This document shows positions 1 through 64,000 of a stretch of DNA of 64,000 nucleotides, in pieces. The notes beneath the pieces were generated by a model. That model saw nothing but the letters and a program-made list of their open reading frames with translations. It ran no database searches and had not been told where the DNA came from. How positions within the stretch are numbered: position 1 is the first letter of the stretch; every line of letters starts with the position of its first letter. Source of the stretch: Antedon mediterranea (lineage: Eukaryota > Animalia > Echinodermata). The DNA is taken from assembly GCF_964355755.1 (NCBI RefSeq), contig NC_092674.1:19716001-19780000 (forward strand). Reading direction: 5' to 3'. Position numbers and translations under genes: made by a program.

Positions 1-346
1 TTACTGAAAAAAATAGATTAAAGAAATAAATGTGTTTATAAATTAAACAGTTTAATTGATTGATTTATTAACAGTTTTGTTACCATGGCTATTTAAAAAA
101 AAAATTTGAACAGATCAGAAATTATATATTAATATTGTTTTGTTGTTATGAAATTATGAATTTTAATGTTAAAACTTTGGCAGAAGAAAGTGAGAATTGA
201 CATGCTTTGTACCCGTAACCCAATAGCCAAGTTTCATGGGCACATACCACAGACAAGCAGATATTTTATGTTGTCAATTGCCATCTCATTATCTATTTTA
301 TTCATATATATTCACATCATATTCAACAAAAACATTTTTTTTTCAG

Positions 347-3300
347 GAACGACACCTGAAGGTCGGAAGGCTTGCAGCCATAAATGTGCAAACAAGGGTT
401 CTTGTGGTCATTTGTGTTGTAGAATTGGAGTGGCTATTAAACCAGCATCAAGATCAAAAGCAGCAAAAAGGCAGCTGGATATGATGAGTGGAACTACACC
501 ATTAAAACAGAAAAGCATGACTTTGTTTTTAAATCAGCTTCATGCTAGGGCTAAGTGTATGCCTCAAATTCAGAGGCGACGAGAAACGCAGGACATTCCA
601 CCTCATACATTTTCGGTAATATATATATATGTATCATCATTTAAGTTCAAAAGTTATTAAAATGTAACAATGAACTGAAATTACCAGGATAAGATAAACA
701 ATTAGAACATTCATATTATTTGATGAAATTAAGTTTTGGTTTCTTTTGTTACAGATGAATCAAGAACAACTGGATGATACTAGAAAGACTTTGATGAATC
801 AAGAACAACTGGATGATACTAGAAAGACTTTGATGAATCAAGAACAACTGGATGATACTAGAAAGACTTTGATGAATCAAGAACAACTGGATGATACTCC
901 AAAGACTTTGAATAAGTTTAGATTTAAATCGAAAAAATGTAAAATGACATCTATATACACTGAACAAATCAACTCGTCAAGTGCTCTTGTATCTGTAGAT
1001 GAAATAATAGACCTTCCACCTAGTGATTGCTGCCAGTCTAGAACACAGTCTTCCTCCAACAGTACTAATAGTTTCAACACAATGCCCAGGTATTCTGCGA
1101 AATCACCAGATAGAGCAACTCCTAGAGATACTGCAGATTTACATACGGCAGAGCAAGGGAATACTCTGGCAAAGAGCAGAGTACAGACCAAGAAGCGAGC
1201 TAATACAGCAATGTTTGGTACACGTCCAGCAAAGACTCCATCAGCCTGTCCAGCAACCCCAGCAAGAGGATGGGAGCATTTAGATGTGTATCATAAAAAC
1301 CGCAGTAAAATCATTCAAGACCAACACTTTTTGGGTAAATTTATTATATTTATATTATTCATTCATTCATCTTTTATTTCGGAAAAGAAAAAAATTCTCC
1401 ATAGTTCAGTAACAAATTAGTGTACATTATTGTAAATATAACAAATATATATATATATGTAGATATATAAAAAAAAAAAAAAAAACCTACGCCACATAGT
1501 CACGTGGTTAGAACAATAGCTTTATCCATCTACCATGTAGATTGGATGAAGGAAAAGCAAATTCATGAATACATTTTATGACAATATTGTCTGACCTCCC
1601 TAAACCTGCACAACATGGCAAACACCACCTTACGTTGTAGTTCGTAGAACGAGCAGATGTGGTTTTCTACAAACATGGTGCTGGCACTGCATGACCTAGG
1701 TTCATTAAGGAGCAGGCGTAAGGCATTGTTGAAGCACACCTTTAGTGCTTCCATAGATTTTACATTAAAATTTGCCCACAGAGAAGCACAGTATAAGTTA
1801 TTACAATATGTTTTAAACAAAAAACACTTTATGTTTTTAGAGCATTTTGAGAAAGTTCTACATAGTGTAATAGCTCTAATGCACAATGACCTGTACTGTC
1901 GTTTGATATCCGTATCATCTTTCAAATCGGGTGTCAAAGTGTGACCCAAGTAATTAAAAACTCTAACAAAGTCAAGTTCCGTCTCAAATAAGTTTAAAGT
2001 GGGAAGCTTTGACAATTTCCTGACTGTAGGACAGAATATTAAACATACATACAGATTTTTTCTTGTTATACAATATATCATGCGTTAATGAGTATTTTTC
2101 ACACATATGAATTAGATTTTGTAAGGCGGAGGCAGATGGTGCAATAAGTACCATATCATCCGCGTAACTAAGGTTGTTTAGTTTTATACCGTGTAATTCG
2201 CATCCATTGCGAGACATACTGAGATTGACAATTAAATCATCCATATAAATATTAAAAAGTAAAGGAGACATAACTCCACCTTGTCTAACACCATTGGTAA
2301 CTGGGAAGTCTCTAGACAATGACTTTAACTACACATAAGGGGGTTCCCCTATTAATCAGTTTCTTGTACAGTGTCCAATGATTAATACGATCAAATGCTT
2401 TGGAGGCATCTAAAAAAGAGGCATAAATCGGGCTACCATTTCTATTATAAAATTCGATTGTCTGTTTGAGAATAAAAATACATGTTTCAGTTGAATGACC
2501 ATTTTTAAACGCATACTATCGGTCATTATTAATATTATTATAATTGAATGTTGTATGTTGTACTTAATTGTTTTTCATCAAAGTGTTCTGAATATGTTTT
2601 TATTTACTACATACAGTATACTATTTACTTTAATTAAACAGCTTGCTTTTTATCTTCTATGTACTGTACCTTTTGTTGTAACATTCAGAGAACACCTCAA
2701 AATTTAGTTTACTTCATACAGTTTGTTCATTAAAGACCCCTTCCCTGCAATTTTGGACGTTTTTTGGAAAATAATACATATATATCACTTTAAAAACATT
2801 AAACCATGTCATTCCTTGTCTTAAATGTACGTTTTATGGTAAATTATGATAAAAAGTGAGAAACAATGCACTACCTAAGTAGCTCGCGGCGATCGACCTC
2901 TCGTGGACGGTCTTAGGCCTAGCCTGGCTAGGCTTAGTTTTGTAGGCCTAGCTGGTAAACATCGGTAACGTGCGAACATCGTACGCTAGCTATATACCTA
3001 GCCTGACGTTGTATAGTTGCTGCATTAATTGTCTTTCTATTTTTGCCAGACTCCGTTGATACAAATTGGGGGAAAACCCGGTATTTTCGCTGAAAAGTTA
3101 GGAGTCTTCCATTTGTTTTGGCCTCACGATCGATCAAAAAGTGGGCGAATTACAGGTGAAAAACAAAAATATCAATCCGCGCGCAATGCATTTTGGGATT
3201 TATAGCGGGCCGCTATAATTATTAAAATCGACTTATTTTTCACATTTTTAACCGTTTAAAGACGAAAAAAGTTATCGCAATAAGACCATATAGTATTATT

Positions 3301-6300
3301 TTTACATTAAATATAGTTTGTGATCTTAAATTAGATCTAAAAAACGTAGGGAATGGGGCTTTAACATATTAACAAGCACCTTCTGATTTCTACTTTTTAA
3401 TTATGTGTTTTATTAAATTGATGCATAGATATTTTTTTTCAGGAGAGAGTTCTGATGATGATCCATTTGTTCTTCCCGAGGTTAATGACATAAATGGTCC
3501 TACCATATTCCCACCAGGTTACAAGCCATTCAATGCACAGACGATCCGACTGGATAGGAAAGAACAGCTGAGCTCAAGTTCAATGCCAGCAGAATATCCA
3601 GATAGTTTCATTGCATCTTCCAGTGGACAACTAGTTCCATGTAGAAAGTTCACCAATATGCCTACATATTCTGATACTTGGCCATTTAACAGACAAGTAG
3701 AGAAAAATCATACTATACCTCAAGAACCCAGCATGCTTAACATGGATATGTCCTTCTCAGAAGAGGAATTTTATCCATCAGAAGGATCTTGTGACATAAA
3801 TGATTTTAAGGAAAATGAAGCCTTGAATGTCAACCAATCAATGGATACAAACAAGCAGAATGCTCCAATAGTATTAATAATAGATAATGATGATGAAGAT
3901 GTTTATTATTTTAAAGAATCTGAGCAAGATGCCCCTATCTGTGAGAAACCAGATGAAAAGTACACCACAGACACAAGATACGGCAATTTTAGGTAATAAA
4001 CACATAGTAATGCACTTGTCAATTGTATGACCCACTATACGACCCCTGGGAGAGGTGCGTCATTTGTCCGATGTGCGTCATACTTTTGAATACCATGACG
4101 CACCCGTGCGTCAAAAAGGTGACTTACCTTTACTGTAGGTGACCATGACGCACCCATTTTGACGCACTGTGACCATGTTGTTTATGATATGGTGGGTGGT
4201 AAAGTGACGGATTGACACACCTTGTTCATTGATGTGACGTACCATCTAGGTTTTTTGACGCACCCCTGCGTCAGTAATTATTTGTAAATGACGCACCTCT
4301 CCCGGGTGTCGTATAGTTGGTCATACAATTGACAAGTGCATAATGAAGACATGAGGTTGTTAAAATGTGGATATGTGCTATAGTTTTTAATGACAATAGC
4401 ATTTGTGTCCTTGTGACTTTATTAATATTATGATTTATTGTCTACAGTAGTCTACAGCAATTATCAATGTATTATTATTTCTTGATTTGTTAATTTTCTT
4501 GAAGCAATGATGAAGTAGGCATGGTGAATGGTGTTACAAGCTCACAATTATCAGATGATTATGATTTTAACTACCAAGAAAGCAAGGTACTGTAAAATTG
4601 TATATACCATCAAGTAAACATTCTAGAAATAATGTGCGATTTACCAAATTTTGCCCTTGCGTAAATTTATATATAGATTCGACAACTACTGTACCCCTTT
4701 GTGACTTATCTGTATATAGTTACTCTTCCTTTACTCTCCAATGGATTCGACAACTACTGTACCCCTTTGTGACTTATCTGTATATAGTTACTCTTCCTTT
4801 ACTCTCCAATGGATTCGACAACTACTGTACCCCTTTGTGACTTATCTGTATATGGTTACTCTTCCTTTACTCTCCAATGGATTTGACAACTACTGTACCC
4901 CTTTGTGACTTATCTGTATATAGTTACTCTTCCTTTACTCTCCAATGGATTTGACAACTACTGTACCCCTTTGTGACTTATCTGTATATGGTTACTCTTC
5001 CTTTACTCTCCAATGGATTTGACAACTACTGTACCCCTTTGTGACTTATCTGTATATGGTTACTCTTCCTTTACTCTCCAATGGATTTGACAACTACTGT
5101 ACCCCTTTGTGACTTATCTGTATATAGTTACTCTTCCTTTACTCTCCAATGGATTTGACAACTACTGTACCCCTTTGTGACTTATCTGTATATAGTTACT
5201 CTTCCTTTACTCTCCAATGGATTTGACAACTACTGTACCCCTTTGTGACTTATCTGTATATAGTTACTCTTCCTTTACTCTCCAATGGATTTGACAACTA
5301 CTGTACCCCTTTGTGACTTATCTGTAGTTACTCTTCCTTTACTCACCAATGGATTTGACAACTACTGTACCCCTTTGTGACTTATCTGTAGTTACTCTTC
5401 CTTTACTCACCAATGGATTTGACAACTACTGTACCCCTTTGTGACTTATCTGTATACAGTTACTCTTCCTTTACTCACCAATGGATTTGACAACTACTGT
5501 ACCCCTTTTTGACTTATCTGTATATAGTTACTCTTCCTTTACTCTCCAATGGATTTGACAACTACTGTACCCCTTTGTGACTTATCTTTATATAGTTACT
5601 CTTCCTTTACTCACCAATGGATTCGACAACTACTGTACCCCTTTGTGACTTATCTGTATATAGTTACTCTTCCTTTACTCACCAATGGATTTGACAACTA
5701 CTGTACCCCTTTGTGACTTATCTGTATATAGTTACTCTTCCTTTACTCTCCAATGGATTTGACAACTACTGTACCCCTTTGTGACTTATCTGTATATAGT
5801 TACTCTTCCTTTACTCTCCAATGGATTTGACAACTACTGTACCCCTTTGTGACTTATCTGTAGTTACTCTTCCTTTACTCACCAATGGATTTGACAACTA
5901 CTGTACCCCTTTGTGACTTATCTGTAGTTACTCTTCCTTTACTCACCAATGGATTTGACAACTACTGTACCCCTTTGTGACTTATCTGTATATAGTTACT
6001 CTTCCTTTACTCTCCAATGGATTTGACAACTACTGTACCCCTTTGTGACTTATCTTTATATAGTTACTCTTCCTTTACTCACCAATGGATTCGACAACTA
6101 CTGTACCCCTTTGTGACTTATCTGTATATAGTTACTCTTCCTTTACTCACCAATGGATTCGACAACTACTGTACCCCTTTGTGACTTATCTGTATATAGT
6201 TACTCTTCCTTTACTCTCCAATGGATTTGACAACTACTGTACCCCTTTGTGACTTGTATATAGTTAGGCCTACTCTTCCTTTACTCACCAATGGATTCGA

Positions 6301-8320
6301 CAACTACTGTACCCCTTTGTGACTTATCTGTATATAGTTACTCTTCCTTTACTCACTAATGGATTTGACAACTACTGTACCCCTTTGTGACTTATCTGTA
6401 TATAGTTACTCTTCCTTTACTCACCAATGGATTTGACAACTACTGTACCCCTTTGTGACTTATCTGTATATAGTTACTCTTCCTTTACTCTCCAATGGAT
6501 TTGACAACTACTGTACCCCTTTGTGACTTATCTGTATATGGTTACTCTTCCTTTACTCACCAATGGATTTGACAACTACTGTACCCCTTTGTGACTTATC
6601 TGTATATAGTTACTCTTTCTTTACTCTCCAATGGATTCGACAACTACTGTACCCCTTTGTGACTTATCTGTATATAGTTACTCTTCCTTTACTCTCCAAT
6701 GGATTCGACAACTACTGTACCCCTTTGTGACTTATCTGTATATGGTTACGCTTCCTTTACTCTCCAATGGATTCGACAACTACTGTACCCCTTTGTGACT
6801 TATCTGTATATGGTTACTCTTCCTTTACTCACCAATGGATTTGACAACTACTGTACCCCTTTGTGACTTATCTGTATATGGTTACTCTTCCTTTACTCAC
6901 CAATGGATTTGACAACTACTGTACCCCTTTGTGACTTATCTGTATATGGTTACTCTTCCTTTACTCACCAATGGATTCGACAACTACTGTACCCCTTTGT
7001 GACTTATCTGTATATAGTTACTCTTCCTTTACTCACCAATGGATTTGACAACTACTGTACCCCTTTGTGACTTATCTGTATATAGTTACTCTTCCTTTAC
7101 TCTCCAATGGATTCGACAACTACTGTACCCCTTTGTGACTTATCTGTATATGGTTACTCTTCCTTTACTCTCCAATGGATTCGACAACTACTGTACCCCT
7201 TTGTGACTTATCTGTATATAGTTACTCTTCCTTTACTCACCAATGGATTTGACAACTACTGTACCCCTTTGTGACTTATCTGTATATAGTTACTCTTCCT
7301 TTACTCACCAATGGATTCGACAACTACTGTACCCCTTTGTGACTTATCTGTATATAGTTACTCTTCCTTTACTCTCCAATGGATTCGACAACTACTGTAC
7401 CCCTTTGTGACTTATCTGTATATAGTTACTCTTCCTTTACTCTCCAATGGATTCGACAACTACTGTACCCCTTTGTGACTTATCTGTATATGGTTACTCT
7501 TCCTTTACTCTCCAATGGATTCGACAACTACTGTACCCCTTTGTGACTTATCTGTATATAGTTACTCTTCCTTTACTCTCCAATGGATTCGACAACTACT
7601 GTACCCCTTTGTGACTTATCTGTATATAGTTACTCTTCCTTTACTCTCCAATGTTCATAAATTGGTTCATTGGTATATGTTTGTAATATGCTTTTACACA
7701 AAATGCCAGTTTCAAAAGAAACCATTTGTTGACTGCTTGTTTGTAAAATTTAGTTTCTGTACAATTAAACACTTTGGCTTACACTCAAGCTCTCACGCCA
7801 TGCACCAAAAATCTCACGCTTTTTCACCAATTTCATTTTTTCAGGCCATGTAAGTTATGGCTCTAAATATTTTGGCCTAGAGATCTCAAGCCAGCAGCAA
7901 GTTCAAACTTGAAATGTATGATGTACTGCATTTTGCACAATTTGTATACAGTACATTTGGGGCACAAATGTTTTGGAAACAGTCCTTTGTATTACACGTA
8001 TATTGCCCACTGATAAATATACAGTGTTGTTATTTTCATTTAATATTCTCACCCTAAGGTTGTTCAAGAGGTTCCCCAACTTGAAAACTTATCAAACCAA
8101 CACATTCCAAACCAGTCATTTTTTGGAACAAATAATTCAGTGTGAGTACTGTATTTTTTAAATGATTTATATGGTATACTCTAATACATTGGATTTTTGT
8201 TGTTTTGTTATTGTTTTACTGCAATAAGGTGTAAATTGATTGTTTCTGTTGAATTACAGATCAATGAATGATGATGGTACTGATAATATGTTCAACAGTA
8301 TTTTTGATGGTATCTTCTAA
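347..8320 (+). CDS. HFM1: 3' part of HFM1/MER3-like meiotic DNA helicase gene (C-terminal Zn-finger and disordered tail); exons 347-615, 755-1334, 3443-3992, 4505-4586, probable micro-exon 7845-7849, 8260-8320; 5' part lies outside the window
   Basis: Exon 347-615 encodes CSHKCANKGSCGHLCCRIGV, matching the C-x-H-x-C...C-x-H-x-CC-x-x-G zinc motif of HFM1/Mer3 as I recall it. The last exon ends ...FNSIFDGIF*, resembling the HFM1 C-terminus. AG/GT sites and phases are consistent when the 5-nt micro-exon is included. Confidence 0.8.
754..909 (+). repeat. Coding 39-bp tandem repeat x4 (MNQEQLDDTRKTL) at the start of an HFM1 exon
   Basis: gatgaatcaagaacaactggatgatactagaaagacttt repeated four times in frame. 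Confidence 0.95.
1357..2520 (-). mobile_element. 5'-truncated, frameshifted non-LTR retrotransposon (LINE) RT fragment in an HFM1 intron
   Basis: Minus strand encodes FLDASKAFDRINH, GVRQGGVMSPLLFNIYMDDL, LSYADDMVLIAPS and FNYLGH in shifted frames. The 3' end has AATAAA followed by a (GAAT)n tail near 1357-1380. Confidence 0.93.
2730..3364. mobile_element. Non-autonomous DNA transposon (MITE) with TTAA target site, Kolobok-like; second copy inverted at ~42997-43558
   Basis: ttaa|AGACCCCTTCCCT...GGGAATGGGGCT|ttaa imperfect TIRs; internal sequence is near-identical (reverse complement) to 43000-43558. Confidence 0.8.
4008..4343. mobile_element. Foldback MITE with ~55-60 bp terminal inverted repeats
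   Basis: atgcacttgtcaattgtatgacccactatacgac...gagaggtgcgtcattt at the left end is the reverse complement of the right end; internal tgacgcac motifs are repeated. Confidence 0.8.
4674..7652. repeat. Intronic ~70-bp tandem satellite, roughly 42 copies
   Basis: Unit ggatt(c/t)gacaactactgtacccctttgtgacttatctgtatatagttactcttcctttactc(t/a)ccaat repeated with few variants. Confidence 0.98.
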
Positions 8321-8409
8321 ACATAGTATAAACAGGGAGATGTAAAATAACATCTCCCTGGTATAAAGTTCCAAACCAATTCTTAATTGCTTGATTAAAG
8401 CAACTACAA

Positions 8410-9372
8410 TAATTGTGTTGAAAGAAACAGATTATTTCAACATCCATCGACTAGTGACTGTAACATATCAATTTGTGAAACTACATACGGAACAACTCAA
8501 ATTATCAGAATTGTGTTGAAAGAAACAGATTATTTCAACATCCATCGACTAGTGACTGTAACATATCAACTTGTGAAACTACATACAGAACAACTCAAGT
8601 TATCAGAATTGTGTTGAAAGAAACAGATTATTTCAACATCCATCGACTAGTGACTGTAGCATAGCAACTTGTGAAACTACATACAGAACAACTCAAGTTA
8701 TCAGAATTGTGTTGAAAGAAACAGATTATTTCAACATCCATCGACTAGTGACTGTAGCATAGCAACTTGTGAAACTACATACAGAACAACTCAAATTATC
8801 AGAATTGTGTTGAAAGAAACAGATTATTTCAACATCCATCGACTAGTGACTGTAGCATAGCAACTGTGAAACTACATACAGGACAACTCAAATTATCAGA
8901 ATTGTGTTGAAAAAAACCAGATTATTTTAACATCCATCGACTAGTGACTGTAGCATATCAACTTGTGAAACTACATACAGGACAACTCAAATTATCAGAA
9001 TTGTGTTGAAAAAAACCAGATTATTTTAACATCCATCGACTAGTGACTGCAACATATCAACTTCTGAAACTACATACAGAACAACTCAAATTATCAGAAT
9101 TGTGATGAAAGAAACAGATTATTTCAACACCCATCAACTAGTGACTGTAACATATCAACTTGTGAAACTACATACAGAACAACTCAAATTATCAGAATTG
9201 TGATGAAAGAAACAGATTATTTCAACATCCATCAACTAGTGACTGTAGCATATCAACTTGTGAAACTACATACAGGACAACTCAAATTATCAGAATTGTG
9301 TTGAAAAAACCCAGATTATTTCAACATCCATCAACTAGTGACTGTAACATATCAACTTTTGAAACTACATAT
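8410..9372. repeat. ~98-bp tandem repeat, ~10 copies, just 3' of the HFM1 stop
   Basis: Unit aattgtgttgaaagaaacagattatttcaacatccatcgactagtgactgta...caactcaaattatcag. Confidence 0.97.
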
Positions 9373-10620
9373 GTAATTTAGATAATTATTACAAATTAAG
9401 TGCAATTAAAAAAAGTGTATTTCTGTAAAGAAAACAATGACATTTTTAACTTAGCTCTAAAATTAAATTAAAGAATGATTAAATAATGCTGATAATTTTG
9501 TTGAGATGTATCTGTACATTACCTTTTACAGTACTGTAGACTACTGTGCTTAATATAATAAAGTTTAATTTTAATGATTCTGTAAATATTAAAATATGCA
9601 ATGTTTAAAAAAAAATTCAAATGATCATAAATTCTATTGTATATAAAATGATGTACAGAACATTAGAAATACTGGCTGAAAATACCAAATGGAAATGTAA
9701 TTTGTTATGTTAATGTGCAATGTTAGTCTAGAAAGTACAAATTTAATTTAATCAATCTGTGTTTAAGATTTTTATTAGTTTCAAATACAAAACAATTTTC
9801 TTGAATGTGATGAGGTGAATTTAGGCACATTTATTTTGAATGCACAAATTCACCAATATGTGTTTGTTTGATTTTTGTATGAAAATACAGTAAAAATGTT
9901 AATCACCAATTTCAATGCATGCAATGATAGTTTAGAAAGTACAAATGTAATGATGATGATGGTATATGCCATTTTTAATTTCAACCTGTTTAAAGGTTTT
10001 TTATTAGTTTCAAATACAAAAAAATGTCTTGAATGTGATGAGATGAATTTAGGCACATTTTTTCTGAATGCACAAACCCACCAATATAGTAGACTACTAT
10101 AGAAAACTATACAAATGTTTGATTTTTGTATGCAAATACAGAAAAATGTTAAATACCAATTTCGTACAAAACCAATCTAACAAAACAATTTTAATAGTGA
10201 TTGTTCCCTAACCTTTTAAAAAAGTAAGGGAACTTGTGAAACTAAAAATTAGATTAACTATTAATTAATGTTGATTAATTTTGTTGAGATAACTATCTGT
10301 CCATACAATACTGTACTGTGCTTATAATAATATGTTTAATTATAATAATTCTGTAAATAATATTGATGCAAATTAGAAAAGAAAAACCAAATAGATGTAC
10401 TGTATTTATGTTAATGTGCAATGTGATATTCTAGAAATTACATTGATTGATTATGATATTAATGCCATTTTTAATCAACCTGTTAAGGTTTTTTATTAGT
10501 TTCAAATACAAATTATCTTCCGTGAATGATTTAGGCACATTTTTTCCTAATGCACAAATATTACAAAACGTTTTTTTTTTTTTTTTATGCAAATACAAAT
10601 GTTAATCACTATAATTTCAA
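9350..10620. repeat. Degenerate AT-rich local duplications (~9350-9920, 9930-10165, 10230-10620)
   Basis: Recurrent blocks tttattagtttcaaatacaaaa...gaatttaggcacattt...atgcacaaa and ttgttgagat...tactgtgctta. Confidence 0.7.
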
Positions 10621-10686
10621 CAAAACAGAAATATATGTTAGCTTTTATTAGTTTACCATTAATCCATGTTAGTACTAATTAGTTAC

Positions 10687-11192
10687 TAAGGGTGTTCAGA
10701 CTCACGGCGTTAGGTTTGTTATCTAACGCAAACCGTACGGTAATCAATGGCGTTAAAATTCAAGGTGTTCAGACACAACGATTCTTGGTCTAAGCAGATA
10801 GAACTATGCATACATTTATGACAAACGCATTACAGTTTACATTGTCTTATTCAAAATAATTTCAAACAAAGGTATTACACGAACAATTATCTGATTAATG
10901 TATTTAATTTATGAAAATATCATATCGCTGATGCCAACTGTAGGCGTACTGTTCTTTATTATTGAAAATCTGATAGTTTGATGTTTAGATATCTCGCTGT
11001 ACAGACGTATTCTGTTGGCCTGCTATAACCGTGGTCGTTTATTTTTATTGGTTAAGGTTAAAATCACTGATGCATTACTGGATTTGCGTTATTAAATCTA
11101 CCCTCTCCGCTAATCCGCGGCCTGGTTCAGCAAAAATATGTACGCCGTTTACATAATGCCACCTTAACGCCGTGAGTCTGAACATACCCTAA
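10687..11192. mobile_element. MITE with TAA target duplication, PIF/Harbinger-like
   Basis: taa|GGGTGTTCAGACTCACGGCGTTAGG ... CCTTAACGCCGTGAGTCTGAACATACCC|taa. Confidence 0.8.
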
Positions 11193-11689
11193 ATCAAAGT
11201 TTATTGAACTGTAATCAGGCTACTTTTAATGTTGGATGGTTCAAGATTTGATCAATTAAAGCCTTGTTACGCCAAAATTAATTGTCTTTTGTACTCAATA
11301 ATATTGAAAAATACAAAGGAAGCTCAATAGAAAATGGAAAAGCAAGGTCGCATTTATTGAACCATAACTATATGGTGACAAAATTGAAAAAATTCATCTC
11401 CTTCCCAAAATATTTTTGAAATCAAATTTTCGTTTTTCAACGTTTATTTTTCACCTTCTTGAAAAACGAAAATTTGATTTCAAAAATATATGGTGACAGT
11501 TATCGGAACCACATCGGAACTATAAATTAGGTCCATGGGGCTATCAGTAATTGTATTCGAAATTAGAAAATTGAATAGTTTGAAATAACATTTTTTTCAA
11601 AATTGTTATTAGGCTAAAGTAGCATAATATCCTGCCAACGCCGTTGTTGTGGTCGTCTCAGCTCATCATCATCAGAGCAGTCGCTAAAA

Positions 11690-11826
11690 AAGGAAGGCGG
11701 TGTCATTTTACACACACCCTTTTCATCATTCCACCGGTCGTCGGGAGCGCAGAGCAGCTCGGCTCGCCCACTTATTACTAGCTGCTAAGTAAGCACACAG
11801 TTAGTGAACTCTTGAATTTGTTTTCG
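11690..11826 (+). promoter_or_regulatory. Possible promoter and non-coding first exon of the PINCH/LIMS gene
   Basis: Locally CpG-rich segment ending in donor-like tcg|gtaagg (11826) or gtg|gtaagt (11840). The PINCH ATG exon begins with a splice acceptor, so an upstream exon is required; this location is inferred. Confidence 0.35.
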
Positions 11827-12719
11827 GTAAGGAATTTGTGGTAAGTAGTGTAATGGTAATTCAGTTCAGATACATAATATTTGATTTATAAGTTAGACGA
11901 CAATTACGTTTTAGGCCCTACTAGCCTAGGCCCTTGGCCGGTTTTATCCAATTGCATGTTGCTGCAGACTGTCCGCCATGCGGTATGTCTACTAGAGGGA
12001 GTTTGTGTCCGCCAACCGGTACCTTGTCAAATTGCCCGACGATTCCATTTTACAGTGGGTAATTACTGTAACTAGTACAATAGCCCGGCGATTCCATTTT
12101 ACAGTGGGTAATTATTGTATCTACAGTGTGGTCAATTACTCGTATTGGTATTACTTATACTGGTATTTAATATACTGTGTGTAGTTTTTTGTTCTATTTA
12201 ATTAATAAATGACCTTTTACAATTGTCTATTGTGATTTTTTTAAACATTGACGAATTAGAAAATATTGGCAACAGAGGGCGCTATTTCTACATTTATAAC
12301 AGAGCTATAATGAAAGAGTAAGTATACGACCAAAGATTTTAAAATCTCTCTGGTAGTGGTACAACACTGTTCTACAATTTTAGTATCCCGTAACAGAGTA
12401 AACCCCCTATTGAATTACAACAATAATACGTTGCATGCTCCTACGAAATTTACGCATGTTTTGGGAGATACAGAATATTTTAGCTTAGTTAACATTTTAG
12501 ATATCCCGACAGTTTTGTCTAAGTACTCTCACATAACTCATTATAAGCCTATGATTATTCATTATTATTATTAAATATTGTTATTATTATTATCTTGCAC
12601 CCTATATAGCTCTCCGAATTTTATCTATAATTATAATTATTGTTTAATCTTAAGTTGTTTTAGGCCCATGTGACATTATGTTTAATTGTTTATTATTATT
12701 TTTACAAAGGAAAACGGAC

Positions 12720-15200
12720 TTGGATTGGGAGGGGGGGGGGGGAGGTGAGTTCATGTTTGGTCGATAATATGTTGAACGGAGGGGGTAGGAGGGGGCATGG
12801 TGTCAATGGATATGCCTACATCGTGTGTAACTGTAACAGTGTCCGCCAGAAAGAGCTTTTAAGTGCATCTTTACATTAATTTATATTTACATTTATATGG
12901 ATCAATTACAAATTATAACAGGCAACAGGTACGTTATGATACATAAACATCAGATAAGCCGTTGATTTCATCGCCCAAAAACGTGCCAATATTTGTTATA
13001 ACGTAAAAGATATCCCAACTATCCACTAAAGAGAGAGTTGATTAAATTACAATATTCTGTCACCGAAAAAAATATGATATACATTTAATTTTTTTAATGT
13101 GATAGGCCTACTTCCAGACGGTTAAAAATTATGAGTCTTGACTATACATCGTACCGTTTTTGAATGTCCGTTTAAAAATAGCAGAGAAATGCAGTTTGTT
13201 TTAATATAGGCCTAAAGATATAGGCCTAATATGCAGTTTGTCCACCAGAGAGAGTTTTTGGACGGGCCTAAGTTCTTTTTTAACCAAATAATTTGTCTGG
13301 TTGTGATCGTGTATTTGAGCTTGGATGGGGAGGGGGCGTTAGTTCATGTTTAGTCGATATGTTGAGCGGGGGGCGGGGGTATGGTGTGAAGCCTACACCG
13401 TGTGTAACTGAATTGTCCGCCAGAGAGATTTAAAGGGCATCTTTACATAAATTTGTATTTAGTACATTTATATGGATCAATTACAAATTATAGCAACAGG
13501 TACGTTCTATATAAATATCAGATAAGCCGTTGAATTCATCGCCCAACACGTGCCAATATTTGTTATAACGTAAAAGATAGCCCAACTGTCCACTAGAGAG
13601 AGAGTTTATTGAATAACAATATTCTGTCGAAAAATATATGATATACATTTAATTTTGTTAATGTAATATTTCCAGACGGTGACAAATTTTGTCTTGACTA
13701 TAGGCCTACATATACATTTTTAATGTCCGTCTAAAAATAGCAGAGAAATACAGTTTGTTTTAATATAGATATAGGCCTAATATGCAGTTTGTCCACCAGA
13801 GGGAGTTTTTGGACCTAAGTTCTTTTTTAACTAAATAATTTGTCTGGGTGTGATCGTGTATTTGAGCAAAGGGGGAGGGAGTTCATGTTTGGTCGATATG
13901 TTGAACGGGGGGGGGGGGGGGGGTGATGTATGGTGTGTAGGGATAGGCCTACACCGTGTGTAACCGAATTGTCCGCCAGAGAGAGTTTAAGGGCATCTTT
14001 ACATAAATTTGTATTTTGTACATTATTATGAATCAATTACAAATTATAGCAACAGGTACGTTCTATATAAACATCAGATAAGCCGTTGATTTCATCTCCC
14101 AACAACGTGCCATTATTTGGAATGGAGGGGGCTGGGGGAGGTATAGTGTGAAGGGATAGGCTTACATTTGGCGATATTCTGTCACCGAAAAAAATATGAT
14201 ATAAATTTAATTTTTAAATGTGATACTTCTAGACTGAGACAAGTCTTGACTATACACATACACATCGTACCGTATTTGAATGTCCGTTTAAAAATAGCAG
14301 AGAAATGCAGTTTGTTTTAATATAGATATAGGCCTATGCAGTTTGTCCACCAGGGGGAGTTTTTGGACCTACGTTCTTTTTTAACTAAATAATTTGTCTA
14401 GGTGTGATCGTGTATTTGAGCTTGGATGGGGAGGGGGGGGGGGGGTTCATGTTTGGTCGATAATTGTTGAACGGAGGGGGTGGAAGGGGGTATGGTGTGT
14501 AGAGATAGGCCTACACCGTGTGTAACTTAAGTCTCCGCCAGAGAGAGTTTAAGGGCATCTTTACATTAATGTGTATTTAGTACATTATGGATCAATTACA
14601 AATTATAGCAACAGGTACGTTCTATATAAACATCAGATAAGCCGTTGATTTCATCGCCCAGAAACGTTCCAATATTTGTTATAACGGTAAAGATAGCCAA
14701 ACTGTCCACTAGAGAGAGAGTTTATTGAATTACGATATTTTGAAAAAAATTTGATTTACATTTAATTTTTTAAATGTGATACTTCCAGACTGAGATAAAT
14801 TATGAGTCTTGACTATACATCGTACCGTTTTTTTAATGTCCGTTTAAAAAAGCAGAGAAATACAGTTTGTTTTAATATAGATATAGGCCTAATATGCAGT
14901 TTGTCTACCAGAGTGAGTTTTTGGACCTACGTTCTTAATAATTTGTCTGGGTGTGATCGTGTATTTGAGCATGGATGGGGAGGGGGAGAGAGTTGGTCAA
15001 TATGTTGAACGGAGGGGGAGTGGGATGGTGTGGACGTGAAGGGATAAGCCTACACCTTGTGTAACCGAATTGTCCGCCAGAGAGTGTTTAAGGGCATCTT
15101 TACATACATTTTTATTTTGTACATTTATATGAATCAATTACAAATTATAGCAACAGGTACGTTCTATATAAACATCAGATAAGCCGTTGATGTCATCGCC
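12720..15200. repeat. Tandem array of ~540-600-bp units (~4.5 copies) with poly-G tracts
   Basis: Repeated blocks gttcatgtttggtcgata..., caattacaaattatagcaacaggtacgttctatataaacatcagataagccgttg, gcagagaaatgcagtttgttttaatatag. Confidence 0.92.
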
Positions 15201-15214
15201 TAACCGTTTACGTT

Positions 15215-15745
15215 TATTTATCAATTTAATTTAACGTTGAAATCCAGTCGAATTTGGTTAAAAGGATATGTTTTCAATGTTGAAAAAAGATTGAAAGAGG
15301 TAGTTATAAATTATGCTTTCATGTTTTAACCCCTTTACAGTATTACGTTTCTTTAGCAATCTCTTTTCAACGTTAATTTAACGTTAAAATCGAGTTGGCA
15401 TTTTTGGTTAAAATGACAACATGTTTTCATCATTGAATAAAGGTTGAAATTATGTTTTCATGTTTTAACTCCATTACAGTATTACGTTTCTATATCAATC
15501 TCATTTCAACGATAATTTAACGTTATAATCGAGCTGGCTTTTGGTTAAAATGGCAACATGATTTGAATTGAACATTGTGTTACATTTATAACACAATATA
15601 ATGTTAACGTTAATTCAACGTTAAAATCCATTTGGCATTTTTGGTTAAAATGACAAAAATTTTTCAACATTGAATAAAGGTTGAAATTACATTGTGTTAA
15701 CGCCATTATTACGTTTGTTTTTCAATATTATTTCAACGTTAAGAT
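15215..15745. repeat. Degenerate ~120-140-bp repeats rich in ttcaacgtt / ggttaaaatgacaac
   Basis: Four imperfect copies of aatttaacgttaaaatc...ttggttaaaatg... Confidence 0.7.
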
Positions 15746-16711
15746 GTATTGTCCCTTTGACTAATTCAACAAAATAAATTTATTTAAAAAAATTAATATT
15801 TCGAAAAAAAGTTGGTCATTTTGAAGTATCATAATAGTTATTAACTTTCACCAAAAATTAGTCGAAAAAAGTTGATTTAAAATTAAAACAAAACAGTAGA
15901 CACATTATGAATATTTTCATAACCCAAAGTTATCCATTTTTAAACTTAACCTTATTTTTGCATGCAGATGTCATTTGTCCATTCGTCTACAAGCCTTTCG
16001 TTTTACTATTACAAATGTCTTAATTAAATGCACTGTGTTGAAGGGTGCAGTATGTTTGAATTTACAGTTTGTCTGTAATATTTCTGCTACAGTATTCTGT
16101 AGTATTTTGAAAGATATGCTACTTAAATTAGGTTGTATTTAAAACAATAATCATAATAAAGGTTACATTGGTTAAACATTAAATTATTACCCGAACCTTA
16201 CTTTCTTTAAAAAAAATACAAATAATAAGTCAATCTATCAATATTCATTATAGTTTGCTCCTATGGAATTTATAAATTATATCTTATGTTTATGAAGTCT
16301 TTTTTATGTTTTACATTGTAATGTTTAATGTCTTTTGGAAACTCACCAGACCAAAAATCCTTTTTTTTAGATTCCACACATCATTTTTAACAAGGCTTTT
16401 TCTTGTAATTTGTTTTATAAAATTGTATGTACTGTGAAACAATAAAAATGATATGAAAAATTAATATGATTTTGAAATTATGAAGAATCAGATATACAGT
16501 AATTCGGTAAATAATGGCCAATGTAGTACACAGTAGTATAACAATAACAGTATAATAATGCTGCGCAGGATAAAGCTATGCTAGTTAATAATACTAGTAT
16601 TATATGCAAAGGATGGCCACCGGCGACGGTTTTCAGCCGTTCCTACAATACGGACAATGCAGTTATTTTTTAGGCCTACGTTGTGTGATGTCTAGCATTA
16701 ATTTGTTTGTT

Positions 16712-17312
16712 TTAAAGCTCAGGTACAGGCATGAATTTTAAATAAAATATTTGGTTAATTGTACATAAATCAAATATTTGTAACAGAAATCAAGATGAAA
16801 AAACATGAATTTCCCTTAATATGGTCAAATACAAAATTTTGTAAAATTCTTCTATAAAAACCAAAAAGACTTTTTTCAGTAGTTAGGTAGTTAACCTAAT
16901 GTAATAACATGTCTGGTGACTCCCTAGAAGGTGAAAAACGGTGGTGGATATACGGTGGATAATTTTTGCTATAGCATGAAAATAAAAATCTGAAGTTGAA
17001 TAAAAATACCAGAAATGTAATATTCAAGTTATATTACCTATATTTAGTCATCTGATAACATTTTTTACCACACCGTTTATTTTTCATAGCTTTTTAAAAT
17101 GCCTCTCTATTTACAAAATTTGTGTACAAAAGAATAGAGATTTTACTGTGTAATTTGAACTATCCCCCCACTGATAAGAAAGTGCTTATTTTCAACAAGC
17201 TCGTGTAACACAAATAAAATCCCAAAAATTATGAAACATAGGGGAAACTATAGATCGATAATTATTGGAATGTATGATCAATAGAAATTTTTTGCCCGCA
17301 CCTGGCCTTTAA
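16712..17312. mobile_element. MITE with TTAA flanks (Kolobok-like)
   Basis: Left ttaaAGCTCAGGTACAGGCATGAATTT vs reverse complement of right end ttaaAGGCCAGGTGCGGGCAAAAAATTT. Confidence 0.6.
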
Positions 17313-18652
17313 GGTTGTTATAGTTTTGATGTTATTTTTTAATGTATTCATCATGTGGAGATCTAAGATGGGATAAACGACCTGCAAGAAACAGGTTAGA
17401 TTCACAGAATATTCTACTGATAAAAATATTGTATATAAAAACCGAACAGAAAAAATTCGATATACAAAACACCTCGGATTATGGTCTATCAAACTGCCAT
17501 TTGGATATGTCGACGCAACTCTAGGAAAAGTGACGCTTTAGTAACGCAATTTACTTACAGAAACAAAGTACATATAATTTTTCCCTCTAAAAAAATGGTA
17601 TCGTCAGGAATATGTTCCCCCTGGCAGACATTACAGAAACAAAGTACAGATATTTTCCCTTTTAAAAAAATGGTATCGTCGAGAATATGTTCCCCTGGCG
17701 GACATACCGCCTGGCAGACATACCGCATGGCGGACAGTCTGCAGCAGGATCTCTATCGTTTTATCGAACTTGAAAACTAACCAAAATATTCAGTCCCCAC
17801 ACCATTGACACGGCAAGGCCTAGGTTTACTCTTGGCCTAGGCTATAGGCCTAGTGGATATAGGTAGGCATCCTACTAGGCTAGGCCTACTAACCATAAAG
17901 ATATTCTCTATGTACTCACTAGCCTAAGCAAGGTAGGTTAATAAAGATATCACCTCGGTCACGTTTCATTTTTGATGAAATGGGGAACGTCCCTCAGGCT
18001 AATTAATAATAATAAATATTAGTTACTACGGAAATTTTCTGTCTCTGAGATGGCCAATTTTATTTATTGTTTTTATTGATTTTTCTTTTGATTCTAATTA
18101 TTTTTGTCATATATATTTTATTTTGTTAATTTTTATAAATTCTATTTAAATTGTCAAATTATATTTTTTGTTAAGGTCCCAAATGATCATCTGCTGGGCT
18201 GGATGATGGACCACCAGCCCTCATATTCATTAATATTTTGAAATATAATAAAACAAACCAACAAAATCCCTGCTTTCCATGTTTCTCTGATCTTGTGAAC
18301 ATCAAAATACAGCGTGGAACGTGGCCTTTCGTTTTCATTCAAATTGTATTATGCTATTAGTAGTATGCTATTAGTATGCTCAGAACATGCACCTGGCTAT
18401 ACAGAATGTTTTTTACATCAGGTGTAAAAAACTACTGGCATTTTCTATTTCTTATGGAAGTTTTTTGTCAGGACTACTGAAATAATTAACAACACTCTAG
18501 CATTGTCATCTCGACTATAAGTAATACAATAATTTGTATATGCTCAATAAACATACATGCCTATAACCTCTAGGCCTATTGAGTAAAAACTTCATTCAAC
18601 CACATACTGGTTATGCGCAAATTGAGTTACCGTAGTGTTTACCAGATTTCGA

Positions 18653-19835
18653 TCCAAGTCGGCCCTAAACCGTCTCGGCCAAAGTCAAGTCGGCCCCAAG
18701 TCAAGTCGGCCCCAAGTCAAGTCGGCCCCAAGTCAACTGGGCCTCAAGTCAACTCGGCCTCAAGTCAACTCGGCCTCAAGTCAACTCGGCCTCAAGTCAA
18801 CTCGGCCTCAAGTCAACTCGGCCTCAAGTCAACTCGGCCCTCAAGTCAACTCGGCCCTCAAGTCAACTCGGCCCTCAAGTCAACTCGGCCCTCAAGTCAA
18901 CTCGGCCCTCAAGTCAACTCGGCCCTCAAGTCAACTCGGCCCTCAAGTCAACTCGGCCCTCAAGTCAACTCGGCCCTCAAGTCAACTCGGCCCTCAAGTC
19001 AACTCGGCCCTCAAGTCAACTCGGCCCTCAAGTCAACTCGCCCTCAAGTCAACTCGCCCTCAAGTCAAATCGGCCTCAAGTCAAATCGGCCTCAAGTCAA
19101 ATCGGCCTCACGTCAACTCGGCCAAAAAATAATCGATCAACTCGGCCCCGTTAAAGTATGGAACGCAAAAAGTGCAAATGAAGAGGATTGATAAAATAAT
19201 ATTTCTTCACAATTTTTTAACTATGAATAATTCTGACTTTTAATGAATATTAATATTTAGACAATAATATATTTAGCAAAAAAAATAGGAATGATTTCAC
19301 CAACTTTCCTTTATTTACGTTTAATAAAATTTCAAATTGCACAATTGAAAACAATTCGGAGCTGCGCCTCCCTGCGCGTTTGGCAGCTTTTTCGATATCT
19401 ACAACTGCTACGTGTTTTCGCTGACCGGGGGATTCCCCTTTTTTAAAAACACAAATAATGGACAAAAAGATGTACGATCATTTTTTCTACGGCCAAGTGG
19501 TGGAACGTAGGCCTCCGTCTTCGATTTACTAAAATGCGGTACCTGCACGTGTTTTTGTAACACGCGCGGGTACTTCTATTCATATCGGCAATGAGTTCAT
19601 TTTTTTTATATGATATTATTTAATTATATTATATTTTTTATTTCTTCATTTTTTTAAAAGTGTGGATAGTAAGAATCATAATATTAAGCACTTTCTGCGT
19701 TCCATACTTTATTGTGACCGAGTTGACCGATTAGTTTTTGGCCGAGTTGACTTGAGGCCGAGTTGACTTGGGGCCAACTTGACGTGGGCCCGACTTGACG
19801 TGGGGCCGCGACGGTTTGGGGCCGACTTGACCTGC
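18653..19835. mobile_element. Foldback-type element whose TIRs consist of 17-20-bp subrepeats (caagtcaactcggccct), expanded to ~25 copies on the left arm
   Basis: Left arm 18653-19200 and right arm 19685-19830 are reverse complements (caagtcggcc.taaaccg / cggtttggggccgacttg; aaagtatggaacgca / tgcgttccatacttt). Confidence 0.85.
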
Positions 19836-20328
19836 ACCCGTTTACCAACCGACTGACCAACCGACCGACATACACTAAGCCCCTTTCTCACATATGTGTA
19901 TTATGCTGGCGTCGTGCCGGTATCGTTACCGGCATATACCCATTCTCATCGGACTATCGTGCCAGAAATATAACCGGTATATACCGGCTTTCTGTGAGGA
20001 AGGAGTTGGGCATATTCGGCCAATAAAAAGTCTCTAATTATTGAGGGCGTCCTTTATTTTTTTTGTCTAGCGATATTTGATATGCCTGCACTTATGATTC
20101 TGCGCTTCTTCATGGGAATACAATTTTTCATCATAATCTTGAATACTAGTATTAAAATAAAAGACTGTTTAGTATTCCCTTTTTGTTTTCTTCTATTCAA
20201 ATAAATAACAAAATAATAATTCATTTTAATAATTATTCCATTTTGTCCTGTAAAAGAGTTAGTTATTATTCTATTAGTATGCATCTGTGCAGTAATAATT
20301 GTTTTTGTTTTTTCAGGAGCTGTAAGAT

Positions 20329-23300
20329 ATGAATCTTGCAATTTGTTCTCGGTGCCAAGAGGGCTTCCAACAGGATGAGAGAATAGTGAACTCGCATGGC
20401 CAAGTCTGGCATGAAGCATGTTTTGTGTGAGTATATTATTACCATCCTATTTTCTATTGAAATTATTTTCTTTATTATATCTTTATTATGGTAAAAAGTA
20501 ATGTTTTTAAATAAAAATTACTACCGTATATTTCGGTGTATAAGTCGCACTTTTGACACGCAAATTTGACCTCAAAATTAAGGGTGCGTCTTATACACTG
20601 AACATTATGCCTCACACCACACAGATTGTAGCCTACATATCGTCACCTCGTTGGCTAGGCCTAGGCTAGCTACAGTGTACTAACGTAACGGCAACCTGCT
20701 TCTGCCTAGTTTTCAAGGAATTTTATTTTTAGCGTGATGTTATACTAAATATGATGAAAAGATTTGTTCATTATGGAGCTGTTTTAGGTGCTCCGATAAA
20801 ATTTCATTTGTAAACGTTTACGATTTGAATAGGCCTAGCCTACTAGGCCTAGTATTTATTTATAGTTATACGCACGATCGCCGACCGCCGTACCCCCAGC
20901 GCAAGCCCTTCTTGGCGGCCACATAGTAGGTATTGATTATAGCATGGACCTAGCGTATACACTTCTCGGATACATAGATACTAATCGAATACAATTGTCC
21001 GTGAAAACGTGCGCCCTCTCGAAATGATTGAGCGAGGCTAGCCCACACACGTGCGCGTTACACACACGGTCATGCGCTCGATGTTGCGGCGAAACTCATG
21101 AATAACAAGTTAGAAAGAACTTGTTGAGGCTGGGCGCGGCCGAGCCTACTGTAGGTAAGAAAAACCCTAAATTAAGGACTCCGTTGTAGATATAACAATA
21201 TATTATTACAATAATATTGATTACAATTTTTAAAAAAAACATTGTTTTGATGAAATATAAAGTGCGTCTTATACATCGACGATATAAAAAATACCGATAT
21301 TTTACTCTCAGTTAGGGGGTGCGTCTTATACACAGGTGCGACTTATACACCGTTTCAGTACATCCAAAATTCAATACGTATACAGTTTAAATGCTGAAGT
21401 ACAACTTAGGTGTACATTTTTTTTTAAAATCTATTCTCCCAGATCTTATTAATGTAAGTTTTGTTTACTCTAATGAACTCCTTAATAAATATTATTTATT
21501 TTGTTGAAAACCCTTATCCACAAGTACAAAGGTGAAAATATTATCATTTTATTTTTTTCAATTTTAAATATCGGCACAGTACAGTCAGTACAGTAGGAGT
21601 TATTTTTAGCAAGACTATACATGTATGTGTAATGCAAGATCGGCTATTAAAACAATCTTACCGACCGACTTTGTTGCTTGTTTTAATTTTGTGGGAAAGA
21701 ATTTTGATAGTGTTTTGTTTAAACCCATATTGATATAACCGACACCATACTTTAAACAAAATCGTTCATGCCCACAAACAGTACATTTACACCATCGGAG
21801 TTGATTTTATGCATGAAGCTGATTAAAAATGTTAATAATTATTGTGTTGTTTTTTTCAGTTGTGCTCAGTGTTTTATGCCCTTTCCTGATGGTGTTTTCT
21901 TTGAGGTTTGTACTTTTTTGGTTTTGTTTTGTTAATTTTATTTTAAATATGTTTACTGTAGAATTAGTTACCACCCTTTATCTACAACAACTGTGGCTTG
22001 GTTGGGTTTTTTTTTGTTTAGAGAGCTTCAAATATAAATGAATAAAAATTATACAAAAATGTGTAATTATGGAATTTGAAAACATATAAAGAAATAATAG
22101 ATTTCACTAAATAAAATATCAAATAGGACAAAATATATAATAAGTTTATTTTTCTACGATTAGACCTGACTAAAACTTTAAAAAGCAAATTCAAATAAAA
22201 GTGATGTTCAGAATATACAGACTGAAATTTTTCAAATATTGGTTAGTATAATCAGAGGTCATAATACTAATCTCTTTTAACTTTTTAAGTCTGTATATAT
22301 TGCTTTCAGTTTGAGGGGCGCAAGTATTGTGAACATGACTTCCAGATGCTATTTGCTCCATGCTGTGGTAAATGCAGTAAGTACAAAGGTTGAAGTGCAA
22401 ATTAATATCTTAAGGCTTTTATGCACATGGATGATAAACATTCATTTTCATATACAGGCCTATACACATCTACAAGAAAAAAGAAGAGTTTAATCTGTTT
22501 CATTTTTCATTTTCAATTATATTAATGAATTTAACAATATGCCAGTTGTTGTGTACCTTTTCCTTGAGAACATAACCAAATTTTTATTTTTTGTAGGTGA
22601 ATTTGTTATAGGGCGTGTCATTAAGGCTATGAACAACAACTGGCATGTTAAGTGCTTTATGTGTGCTACATGTGATGTTGAGTTGGCTGATCTTGGCTTT
22701 GTTAAGAACAAGGGCAGGTAAGAATTCTAGCTCTTGTGCATTATACTAGAAGATCCACTGAATAAGTGTAACTCAAAGGAGACAAAACACATTTTGGGAA
22801 TTCAATTTTAAGAATCCATACAACATACTGTATATACAAAAGTGTCGCAAAAAGCAGGAAATTAATTCAAATATCAAATAGATTGAAACGAAAAAATGTG
22901 TTTTGTCTCTTTATTTGGAGTTTACATAATAAATAATAAAAAAAAAAAACAATGATGTTTTGCACTGTTTCCATGGCAGAGAAACACTAAGTTTTGCAGC
23001 AATGTAATTTCTTAAGGTCTGATATGTAGGTACTGTAACCTTTATGTAAGAGGTCAACTTGTCTCAGAAATTCATCTATTGAATTATAAATAGGAATTCC
23101 AATTTTCTTAGGTTATGTTTATTGACTAAAAAAAGTGTATTGATATTTATTACAGAGCTCTATGCAAACCATGTCACTTGAAGGAAAAGGCTGCCAGTAA
23201 GTTTGTCTTACCAATTTTACAGTACCTTGCTGATATTATATCAGTCACACCGGCATATAACCTATCTTTTCTATAAAGCTGCCATGGTGTATTTTAATCC

Positions 23301-26300
23301 ACCAATGATTGTAATAATCAATATTGCTATAATTAAGTATATCTATATTTATGTTTACTAAGTATACACACCTGCCTTTACTTAACCCAATTCCATGTTT
23401 ACATTTCGACCTTTTTATTTTTCGATAAACCTGGTTACTATAGCATATATGACATGCACTGAACCCATTATTCGACTCTGCGTATTATACTATTAAGTAA
23501 CCATTTATGTCAAAAAATAAAATGGTCGATAATTGGCCATTTTTCGATAAAACATAAACTAAACTTACGTTACACACACACTATTTAAACACTAATTTTT
23601 CCAAGCTTCTGAACTGAGACTTGTAAAAGGAAAAACAGTTTTATGTGTATTTATTTAGAATAAAAGTCTATACTGCCTGAAGCTATTCATGTTCTCAACA
23701 CTTTTAAAAGTTGATTACTAAAAAATAGATTGTTAAATGTTACATTTTCAATTAAATGAACAAAAGAATTGATAATAATTTTATTTTTATAGGTAGCGGA
23801 AAACATATCTGCTTCAAATGCCAGTAAGTATTGTTACAAATATTATTTTGAATTTTACATTGATATACATGTTCAATATTTGTATATCATTTCTTTTATA
23901 TATATTGAAACTTTCATTTTATTTATAGTTCCATCATTGAAGATGGCCCAATCAAGTTTAAAATGGAATATTATCATCCATACCATTTTAATTGTACAAA
24001 CTGTGGGTAAGTAGATACTGAAAATAACTGACAATTTTCCTTTAGTGTTTGTGTGTAGATACTGTGAATGTCCAGGTTGTAAAAGACTGTTTCTTTTATA
24101 CTTTGTATAAATAAGAAGAGAAATCAGTTGTCATCATTTTCTAGAAAATTGTTTTTACTTTTTGTTGTTATTATTTAAATAAAGGGAGGAGTTGACAGCA
24201 AGTGCGCGTGAGTTGCGAGGTGAACTTTACTGCTTACCATGTCATGACAAGATGGGAATTCCAATCTGTAGTGCTTGCCATCGTCCAATTGAGGAACGTA
24301 TTGTCACTGCTCTCGGAAAACAGTGGCATGTTGAGGTCAGTTTTACCTTAAATTTTGTCCCAACTGACATGTTGTGAGTATTGGTATATTTTCAACCATT
24401 TTCCATGCAACAATCTTTTTTTATAGAGGGTACATATCTGAAATAATGTTGACATTTATTTTTTATGTCGATCACCATACATCATCATACTTTGTATTAT
24501 TTGTTAATAGATTATAACCAAAGTCAGTAATCTATAGATAGTCACAAAGGGCCCATATTACATGCGTATGATGGTTGATATCAATTGCTTGTAAAACTTT
24601 ACGCCTGGCTGGACAAGGACACTGCTCGCTCGAAACTCGAGCACTTGATCACTCGACAGACACGATAAAAGCAGCAGAGTTTCGCGTGTGGGAATGTGTA
24701 GCTTGTTGGATTTCTGGTTGCAGACCTCCGTGTAAAGCGCTACCAATGGCTGTGGTATATTAACTGCAAATTAATTGGATTGATCCCAATACATTTTTAT
24801 ATACACTATGTCAATTGTACACTATTGTTTTTTCATCATTATCATTCTTAATTCCCATCATTGTCTTTGGTATTCTTTATATTTTATTACTTTTGTTGCT
24901 ATCATCACCAGCTTTATTAACATTTGTAATCCCATTTATTGTTGTTCTTTTTTAGCATTTTGTATGCGCTATATGTGAGAAACCTTTCTTAGGTCACAAA
25001 CATTACGAACGCAAGGGCAAAGCGTATTGTGAAACTCACTTTAACACTCTATTTGGCAACATTTGTTTCCACTGCAACAAAGCTATTACAGGAGAAGGTT
25101 AGTAGAGATTTGTTCAATTTAATTTATTTTGGATTGCACAATATAAACAATAATAAAAAAGAAAGAAAGCAACACATTTTCATATAACAATGATAACCAT
25201 TATTGATTTGATTGCCTTATTTGAGTAGGCATAAATGAATAATTAGTCAGTTAAGATATTTCAATCTTTTCATTTTCTATTCAACATTGTACAAATGATG
25301 GTTGAAGTTAAATCAAAACTATCAATTCTTTTGTTACTTTTTAAAATATATTATTATTATTATTATTATTATTCCAGTAATTTACTTTTATGCTTACTTC
25401 GTAAAATGGAGAAAAATTATTTACATTCATATTCGCCATTTTCCCCTAAATTTTGATATTAAAGTGCTCCCCATATTCTGCTTTCAATTAAGTATAATAA
25501 TGAAATATGTACTTTTTCTTGATATTTGTTTGATTTCTGTGTTTTGTTTTAAAGTAATGTGTACAATGAACAAGTCGTGGTGTGAAGAACATTTCTTCTG
25601 CAGTTGCTGTGAAACATTAATGAATGCAAGGTATGATTATTCTGTTATATATATAGGGCCAAACTTGATCATACTTGTTTGACATTAGAACCTTTGTTTT
25701 ACGTACCCTGATTTTACGTTCCCTTGATTTTACGTACGCTTAAAATTACCGACATAATTTTCTTACATTGAGGCCGCAATTGAACAACAACAAAGCACAA
25801 AGCCATGGCTGTGTGAGGAACTCATGTGCATTCCTCCACAGCAGCGACTGTTTTTATTGATAGAAAATCGAACATTGATATTTTTTATGACACTTTATAT
25901 AAACATCGCACAGCCTGTATATATACTGTACATTCTAGTTAGGCCTCACATCTTGCTAGGCCGCTAGCCTGGCCTAGATTAGTCTAGGAAAGGCCTAGCT
26001 AATTTAGTGACCTGCATGCTGTACAAAGTAGGCAAACATGGCAGCTTTTTTAGCTACGATCTACATATTTTGGGGTCAATTTAAGGTCAACCTAGATTTT
26101 ACGAATCCCATGTATTACGCATGCCTTTCGGTCCCATACCGTATGTAAATGAAGTTTCTACTGTACTTAACATTCTTGGAACAGAAGGTATTTCATTATT
26201 CAAGGCACTATAATACTGATTTTCAAATCTTTGTATTGAATTGCATTACTATATATTTGTTTTAATTATCGGATGGTTGCTTCTGCGAGCTAATCAATTT

Positions 26301-26690
26301 ATGTAAAAAAGTGCCATTTGTATTTTTGTGTTATATTGTCAAATTTGAAATGTTTCTAATAAAAAAACTAATATTATTGATGACATCACAATGATGTGTC
26401 AGGACTTACAAAAGTTGGATAGCTCTCAAAAAGCAGATTTTATATAATTTACTGATATAAACTACTTTAAAAATTGTAAAACAATCACCGTTTACTCAAA
26501 ATGTATAATAATATGAATCTACAGTATTGATAAATGTTCTTTTTGTTATGTTTATCATTTCAGATCCAAATTCATTGAGTTTGACTTAAAACCAGTCTGC
26601 AAAAAGTGCTATGATAAATTTCCCAATGAACTGAAACGAAGACAGAAAAAGATAGAAGAACACAGCAAGAAGTTTGGAAAAGAAAAATAA
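20329..26690 (+). CDS. LIMS1: PINCH / LIM and senescent cell antigen-like protein (five LIM domains; ILK-PINCH-parvin complex). Exons 20329-20426, 21860-21905, 22310-22376, 22597-22717, 23156-23196, 23793-23823, 23929-24006, 24185-24335, 24956-25097, 25555-25630, 26564-26690
   Basis: Spliced translation [70 protein letters not shown]...[12 protein letters not shown]...[65 protein letters not shown]...[25 protein letters not shown] is typical of PINCH. All introns are GT-AG with consistent phase. Confidence 0.97.
20522..21352. mobile_element. Tc1/mariner (pogo/Tc2-like) MITE in PINCH intron
   Basis: TIR taccgtatatttcggtgtataagtcgcac ... gtgcgacttatacaccg with repeated gtgcgtcttatacac subterminal motifs. 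Confidence 0.8.
25688..26165. mobile_element. Decayed Tigger/pogo-like MITE
   Basis: Starts tagaacctttgttttacgtacc with repeated gattttacg motifs and ends gtaaatgaagtttctactgta (imperfect TIR). Confidence 0.5.
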
Positions 26691-29489
26691 CAAAATGTAA
26701 TAACATTTTATGCAAAACAAAAACTACTTAAATGATAGCACTACATAATGCTTGATAAACTGCATTTAAAGTGCCTTATTTTCCATACAGTTAATATTCC
26801 TTTATTGTAAATACAGCCAATACTATTGCCATAAAAAAACTATATAAAAGCTATAAAAATCCAACTAAAGTTTTAAAACAATTTTGGTCACAGCCTTTTA
26901 GGTTGAATACCTTTTATTATGTTCTATTGTTTAGTATTAATCATAATTTGCCCTTTTTTGCATCTATACAAACCAACTTATAAACATTATAAGATCTTAT
27001 AAACCAAAGGCTATATATTTATTTAGCTTATCTAGGATTGTAGCTGAAGAGGTGTACCATCCAATATCATTATATGCCAACAACTGAATGTTGGTCAATT
27101 TGAAGCCACTTACCTTCCATACTTGTGCATGCTCCATACATGTGTCAAGAATGTTTGACCAGAGTGGCAACATTATGTGGGTCGCCTCTCTGTTGCATAG
27201 CTTGATACATAAATTTTGATTTAGATTGACCAACTAGTATTATACATAAATAATTTTGCATATTTTGACCAAAAATGCATCAAAATTTTTCTAGATTAGT
27301 TTAGATAAGGAGTAAAGACTTTGAATGAAGTGTACAAAGTAGACAAACTTTTATACAGTATGTTATTTATTAGTGCTTAAAATGAATTAATTAGATACAA
27401 TATTAAATAATAGTATTTAGCTTAATTTTCTAGTGATGTACATTTATGTTGTTTTCCATTTGTTTAACTACATATCCAACGTGTGTGTGTTTGCATTAAA
27501 ATATAGAAATATTTATGAATTATTTAACCACGTCTTCCTGTGTATAAGATCAGTAATCAAAGATAATTTTGATAGAATTGACATTGTGTATATTTAAACT
27601 TGTTTGTAGGTGCTATATGAATTTAAAAAAATGTCCTGTCATTAACTTTCACACCCTTGGTGACAAAGAACTTTGAACCCCTTAATGATTTAATGTAATG
27701 ATATTAATGCATCTTATTATTTCACTGGCTGTCAGTGGTATTGGATGCCATGATTTTTTTCATTCACTACCCATCAACGGTATAAATTGCATTTTTTTTA
27801 AAGCTATCTATCTGAATGGTGCTTTAAATATATTTATGACAAAAATGTGTGTTTTTTAGCTATATAAATGTTTACACTGCTTCTAGATAGTTTCACTGCT
27901 ATTTTTATTTGTTTATGCAGTTTCTAAATCTAAACTGCAAGTACCAACAACTTTTAGATTAATTTCCATTTGTAGTGAAGTATTAAATCAGTTTATTACA
28001 TTTATTTTAGTTCACATAAAATGTTCTTTTTACTTTTTATGTTCTTAAATATTCCTTCAAACTTGAAGATTATTGAAATAAGGTTTGAACAAAGTATTTA
28101 GAGGATGAAGTAAAGTTGAACATTCATTGTTTTAAAGGTTTTTTTTCAAATTGTATCAAGTCTTAATTTAACATTCAGTTAGTAATTCCCTTAATATTAT
28201 GAGTGTGTTTTAATGTAGAATTTAATCATGTATATATAATAGTGTGTATTTTCCATAGTAAATTAATGAAGAATGTAGTATTGTGATGAATGGTGAACTA
28301 TACAGTAAGTTATGTATTACTGTATTAATGATAATGTAAAGCTTGAACCAAATGACCTCAGGGGTTTTAGGTTATGCTGAACAATAGCCAACCGTACATA
28401 GAGATATCAAACTTGTATATTCTTCTTGTGAATTGATACACATTAGCAATGGCCAGCCATACCATACCATAGAGATATCAAATCTGTATATTGTACATTT
28501 ACAATAATATATTTTTGGTTGAATATTGTATATTCTTTCTTTTGAAAATTCATCTAAATTTAGTATTGCAATCCTTATATCTAATATACAATAATGTGTG
28601 TTACGACTAATTTCTTTTTATTTTTTTGTTAGTTTTATATAATTACCATTAAATTGCATATAAGATAAATAATTGTAGTTGTGTCTGATGCAGATTCAAA
28701 AGGTCAAAATGATGAATGTTTGAGAGCAATAGTACAAACAATTTCATGAGGTGAAATATGAAAGGTTATATTTTTACGTATAAAATTATTTGTTCCATTG
28801 CACAAAGATAACCATTTGAAAGGCATCACTCCAATTTTAGTATTGGAACCAAAGATGTATGAGTTACTAGCAGTTATATGAATTAGTTATATTGGTTTGA
28901 TCATTACCTACCAATGATATGGTGCCATTATTTGTTATTGATGCAAAATTCTGTTCTTCTAGTTGATCCAAAATGTATCAATGATATGAAAAAGTTATGT
29001 GCCGATTCATTAACTAACTATTAACAGTATGCATCCACCAGTTGAGCTATGATGACATCATGCATACTGAATAATTAAACCCAAATACCTTACAATCCAT
29101 CCACATTTCTTTATTTTCTTTGACTGTTAAACTGTAATGTGTTTGATCATGCATAATTGTACAATTCAATCCATAAACTTTATTTTCATATAAAATGATG
29201 TACTTATTATATTTTTCTACCATTATAAAATACCCAAATCTGAGCTTTAAATTTAACAAAACTGATTGAAAGTCTGTCGGATTTTCACAATGTTTTAATC
29301 TTCATTTTTTAGTTTAAAAAAATGTAAAACTGAGTAGTACTGATGGATATATCTATATAAACTACTATGATTATTGTTTTATTCATTTAGTTAACATTTA
29401 AATTTTGGGCCATCATCTTTTTAATTTGGACCATTATCAACAGTTTCAAACAATGACTGCTGGCATAGTTATATCTTTTGCTATATATT

Positions 29490-31790
29490 TCACAAGTTGT
29501 AAAAATCTCCTTCTCTCATTTGGTTTAAACCCATCTTATCTTCGTTAGGCCCTTCTTCGTTCGTACCATATCCTGTGATATAAACTGTTGGACTTTTCTT
29601 ACACTCTTTCATGTACTTTGAAACTTGGTCAAATGAAGCATGTTCATAACTTGAGGATGTTCGTGCATCTACAAGCACTGTTGGTGCCTGGAAAATGCTG
29701 TCATAAACATCTTTGTTGAAGCCAGAATCAGCAGAAAAGCCAAGGATACGCTTACCATTTTGATACAATGTGAAACCTGAGATAAAAGTATTGGTATTGT
29801 TGTTAAAAAAAATAATGTTTATGAGTTGAATGGATTTCACAAGTGAAACTGTTCTTTTCAATGAGGCAAACCTGAATTGAATGAAATGCCACACTAGTCT
29901 CAACAAATGAAATATTCTCCAAATTCATGATTATAAAACATTCATTTATACTGTGTGGGTTGTACCATTTATAACTGCTCTGGTGTTATGTTGTTACAAG
30001 TTTTGAACTTACCATAACAAACTTCACTATGTTGACTTTTGTGTGATATAATATGGAACTTTTCATCAATAGAAACATTTTGACCAGCCTTACAAACATG
30101 CCAAGTAACATACTTGGAAAATTGCTCCTAAATAGAAAAATTCATGAAGAAATATTTTTGCTATTTCTACGTTTCAGTGTTAGGTGCTGATAAAAATGAG
30201 AGTTCAAATTGTGAAAAATAGTAAAATGTGAGAGGAAATACATGTGGCTATTTTATCAAAACATTGTATCTTGTTTTCTGAAATTTACTTTTTGTATTCA
30301 ATATGTTGGCATGGTTACTGTGCTAAATGGCGATATTTTTAGAGCAACAGCCAATAGGAAAGAAAAGTTTTTGTTTTTGTCTTGGTGGCTCATAAGGTTT
30401 TGAACATTCCTGGAAAAATTCTTTGCATGTCATTTTGTATGTCTTCTGCTATTACAGAAATTATTTCCAGTGGATGCAGTAAATTACATTTTTAAATAAG
30501 TTTAAACATGTGGTATTATAAAACCGGCACACAAGCTTTTAAGTGTGTAATTCTGCTGCCTTAAGTACAAAAATTTATTCAGTAAATGCAAAATGTTAGT
30601 ATGCCTTTTATTCTCAAGATTTTACTAGAATAACCCATGTAGCCTACAGGTATTTCAGATATTCTTAATGCGTACCCTTGGAAATGCACTGTATATCTCA
30701 TCAAAGCGATGATCCATCAGCTTCTGTTGTACTTCTGGTCCACAGTATAAGTGAAACTCTGGTTTAAGATTTAGCTTTAACATTTCATCTAATGTGATAA
30801 TCAGGCCCAAAGCTAACTCAGCAGCATGGTCTGTGTGGTTGTGTGTAATGAAGATTCTCTTTGGCAACATGTTACCTGGAAGAAATTTATTGTTAGTTTA
30901 TTGTATTAAAAAACATTGCTATTTTATCGTTTACCATGGATAAATAAGAGAGAAGGATTTGTATTGATCTCAGATAATACATACAATTTCACTTTCTACC
31001 AGCATGTGGACCACCCACAATGTTACAGAATAGAAAACGTCTTTTATCAACACATGCACTGTTGATGACGGAAACTAATATATATATATATGTATTACAT
31101 AAAAGTTAAAGTAGGTTTCTTGAAAACAAATAATTATTATTTTTTGCATGAGCATTATGTACAGCTTTTGCATAAAGTAGTTTACTGATTTCTAGATAGC
31201 TATTTTCAATCAATTTGTGGTATACTCTATAACAGTACAGGATAAAAGCCAACAAACCAATTTTCTCTCTGTAAGACTGAATCACGCCGAGTCCAACATC
31301 AACCAAAAACATAGGTTCTCCTTTTCGCAGAAGTACATATGATGAACTTGGGTCTCCATTTAACACAGCTAAAATACAAACAATAATACTAATAATAATA
31401 ATAATAATTATACTGTATATCATATTTCTGTTCTTTTCCATAAATATATAAAAGTGATGATCTGATTACATTTGAATGGTAGTTTATCAAAACATAATAA
31501 TGTTTGTTGTAAAATTGAAAATAAAATGTAGTAGTCTTTATTTATTCAATTATATTCTAAAATGAAAATATATATTCTATAATAGCTGCTCATATCAACC
31601 ATCTTCATTTGGGAAGGAGTAGTATCATAAATTAGCATGTCATATATATTTGTGTACCACTAAATGAGCATATTTGAATTAACATCAACTCTACTTTAAC
31701 ACTTCTTACACACTAATTTATTATTGAATCATAGACCTACTTGTCGCTCCCTTTCCAGTTCCAAGGCAGAGCAACTGCACATCAGCCTCC
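29490..31790 (-). other. Metallo-beta-lactamase fold hydrolase domain (RNase Z / cyclic-nucleotide phosphodiesterase-like)
   Basis: LGTG start, D of motif I, HxHxDH, His and Asp of motifs III/IV, HAS motif; the usual final His position reads YITGYG. Confidence 0.88.
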
Positions 31791-34700
31791 TCATCTTTAA
31801 TTGATTTTCCAGCTAGTATAGCCAACGCCTTCTCTGCAGTCGCCCGTACTGAATGGGGCTTCAAACAAGCTTTTAACATGGCTACCATATTTTCACCATG
31901 TTTTTCACAACTATTCTGGAAAATAAGTTGCATATAAATTCCAAATCTAGGTCTTCAGTTTAATCTTAATTTCAAAATCAAGGACACACAATAAAAGTTG
32001 CGAAGACGCATATTAAATCTAGATTTTCATAGCCACCAAAATTAAAAGTAATTCAGCACTATAAACATACAGACATCAAGTTTCTGCATACATAATTGAT
32101 TGCATGAATTTCCTGTGTTACATTATACACAGTAGTATATTACTTACAGGTAGAGCAGGTGCATATGATTGGTCAGTAGCCTTTTTCTCAAAGACGATAT
32201 TTGCGTTGAAATAATCTTCAAATACATATCGTCCCTCAATTGCTTCTATCAGCAAAAGTGCTTAATTAAATAAAATATAAATAGAACAGTAATAATTATT
32301 TTTCAAAAATACATTGCGTGGGCGAGGCATGACAATTTAATTTCGGAAGGATCAACTTTTAGACATATACTGTATACTTTTAGTCTTACTTCAAATTTTT
32401 TATTGTTTATTTATTTATTATTTATTTTTTTTTTTTATTGTTTTTGTCTGCGTCAGTAATAGGTACGCCCTCCACAAGATGTGTTTTTCATCTTTCTGGG
32501 CTTGTACCTTCTTCTTTCGAAATTTGTGTATATATTGTTCATTGAAATCAATTTTGTATATGAAAGGAGAAAATAAATGTTGCTTTGAATTGAATTGAAT
32601 TGAATTCACTTAGGCACTATGAGGCCACTTTAGAAAAAGACAGTTAACACTATAATATTTTTGGATTTATCTCTAAATAGGTTATCAAAAAACAATTACG
32701 GTAAATCTTCTAATAGTAACCCACATTCTAATAGTAAACCCCTTCTAATAGTAACCCACCTTATAAGTCAATCTATAATAATAACCCACTACTCTAATAG
32801 TAACCCACCTTATAAGTCAATCTATAATAATAACCCACTACTCTAATAGTAACCCATGGGAGTTACTATTAGAGTCACAAAAACTTGATGCAGCCGTATT
32901 TTGAAAATAAGGAGATAATGCATGTTGATCTCGGGAGTGAGTGTTTCTGAGTTTATAAAATAAAGTTCAACCAAATTTGTTTATTCGTACTGTTTTATTA
33001 TTTATGAGTTGCTGACCAGAAGTTGGGGGTGGGTTACTATTTTCAGGTGCCTAATTTAAGATTAGTAACAGTAACCCACTCTAATAGTAACTCCCCTTCT
33101 AATAGTAACTCCCCTTCTAATAGTAACCCCCCTTCTAATAGTAACCCACCCTAAAAAACAATTAAAGAATAATAACCCAGGGTTACAATTAAAAGATTTA
33201 CGGTATTGTTTAGAACTTCTCCTTTTCCCGGCTACAAAATACAAAACACCAGTACCCACCATAGCTATAGACATCTGCTTTAAATGAGTTTATATATACT
33301 AAAGGTAAAAAAGGTAAAAGTTAAAACAACACAAAGAGAATGTCGAAAGATAGTTCTATAGGAAAAAATATGGCAAACTAAAAGTGGGTTTTCAAAATTC
33401 TTAACATTTGAGATGAACCTAAAGTGATATGGACACTGTGTTATAGTATAATTTTATTTATTGAACGTTTTTAATTCCCACAGAAAACCCCTAATTGTGG
33501 TAGCAAATCTTTGAACTTACTCTAGAGATTTAGCTTCTTTTTTGAAAGCTTCAATTATATCTTGCTGTTCACCTTGTAACTCTTTGAGCATCTTCAAGGC
33601 AAACACCTTTCCTTCTCTGTCTGTTACTTTGTAAACTTCTCCAAATGATCCTTTTCCAAGAAGTTTCATAGATTTTGTATCGTATTCGTCACTACTTGAC
33701 AGAATCTGCACATCATGTAAACTTAATAATTTTTCACGAACTGCATCCTGTAAAAAAACAAAATTAAAACCAGTTAATATACAGGCTTTTGTTTTCACCT
33801 AAACAATGTTAATGACAGTAGAAAAGGTAAATAAAAATTATTAATTGGGAACTTGTGTTACCTCTAAAACATGTTCAACATTGTCACATTTGATGACAAG
33901 GGTCAGTAATCGGAGAAGTGAGTTGTCAGAATCCCAACCAACTGAAACACTTGTGTCATATGTGTTCCTCCGTTTGGCAACTTCTTCCCCATTGATAACA
34001 ATAAGATGAGTAGTGACCTTCTTTGAACTTGTTGTAGCAGTATCTGCATAGCAAATTGCTTCATTTACACCACCTGAAGGAACAAAAAGATCCCTTAAAG
34101 AAATTTGATGTTTCAGGAATTTCAATTAGGGAACAAAAATGTTTGGTCACATAATAATTATTCACTTTGACCAAAACTTGGATTTAAAACAAGAATTATT
34201 TACCTAAAAAACTGTAATTTAAAGCAAAAACTAGTAAAATTGCCTGCCAGCCAATGGGTTTCAGTGGAATTTTATCCTTTCATTTTGTCTCTTTTTATAT
34301 TTTTTTTAACAGAAATGATTAACTTTAATAAATCTACAAAAATTCAAAGTCTGATTTTAATCTTCATTATTCATGTTTTTTGGGGGAATAATACATCTTA
34401 CATAATTATATATTAAATTACATTTCTAGAAAAACATGTCAGTCAGGATTAGCAGACAAGTTGTTGTTATCAAAACATTATAAATACTATGTGTGTAGGC
34501 CCTAAAATTGTTAATAAAAAAAATCAATGAGGACACATGGTAATAAAGCGTGGTTCCCACTAGCGACGCAACACAGGGACGTAATGCAACGCAAGTGAAT
34601 TGACCAATCACAAGCGATGGCTTATTCGCTATTTGCTAACTGTCTATAACTTCGCTTGTCATTGGTTAAAACGCTTGCGTTACGTAGTTTACGTCCTTGC

Positions 34701-37700
34701 GTTACGTTCTAGTAGAAACCAAGCTTAAAAGTGAAAGGAGTTTATATAGGCTACTATAATGATAATTGTAGTTAAACACAAACCTTTTAATTTAATGTAC
34801 GCGAAAGTGTCGTCTTTCAACCGCTTGTAAGCCTCTGTTCCAATTTCCGCATCAACTATGACCAACTCCAAAGAATTCTTAGTTTTAAGGACAGACTTGG
34901 ATTGGAGTATGACCTCTGCATATTTTCTCAAGGCCATACAACGTTTGTCTTTATCTGGTTGGTGTTCCAATTCCTCAACAACAGCTTGGTAAAGGAATGT
35001 CGCAACTACAGGTGTTTTTCCTAATTCAATTACCTAAAGAAACAATTAGCTTGTTGTTTATTGTTAATTTTTTAATGTATTCAATTGAAAATAATAATGT
35101 TCAAAAAAATGCTTTTTGCTCCTCAAGATTAGTAAATTATTGCTACTATACAGGGGCGGATCCAGCATGTTGGAATAGAGTGGGGGAGGGAGGGGGGGCA
35201 GGTCAGACAGCAAGTACAAAATTTGCTTCGCCACAGCCCCCGCAGCAATCAGCAAATCAGTAATAGTAATTTACAGGCAGTAAAAACACAGACATTGTCG
35301 ACAGTGTTTTGTTTTGCGTTCAATGCAATAATGCTGTACATGGTTAAGGCGATAGGTATATGAAGCTATACCACCCCAACCAGCCTCAGACAAAAAAGCA
35401 CTTGGCATACCAGGAACTAATTTGGCGTAGGAAAAACACCAGGCCTGGCTGCCAACCACCCCCTACTCCCCCACCCTTGGATTCACACCTGTTATACTTA
35501 TTAAGAACTGACGTGAAGCAAACATTACTATAAAATCAGATTTTAAAAAGGATCATTTTGATCCCTAATGTTTTTCTTGAATAACTAAAATAAATATCAA
35601 ATGTAACACTAAAAAGTTGATACATCAGTAGCAATTCAGTAATTTTTTTTTAAAAGACACTTGCATTTAATAGATTTCTTCTTCTACCCTTCATAGCATC
35701 CATTGCTGCTTCAATTTGCTTCTCTTGGCTTTCTCCTAAAACCCACAAGTGAAACAACCATTACAGAGATTTTCATAAAAAATGTAAAGAAATAATAATA
35801 TGACATTGGCAAGACGTTATTCATTGACTGCAAAAGAATAATTTACCTAATAGTTTAAGTACAGTAGAAAGAAAGAAGCACTGAAAGGACATTATGATTA
35901 AACAAGTCAGGCTGAAGCTATTTTTTCTTCAATCATATAACAATTCATTCAGTTATTACTTCTTCTTTGCTAAACTTTCAACAACAAAAAAGTTATCAAC
36001 TTTTTAAACTTCTGGTTAGTCAATTAAAAAAAAATCTTGTTATTTACCAAAAGGATCATTACGAAAAATTCTTTCTAATGAAGGTTTGGATTCCTTTTCA
36101 AGTAATTCTAGTGTAGTCAGTGCGTTAGTTACTTTTGTTGTATGGAAATGAATTTCTGTTGCAGTTTTCTCCAGAAGAAGTTGTTGAGTTAAATAGTTCT
36201 CACGTTGAGTTGGCAAAAATGAGATCTCACGAATCTAAGAACACAAAATACAAATCTTCTATAAAAGTAGCAGAATAAATGTTTTGGAAAGTAAGCACTT
36301 ATTTATGGAATACTAATAGAGGCATGCTGTTGCCATGAAAAAAATTAACATAAAAGATGGTGGAGATCATGCAGCATGTTATGGATAAAACTCCTGTAGA
36401 TATAGAAGTAGAGCAAATTTCATTTGTGACAACCTCAAAGGTGTATCAAAGAATTGAGTGAGAAAGCACATCCAATGCTGTTATAAATATACAAAATAAA
36501 CTCAAATTTAATATTGATACAAAGGTCAACAGACACAGGTAGATGCTAACCTCTCCAGGGGTAATTTCAGATATTTCTCTGATGACATCCCCACTTTTTA
36601 AATGCAGCACAAATTCCCATAACTCCATATCTGCCATTAATGTTGTAAGTTGACCTTCTTGTTCAATTTCATTTTTATTGCTTTTCAAAAAACAAAAATG
36701 TTCTTTCTAAAAATAAAAATAATTTAAATGATCAATTTCTAATATCCTTTTTGCAGTACATAGGTTACAACTTTATAATAAACTGTATTTAACTAACACA
36801 GTGAAACCTTTCAGTTAAAAATGAGGGTATAACATGCGCATTAACAATGTTTATGTCTGTCACCCCCAAACTTGACCCAATATTGTATTGCTAAAACTTA
36901 CAGATGATGGTGTCACAAATCGCTGAATGAAGTTTTTGTACAGACTGTGTTTAGTATCACAACCAAGAAACAGAACATTTCTGCTGTTGAAAATGTTTGT
37001 AAGTTTGGCTGTCAGTCTGTTCTCCTCCTGGTGCAGCAACTCAAATTGTTTTCTTGATTCATCCTATTTATGTTAAAGTATTTTAAGTAAAAATTAAATT
37101 AATTCACCATTGACAATATTTGTAAAGAAATATGATGTGGAAATGATAATTCAATAAAAAAGCATTAACTTTGTATACATACTGTCACAAACATAGAATA
37201 ACTTTTGTCCCCAAACAACTTAACAATGACCTGCCGGTCAAGATTGTTAACTTCTGGCAATCTTGCAACCTATAAATTAAAAATAGCAAATATCTAACTA
37301 TATATCTCAAAAGAAAATAATTCAAGGATATTTCAATTAAATACAAATAAATACATGTTTCTATATTTCAAAACTAGAAGTTTAAAAAAAGTGACAGTGA
37401 ATATATTATTTTAAGAAAATTTTATTTTCAATTATCTAATCTAAAGCCGGGAGAACTTTAACCACATACTGTATGTTATGTGCAATCTGAACAAGGATTT
37501 CCTTTTTAGAAAGATACCAATATAAGGATTTTGTTGTGCAAAAATACTTAATTCATATTGGGCAGGAAATTTCAAATTGGGCAGGAAATTTCAAATTGCG
37601 CAAGTACTGTATTTTGAGTATTTGATCCCAAAGCTTACTTTTTAATATCCAAATCAATAAATATTGCAAGTAATAATATTTATTAATAATTACTTATAGA

Positions 37701-40700
37701 ATAAAATGTTAAAAATATAAAGAATAAACAATTTTTGTTATGTTTTAATAAGAGAGACAAAAAATTGAATGGAAAATTAGGCCTACTTTCAGAGAGGCTG
37801 TGATCCTCTCGCCCTCTTGCCGCTGCGTGGATGTTATGATGAACTAATATTGCGTTGGTATTTTATGCCAATATGAATGTGGGGCTTCCCCTTTTTATGC
37901 CTACTAAGTTTCAAGATTAAAAACATTTTATTGGTCTACTTAAAATGGAAATTCATTTTTTTTAGCATTTAAGACAATAAAACATTACAAAGAAAAATCT
38001 CAAATTACAAACATGCTATAGGCCTAGGCCAATGTTAAAATAATGTTAATTAGGCCAATGTTAAAATACTTATCACAATATTTTTTTGTTTGTTCAAATT
38101 GCGCAGCGCAATTTGAAATTTCGCAAGGCAAATATCTGTGCAATTCAAATTGCGCAAAAAAATTCTTGCGCAAATCGTTCAAATTGCGCATAACATGTTT
38201 TATCCCATAAGAGGTAAACACGAGGCCTACTAAGTTGTTAGTGACAAGGGGTAGCACACCTTTTCCACAATTTTTTTATTTTTTATCATTATCTTCACTC
38301 TCGTGTCTTGTAATGTATAGCATTTGCAGCAAATATTAAATCAAACCTTGATCATTACCTGTTCCAATGTAATTTTATCTCCATCTGTTCCAGATTTCCA
38401 CAAAAAGTGCTCCAATAATTCATCAATATTTGTGGTGAAAATGATAGGAACTTTACCAAGCATGCGAATGGCACCATGGAAACGAGATTGCCGAGCTTCT
38501 GGAGCATTGTCTCTGATGTAACGATTTTCAAGATCAGAAATCTTCTCTCTTGTCAACTATAAGGTCAACATTATTGTTAGCGCACTGTCAATCAACCTGG
38601 CCAATTTTAATCTTTAACTAGATTTGAAATCGTCACTTTGACGAGTTCGGGTTATCCGTGCAAACGCAACATGCAATTACGTTAAAATATCAACGGCAAC
38701 AATTATGCCATCCTATGAAATGAATTAAATATATTGACAGTGCTGAATTGTACCTATTTTGTGTCATAAAGCATAACAGTATTTACGAAATACACTGTAT
38801 ATGTTATATACAGTGTAGACTTGCCCCAAGTCTGTATTATCTTTTTTTTTTATTTATTTGTTTTTATTTCGACCGCGATTTTTGTCTGAAAATACAGACT
38901 TGTGAAACACGTATAGAAATCGATTTGCAGGCCGCAAACATACCATAAGAATGACGTAGGTTATCATACCGTATTTGGCTATATGGGGCGGGCGGTATGT
39001 AAATATGGATTTCGAATCAACCAATTATCATTTTTTTTCAAAATGAAAGAGATCGAGTACGTAGGCCTACCAGTGCTTAATGTACGATCGAGACTGTTGA
39101 AATATAAAATAGTAATGCCAAGTTGTTTTGTTAATTAATTGTTTAGTCCTTGGCCTAGGCCTCTTTCCTAGGTCCTACTCAACTCGCACGTATGACCTGC
39201 CAAATAAAACGCCAATGAAGTAGGCCTACATACCACCGGCACACAACAGGGCTACACCACCACACAGAACAGGACAGGGCCGGGTCTGGGTGGGAATTAA
39301 ATCAAAATTATCTCCGCGTAATAAATGATCCATTCAATGTTTGATTTGCGGAGAAGCTAGCCTATCAAGTATCATATATCAAGACGAGTTTTCATGTTTC
39401 AAAGATCCCATCAAATGTTTACCAGACTACTAGGCATATAAAATAATTTCTAGCCTTCAGAACTTTCATAAATGTACCCAAGTACACATTGTCTAAACGT
39501 AACGGCGCATGCGCATCATCTTAGTTGTTGAGTCTTTGAAATTCTTAAATATGAATATTTAAACGGTGTACGAGAGAGTAGCCAATCGCATGCAGCTGAA
39601 ACTAGTCAACCGGATAATCGTATGCACCAAGAATTCTTGGTGTCAAACCACGTGACTTGTGCGTGTTTCCCCAGACGGAGTATCCAAAATCAAGTAGTAT
39701 ACGTATGAAACGCCATATGTGCCAAAATATTTATCTTTTAACTAATATTAAGACAAAACTCCGTCTGGAACCCAGACTATATACAGTGTAGCATAGATGA
39801 AATTACGAGACCCATCTTTTAATCCAATTTTTAACATGATGTCATCAAAATGAAACACGTCGATAGCAATTTTGGAAGGAAATTATCGGAGCAACAACAT
39901 ATCAACATGTTGAAGAAATTTGGATACGTAAAATATGGAAGCGCGCTCTTTTAAATGTCATGAACTATGAAGCAAAATATGAAATTACTTTTATAATTGA
40001 ACTGGCCATATGATGACGTCACAACATCCGATGCGAATAATTTGTACATGAATTCGTATCTACAATTCAACAGCTTCCAGAAAATGACTTAATCATGAGT
40101 ATCACTTTTTATTCTGAGGAGCTATAGCATATTGAAATTGATTGGAAAGATGAAAATAAGTGACAGGATGACGTCATAAAAATTTTAAAAACGGTATATC
40201 ATGCGAAAGATAATTGATTGACCTAGACAATATCAAAATATGGGGGGAAATGGAATACGGATAAGTGGAGATGTGCTCAGACTATTAAATGTGATGAGCT
40301 ATGACGAAAGAGACAAAAATCCTATATTTTATATTTGAATAGCCATACGATGACTTCACAATGTCTGGTTAGCCATAATAATGCATGATCCGATATCTAC
40401 AACTTAACAACTTCCAGAATGTGTAATAAAAATAAACTTCACCATGTACTAGAATCTATGACTGTTTAAAAAAAGGCCTAATTTTGACAATTTTTGGAAC
40501 TTCTTCTTAAAAAACACGTGCGAATTGTCCAATTCGAAGTGTTCGTATGACGTGATTATAAGTCGAAATTGTTTAAAAGTTGGTAAAATTACTAGAAAAG
40601 GCTAGAAAAAAAAAAATTCATGCTAAAAACGTTAAAAAAAAAAAAAAAATTTGCATGCGCGTGGAAATTTGTATATGCTTAAAATGACATGAAATGCGTA

Positions 40701-43700
40701 GAAAAGGGATTAGAATTTGATTTTTCGCATTTTAACATTTTAAACACGCATACGCGCAGAATTTTATGTGCAACACGCCATTTTTACTTGAAGGGAATTT
40801 GACCCTTGATATGATTTATCATTTTCTCAAGTTTCAATAACAAATTTAAGATAAATTTCAAAAAATCGTATAGCAGGCCCGTAGCCAGGGGGGTTTTTTA
40901 TGGTTCGGGCGAACCTCCCTTTTACAGCAACCCCCCCCCCCCCCCTTTTACAGCAAACCTCCCCTTTACAGCAAACCGACTGCGAACCCCCATCCCCGAC
41001 ATGCCTAGTACCTCACCCTCATCTCCGAAAATCCTCCAAATACGTGCCCCACAGTAAAAAAGTTGTTTGTAAATTGAAAAATTTGTAAACTCGTTCGTGA
41101 ATAACTCATACAGTATACCTAATTCTTCCCTGTATGAGCGTACTTCGAGCGATAGTGTCTGTAAATTTCTAAGAGTTGCAAATGAATTGCCGATTTTAAC
41201 CTGAAAAATAAATGTTTGGTCCGTGCATGTAACATGATATTCACGCGTATCAGCAAGCTGGGACACGAACGATTCGTACAAAGGACACCGCAAGACAACT
41301 GTGTACCTATTGTTTAGATCACTGGCAGTCAGGCAGCATGCATAAAGTATATAGCCTTCCGACGTACATCATTATTTATGTGTGGCTATGAAATATAATG
41401 TATCATCATCATAGAGGATTAGTGAATATTAATATATTACACATAATATCTATGGTGGTATCATGTACTGTAGTTCACATTATGGCATCAGATTATTTGT
41501 TTCTAGACCACCAGCCGATACGTACTCAACTGTATCAATATCACCTATTTACATTGGCATATTTAATTTTCTCAACAAAGTGCTGTAAATAATTATTATA
41601 GATAGAGCTATAATAAGAATTGAATTTGCCTTCACCCAGTGTGCTTTTTTCGGGGCTTCTTCTAGACGTACGTTCGCATTGAACTTGAACGCAAAACAAA
41701 ATACTGAGTGAATGATCAACCAATCGGCAATTCCGCACAGAGCACGCGCATCTAAAGCCTGTTTTTCTGTCGACGTTATTCGACGCCATCGTTGTTGATC
41801 GTTAACGATCGTTTGAAAACGATTAAATGACAACGATAGCGAGTACCTTTTCCTGTAAATCATTAACATTTTAATTTTAACCTAGAAGATCGCCGATTAT
41901 TGTTAACGATACCGTCGAATAACGTTGACATACATACGGCAACAAATGTTATCGTCCATTAAATAGTCCACGGTCCAAGTACGATCGTTTTGCTCATTGG
42001 TAGCATGCTGCATGAGAGTGTCTTTTCCGGCCATCTAGGGGTGTCATTAAAAAAAATTTGCTTCGCCTCAGGCCACACCCCCAAGGGGGGGGGGGGGGGG
42101 GTGACCCAAATACTTAGTGTCCGAACCCCCCTTGACACATCCTGGCTACGGCCCTGTATAATCATGCGTCAACTTGGACAGCACCAAAAACCTTATTACG
42201 ACATCTTCAGATAGAGGTCAATCTTATAAAGATATAAAATGTTATGTTGAGAAGATTTAGAGATACACATGCAACAAAATTTGTGGAAAGAAAGAAGAAT
42301 AAGATAAAAAAAAAATATCCTGACAATAACAAGGGGTTATCCGCCAAGTGCGGATAACCAAAAAATATTGCAGATTATATTCATAATATTGTCCATCTGA
42401 ATAATAATTGTTTGAACTTCTTATACTTCAATAGAGCAATTAGTTTTTCACTTTGACCAAAATTGGATTGAAAAAAATGTGTTTAACTAAAAAAACTGTA
42501 ATTTAAAGTTAGATGCTATAGAGGCACCATTTACCAAAGGTAGGCCTAATTATTATACATGAGCACTGTAAGCATATTCATATTTTAAGAAGGTCAATAG
42601 GTCACCTCAACGTATAGAGCGCAGATAGCATGCACCGTGTGTGTGATTTTCATATGTGTGTGATTTTCATATGTTTTTCCTTTTCGTGTATCTAAGAGGC
42701 CTAAATAATGTTGTGTTTCTGGTGTCGGTAGTCAGTTTGGTATTTGTTAAGGAAACTATGATTTTATATCAGGCTTGTGAGTTTTTATTTTTAATTAAAT
42801 AGACATGACCCTAATAAACCTATGATATAGCCAACCAATTAAATGGTACCTAACTATTTAATAACACAGTAAAGTGTTGCTTATCACAATTTCAGTTAAC
42901 TTTCACATAATAAACACAGTAAAGTGGTGCTAATCACAATTAAATGGTGGTGTCTCAGCATGGAGGTATACCTCCATGGTCTCAGTTACCTTGTATTTAA
43001 ATCCCCCTTCCCTACGTTTTTTAGATCTAATTTAAGATCACAAACTATATTTAATGTAAAAATAATACTATATGGTCCTATTGCGATAACTTTTTTCGTC
43101 TTTAAACGGTTAAAAATGTGAAAAATAAGTCGATTCTAATAATTATAGCGGCCCGCTATAAATCCCAAAATGCATTGCGCGCGGATTGATATTTTTGTTT
43201 TTCATCTGTAATTCGCCCACTTTTCGATCGATCGTGAGGCCAAAACAAATGGAAGACAATTAATGCAGCAACTATACAACGTCAGGCTAGGTATATAGCT
43301 AGCGTATGATGTTCGTACGTTACCAATGTTTACCAGCTAGGCCTACAAAACTAAGCCTAGCTAGGCTAGGCCTAAGACTGTCCACGAGAGGTCGATCGCC
43401 GCGAGCTACTTAGGTAGTGCATAGTTTCTCACTTTTTATCATAATTTACCATAAAACGTACATTTAAGACAAGGAATGACATGGTTTAATGTTTTTAAAG
43501 TGATATATATGTATTATTTTCTAAAAAACGTCCAAAATTGCAGGGAAGGGGTCTTTAATAAACACATTAAAAAGTGGTGCCGATCACAAATAAATGGTCC
43601 GATACCTCAGTTAAATTTTATTTAATAAAGCAGTAAAGTGGTGTTTATCACAATTAAATGGTGCCTCAGTTAACTTTTATTAAAATAACACAGTAAAAGT

Positions 43701-46641
43701 GGTGTTTATTAATAAAAGTTAACGGAGGCACCATTTAATTGTGATGGGCACTACTTTATTGTGTTTATTAATTAAAAGTAGGTACCATTTACTTGGTGGC
43801 TATATCATAGGTTTATTAGGGTCATGTCTATTTAATTAAAAATAAAAACTCAAAAGAGCCAGATATAAAATCATGTTATGTTATTTCAATATGATGGAGA
43901 TAGCAGAGGTAGACTGCACAGAGAGACAGACGTTACACGACACATGGATGATGAAGTCTACCTATCACGTGTTGTGCGCTGCACGAACGACGATAGCCGA
44001 CGACGGTCGGCTATTTACCCGGATTGTCTATTTTTCGATAGGGTGTACTTTTCATTAAAAAGGAACATAGTATCTTCAATGAATGACGTCTTAATCTTAT
44101 CAAAATCAAATATTTATGCGTTATGCATTTTAGAATCTGCCAATTTAATGTAGTTTCATATTTTACCCTTAATAAACTTTCCTCGTGCGTGCAGTGCGTC
44201 AGTAGAGTATACAAAACAACATTCAAAAAAATGGTAGAGTCTAACAGAGATTTAACTAAACACACACATTATGCATTTTATTGCGGACTATTAATACAGC
44301 TAGCTGAGCAGGGCCGGCCGCCGACTTCTGTGTTGTTGTTGTGTATAAATAATCGGGATGGTATAAGTTTCTCCCCCTGACAGAAACGCTTTGGCGCAGC
44401 CTGAGGGATGGAAAGACGTGGTACTCCGTGCTTTGGCCTAAATTATCTGTACGTTCAACAACGATACGAGTGTTCATTTGCTAGGAATTGTCCTCAATAT
44501 TTTTAGCATACGACGTACATATTTTATAGGCCTAGGCCGCCGCTACTGCACTTTCGCAACTCTTGAGCATACCCACTTTAAAAACATTCACCGGCTGCAC
44601 GGCGGTGACGGTGAGTGTCAGTGACCGTGAAGTCTTAGGACACGATTTTCGCCTGGTGGGTACGGAAGCCATCAGACAAATGACCAGCCAACCGTAAAAA
44701 ATAAAAATAACATAGCGTTCAGGGGATTTCAGAAAACTGTAAAATGTTTCTTATTAAATTCATAACTGTATGAATCCTGTATGAATAAAACCATTTTGAA
44801 CAATTGTTTGATCATTGTTATAAAATACAACGAAAATGATTATTTTTAATATAGTGATTTAGGCATGGCTCTCTCTCTCTAAATGCCTTACAAAAACCAT
44901 TATTTAAAACATTTTTTATTTTGGCTAAAAACCAGTTCATTTGGCTAAAAAAAAAAATTGAACTTTAGCCATTTTGGCTATAGATATTAAACTGATTTGA
45001 CTGAAAAAAATATTTTGATTTTCGCCAAAAGGCTAAACAAAATGAAATGTTAGTGCTACCCCAGTTACTTGCTGCTGCAACCACTTTTATTTTTCAAGGC
45101 TACAGTGCATCTTCTCATAAAATAATCGCCGTGGCTAAAGATACGGTACTGTATCCATACTTCTAAAAACTAAAGGTACGTTAATTATAAATTGCATTCC
45201 TAAATCTGGATCCTTAATATAAAACTCATTCCTAAATATTAAACTCGTTCCTAAGTATTAAAAACCTAACCCTCTAAATAATAAATAATAATAATAAATT
45301 AAAAACTAAAAAAAAAAAAAGACCATGCAACTTATTCCATTGCCCCAAAGACCCACATCATAGTTCATTTACTACTAACCAGAAATGTAAGAAAAATTAA
45401 AATACTGTATCATAGGTCTGCTTTTGAATGAAACAGGGTTCACCCCTCACAAGAGACCAATTGTTGGTTGGCTACTATTCTGGGTTCCTGACAGAGTTTT
45501 GTTTTAATATTAGGTAAAAGATAAATATTTTGGCACATATGGCTTTTCATATGTATACAACTTGAGCTTGGATATTTCAGACAAAAATCGGAATAAAAAC
45601 AAATAAATAAAAGACAAGTCTAGTAGGCAACTTACAATTCATTCTTTGGTAAATAAAATAAAAGACAAATTTCAAACTTTAATTAAATAGGATGTTGGAA
45701 TGGTCCAGTAGAAGGCTACCGTTCAGACCAAATGAAGACATATGATACTGAGCAAACACAATCCATCCAATATAGGTTATGGAATATGGGCGGCCATTAG
45801 GGCCAAAATAGACAAACGTTGCTTTACGAACAATTCCGCTTCCGTAAGCCAAACAAATGGCGTTAAAAAGACATTATCCACTCCTGTAAGCCAAACAAAT
45901 GGCGTTAAAGACATAATTCATCGAGTGACAAACAAATATTGCTGTACGGACAAACGCACACATTGCCGTATGAACAAATTGCCGTTCATACAGCAATGTG
46001 TGCGTTTGTCCGTACGGCAAAATTTGTTTGTCACTCGATGAATTAGGTCTTTAACGCCATTTGTTTGGCTTACAAGAGCGGATAATTGTCGTATTCGATT
46101 TAGACTTTCACCGTTGAGTACAGTTTTTCCGTTGAGTACTTCTTTAACGGAGAATTTTGAGCGTTGAGATTGTTCTTAACGAAAAAGCTTTCGTTGTCAA
46201 CGTTTTCTATTCGAATGACTTTCTGTTGAGCACAAATTTACAATTCAAATACAAAAAGTACTCAACGAATCTTTACGTTGACAACGAAAGTTCCCAATCG
46301 AATACGACAATTGTCTTTAACGCCATTTGTTTGGCTTACATACAAGAGCGGATAATGTCTTTAACGCCATTTGTTTGGCTTACGGAAGCGGAATTGTTCG
46401 TACGGCAACGTTTGTCTATTTTGGCACTAATGGCCGCCCATAATGGAAGACATTTTTTGTAGGCCTACGGTATTACCTGAGGATTATCAGCATCTACATG
46501 GCCCCACCACTGATCAATCGTGGCTGCACGAGGTAGAGCAGATTCACCCTCTCCTATAACAAGTAGCAATTCCTTTTCTTTTATGAGCTTACGGAGATCT
46601 TTTACCCCATCGAAAAGTGTTCTATTGTTACGACCTTCCAT
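29490..46641 (-). CDS. Multidomain protein: SIR2_2-like Sir2 domain + uncharacterised middle domain + incomplete protein kinase + MBL-fold metallohydrolase. Exons (5'->3'): 46641-46477, 38556-38359, 37269-37183, 37063-36902, 36706-36551, 36234-36048, 35735-35665, 35033-34784, 34073-33862, 33747-33521, 33298-33260, 32260-32148, 31915-31741, 31368-31258, 30875-30676, 30127-30013, 29776-29490
   Basis: Exons joined through AG/GT (one GC) sites with matching phase, except at 33521/33298. Sir2 motifs: LLLVIGEGES, IFTTNIDELLE, VIVKLFGD, VLFLGCD. Kinase motifs: LLGKGSFGEVYK, FALK, KADVYSYALLLIE, CLKPHSVRAT. MBL motifs: LGTGKG, LVDVG, ITHNHTDH, QHSEVCYG, FSADSG, EHAS. Confidence 0.85.
32420..32606 (+). 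mobile_element. 3' tail fragment of a LINE/SINE-like element
   Basis: aaaataaatgttgctt followed by a (TGAAT)n tail. Confidence 0.4.
32696..33205. mobile_element. TA-flanked Tc1/mariner-type MITE with ctaatagtaaccc subrepeats
   Basis: tacggtaaatcttctaatagtaaccc ... gggttacaattaaaagatttacggta inverted termini; internal 18-bp repeats. Confidence 0.75.
34544..34727. mobile_element. Small Harbinger-like MITE
   Basis: taaAGCGTGGTTCCCACTAG ... CTAGTAGAAACCAAGCTtaa; a related internal fragment occurs near 62955-62995. Confidence 0.6.
35151..35491. mobile_element. MITE with CAGGGGCGGATCCAG-type termini
   Basis: caggggcggatccagc ... ttggattcacacctg imperfect TIR with G-run/C-run subtermini. Confidence 0.5.
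38617..42360 (-). mobile_element. Helentron-type non-autonomous element (family A, reverse orientation) interrupted by younger insertions
   Basis: 3' hairpin+CTAG end at 38617-38660 and 5' palindrome gttatccgc...gcggataac at 42336-42359; body is the reverse complement of 54730-56313 and 56320-57831. Confidence 0.75.
40873..42156. mobile_element. DNA-transposon-like insertion with CAGG(C/G)CCGTAGCCAGG inverted termini
   Basis: caggcccgtagccagg (40873) vs cctggctacggccctg (42141-42156), nested in the Helentron-type element. Confidence 0.65.
42758..43875. repeat. Foldback structure: ~100-bp inverted arms enclosing ~55-bp subrepeats and the Kolobok-like MITE
   Basis: gtttttatttttaattaaatagacatgaccctaataaacctatgatatagcca (42781-42833) is inverted at 43797-43849. 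Confidence 0.8.
42997..43558. mobile_element. Second copy of the TTAA/Kolobok-like MITE (inverted relative to 2730-3364, with an internal deletion)
   Basis: ttaaATCCCCCTTCCCTACG...GCAGGGAAGGGGTCTttaa; near-identical internal sequence. Confidence 0.85.
45787..46442. mobile_element. Long-TIR foldback MITE with a nested smaller inverted-repeat insertion (~46084-46311)
   Basis: tatgggcggccattagggccaaaatagacaaacgttg ... caacgtttgtctattttggcactaatggccgcccata; nested attgtcgtattcgatt ... aatcgaatacgacaat. Confidence 0.85.
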
Positions 46642-46778
46642 TTCGGTGACTCCCTAAACACTGGGCATAATAAGTAACCAAAACAATACAAACTTTCCAT
46701 TAAGCTAAAATTAGTTGTTTTTAAATTCCCATTGCAATATTAATAGCTGCGAGTACCTTCTTACTACGTAAACAGGAT

Positions 46779-46840
46779 GGAATTTCACGGGGAAAGTCCC
46801 TATTACGTAATGCACCAATACGCAAACTTCATTGGTTGGC
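46779..46840. promoter_or_regulatory. Putative promoter with an exact NF-kappaB site (GGGACTTTCC on the minus strand, 46791-46800), an adjacent kappaB-like GGAATTTCAC, a TTACGTAA bZIP palindrome and CCAAT boxes
   Basis: Sequence ggaatttcacgg-ggaaagtccc-tattacgtaatgcaccaat...attgg, ~150 bp upstream of the fusion-gene ATG and next to a probable short non-coding exon (minus-strand donor near 46756). Confidence 0.65.
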
Positions 46841-48150
46841 TTGGCTAAAACAGTCAACAGATTTGAAGATTAATACGTGGTGTAGCAAACAATCCTCTCA
46901 TTTTCTAGCCTAGAAGATAAATTGACAAGTTGATCTATTGAAAAGTAAGTATAGTGTATACCTTTCTTGTATAAAATACAAGCTAACAAACAAATCCGTA
47001 AAATGTTTTTGTCGAATTCACATAAAGGCAAGATGTCAGCAGGGTCTGCTCTCTAGACTCTCAACGCAGGCAGAGAGGAAGAGGGAGCTGTTCAGTATAC
47101 ATACGTCTAGCCTACAATGTGTTTGCCAGAATAGACACAAAAAAAACAGGTTCTCATTTTCTGTCAATAGATACTTTCCGGTTTATCCTTATGTTTTTTA
47201 TTCAGGAGGAAGTCTTTGTCTAGGTAGGAAAACCCGGATTAACTACTTCAGGACCAGAATAATTTATGTTTGGCTATATGTGTAGCAGACCTACCACATA
47301 GCTTTTAATTCAACAATTACTTTTAATTTGATTATTTATACATCCTCTATATATCTCTTTATTTAACCTCACATTGACAGGTTACCTTCACTTTTCTAGC
47401 TAATGGATTTTAAGAATGTTAATGACTCTAACAGAAAACCACATTAATTCTCTTAATCCTAATTGGTCAGATGAGATGGGCCAAGCCCAATATTACCATG
47501 CACTGACCACAACACACTCTTTTCTCAACTAGTCGTGTAGCTACTTTTATTGCTCTGTGTTATCAAACATTGTATATTGTATATTTTATCTGTTTATTGA
47601 GAATCCTCACTTGATTCACTTGGAATAAATGGCATACTTACTTTATACATTTAGTAGTTGTTTTATTTTACCGTTGCGCCGACAATTACTAAATATGCAA
47701 TTGTAAATATTTGATTTCTGTTCTTTGATACATCACTTCAGTAATGTTTGTCTTCAAAAATTGAAACATTTGTATAAAATATTCTAGTACTGTAGAAGTA
47801 TAAATGTAACTGCATAAGCTAAGACATAATTTACCTTTTCTGATTTTTTTTTTTTATTATTTTATTAGATCCTTGTTTTGACATTTAAATTTTTTCCGTC
47901 CATCTTAATCACCCATTTGATAATTTCCACCTTGTCGCCTTCACTCCTCGGACAAATCATTGCTATCTGTTCCTTGTTTCTGGACTAAGAATAGTGGACG
48001 CTGCTTTTCTTTTATTCCAAAACAATGCATAACTTCTAATATGTATCAACCCTGGCAATTAGTAACCCCACCCCAAGCTAAATTGTGACAAATTAGTAGA
48101 AATAAAACAACTACAGTAAAGTAAACACATTTTTTTGAATTAACTTACAA

Positions 48151-49896
48151 ACTCATACTGTAGGTACTCATACTGTAGATACTCACACTGTAGATACTCA
48201 TACTGTAGATACTCATACTGTAGATACTCATACTGTACTAGTACTCATACTGTAGGTACTCATACTGTAGATACTCATACTGTAGGTACTCATACTGTAG
48301 ATACTCACACTGTAGATACTCACACTGTAGATACTCACACTGTAGATACTCATACTGTAGATACTCACACTGTAGATACTCATACTGTAGATACTCATAC
48401 TGTAGGTACTCATACTGTAGATACTCATACTGTAGATACTCATACTGTAGATACTCATACTGTAGATACTCACACTGTAGATACTCATACTGTAGGTACT
48501 CATACTGTAGATACTCATACTGTAGGTACTCATACTGTAGATACTCATACTGTAGGTACTCATACTGTACTAGTACTCATACTGTAGATACTCATACTGT
48601 AGGTACTCATACTGTAGATACTCATACTGTAGATACTCATACTGTACTAGTACTCATACTGTAGGTACTCATACTGTAGATACTCATACTGTAGGTACTC
48701 ATACTGTAGATACTCATACTGTAGGTACTCATACTGTACTAGTACTCATACTGTAGATACTCATACTGTAGGTACTCATACTGTAGATACTCATACTGTA
48801 GATACTCATACTGTAGATACTCATACTGTAGGTACTCATACTGTACTAGTACTCATACTGTAGATACTCATACTGTAGGTACTCATACTGTAGGTACTCA
48901 TACTGTAGATACTCATACTGTAGATACTCATACTGTAGATACTCATACTGTAGGTACTCATACTGTAGGTACTCATACTGTAGATACTCATACTGTAGAT
49001 ACTCATACTGTAGGTACTCATACTGTAGGTACTCATACTGTAGGTACTCATACTGTAGATACTCATACTGTAGGTACTCATACTGTACTAGTACTCATAC
49101 TGTAGATACTCATACTGTAGGTACTCATACTGTAGGTACTCATACTGTAGATACTCATACTGTAGGTACTCATACTGTAGATACTCATACTGTAGGTACT
49201 CATACTGTAGGTACTCATACTGTAGATACTCATACTGTAGATACTCATACTGTAGGTACTCATACTGTAGGTACTCATACTGTAGGTACTCATACTGTAG
49301 ATACTCATACTGTAGGTACTCATACTGTACTAGTACTCATACTGTAGATACTCATACTGTAGATACTCATACTGTAGATACTCATACTGTAGATACTCAT
49401 ACTGTAGGTACTCATACTGTACTAGTACTCATACTGTAGATACTCATACTGTAGGTACTCATACTGTAGGTACTCATACTGTAGATACTCATACTGTAGG
49501 TACTCATACTGTAGATACTCATACTGTAGATACTCATACTGTAGGTACTCATACTGTAGATACTCATACTGTAGATACTCATACTGTACTAGTACTCATA
49601 CTGTAGGTACTCATACTGTAGATACTCATACTGTAGGTACTCATACTGTAGATACTCATACTGTAGGTACTCATACTGTACTAGTTAGTACTCATACTGT
49701 AGATACTCATACTGTAGGTACTCATACTGTAGATACTCATACTGTAGATACTCATACTGTAGATACTCATACTGTAGGTACTCATACTGTACTAGTACTC
49801 ATACTGTAGATACTCATACTGTAGGTACTCATACTGTAGGTACTCATACTGTAGGTACTCATACTGTAGATACTCATACTGTAGATACTCATACTG
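48151..49896. repeat. 15-bp minisatellite (g[a/g]tactcatactgta), over 100 copies, with periodic 17-bp variant units
   Basis: Directly visible; units containing ctagtact recur irregularly. Confidence 0.99.
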
Positions 49897-50520
49897 TTTT
49901 AACACTTTTGGTTGATGAACTATCAAACACTATACTGAAATATCTATATTGTTTAATTAAAATTGGAGCAGTCATCTACTTGATAAAAATATTGATATGA
50001 ACGAATTGTTTATATTTTGTTGTTATTATATTATGTTGTTTGCTTTTACTATTAGAATAGTGAATTATTATCACTATAGATTAATATTTAGGATAGGTTA
50101 GTATTACTATAGAAGGGGTGGGGTTGTTGCTAACCATGATAGCATGACAAACAATATACACTATCTACAATTGTTCTGGGGGAATTGTTTTTCTGCATAC
50201 TGTACTGTATACTGTAATGCTGACTATGTGTACATATACTTAACCTTTTATCCTTGCTGAATAGGCCTACTTGTATTACTACTTGAGATAGCTTTGATGA
50301 GGTATAATATAAGAGATAAGGCTTTTATAAACATCATTCAATCTGTATTATAAAGTTAGTTTTATTTACAAATGACAACCATTATTTATATTATTTTTTA
50401 TTCACTTTGTTTTTCTATACTTATATATTGAACAAAATAAATTTAAAGCCAATTTCACTTCTTAAATTCAAAGGTTAAAAACAAAAAGCAACCTAACCTG
50501 CTGTTATTATACAATTCTCT

Positions 50521-51811
50521 TTAGGTTATATGCATTATCATGCATAAATAACCTTATTTATTCTGTCAGAATCTTTATTTATCTTTCCTCTCCAATTTTG
50601 TCCGTCAATTATCTTGAGATCAGTTTCATCTAGCTAAGTTAATTTTTTACAGTATATTCCTTATGGCCAGGAATCGATGTGGTTATGTTTTCACGATGCA
50701 CAATCAAAAATTACGCGGTCTACACGCAATTTAGGAAAATCACGTTTGTAATCATACTGTATCTTCGCAAGCATCATTAAACCAAATTTGGTACTCATAA
50801 ATTTCAGGTCATATTTCATCATATGGCAATATAATTACGTGCGTAGCGCATATAACCATAAGTATGGCTATGCACGCTTACAATTTTCACAATTTATTTT
50901 CGGTGAAATTAGTGTACGTTTCAGGCAATTTTAAATATTTACAAAATTGCCATGAGTGCGCACACCTTTGCACACGCAATGCGCGTTAAACGTTACTGCG
51001 CAATCTTTTTGCCCGATTTATGTTTTACAACCTTTCTTTAGTAATTTCATCATATTTTATTCATTTTTCAACTTGAAACCATGTTATACGAGCATGTCAA
51101 ATGTGACAGACTACGTACATGTAAGTTAACAAAATGATGAAAATATGCAAAATTTTTTAATTAATATAGATCGTCAGAATGCTCGGAAACCCTATTTTTC
51201 ATATATTTCATATGTATGATTTTATATGAAATTAAGACAAAAAAAAGTTGATTACGTCATCATTAATTGTATATTAAATAAACAAAATTTCCACAATCAA
51301 ACAAACTATGACATGTTCTTGGACCTTAATAACAAATTTAACATTTAATCTTCTTCTTTAAAATGCTCATATCTTATTATTATTATTATTATTTTTAAAT
51401 TCCATCATAGTAAAAAATTATGATTCATTGCGGTATGTAACATTAATCTTTCTGCACTAAAGTCGTTACTGCATAGTAAATACACAGAGAAATCTTTCTT
51501 TATCTCTTAGTCAGTTGTGTATGGCTCGGTGGTCTGTGCTCGCATCTACTGTATAGCATTCAAGGTACTGAGATCGAGTCTCACCTTGGGATCCGAAACG
51601 AATAAAGGTTTTTTTGTCTGTATTATTTTTTTCCATTTATTTCTTAGTGTATAGATTATATGCATGATGTATAATGAAATCTAGAGAAAAGGTAACTTAT
51701 GTCATTATTATTATGTAACAAGGGTAGTTTATGACGTCATTATACGTGGAGGGATTTTTGATCGGAGTGTTATACCGGCTAATTTGTCATAGTGACAAAT
51801 TAAATCTAGTT
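50521..51811 (+). mobile_element. Helentron-type non-autonomous element (family B)
   Basis: 5' ttaggttatatgcattatcatgcata..aacc palindrome; 3' hairpin aatttgtcatagtgacaaatt + aaatCTAGtt; paralogous to 54615-54675/57831-59198. Confidence 0.75.
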
Positions 51812-52393
51812 ATTATTATTTTAATACATTAATTAAAATTAATTATCCTTCAAAACATGAAAAATAAAGATTAATAAATAAAATTGAATTGAAAAAAAAA
51901 AGATTTTGAAAAAAAAAACTAGATTTAATTTTTCACTATGACGAATTATAGGTTATATGCATTGATTTAAATAAATGTAATTGATTTTTACTCGGGGTAC
52001 CCGAGTCTAGGACTTACTCATTTTCTCCTCCTCCTCTTCATCCTCCATCTGGACACTATTGAGTAAAAAGTGCAATTTTTAAAGTACTACTCCTCTCTTA
52101 TTCGTTGTAGTATTGAGCTGGGATTTGGCATGAATATACTACAGGGACATGTCTTCAAAGCTATAGAGCTGGATTTTTTATTTTCAAACCGAATGCAGCC
52201 ATATGACGTCTCGAAGATGGTACCATATAGCCGTATTTTGATGTGTATGTGACGTCACATCCCGTCTTATGACGTCATTACAGCTTCATTTGCTGTACCC
52301 CGAGTATCGCACATTCATGCTTTTTTGTTAATTAATTTGTTTAATTAAGAAGCCACAATGTGTGACACACACCACAGCGTTATGTTGTTATGC

Positions 52394-52465
52394 GGCTTCT
52401 TGGCGTAGTGGTTATCACGTTTGTTTAACACGCAGAAGGTCCCCGGTTCGAGACCGGGCGAAACC
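52394..52465 (+). pseudogene. tRNA-Val(AAC)-like pseudogene
   Basis: A box tggcgtagtgg, anticodon loop ttAACac, intact T arm cccggTTCGAGAccggg; acceptor stem has mismatches; T-run follows. Confidence 0.75.
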
Positions 52466-52662
52466 TATTTTTCTTAAACTTATGGTGAAATATACTGTGT
52501 AGGCAATATGATATACAGTATATATTTTTTACATACTTATTTTGTATAATCGGTAATTATCACTTTTACACATGTTTAATTTGCTTTGTGCTTATTACCA
52601 TGTTTATTTTGTAATTTAAATGGATTAAAAAACTTTGTGTAACCCACATTTTTGGTGTAAGA

Positions 52663-52735
52663 GGTTTCGTAGTGTAGTGGTTATCAAGTCTGCTTAACAC
52701 GAAGAAGGTCCCCGGTTCGAGCTCTGGCGAAACCT
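52663..52735 (+). pseudogene. tRNA-Val(AAC)-like pseudogene, second copy
   Basis: Perfect acceptor stem ggtttcg/cgaaacc and AAC anticodon, but mismatches in D, anticodon and T stems; same 3' flank as the first copy. Confidence 0.75.
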
Positions 52736-53420
52736 ATTTTTCTTAAACTTATGGTGAAATATACTGTATACGTAATATACCGGAAGAGTATATCTCGTTT
52801 TATTACTCGGGGTACCTGAGTCTAGGACTCTCTCATCTTTCCTCTTCTTCTTCCATCCGGACACTAATTGAGTAAAAAGTGCGACTTGTAAAGTGCTACT
52901 CCTCCCTTATTTTTTGTGGTATTGAGCTGGGATTTGGCATGAATATACTACAGGGGCATGTCCTCAAATCTATAGATTTTTTTATTTCAAACCGGATGCA
53001 GCCATATCACGTCTCGAAGATGGTATTTGGTAGCGAGGTTATTAATGTGTATGTGTGACGTTTCATCAGGTCTTATGACGTCATTACAGCTTTTTTTGAT
53101 GTACCCCGAGTATCGCACATTCGTGCTTGTTAAAAGATATATTGATTGAATGATTTTGTAAGAATCTTTAATTATTTATAACATAGTATTTTCATCAAGA
53201 TGAAGAAAAAGAGAGATATTTTTGTGAGGTGAAATAGGTAATTAATACAAGCATCCCAATCTATAGCTCTCCCAAATTTCGTTATAGATCTCCCAAATTT
53301 CATTATACTGTAGATCTATAATGAAAATGTATCTATCCACCCCTTGTTTAAGGTCACACAGAGCAAAATAAGTTTTTATTTTTAATTATGTAATTTCTTC
53401 TATGCAGAAAACTTTGAAGC

Positions 53421-56400
53421 ATGTCGTTGTCATTCCAAGAAGAAATGCAAAATGCATTTGAAAAGTACTACAACCACTCCAACTATCCAACAACAGTGGC
53501 AAATGAACTTGAAGTTTTACAAAAGAAATTTGGAAAAGAAGAATTTCATGAGAAGTTTGTGAAACCCACTCAGAAGTTGCTACACACACTTCAGGTCTTT
53601 AGCAACAAAGTGAACTCTTGTTACATGAGAATTTTAACCAACAAAAATATTTTCTATCACAATTCAAAGATAAGCAAATTACCTATTATGGTATTAAAGT
53701 TTTATTGTGAAGTTTATAATACAGTAATGGCAAAAATACATTTTGGACATACACTATTCAATATAGATTAGATAAAAAAAATTTTGAATTTGCAATTTTA
53801 ATGTCATTTAATAATTATTCTGATAAAACCATTATTTTAAGAAACAAAATGGAAGCCCATTGTTGGAAAGTCAACAGGTTTATGGTTCATCAATGTTTAA
53901 AGCAAAATCACTATTGTTAATTTTTTCCAATTACCCTAAATAACTAAATTTAAAATACAAATAACCTATTTAAAATGTTTTCATCTTATGGATGACAATA
54001 CATCTTTATTATTTAAAATCCTTCAAGTCCTCTTCTGTTGTTCCTTAATTTCATTTATTCATTGATGGTCATTTCATCATTTTACTACTATTATACTACA
54101 CTTTTAAAAAATCAATTTTTCCACTATTCAATTTCTTTAAATATTTTGTTTTGCAGGACAAGCAAATGCCTTTATACAAAAAAGATGGCCAGACACTAAA
54201 GATTATAGTTCACATTGCATTGAAGGAGAAACAGAAAGTTGAAACAGGAGAGTTCTTATTTTGTGTAAGTTTATCATTTAATTATGTTTAAAAGTTATTT
54301 CTATAAAAAAAAATCCTGGTAAAATAATTTCAATAATATTCCTGCCACACAAATCTTCAAAATGATTATATGCATGTGATTTGGTTTAGTATTAAAAACC
54401 CAGCTAGGCACCATAACATTACCCAAATAACTAGACCTTTGTACCTTCCAACATGCTGTTGTGTGTGACCAATAATGTGCTTTTAACATTAAATCATCAA
54501 AAGCAAAAGCTTTTTGTTTTTATTAAGGTTTTGTGGCAAAATTTGTGAATGTGAATAACTTTAAAAACCAATTAATATTATTATATTATTATTTTCTTAA
54601 ACATTGCACCCTTGTTAGGTTATATGCATTATCATGCATATAACCTCTTGATTCTGTCAAAATCTTTATTTATTTATTAGTTATCCGCATTCAGCGGATA
54701 ACTCCTTGTAACTGTCCTGTTACTTTTTAGTTATCCGCTTAGTAGCGGATAACTCCTTGTAATCGTCCTGTTTCATCATATTTTTTTTTCTTTTCTGTAT
54801 TATACTTCTTTCCTTCTGTCATTTTTGTGCGTCGCGTTTCTCTAAAACGTGTAAACAGAACATATCGTAACTTTGTCAACATATCGACATTTACGTGAAC
54901 TTGTGCACCTCCTATTTTTGAATGACGTCAGAGTTGCGCAACGTGACTTACGCGCGATTTTATGAATTTCAATGATTGATCATAGACTAAAAACCAAACA
55001 TAATTTTGTTTTGACACTTTGTGAAAATTTAAATCATATCAAGCGCAAACTTTCTATGGATTAAAAATAGCATGTTTCACAAAAAGTTACGCGCGCACGC
55101 GCGTTTAAAATTTTAGAATGCGAAAAATCAACTTCTAATCAACTTTCTATGCGTTTCATGTCATTTTGAGCATGTCAAAAATTCCCAAGCGCGCGAACAT
55201 TTTTACGCACGCGGTGCATACGTAGGGTTAAAAACATATTTTTTTCGCGTGATTTATGTTTTTTTCAGCCTTTTCTAGTAATTTTACCAAATTTTAAACA
55301 ATTTCGACTTAAAATTACGTCATACGAGCACGTCGAATTAGATAATTTGCACGCGTTTTTGGTGAAAAAGTTCAAAAATTCGTCAAAATTATGCCTATTT
55401 TTAAACAGTCATAGATTCTAAACTACATGGAGAACTTTTTTTTAATTTCATATTCTGGAAGTTGATGAGTTGTAGATATCGGATCATGTATTAATATGGC
55501 TAACCGGACATTGTGACGTCATCGTATGGCCACGCGAATATAAAATATAGGATTTTTGTCTCTTTCGTCATAGCTCATCACATTTAATAGAGCGCATCTC
55601 CACTTATTCGTTGTCCATTTTCACTCCGATTTTAATATATTCTAGATCAATCAACTATCTTTTGCATGAATTAAAAATTTTTTAATTTTTTGAACGTCAT
55701 CATGCCTAAAAATTTAAATTACGTTGGTCATTAATTTCATCTTTACAGTAAATTTTAATCTGTTATACCTCGTAAGAATAAAATGTGATAATCACAATTA
55801 AAACGTTTTCAGGAAGCTATTGTATTGTAGATACAAAATCATGTGTAAATTGTGCCAATCGAATGTTGTGACGTCATCATATGGCCAGTTAAATAAAAAA
55901 AGTCGTATTTTCATCTTTTGCACTATATTTCATTACATTTAAAAGAGCGCGCATCAATATTTCACGTATTCAAATTTCTTCTACACGTTAATACGTTGTT
56001 GCTGAGATAATTTCATTCAGAAATTTCTACTTTTACATTTCATTTTGAAACCATCAAGATGTTAAAAATTACAATAAAATACGGGTCCCGTAATTTCACC
56101 TATTTTACACTGTTTGTGATATGTATACAGATTGTACTGTGTATACTATATGACACAAAATAACAGAATTCAGAAATATCAACATATCATATTCTTCAGT
56201 TCAGGTCATAATGCCTTAATATTTTTCTGTGTGCAATATTCTAACGTATGACGTGCACGTGGCGTTTGTCGAGCGGATAACTAACTCGTCAAAGTGACGA
56301 GTTTCATGTCTAGTTTTTTTTTTCTTTCTTTCTCCTCTATTTTTGTGTCTCGCGTATCTCAAAAACGTGTAAACATAACATGTTATAACTTTGTCAGCAT

Positions 56401-59400
56401 GAGATCATTCAGGTGAAGTTGTGCACCTCCTATTTTTGAATGACGTCAGAGTTGCGCAACATGACTTACGCGCGTTTTTACAAATTTCGCCTATTTAACA
56501 TAGATTGAAAACCATATAGCAATTTAAATTGAAACTTAACAAAAGTTTAATTGATTTCTTGCGCTAACTGAATGTGAAAAAAAATTGGCATGTTTCACAC
56601 GAAGTTACGCGCGCACGCGCATTTAAAATTTCAAAATGCGAAAAATCAATTTCTAATCAACTTTCTACGCGTTTCATGTCATTTAGAGCATGTAAAAAAT
56701 TCCCACGTGCGGGCATTTTTTTACGCGCGCGGTGCGCACGTAGCGTTGAACACAATTTTTTTTGCGTGATTTATGTTTTTCCAGCCTTTTCTAGTAATTT
56801 TACCAACTTTTGAACAATTTCGACTTAAAATTACGTCACACGGGCACGTTGAATTGGATAATTTACGTGCATTTTAGATGAAAAAGTTCAAAAAATCGTC
56901 AAAATTATGCCCTCTTTTAAACAGTCGTAGTTCCTAAACTAAACGGTGAAAGTTATTTTTATTGCATATTCTGAAAGTTGATGAGTTGTAGCTTTTGGAT
57001 CATGCATTAATATGGCTAACCGAACATTGTGACGTCACCGTATGGCCATGCGAATATAAAATATAGGATTTTTGTATCTTTCATCATAGTGCATGACATT
57101 TAATAGAGCGCATCTCCAATTATCTGTTTTCCATCTTTACCCCGATTTTTATATTATCTAGGTCAATCAACTATCTTTCGTATGAGTTAAAAATATTTTA
57201 AGTTTTATGACGTCATCATGTCTAAAAATGTAAATAACGTGGGTCACTTATTTTCGTCTTTACAGTAAATTTCAATCTGTTATAGCTCGTCAGAATAAAA
57301 CGTGATAATCATGATTAAAACGTTTTCTGGAAGCAATTGGATTGTAGATACGAATTTATGTAAACATTTTGCCAATCGGATGTTGTGACGTCATCATATG
57401 GCCAGTTGAATAAAAAAAGTCGTATTTTCATATTTTGCGTAATAGTTCATCACATTTAAAAGGGCGCGTATCTATATTTTACGTATTCAAATTTCTTCTA
57501 CACGTTAATATGTTTTTGCCGAGATAATTTTCTTCCGAAATTGCTATCTTAGTGTTTCATTTTGATACCGTCGCCATGTTAAAAATTGGAATAAATGGCG
57601 GGTCCAGTTATTTCACCTATTCTACACTGTATGTAATATGTATACAGATTATATTGTATATACTATATGACACAAAATAACAGAATTCAGCAATAACAAC
57701 ATATCATATTCTTCAGTTCAGGTCATATTGCCATAATCTTTTTCCGTGTGCAATATTCTAACGTATGACGTGCACGTGGCCTTTATCGTGCGGATAACTA
57801 ACTCGTCAAAGTGACGAGTTACATGTCTAGTTTATTTATTCTTTCCTTAGCACCATTTTGTCCGTGAATTATCTTGATATCAGTTTCATCTATCTAAGTC
57901 AATTTTTCAGAGTATATTCCTTATGGCCAAGAATCGATGTGGTTATGTTTTCAGGGTGCGCAATCAAACATTACGCGATCTACGCGCAATTTAACGAAAT
58001 CACGTTTGTAATCGTATCTTCACAAGCATGAATCACTTTTGAACAAAATTTGGTACTCATAAATTTCAGGTCATATTTCATCATATGGCAATACAATTAC
58101 GTGCGTAGCGCATATAACGCATGCGTACGCGCGCTTAAAATGTTGAAAATTGTCAGAATTTATTTTTGATGAAATTAGAGTACGTTTCAAGCAATTTTAA
58201 GCGTTTAAAAAATTGCCATGAGTGCGCAGATTATTGCACGCGCACTGTTTTTGTCAGATTACTGTTGTATAACCTTTCTTTAATAATATCATCATATTTT
58301 ATTCACTTTTCAACGCGAAACAGCGTTATACGAGCACGTCAAAAGTGACAGGCTACGCACGTGTAAGTTAACAAAATGGTGAAAATATGCTAAATTTTAA
58401 AATTAATATATATCGTTAGAATGCTCGGGAACACCTATTTTTTATTTAATTTTCTTGAAGTGTATGTATCATATGTATGATTTATTATGAAATTAGAAGA
58501 ACAAAAGTTGATTAAGTCATCATTAATGGCATATTAAATTTAACCAAATTAATTTCGACAATCAAACAAATTATAACATTTTCTTAGGCCAAAATAACAA
58601 ACTTAACATTAACTTTCTTCCTTAAGAAGTTCATATATTAAAGTTAAAAGTATATAGTTTGACAGTGCATCATTTTTTTAAATTTTTAAAGATGTCATCA
58701 TAGTAAAACATTATAATTCATTGCGTTATGTAATAATCTATCTGCACCAAAGTGGTTACTGCATAGTAAATACACGGAGGAATCTTTCCATAACTTTTAG
58801 TCAGTTGTGTATGGCTCGGTGGTCTTTGCTCGTGTCTATAGCATTCAAGTACCGAGTTCGAGTCTCACCTTGGGAAACCAAACGAAATAAGATTTTTTTT
58901 ATTATCCGTATTGGTTGTTCAATTGTATTTCTTAGTGTATAGATTATACACATGATTTATAATGAAATCTAAATAAAAACACAAATGTGGTTTATGACAT
59001 TATATACGCAGAAAGATCTTTGATCGGATTATGATACCGGCTATTGTATTTGCGTTAGCCAGATCCTATCATATTCCTATAATTAACTAACGATTCTGAG
59101 AAAATCAATCAATCAATATATCTTAAATCAATCAATTATCTTTATTTAAATCAATGCATATAACCTATAATTCGTCATAGTGACGAATTAAATCTAGTTG
59201 TTATTTCTTTTCATCATTAAAAGCCAATCAATAACAAAGCCCAAAATAAGATAAAGGACTAAAGACAAATATTATCTGTGTTATAGTTTAACTAGCAGGT
59301 TCTTTTGTTCATTGCAGGTTGGTCAAACCAAACCAGGAACCTTAACTCTTCGGTTCTGTAAATACATTACACAGCTGGACAGTGGAGTGACTCTTGCTGA

Positions 59401-61009
59401 ACCAAAATATGACACTATAAAAATGACAGTTGAAGAGGGTTCATATAACAAGTGTTTGACTCTTGATTACTTAGACCAACTGCGCAGTTCAGGAAAATTG
59501 ACAGGAACCGAAAGAACATCTGTAATGTTACGTTTGTGTTGGGTGAAAGTACTTACTGACCAGCCACCAGAAGGATTCTTGAAGGTATATGATGCTGAGG
59601 ATTTGTTTGAACAGACCATTCAAAAGGTATGTTATTATTTAGGATCAGACGACTGTCCCTTCAAGACACAGTTTTAATAGGTTTCAGTCAAATGTAAAAA
59701 ATGGTAAATCTACATTTATAAATACTTATAACTTTGATGCTGAGATTTTGTTTATAGGCCTATGACAGAATAATAGACCCTTTTTTTCTGTTTTTGTTTC
59801 ATCCAGAATCCAACACGTTTGCCACACCAAGTGTCTGACGAAGCCAGCTTTAGAAGCCATCATCCCATGGAAATGACCAGACAACGAGCCTATGAGGAAG
59901 ACTCGCAAAAGTATGATTCTGGGTCAAGTAAACCTCAACAGCAATCGAAAAATGATCCTACTGAAATGGAATCTTCTTCAGGTAATTTAGATCTTCCATG
60001 TGAACCAGAATCTTCAGATGTACCAGTAGTAGCATCTAAGCTTCCTTTTAATGAATGGCAGTCTCAATCTGATGCACCTGGGTACTTAACAGACACAGAT
60101 ATTACAGCTCCAGCTAAAGATGTCAATAATGAGTATGTTGATGAAGTGAATGGTGTTGGACCAAAAGCTGGGATATCTGCAGCTAACAAAGTAAGTAATG
60201 CCAGGATGTCCAGGAATTCTGTTTTCTAAATGCTATTGTGTTAAAATCCTGTTTTAGAGAACAACTTTCTGTTTTGTTTTATATAGAATACACATCTGCC
60301 ACACCAAGTTTCTAGTGAAGAACAAGTTAATGATGAAGGCCAGAAATCTGATCCAAACAAACCTCAACGGGAATGGCGAGATGGTCCTACTGGAATGGGA
60401 GGGGAATATGTTCCTGTAGAATCAAATTCTTCCTCAGATAATATAAATCGACAAGAACCAAAACCATTTTCAGGTGTAAAACTACCTTGTAATGAAATGC
60501 AGTCTGAAGATGGGATTAGTTCTCTGAAGTCAAATCTATCTGGAGGTCTAACTAACATACAATATACAAGAAATGTTAGTAGTGGCCCAGCAGCACTGTT
60601 GCAAACAAATGGAGGTCAGACAAAAAGTAAAATAGCCTCAACCACCTCTACAGTATCCTCAGCCAGAGAAGTTGATAATAGTTATGTTACAGAAGTTCAG
60701 GGTGTTGGACCAAGTGGGACATCGGGAATCCATTCTAATGTGGAGAGACAGAAAACTCAAGCCAAAGAAGTTGATAATAGTTATGTTACAGAAGTTCAGA
60801 GTGTTGGACCAAGTGGGAGATCAGGAATCCATTCTAATGTGGAGAGACACAAAATGGAAGCCAAAGAAGTTGATAATACTTATGTTGGAGAATCCAATGC
60901 AATTGGACCAAGTGGGACATCAAGAATCCATTCTAATGTGGAGACACAGAAAAAAACTCAAGCCAAAGAAGTTGATAATAGTTATGTTGGAGAATCCAAG
61001 GCAGTTTGA
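53421..61009 (+). CDS. Uncharacterised protein: N-terminal globular region (possibly degenerate GIY-YIG-like) plus disordered tail with repeated VDNSYVxEVxGVGP motifs. Exons 53421-53594 (or 53609), 54157-54264, 59318-59626, 59807-60190, 60287-61009
   Basis: All junctions are phase-0 AG/GT and give a continuous ORF. The ATG exon starts at an acceptor (53408), implying upstream non-coding exon(s), possibly near 47000-47222. Confidence 0.75.
54615..59198 (+). mobile_element. Nested Helentron-type elements: family B (54615-54675 + 57831-59198) interrupted by two tandem family A copies (54677-56313, 56320-57831)
   Basis: A copies end gcggataactaactcgtcaaagtgacgagtt...tCTAGttt; B ends aattcgtcatagtgacgaattaaatCTAGtt; the insertion point lies in a (TTTA)n tract. 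Confidence 0.8.
60662..61006 (+). repeat. Coding ~99-102-bp tandem repeat (3.5 copies)
   Basis: gccaaagaagttgataatagttatgtt...ggaccaagtggga...ggaatccattctaatgtggaga repeated in frame. Confidence 0.93.
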
Positions 61010-61621
61010 CCAAGATGAGATTGATATTGTTTTAACATGTTTAAAGTATTTATTTACATCTTTGCTATAATCTTACAATATTGAATTAAAATATTATGGG
61101 TTGTAATTTATTTTTAAAAAGCAATAGGATTTCATAGTAAATGTACTTATGTAGTAATTAGGTTGAATTTAGACAATATGAAATGCATCAAACTATTGTT
61201 GCTTATCTTAAAAACTTGAATTATGTGTGTAAATATATCTGTATATAATAATAATAATGATAACTGTTAATTTAGGATACATCTACATTATTTAATATAA
61301 CAATTGCCAAACACTTAAATGCAACAACTTTTTAAACACATATTGCCATTTTTGCATATTTTTTTACAATATTTACTTTTTTGACATTTTAGGCTTTTTA
61401 TAGAAAATATCATTACATTTGTATTTCTGTTCCATTTTAACTAAAGTTAATATGAAGAAACATACAACAAGTTAGACATACTGAAAGAAACAGGGAAAAG
61501 AAGAAATGGAAAAATCTCATTAGGGAAATAAAGGGAAAGCTGAAGTGGAAACATTGTGGGAAACTGAAGTGGAAAAGACTTCTAAAATTAAATAGAATTA
61601 TTACTTGATAAATATTGATGT

Positions 61622-62482
61622 CTGAAAGTCTACTCCTCTATCCATGGTATGCATTCATCTACTTCCCTGTTCAATTTTCCTAACATCCATTCCACAACCT
61701 TTTCTTAAAAACTAATGAATAGTGGGTAGGAAAAATTAATACAGTATTTGTTTTTATTATATTAGGAATTGCGACTATGTTGTCTTCCATTAAAACTGTT
61801 TCTACTGTATATATATATATATATAATACCCGTGTCTGTCTTACTACTAACTGGTTAATTTTTTGTTTACCAATTCAGTATTTCTCACTTCTTCCTCTGT
61901 GTTTATGGGTTTGTTTCTGAATGAATATTCAAATTATTTTTTTAGCAACTGTACATAAACAAATCCCATTATTAACAATGTAATCAGCATAATATAAACT
62001 AGCATGTACAATTTGTTTAAATATTAGTATTAAATAAATAATTTAAGTTAATTTTTAAATACTGTAGTACTGTATTCGTATGTCATGGTTGAAAGTCTAA
62101 TCCTCTATCCATAGTATGCATTCATTTACTTCCCTGTTCAATTTTCTCAACATCCATTTCACAAGATTTCCTTTAAAATGTGTAGCAAAATTAATACAGT
62201 ATTTGTGTTTTTTATTATGCGACTATTTTGTCTTTCGTTGAAACTTGTTTTACTTACTCACTGGTTAATGTCTTTGTTTTTACCAATTCAGTATTTCTCA
62301 CTTCTTCCTCTTATTGTTTATGGTTTTGTTTCTGAATAGATATTCAAACTATGTTTTATTGCACATAAACAACTGCCATTATTAACTTTCAACCATGTAA
62401 TCATCATATATGAGTTGTAAGTTAAATTTGTTAAAATATTAGTATTAAATAAATAATTAAGTTAATTTGTAAATACTGTAGG
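61622..62482. repeat. Direct duplication of ~430-470 bp
   Basis: tgaaagtcta.tcctctatccat...ttaccaattcagtatttctcacttcttcctct...aaatattagtattaaataaataatt occurs at ~61622-62070 and ~62090-62482. Confidence 0.85.
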
Positions 62483-62773
62483 CTTACTTGTTTTTTTTAC
62501 TACAATTATTGATTGTTTCTGTATAAATAACCTGCAGTGTTGACTAAAAACCCAGTGCAAATCAAGAATCTGAATGTATTGCGATATTTGTTGAATGGAG
62601 AGAGTCAGAATATTTGACTATTCTATTTGAATATTCACCCATTCAAGTATTATAATAAATGTTCATATTATAAATAATTATTACATTACATGTTCATTAT
62701 TATTTATTTTGTTGACAATTCTTTTCTTTTTTGCGACATAATTTCAAGCAGGCATTACCCAAAAAATTATCCC

Positions 62774-62880
62774 TTTTCAGTCGCGTGCAACGCGACTCTA
62801 CAGCTCACTATGTCGGTCGGTCGGTTGGTCGGTAAACAAAACTTGAGCACGCGACTGCAGCGATGTATATGGCCTTGTTC
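62774..62880 (+). mobile_element. Minimal (~105 bp) HINE/DINE-like element
   Basis: 5' palindrome agtcgcgtgcaacgcgact, (TCGG)n microsatellite, 3' acgcgact subTIR, T-rich ends. Confidence 0.6.
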
Positions 62881-64000
62881 AATATATTGAAAGTTACAAA
62901 CAGCCAACAAGGTAATCACAACACAATCATTGTCTAATGCTTGCTAACGACTAATTCATCGCTTGTGATTGGTCCAGTCACGTAGCGTTAACGTCCATGC
63001 ACATTATATTATTCGCCTATCTACTTTTGTGACGTGAACAGTTACGCAATTCACCCAATCACAACCGAGGAATGTTCGATAGGTGAATGTATTCGCTACT
63101 AATGGAAAACTTAGATGATTGGCTATTCTTTTTCAAGGATTCGTTTCTTTCTTTAAACTAAACTGGTTTTACTAATCGGATAAAAATATTGGTGATAAAA
63201 TAAGATTATTAAGATAATTAATTGTCCTGTTTATAAGTGGGGTTGCGACAGTAATGAAAATAAAAGTAAAGAAAAGTGATTATCAGTAGGCCGATTTACA
63301 CGAAACTAAATTCTGGAGAGTAGAACATGCGAAAAGGAAATGTCTGAATATCTTCTGTGGATTTAGAATTACGTAGGGTGACCTCACCTCACCAGCTTTG
63401 ATATACGTTTGTTTAATGGTAGCGTATATGACCGAAATTTAAATTATATAAAGTTATACTTTTAAATTAGGCCTACATATTATAATGGTTCAAGTAATAC
63501 GGTAATCTTTAATAATTTGATGACAATTCGATAAAAACATACATACGCAAGCATTTTATACGTATGACATTTATTGGAAACAAACTCAGTTCACCAATAA
63601 CGTAAATAGAATGTACATAACTGGTTTCCTAAATGAACTTCAAGTTTACAAGATGGGCTATTTTGATTTTTTAATTAACATGTTGTTAGTACAGTATTAT
63701 CTGTTTTTTATTTATTCTTGGTGTACCATTCATTGTAATTATAGTTAATTTCATCATTCGCTTTTTCTGAAACGTATATGACAACGTTATCAGCAAAGTT
63801 TACAGGAAGACCCATATTGTTACAGATTTTATATGTCGTTAAAACATCTAAAAGAAACCTGGGCTGTGTAATTTTCTAAAAGAAGGGACAACTAAATATA
63901 ATATGTGAATAACGTGGACATATTTGTTTGTAATGTAAAATCGAATTGATTAGATAAGCAAGGTGCTGTAGAATACGATGTATGTATATCCGTGAAACGA

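Follow-up and report, generated by a model that had tools for sequence, protein, structure and literature searches.

The 64-kb window analyzed here (64,000 nucleotides of Antedon mediterranea contig NC_092674.1) carries on its minus strand a spliced animal gene, which we read, at roughly even odds (about 0.5), as a member of an old family that derives from a fused bacterial unit and would encode a nucleotide-gated signaling protein, the copy in the window having lost its kinase core.

A spliced gene with collinear animal homologues

By the exon model and its splice sites, the gene runs from an ATG at 46641 to a stop at 29490 and comprises 17 exons with a summed length of 2,755 nt. All acceptors are AG and all donors GT except for a GC at intron 7, which confirms the 17 spliceable exons of the initial annotation. 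Its placement of the first SIR2 exon some 8 kb upstream also held, as intron 1 measures 7,920 nt, and the motifs that it listed (GEGES, TTNID, KLFGD, LFLGC and HxHxDH, the last in the form HNHTDH) were all found in the exons. The features are as follows.

46477..46641, minus strand: exon 1, ATG at 46641; first SIR2 strand and GEGES loop, aa 1-55
38359..38556, minus strand: exon 2, SIR2 TTNID, Asn98 retained
37183..37269, minus strand: exon 3, SIR2 KLFGD, Phe140 at the catalytic His position
36902..37063, minus strand: exon 4, SIR2 LFLGCD
36551..36706, minus strand: exon 5, end of the SIR2 domain
36048..36234, minus strand: exon 6, start of the HKD-less PLD-fold (DUF5753-like) domain
35665..35735, minus strand: exon 7, PLD-like domain; GC donor
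34784..35033, minus strand: exon 8, PLD-like domain
33862..34073, minus strand: exon 9, end of the PLD-like domain
33521..33747, minus strand: exon 10, linker, then the N-lobe of the kinase with Gly loop, Lys and helix C
33299..33520, minus strand: intron 10, 222 nt; kinase subdomains IV-VIII lost here, phase clash
33260..33298, minus strand: exon 11, kinase subdomain IX (KADVYSY); frame lost if spliced directly
32148..32260, minus strand: exon 12, remnant of the kinase C-lobe
31741..31915, minus strand: exon 13, subdomain XI of the kinase, then the first strand of the MBL
31258..31368, minus strand: exon 14, MBL
30676..30875, minus strand: exon 15, MBL HNHTDH motif
30013..30127, minus strand: exon 16, MBL SQH motif
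29490..29776, minus strand: exon 17, MBL SADSG, DAR, EHAS and TGYG; stop at 29490
28181..29489, minus strand: likely 3′ UTR, its end near 28181 derived from the offset of a 1,597-nt X1 contig

A search with the last exon returned 29 candidates, among them a protein of Amphiura filiformis whose cluster includes a 1088-aa form, and the window exons align in order to residues 28 to 1083 of that form. Whole four-domain proteins of 1070-1090 aa were found in this brittle star, in two acorn worms (Ptychodera and Glandiceps) and in the coral Pocillopora verrucosa, so that the proposed search of invertebrate proteomes did recover the same architecture; identity between the 17 exons and three full-length deuterostome homologues is 41-48%. 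Because single animal proteins hold the same domains in the same order, the SIR2, kinase and MBL exons can be taken as one gene, as had been claimed, and the collinear homologues in Amphiura, Ptychodera, Glandiceps and Pocillopora support the earlier view that bacterial contamination is not involved. An ORF at 31074-31000 was considered as an additional exon and dropped because the homologues run through this position without such a segment.

The family varies in composition. In an intronless coral-like contig, the PLD-like domain, kinase and MBL lie in one 915-aa frame and the SIR2 start lies in the preceding frame. An Acropora protein (P0006) has the first three domains followed by a different C-terminus, the MBL being replaced (precomputed PF27628), and Branchiostoma proteins (P0009-P0016) have SIR2 joined directly to MBL, without the PLD-like domain and the kinase. 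Pocillopora meandrina has several partial gene copies on one contig. Eukaryote-like, non-animal SIR2-PLD/MBL relatives were also seen (P0152, P0172, P0053, P0130, L106, L108, L110-L116 and P0025, the last a green alga by name), and the module may be spread more widely in eukaryotes.

Some signs of transcription came from X1, a putative RNA run of another study. One X1 contig of depth 290 stops at 29777, which is the last acceptor, while contigs of depth 15-26 cover 29748-30040, 30099-30704 and 31886-32177, corresponding to introns 16, 15 and 12 plus roughly 30 bases of exon at either end; DNA-like runs, unlike X1, cross the same intron borders continuously. This pattern is as expected from a mixture of spliced and unspliced molecules and hints weakly at expression of the gene. 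Placement of the X1 contig reached 28800, the remainder of the 3′ UTR being extrapolated from the contig offset, and ATTAAA occurs at 28226 and 28214, above the putative transcript end near 28181.

The kinase core is missing from the window copy

In the homologues the kinase is complete, with Pkinase scores of 172-180 bits and HRD/HGD, DFG and APE all present, and subfamily profiles gave flat scores of 87-104 bits with no clear subfamily. The window copy is without subdomains IV-VIII (about 121 codons), so that the catalytic loop, DFG and APE are gone; the motifs flanking this part are 127 residues apart in P0043, a relative that is 70-77% identical, as compared with 6 in the window gene. Exon 10 encodes an N-lobe with the Gly loop, Lys and helix-C Glu in place (Pkinase E 1.8e-5). 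The kinase part of the initial annotation was thus overstated for this copy, in which the N-lobe, subdomains IX and XI and a C-lobe remnant are left. A profile search for the missing core across the 64-kb window gave a best E of 2.3, and a control profile found exon 12 at E 7e-13.

With exon 10 finishing in phase 2 and exon 11 opening in phase 1, direct splicing shifts the frame and stops at codon 578, leaving a product of 577 aa, and the single frame of about 900 codons that had been described does not follow from the exons as they stand. Because direct splicing breaks the frame, such a model requires a weak alternative donor at 33572, which opens a 900-aa frame but scores 3.9, below all 16 donors used by the gene (5.6-10.7). 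The frame-restoring options at intron 10 comprise three microexon candidates and this alternative donor, the two that were scored being weak (3.9 and 2.7). The window copy would then either yield a 577-aa protein of SIR2, PLD-like domain and kinase N-lobe or be decaying; alternatively, use of the weak donor would give a 900-aa kinase-dead form.

Fragments of a relative from Amphiura stop at the same point as exon 10, and the exon 10 donor is therefore likely to be ancestral, with whole exons having been lost. The remnant kinase exons are 41/51 and 58/88 identical to P0043, a conservation equal to that of the other domains, and the loss is therefore likely to be recent. A recent loss, together with the fact that the data come from one DNA sample only, is what one would also expect if the lesion were an assembly error or a single rare allele and the organism had an intact gene. 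We regard that explanation as very unlikely, since contigs of three runs of this sample (X2, X3 and X4) span 33260-34175 without gaps, the X4 contig with 4 differences, which suggests that both haplotypes carry the loss. Protein P0039, which is identical letter for letter to the frameshifted 577-aa product, also speaks against it, although P0039 may be a gene model derived from the same assembly. We did not accept it as independent transcript evidence, given this possible origin and an Ile where an X1 contig has Met. Taken together, the kinase of the window copy is very probably broken, and this copy is poorly suited to testing. Whole proteins are available from Glandiceps (XP_077996235.1) and Ptychodera (XP_070571493.1).

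A SIR2 domain with a replaced catalytic histidine

The SIR2_2-type assignment of the N-terminal domain was upheld by both profile and fold. The spliced N-terminal half (P0039) scored 50.2 bits against the SIR2_2 profile, for which the cut-off is 24.5, and a structure model of the 577-aa product (pLDDT 88.4, pTM 0.85, 52 sequences in the alignment) matched KomC over residues 13-243 (Z 16.3, rmsd 3.9, 214 aligned) as well as the folds of ThsA and FAM118B. The catalytic Asn (ThsA N112, FAM118B N163) corresponds to Asn98 and is retained in all 37 animal-type sequences that cover the site. The catalytic His (ThsA H152, FAM118B H206) corresponds to Phe140, and this position is Phe, Leu or Tyr in 17/17 animal-type sequences, although many of these are closely related coral fragments and the 17 are not independent. 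The GAG (NAD) loop has a Glu in 35/36 animal-type sequences. Among bacterial-type sequences the His is kept in 28/34, and in 7/7 of the operon-linked whole bacterial SIR2 + PLD-like proteins.

As judged from these residues, the animal SIR2 domain is likely not an NADase, because the catalytic His is replaced in every animal-type sequence compared, and the NAD+ cleavage previously ascribed to the protein was overstated. It is conceivable that the domain still cleaves NAD by a His-independent route, as a NAD-depleting death effector under the control of the kinase and the MBL. The retained Asn, the near-invariant Glu of the NAD loop, the modeled SIR2 fold, which is intact, and the presence of Asn in place of the His in 4/34 bacterial-type sequences would fit such a route. 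We nevertheless consider it improbable in view of the His replacement and of reports that His mutants of SIRanc/FAM118B are inactive, the H206A change in FAM118B blocking NAD processing (bioRxiv 2024.09.18.613514 and PMC12700824; H206A, PMC12700824).

The SIRim/SIR2_2 NADases (KomC of Kongming, ThsA, DSR2 and Avs5) have the SIR2 fold and the TTN motif in common with the animal family, and ThsA also has an extra C-terminal module after SIR2. The animal proteins differ from them in the catalytic His and the GAG loop, in a partner domain that is a PLD fold rather than SLOG or Macro, and in the fused kinase and MBL. FAM118A/B (SIRanc) are likewise animal SIR2_2 proteins and gave the best sequence match among solved structures (E 6e-8), with a fold match of Z 13.4. 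However, FAM118 is a single-domain protein with an essential H206, whereas this position is replaced in the four-domain family, in which the FAM118B D255 column is, by eye, not conserved either. Similarity between the four-domain family and bacterial SIR2 + PLD-like proteins spans both domains, which makes an acquisition separate from that of FAM118 likely; FAM118 lies outside the sequence set of the trees described below.

The middle region has a PLD fold without the HKD motif

The middle region, which the initial annotation could not assign, was identified from the structure model as an HKD-less, DUF5753-like PLD fold at residues ~255-485. Matches to the PLD enzymes SauUSI, NucT, Nuc and Zucchini had Z scores of 10-11.4, the highest being SauUSI (Z 11.4); over residues 256-480, NucT matched with Z 11.1 (rmsd 3.1, 147 aligned) and the DUF1669 domain of FAM83B with Z 10.5 (rmsd 3.9, 152 aligned), while TrmB gave Z 10.2. 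The HxKxxxxD (HKD) motif is absent from the conserved strands of this domain in both animal and bacterial members. The bacterial counterpart resembles DUF5753 and XRE C-terminal domains (TM 0.72-0.77), and the DUF5753 profile matched weakly in 3/43 proteins scanned. The HKD-less PLD fold is thus common to the middle domain, to DUF5753/XRE C-terminal domains, to TrmB and to FAM83 DUF1669; it is joined to SIR2 here and to helix-turn-helix domains in DUF5753/XRE systems.

The MBL domain is closest to Apyc1

The HxHxDH hydrolase assignment was confirmed, and by both fold and profile the closest relative is Apyc1. A model of the amphioxus SIR2-MBL protein (pLDDT 63.5, better in the MBL half) has Apyc1 as its best fold match (E 3e-13), and in profile searches of the subfamily phage Apyc1 ranks first (E 4e-14). 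RNase Z has a tRNA-binding arm between the second His and the Asp; no such arm was seen in the animal MBL, where the corresponding spacing is 22 residues, as in Apyc1, and the RNase Z match ends at chain residue 152.

The HxHxDH motif, the next His and the Asp are intact in the window gene, and these residues, together with the HAS motif, align with Apyc1/YhfI. Identity with Apyc1 is ~20%, however, and the animal MBL is fused in a large protein and belongs to a subfamily of its own with a GTGKG..GEPSS start, unlike Apyc1/YhfI. At the C-terminal His position of the Apyc1 LMHY motif, 8/9 animal proteins have TGYG or IGYG, the motif being unrecognizable in the ninth. This change of the last His to Gly is also found in several stand-alone members, and the His is retained in the adjacent MBLs of L001-L006. 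Further motif losses occur in one coral allele and in P0038; the MBL is degenerate in P0038 and in P0033/P0012 (Pocillopora). In PMC9117128, Apyc1 is described as a class II cNMP phosphodiesterase with catalytic residues E74 and Y112, and the related YhfI as preferring cAMP/cGMP. A conserved Glu/Asp lies two places before the likely E74 column, the match in numbering being uncertain.

A bacterial gene pair and its probable fusion in animals

A profile of the N-terminal half matched 238 proteins at E <= 0.001, and among the 150 listed the long ones consist of SIR2 + PLD-like domains, their catalytic motifs being intact. Bacterial-type proteins of this kind match both animal domains with E values of 1e-27 to 1e-33. 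Some bacterial SIR2 proteins have TIR, CHAT, trypsin, EAD11 or kinase domains in front, and in L004 CHAT and trypsin domains precede SIR2 + PLD-like. A GTDB scan returned at least 336 relatives, of which the best 80 loci were examined. A whole SIR2 + PLD-like gene was present in six of them (Chloroflexota, Acidobacteriota, Bacteroidota and one unplaced bacterium), and in all six the adjacent gene belongs to the MBL subfamily (E 1e-75 to 1e-104), as compared with 0/74 of the other SIR2 loci, which gave one weak MBL match at 8e-8 and some of which have short flanks. The MBL profile had been made before these loci were retrieved. In five of the six pairs the two genes are codirectional and separated by +6 to -14 nt, and in the sixth they are convergent, with two MBL copies. 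Tandem MBL copies beside the SIR2 gene were observed at L005:2112-4038 and L100:2270-3872, one with an apparent signal peptide (by eye).

In the reverse metagenome search from the MBL (80 of 108 loci kept), a SIR2 neighbor was found at L099 and L103 (the same as L005 and L006), at L104, which is new and whole, and at L100 and L105, which are cut by contig ends; L101, L102, L109 and several eukaryote-like contigs have the MBL without one. Counting the seed genome each time, SIR2-PLD occurs in 1/401 and 1/301 genomes and the MBL in 4/401 and 1/301, and in three of the four MBL-bearing genomes among the 401 the MBL stands without a SIR2 gene. We consider the unit of SIR2 + PLD-like and Apyc1-like MBL (L001-L006 and L104) a candidate undescribed bacterial system, and the frequent occurrence of the MBL alone counts against our main reading.

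In trees of the separate domains, the animal sequences form a single clade among bacterial-type ones, with support of 100 for SIR2, 100 for the PLD-like domain and 97 and 99 for the MBL. These were quick, midpoint-rooted trees that do not fix donor or direction; in the SIR2 tree 4/90 rows were too short and amphioxus was lost along with two degenerate rows, and in the quick MBL tree 10/42 rows were dropped. The animal MBL groups with the L005/L006 type (99). The PLD-like domain of the animals shows a weak affinity for the L001-L004 type (86) and lies beside two long branches. Within the MBL tree, corals come first, then amphioxus, then the window gene with the brittle star and acorn worms. These trees support a single origin that predates the coral-bilaterian split; a bacteria-to-animal direction would follow from the bacterial sequences being much the more diverse. 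Since the bacterial neighbor genes are SIR2-PLD and the same MBL, the animal gene is best read as a fused two-gene unit; from these comparisons, we consider it quite likely that this bacterial unit was fused around an inserted kinase.

No description of the four-domain fusion or of the bacterial pair was found in the literature, in which subscription papers were thinly covered, nor in the accessible parts of PMC8195603, PMC13069673 and bioRxiv 2025.09.30.679545; the words "kinase" and "lactamase" are absent from the main text of bioRxiv 2024.09.18.613514. The impression that the architecture is undescribed thus held, and the animal family and the bacterial gene pair are apparently new to the literature.

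Proposed mechanism and alternatives

We propose tentatively, at somewhat less than even odds, that the fused gene encodes a SIR2-PLD sensor with a kinase as output and the MBL as reset. In bacteria, SIR2 would be an NADase effector restrained through the PLD-like domain, which would sense a ligand or partner as the same fold does in TrmB and FAM83, and the neighboring MBL would destroy a small nucleotide signal and so set the threshold. In animals, where the catalytic His of SIR2 is gone and its NAD loop has acquired a Glu, the SIR2-PLD module would bind a nucleotide or oligomerize and thereby switch on the kinase as a new output, with the fused MBL acting as the reset. The sensor-kinase model leaves the amphioxus SIR2-MBL proteins, which have neither PLD-like domain nor kinase, unexplained. 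A more specific form seems doubtful as a whole: an undescribed bacterial defense pair, of a SIR2-pseudo-PLD NADase and an Apyc1-like off switch, would have been taken up complete, before corals and bilaterians diverged, and turned into a nucleotide-gated receptor kinase, in a marine invertebrate immune pathway based on a Pycsar-type cyclic mononucleotide or an NAD-derived signal.

RNase L and IRE1 have a sensor, a kinase and a hydrolase in a single chain. They have no sensor or nuclease domain in common with the animal family, and the likeness is one of analogy only. By that analogy the MBL might be the effector, a nuclease or phosphodiesterase switched on by the kinase, and it does start only ~10 residues behind the kinase; amphioxus retains exactly the SIR2-MBL pair, and MBL domains are reported to act as effectors in trypsin-MBL defense modules. 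However, the MBL is closest to the Apyc1/YhfI cNMP hydrolases and not to nucleases, it decays or is replaced in P0038, in one Pocillopora allele and in Acropora, and in bacteria it often stands alone, so that an effector role appears unlikely to us.

The surroundings of the bacterial pairs bear on whether immunity is involved at all. Among 19 chosen neighbors scanned, defense-type genes lie beside two of the six pairs: restriction-modification, TIR, patatin and kinase-helicase genes at L006, and an AAA_21/DUF4276 pair and DUF488 genes at L001. The scanned neighbors of L002, L003 and L104 (Lon, DUF885 and a peptidase) are not defense-like. In viral contigs the two-domain gene occurred in 0/18 loci, the SIR2 part alone being matched, and plasmids gave no SIR2-PLD match and one weak MBL match. 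That most scanned neighbors are not defense genes, that these viral and plasmid searches did not return the two-domain gene and that some MBLs start with an apparent signal peptide (by eye) would suit a pair serving ordinary nucleotide clean-up or cAMP-type signaling in both bacteria and animals. We think this quite unlikely because of the very patchy presence in genomes given above, the N-terminal fusions of bacterial SIR2 proteins to TIR, CHAT, trypsin, EAD11 or kinase domains, and the matches of the SIR2 part, and of that part only, to the LmuA, ThsA and Dsr models of PADLOC (library of 2023) in 19/20 members.

The uptake of defense-type domains by animals is an already known kind of event. 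The known cases of bacterial defense components in animals mostly involve one domain each, as with cGAS/STING, gasdermin and viperin. SIRanc/FAM118 is another such case (bioRxiv 2024.09.18.613514). In the present family, the two genes of a bacterial unit seem to have been taken up jointly and linked around a kinase, the effector being disabled, which would show a path from a cell-death system to a signaling receptor. Two testable objects result, namely the candidate bacterial system and an Apyc1-like enzyme in animals; the substrate of this enzyme would point to a nucleotide signal in invertebrates.

Other features of the window

Exons of a LIM-domain gene lie at window positions 22494-24374 on the plus strand, convergent with the 17-exon gene. 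Retrotransposon fragments with a broken reverse transcriptase (RVT_1) occupy 1566-2515 on the minus strand. Long ORFs of 140, 150 and 240 aa at 59255-61006 on the plus strand contain a repeated low-complexity unit and have no Pfam match, and long tandem arrays at 48144-50000 and 18583-19191 give rise to repetitive ORFs.

Follow-up and report, generated by a model that had tools for sequence, protein, structure and literature searches.

The window (the whole stretch of 64,000 nt of Antedon mediterranea DNA that was analyzed) contains two neighbouring genes on opposite strands, whose exons are 100% identical to A. mediterranea RefSeq proteins (P0001 for the gene of the plus strand, referred to below as the plus gene, and P0004 for the Sir2 gene of the minus strand). 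A short cluster of candidate transcription factor binding sites (positions 46779-46840, the element) lies between the coding parts of these genes. The features of the locus are collected in Table 1.

Table 1. Genes, transcribed segments and sequence motifs around the element (coordinates refer to the window)
Feature	Position	Strand	Remarks
Kinase C-terminal and metallo-beta-lactamase (MBL) exons	29493-32260	minus	not in frame with the upstream part according to the RefSeq models
Sir2 gene, coding exons 2-10 (P0004)	33523-38556	minus	SIR2_2 domain, middle part without assignment, kinase N-lobe stub
Sir2 gene, exon 2	46477-46660	minus	carries the ATG (46641); splices to 38556 (X5 and X9)
Sir2 gene, intron 1	46661-46961	minus	301 nt, GT..AG, within the 5' UTR; single contig, shorter side 184 letters
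Second kB-type site	46779-46788	minus	minus strand reads GTGAAATTCC, plus strand reads GGAATTTCAC; one mismatch to GGGAAATTCC
Main kB site	46789-46800	minus	12-mer GGGGAAAGTCCC with exact GGGACTTTCC at 46800-46791
bZIP palindrome ATTACGTAAT	46802-46811	none	core TTACGTAA, a PAR-bZIP/E4BP4 D-box
CCAAT word, weak	46815-46819	plus	altered in one of two organism B contigs
NF-Y-type CCAAT box	46829-46837	minus	ATTGG at 46831-46835; inside the first exon of the plus gene according to X5
Plus gene, exon 1, non-coding	46822-46944	plus	donor GT at 46945; joins 53408; the 5' end is the contig end
Sir2 gene, upstream non-coding exon	46962-47276	minus	antisense to intron 1 of the plus gene
Skipped segment	47277-47692	none	416 nt; skipped by X1, X5 and X6 contigs
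Plus gene, coding exons	53408-53594 (ATG 53421), 54157-54267, 59318-59626	plus	predicted STAT-type linker-SH2 module
Plus gene, last two coding exons	within 59807-61009	plus	disordered tail, four DN(S/T)YV repeats

Contigs from four of the nine listed runs (including X1, X5, X6 and X9) were compared with the window over positions 46440-47290. Run X5 comes from the same organism and a different study; X5 and X9 were taken as RNA from their splice joints alone. Each splice joint is represented by one X5 contig, and such contigs give no transcription start, reveal the strand via splice signals only, and omit rarer isoforms; those of X5 have no cover at 46661-46821 and 46945-46961, and such gaps in cover carry no weight as evidence.

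The first X5 contig (2654 nt) aligned with 47276-46962, skipped 46661-46961 (GT..AG, minus strand), aligned with 46660-46477 and then entered the exon at 38556. It continues for 406 letters upstream of the skipped intron, and extends 94 letters beyond 47276, into sequence matching 47693 onwards. Run X9 (organism B) independently supports the 46477-38556 joint, and that joint only. The second contig (337 nt) covers 46822-46944 and is joined, at a GTAAGT donor, to the P0001 ATG exon (at 53408); the upstream exon itself contains no ATG.

These two splice junctions, observed in contigs of a single run, reveal that the genes are interleaved head to head, the first exon of each lying inside the first intron of the other. 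Intron 46661-46961 of the Sir2 gene encloses both the whole element and exon 1 of the plus gene, and the splice donors of the two strands are 17 nt apart (46945-46961). In this interval, 7 letters are missing from one organism B contig, apparently without loss of either donor. The 12-mer of the main kB site precedes the first exon of the plus gene, as seen in X5, by 21 nt, while the element is located 118 nt from the acceptor of Sir2 intron 1 and at least about 570 nt downstream of the 5' end of the Sir2 contig. The first-pass annotation had placed the element at the head of the Sir2 gene, approx. 150 bp from its ATG. The distance is correct (147 nt separate the main kB site from the minus-strand ATG at 46641); however, the element does not lie upstream of the transcript, but in its first intron, as judged from the one spliced X5 contig of this gene. 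The sequence TATAAA at 46971 was considered as a TATA box of the plus gene and rejected, since the first exon of this gene lies upstream of it.

The surroundings of the element contain several variable or repetitive segments. The segment skipped beyond 47276 is likely a haplotype-specific insertion; together with another (about 47718-47864), absent from X1 and X5 contigs, it represents a length polymorphism in the region of the upstream Sir2 exon. Nested inverted repeats (45785-46442; arms of 216 nt and 133 nt, approx. 92% alike, MITE-like) lie in Sir2 intron 2, directly following the exon that bears the ATG. Intron 1 of the plus gene includes a 15-nt tandem array (48151-49897, approx. 115 copies) and, within a duplicated sequence, two tRNA-like matches of low score (35 bits; 52394-52466 and 52663-52735, plus strand), possibly SINE heads. 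In Anneissia japonica, two near-identical homologues of the plus gene (P0002 and P0003) and a kinase-MBL homologue are found on three different contigs, which gives no indication that the pairing is old.

The P0004 protein contains a SIR2_2 domain (E 3.8e-13; 50.2 bits versus a Pfam cut-off of 24.5), and no Zn-cysteine tetrad was seen in its sequence. A Phe residue is aligned, weakly (E 0.003), to the His that was replaced in the mutant structures of KomC. The region between the SIR2 domain and the kinase (35033-33862, P0004 residues approx. 340-500) is well conserved, with 76% to Anneissia. A STING-like nature of this middle domain was considered but found no confirmation: the Pfam ligand-binding match was sub-threshold (E 0.086), the P0004 model had a pLDDT of 34, and the region was common to only two proteins.

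The first-pass annotation spoke of a Sir2-kinase-MBL gene, but in the window this designation does not correspond to a single intact reading frame. The RefSeq models of the Sir2 gene comprise 577, 579 and 493 residues; they leave the frame immediately past the kinase N-lobe and stop before the MBL exons, which persist at 31369-29493 (minus strand). In the Anneissia homologue P0005, the kinase is complete and is accompanied by an MBL domain (the latter carrying a PF23023 match), and its model has no SIR2 part; P0005 residues approx. 245-355, i.e. approx. 110 residues of the kinase core, have no match anywhere in the window, and the HRD, DFG and APE kinase motifs are absent from the Sir2 gene analyzed here. 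The interval of the missing kinase-core exons (33520-32260) adjoins short tandem repeats (32700-33160), with a small exon remnant near 33290-33260.

The predicted model of P0001, the product of the plus gene (built on a 15-sequence alignment), reached a pLDDT of approx. 70-95 over residues 1-190, the rest being disordered. Its best matches among 48,161 representative chains were three STAT structures (Z 10.4-11.0, rmsd 3.2-4.3, 145-166 residues aligned), the three matches with Z of at least 8, followed by SH2 domains with Z of at most 5.5. Foldseek alone gave no match with E < 0.001; its re-aligned matches agree with this assignment (STAT6: Z 11.4, rmsd 2.8, 144 aligned). Sequence searches with P0001 against Pfam, PADLOC, PDB and Atlas returned nothing usable, and P0001 is covered by the annotation PF27628. 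In the predicted fold, residues 1-193 cover the STAT linker helices and the SH2 domain (Z 10.1-11.4). No coiled-coil or DNA-binding domain precedes the linker; the module begins at residue 1, and the remainder of P0001 is predicted to be disordered, without a Pfam match. The product of the plus gene is thus predicted to be a STAT-like SH2 adaptor devoid of a DNA-binding domain. A shared STAT fold does not by itself show a function.

A profile made from P0001-P0003 identified 16 representatives (E at most 0.001) among 1.84 billion. Of 14 relatives, 10 were looked up and seven could be named; these belong to a brittle star, two hemichordates, amphioxus and Lingula. Five of the 14 non-query relatives have a Death-domain match after the shared N-terminal domain (E at most 0.0015; three above the Pfam cut-off), and none was found in the crinoid proteins; the relatives of P0001 have Tyr repeats of their own. 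Residue R106 of P0001 lies in the sequence PGTLTLRF, which we take to resemble the phosphotyrosine-binding strand motif of STATs; at this position 15 of the 16 relatives have Lys, and one has no match to the motif. Stand-alone linker-SH2 modules are known from plants and yeast, and one true STAT each is reported for sea urchin and amphioxus (excerpt of PMC3670131).

Inspection of the element confirmed, letter for letter and at the positions indicated, all motifs reported by the first-pass annotation: the kB 12-mer, an adjoining kB-like site, a palindrome, and CCAAT boxes in both orientations. The second kB site differs from GGRRNNYYCC by one mismatch, has the same orientation as the main site and is separated from it by 2 nt. 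RRCCAATSR is the NF-Y-type CCAAT consensus, and it is fitted by the minus-strand CCAAT only, not by the plus-strand one. According to excerpts of the respective papers, GGGACTTTCC fits the quoted kB consensus (PMC3680474), GGGAAATTCC is a Rel site of very high affinity (PMC11161749), and TTACGTAA served as a D-box reporter, with DBP as its activator and E4BP4 as its repressor in mammals (PMC11461874).

The rarity of the exact words was evaluated after removal of seven tandem arrays, which left 56,925 nt of the window. The exact kB 10-mer occurs once, versus 0.008-0.03 occurrences expected (Markov orders 0-5). When one mismatch is allowed, it is unremarkable (2 observed versus a mean of 1.28; 38 of 100 shuffles reach 2). 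Words resembling kB sites are not rare in the window, because the looser consensus GGGRNWYYCC matches ten times, with overlaps, at four loci. GGRRNNYYCC occurs at six loci of the masked sequence (57 kb), and the chance of a consensus kB locus in any given 100 nt is 0.01. The sequence TTACGTAA is present in a single copy, with 1.4-2.2 expected by chance, and its information therefore lies in its position next to the kB sites alone; the plain CCAAT word is also at background (121 observed versus 116-162 expected).

The clustering, which had been singled out as notable, was borne out by a comparison of five of the six GGRRNNYYCC loci (the one at 3101 was left out): only at the locus described here do a further kB site, the palindrome TTACGTAA and a CCAAT box of the NF-Y type lie close by. 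The local chance rates of these companions are 0.04 for the second kB site, 0.013 for the D-box (within 40 nt) and 0.019 for the NF-Y box (within 100 nt), but their joint probability is no clean test, because the companion motifs were picked after being seen. The statement that the element lies in unique sequence also holds within the window, where self-blastn detected no second copy of the 46779-46840 stretch. A repeat origin of the element thus found no support, and metagenome contigs gave no exact 22-nt match, nor was an Rfam family detected at this place. Further strong kB-like words are located at 17984-17995 and 19427-19438, a few kb upstream of LIM-domain (PINCH-like) coding exons (22494-26687), and others at 37881, in a Sir2 intron, and at 2339, next to a LINE reverse-transcriptase fragment.

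The degree of conservation was examined in the same contigs. X1 covers the element without a substitution; its 7 differences all lie elsewhere, and 3 gap letters could not be placed. Two contigs of X6 (organism B) extend over 46756-47117; they differ at 19 and 24 letters, respectively (over approx. 350 nt), and have 45 and 48 gap letters. The changes listed comprise 16 of the 19 and 17 of the 24 differing letters, a further 2 substitution and 29 indel entries falling outside this list. No change in 46767-46815 is found among those listed; changes do occur at 46816 (which breaks the plus-strand CCAAT in one contig), 46824, 46826 and 46840.

The segment 46779-46811 thus has no listed change versus 2.2-2.7 expected, which is not significant (P 0.10 for the 24 listed positions, 0.055 when the 7 listed indels are included). 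For the listed positions, the P values for the two kB sites alone (0.22) and for the longest untouched block (0.28) are not significant either, and the full 62 nt (46779-46840) contain 4 listed changes versus 4.1 expected (P 0.60). These data agree with constraint on the kB/bZIP core, and do not show it.

On balance, we consider it probable that the element is a functional Rel/NF-kB and bZIP module that forms the proximal promoter of the plus gene, situated inside intron 1 of the Sir2 gene. It is likely a regulatory element of a well-known kind which, judging from its sequence and position, would serve mainly the plus gene and perhaps both genes. Several observations count against this interpretation. 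If 46822 is near the transcription start, the main kB site lies at about -22 to -33, which is unusually close to the start for a kB site of a promoter; the motifs were selected post hoc by a scan that spans very many windows; and the window contains four other kB-like words, two of them near the LIM-domain (PINCH-like) gene. The regulatory reading of the first-pass annotation is retained in part: the motifs are clustered and an RNA-supported first exon adjoins them, but this exon belongs to the gene of the opposite strand, which the first-pass annotation had not linked to the element, and not to the Sir2 gene. The element is therefore best regarded as a lead toward a possible immune role, and not, as had been claimed, as independent support for it.

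An ordinary constitutive TATA-less promoter, in which CCAAT/NF-Y and bZIP factors do the work, the kB match is fortuitous and transcription is not inducible by infection, is an unlikely alternative that draws on the six GGRRNNYYCC loci mentioned above, on the finding that random 1-kb sequences carry approx. 2 predicted NF-kB sites at usual thresholds (excerpt of PMC3488004), on the conservation that falls short of significance, and on the origin of both transcripts from a run with no recorded challenge. Chance does not readily account, however, for tandem sites of which one is exact and the other a single change from a top-affinity site, both free of listed changes in organism B and both placed directly before the RNA-supported first exon of a gene with an immune-type architecture. 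Another alternative is a functional but non-immune module, i.e. a PAR-bZIP element responding to clock, light or stress, with Rel used in development, regeneration or stress. Against it, the domains encoded by the flanking genes point toward immune signalling, and the perfect D-box TTACGTAA, the sole copy in the masked window and the main argument for such a role, is expected about once per window by chance. We consider this reading very unlikely.

The version proposed by the first-pass annotation, in which the module is a promoter of the Sir2 gene and would drive a shorter transcript with its start located downstream of the element and ahead of the ATG (46641), is in our opinion distinctly unlikely. 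The kB sites and the NF-Y-type CCAAT box are all minus-oriented and follow the usual order (CCAAT, bZIP, kB) toward the ATG, but kB sites function in either orientation. Two of the three Sir2 protein isoforms have a pair of RefSeq accessions each, which hints at alternative UTRs and leaves room for a start beside the element; on the other hand, the sole spliced contig removes the element as intron 1 and runs at least 406 letters further upstream. Finally, the SIR2_2 domain groups with antiphage-type SIR2 proteins, predicted to be immune-related in many eukaryotes (excerpt of bioRxiv 10.1101/2024.09.18.613514), yet the kinase core of this gene is disrupted, and Phe stands in place of the His mutated in KomC.

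If the module is indeed the promoter of the plus gene, its action may be envisaged as follows: (i) Toll-type signalling would bring a Rel dimer to the exact kB site, (ii) the weaker adjoining kB site and a bZIP dimer of the PAR or C/EBP type would help to recruit Rel, (iii) transcription of the plus gene would rise during infection, and (iv) the SH2 domain and Tyr repeats of its product would feed phosphotyrosine signalling, as an adaptor or a feedback damper. The module could also act on the Sir2 gene as an intronic enhancer, or the facing transcription could disturb this gene. Excerpts of published work are compatible with several of these steps: weak sites nearby have been proposed to aid the recruitment of NF-kB to strong ones (PMC11161749), sea cucumbers have LPS-responsive Rel and p105 (PMC13673367), and the DNA specificity of NF-kB is largely conserved back to cnidarians (PMC3630861). 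A bolder proposal, which we regard as improbable, is that of a one-element toggle between two immune genes: the module would be an NF-kB switch for STAT-like SH2 adaptors of a so far undescribed family of invertebrates, devoid of a DNA-binding domain and equipped with Death domains in hemichordates and amphioxus, which would link Toll/NF-kB output to phosphotyrosine signalling. Given the facing transcription and the nesting of each first exon within the opposite first intron, induction of the adaptor would retune or silence the antisense SIR2-type gene by transcriptional interference.

The main value of this locus lies in the interleaved layout and in the STAT-like adaptor family. The module leads to an uncharacterised family with a predicted STAT-type linker-SH2 fold, present in echinoderms, hemichordates, amphioxus and a brachiopod, and its 33-nt kB/bZIP part could readily be used to report pathway activity in crinoids, the echinoderm class that branched off first; mainly open-access literature listings showed no NF-kB target in crinoids. 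The locus also teaches caution, in that the nearest ATG may not mark the target gene of a motif.

Several known systems resemble parts of this locus. The Sir2 gene is similar to the SIRim proteins (FAM118B/SIRanc, ThsA, KomC) in its above-cut-off SIR2_2 domain, its GxG and TxNxD-type motifs and the absence of a recognisable Zn-cysteine tetrad, but differs in having Phe at the position of the catalytic His of KomC and in the fusion to an unassigned middle domain and a kinase that is broken in the window; excerpts of the paper describing SIRim (bioRxiv 10.1101/2024.09.18.613514) mention no kinase fusion. As in 5'-overlapping head-to-head sense-antisense pairs, the 5' ends of the two genes overlap on opposite strands, whereas here the first exon of either gene is enclosed by intron 1 of its partner and the donors are only 17 nt apart.

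The canonical kB element GGGACTTTCC originates from the Ig-kappa enhancer, and a tandem pair is found in the HIV-1 LTR. The crinoid element likewise has an exact 10-mer with a second site of the same orientation a few bases away, but this second site has one mismatch to GGRRNNYYCC, the host is a crinoid, and binding is predicted from the sequence. It is also similar to the NF-kB and bZIP composites of inducible genes such as IL-6, IL-8 and serum amyloid A, with a kB site beside a bZIP palindrome near the first exon; here, in contrast, the palindrome is a perfect PAR/E4BP4 D-box and not a typical C/EBP site, and it is located in an intron of the antisense gene. Finally, the plus protein shares a predicted linker-SH2 fold with STATs (STAT1, STAT2, STAT6 and Dictyostelium STATa), from which it differs by an identity of 8-10%, by the lack of the coiled-coil and DNA-binding domains and by a tail of Tyr repeats, to which the relatives from hemichordates and amphioxus add a Death domain.
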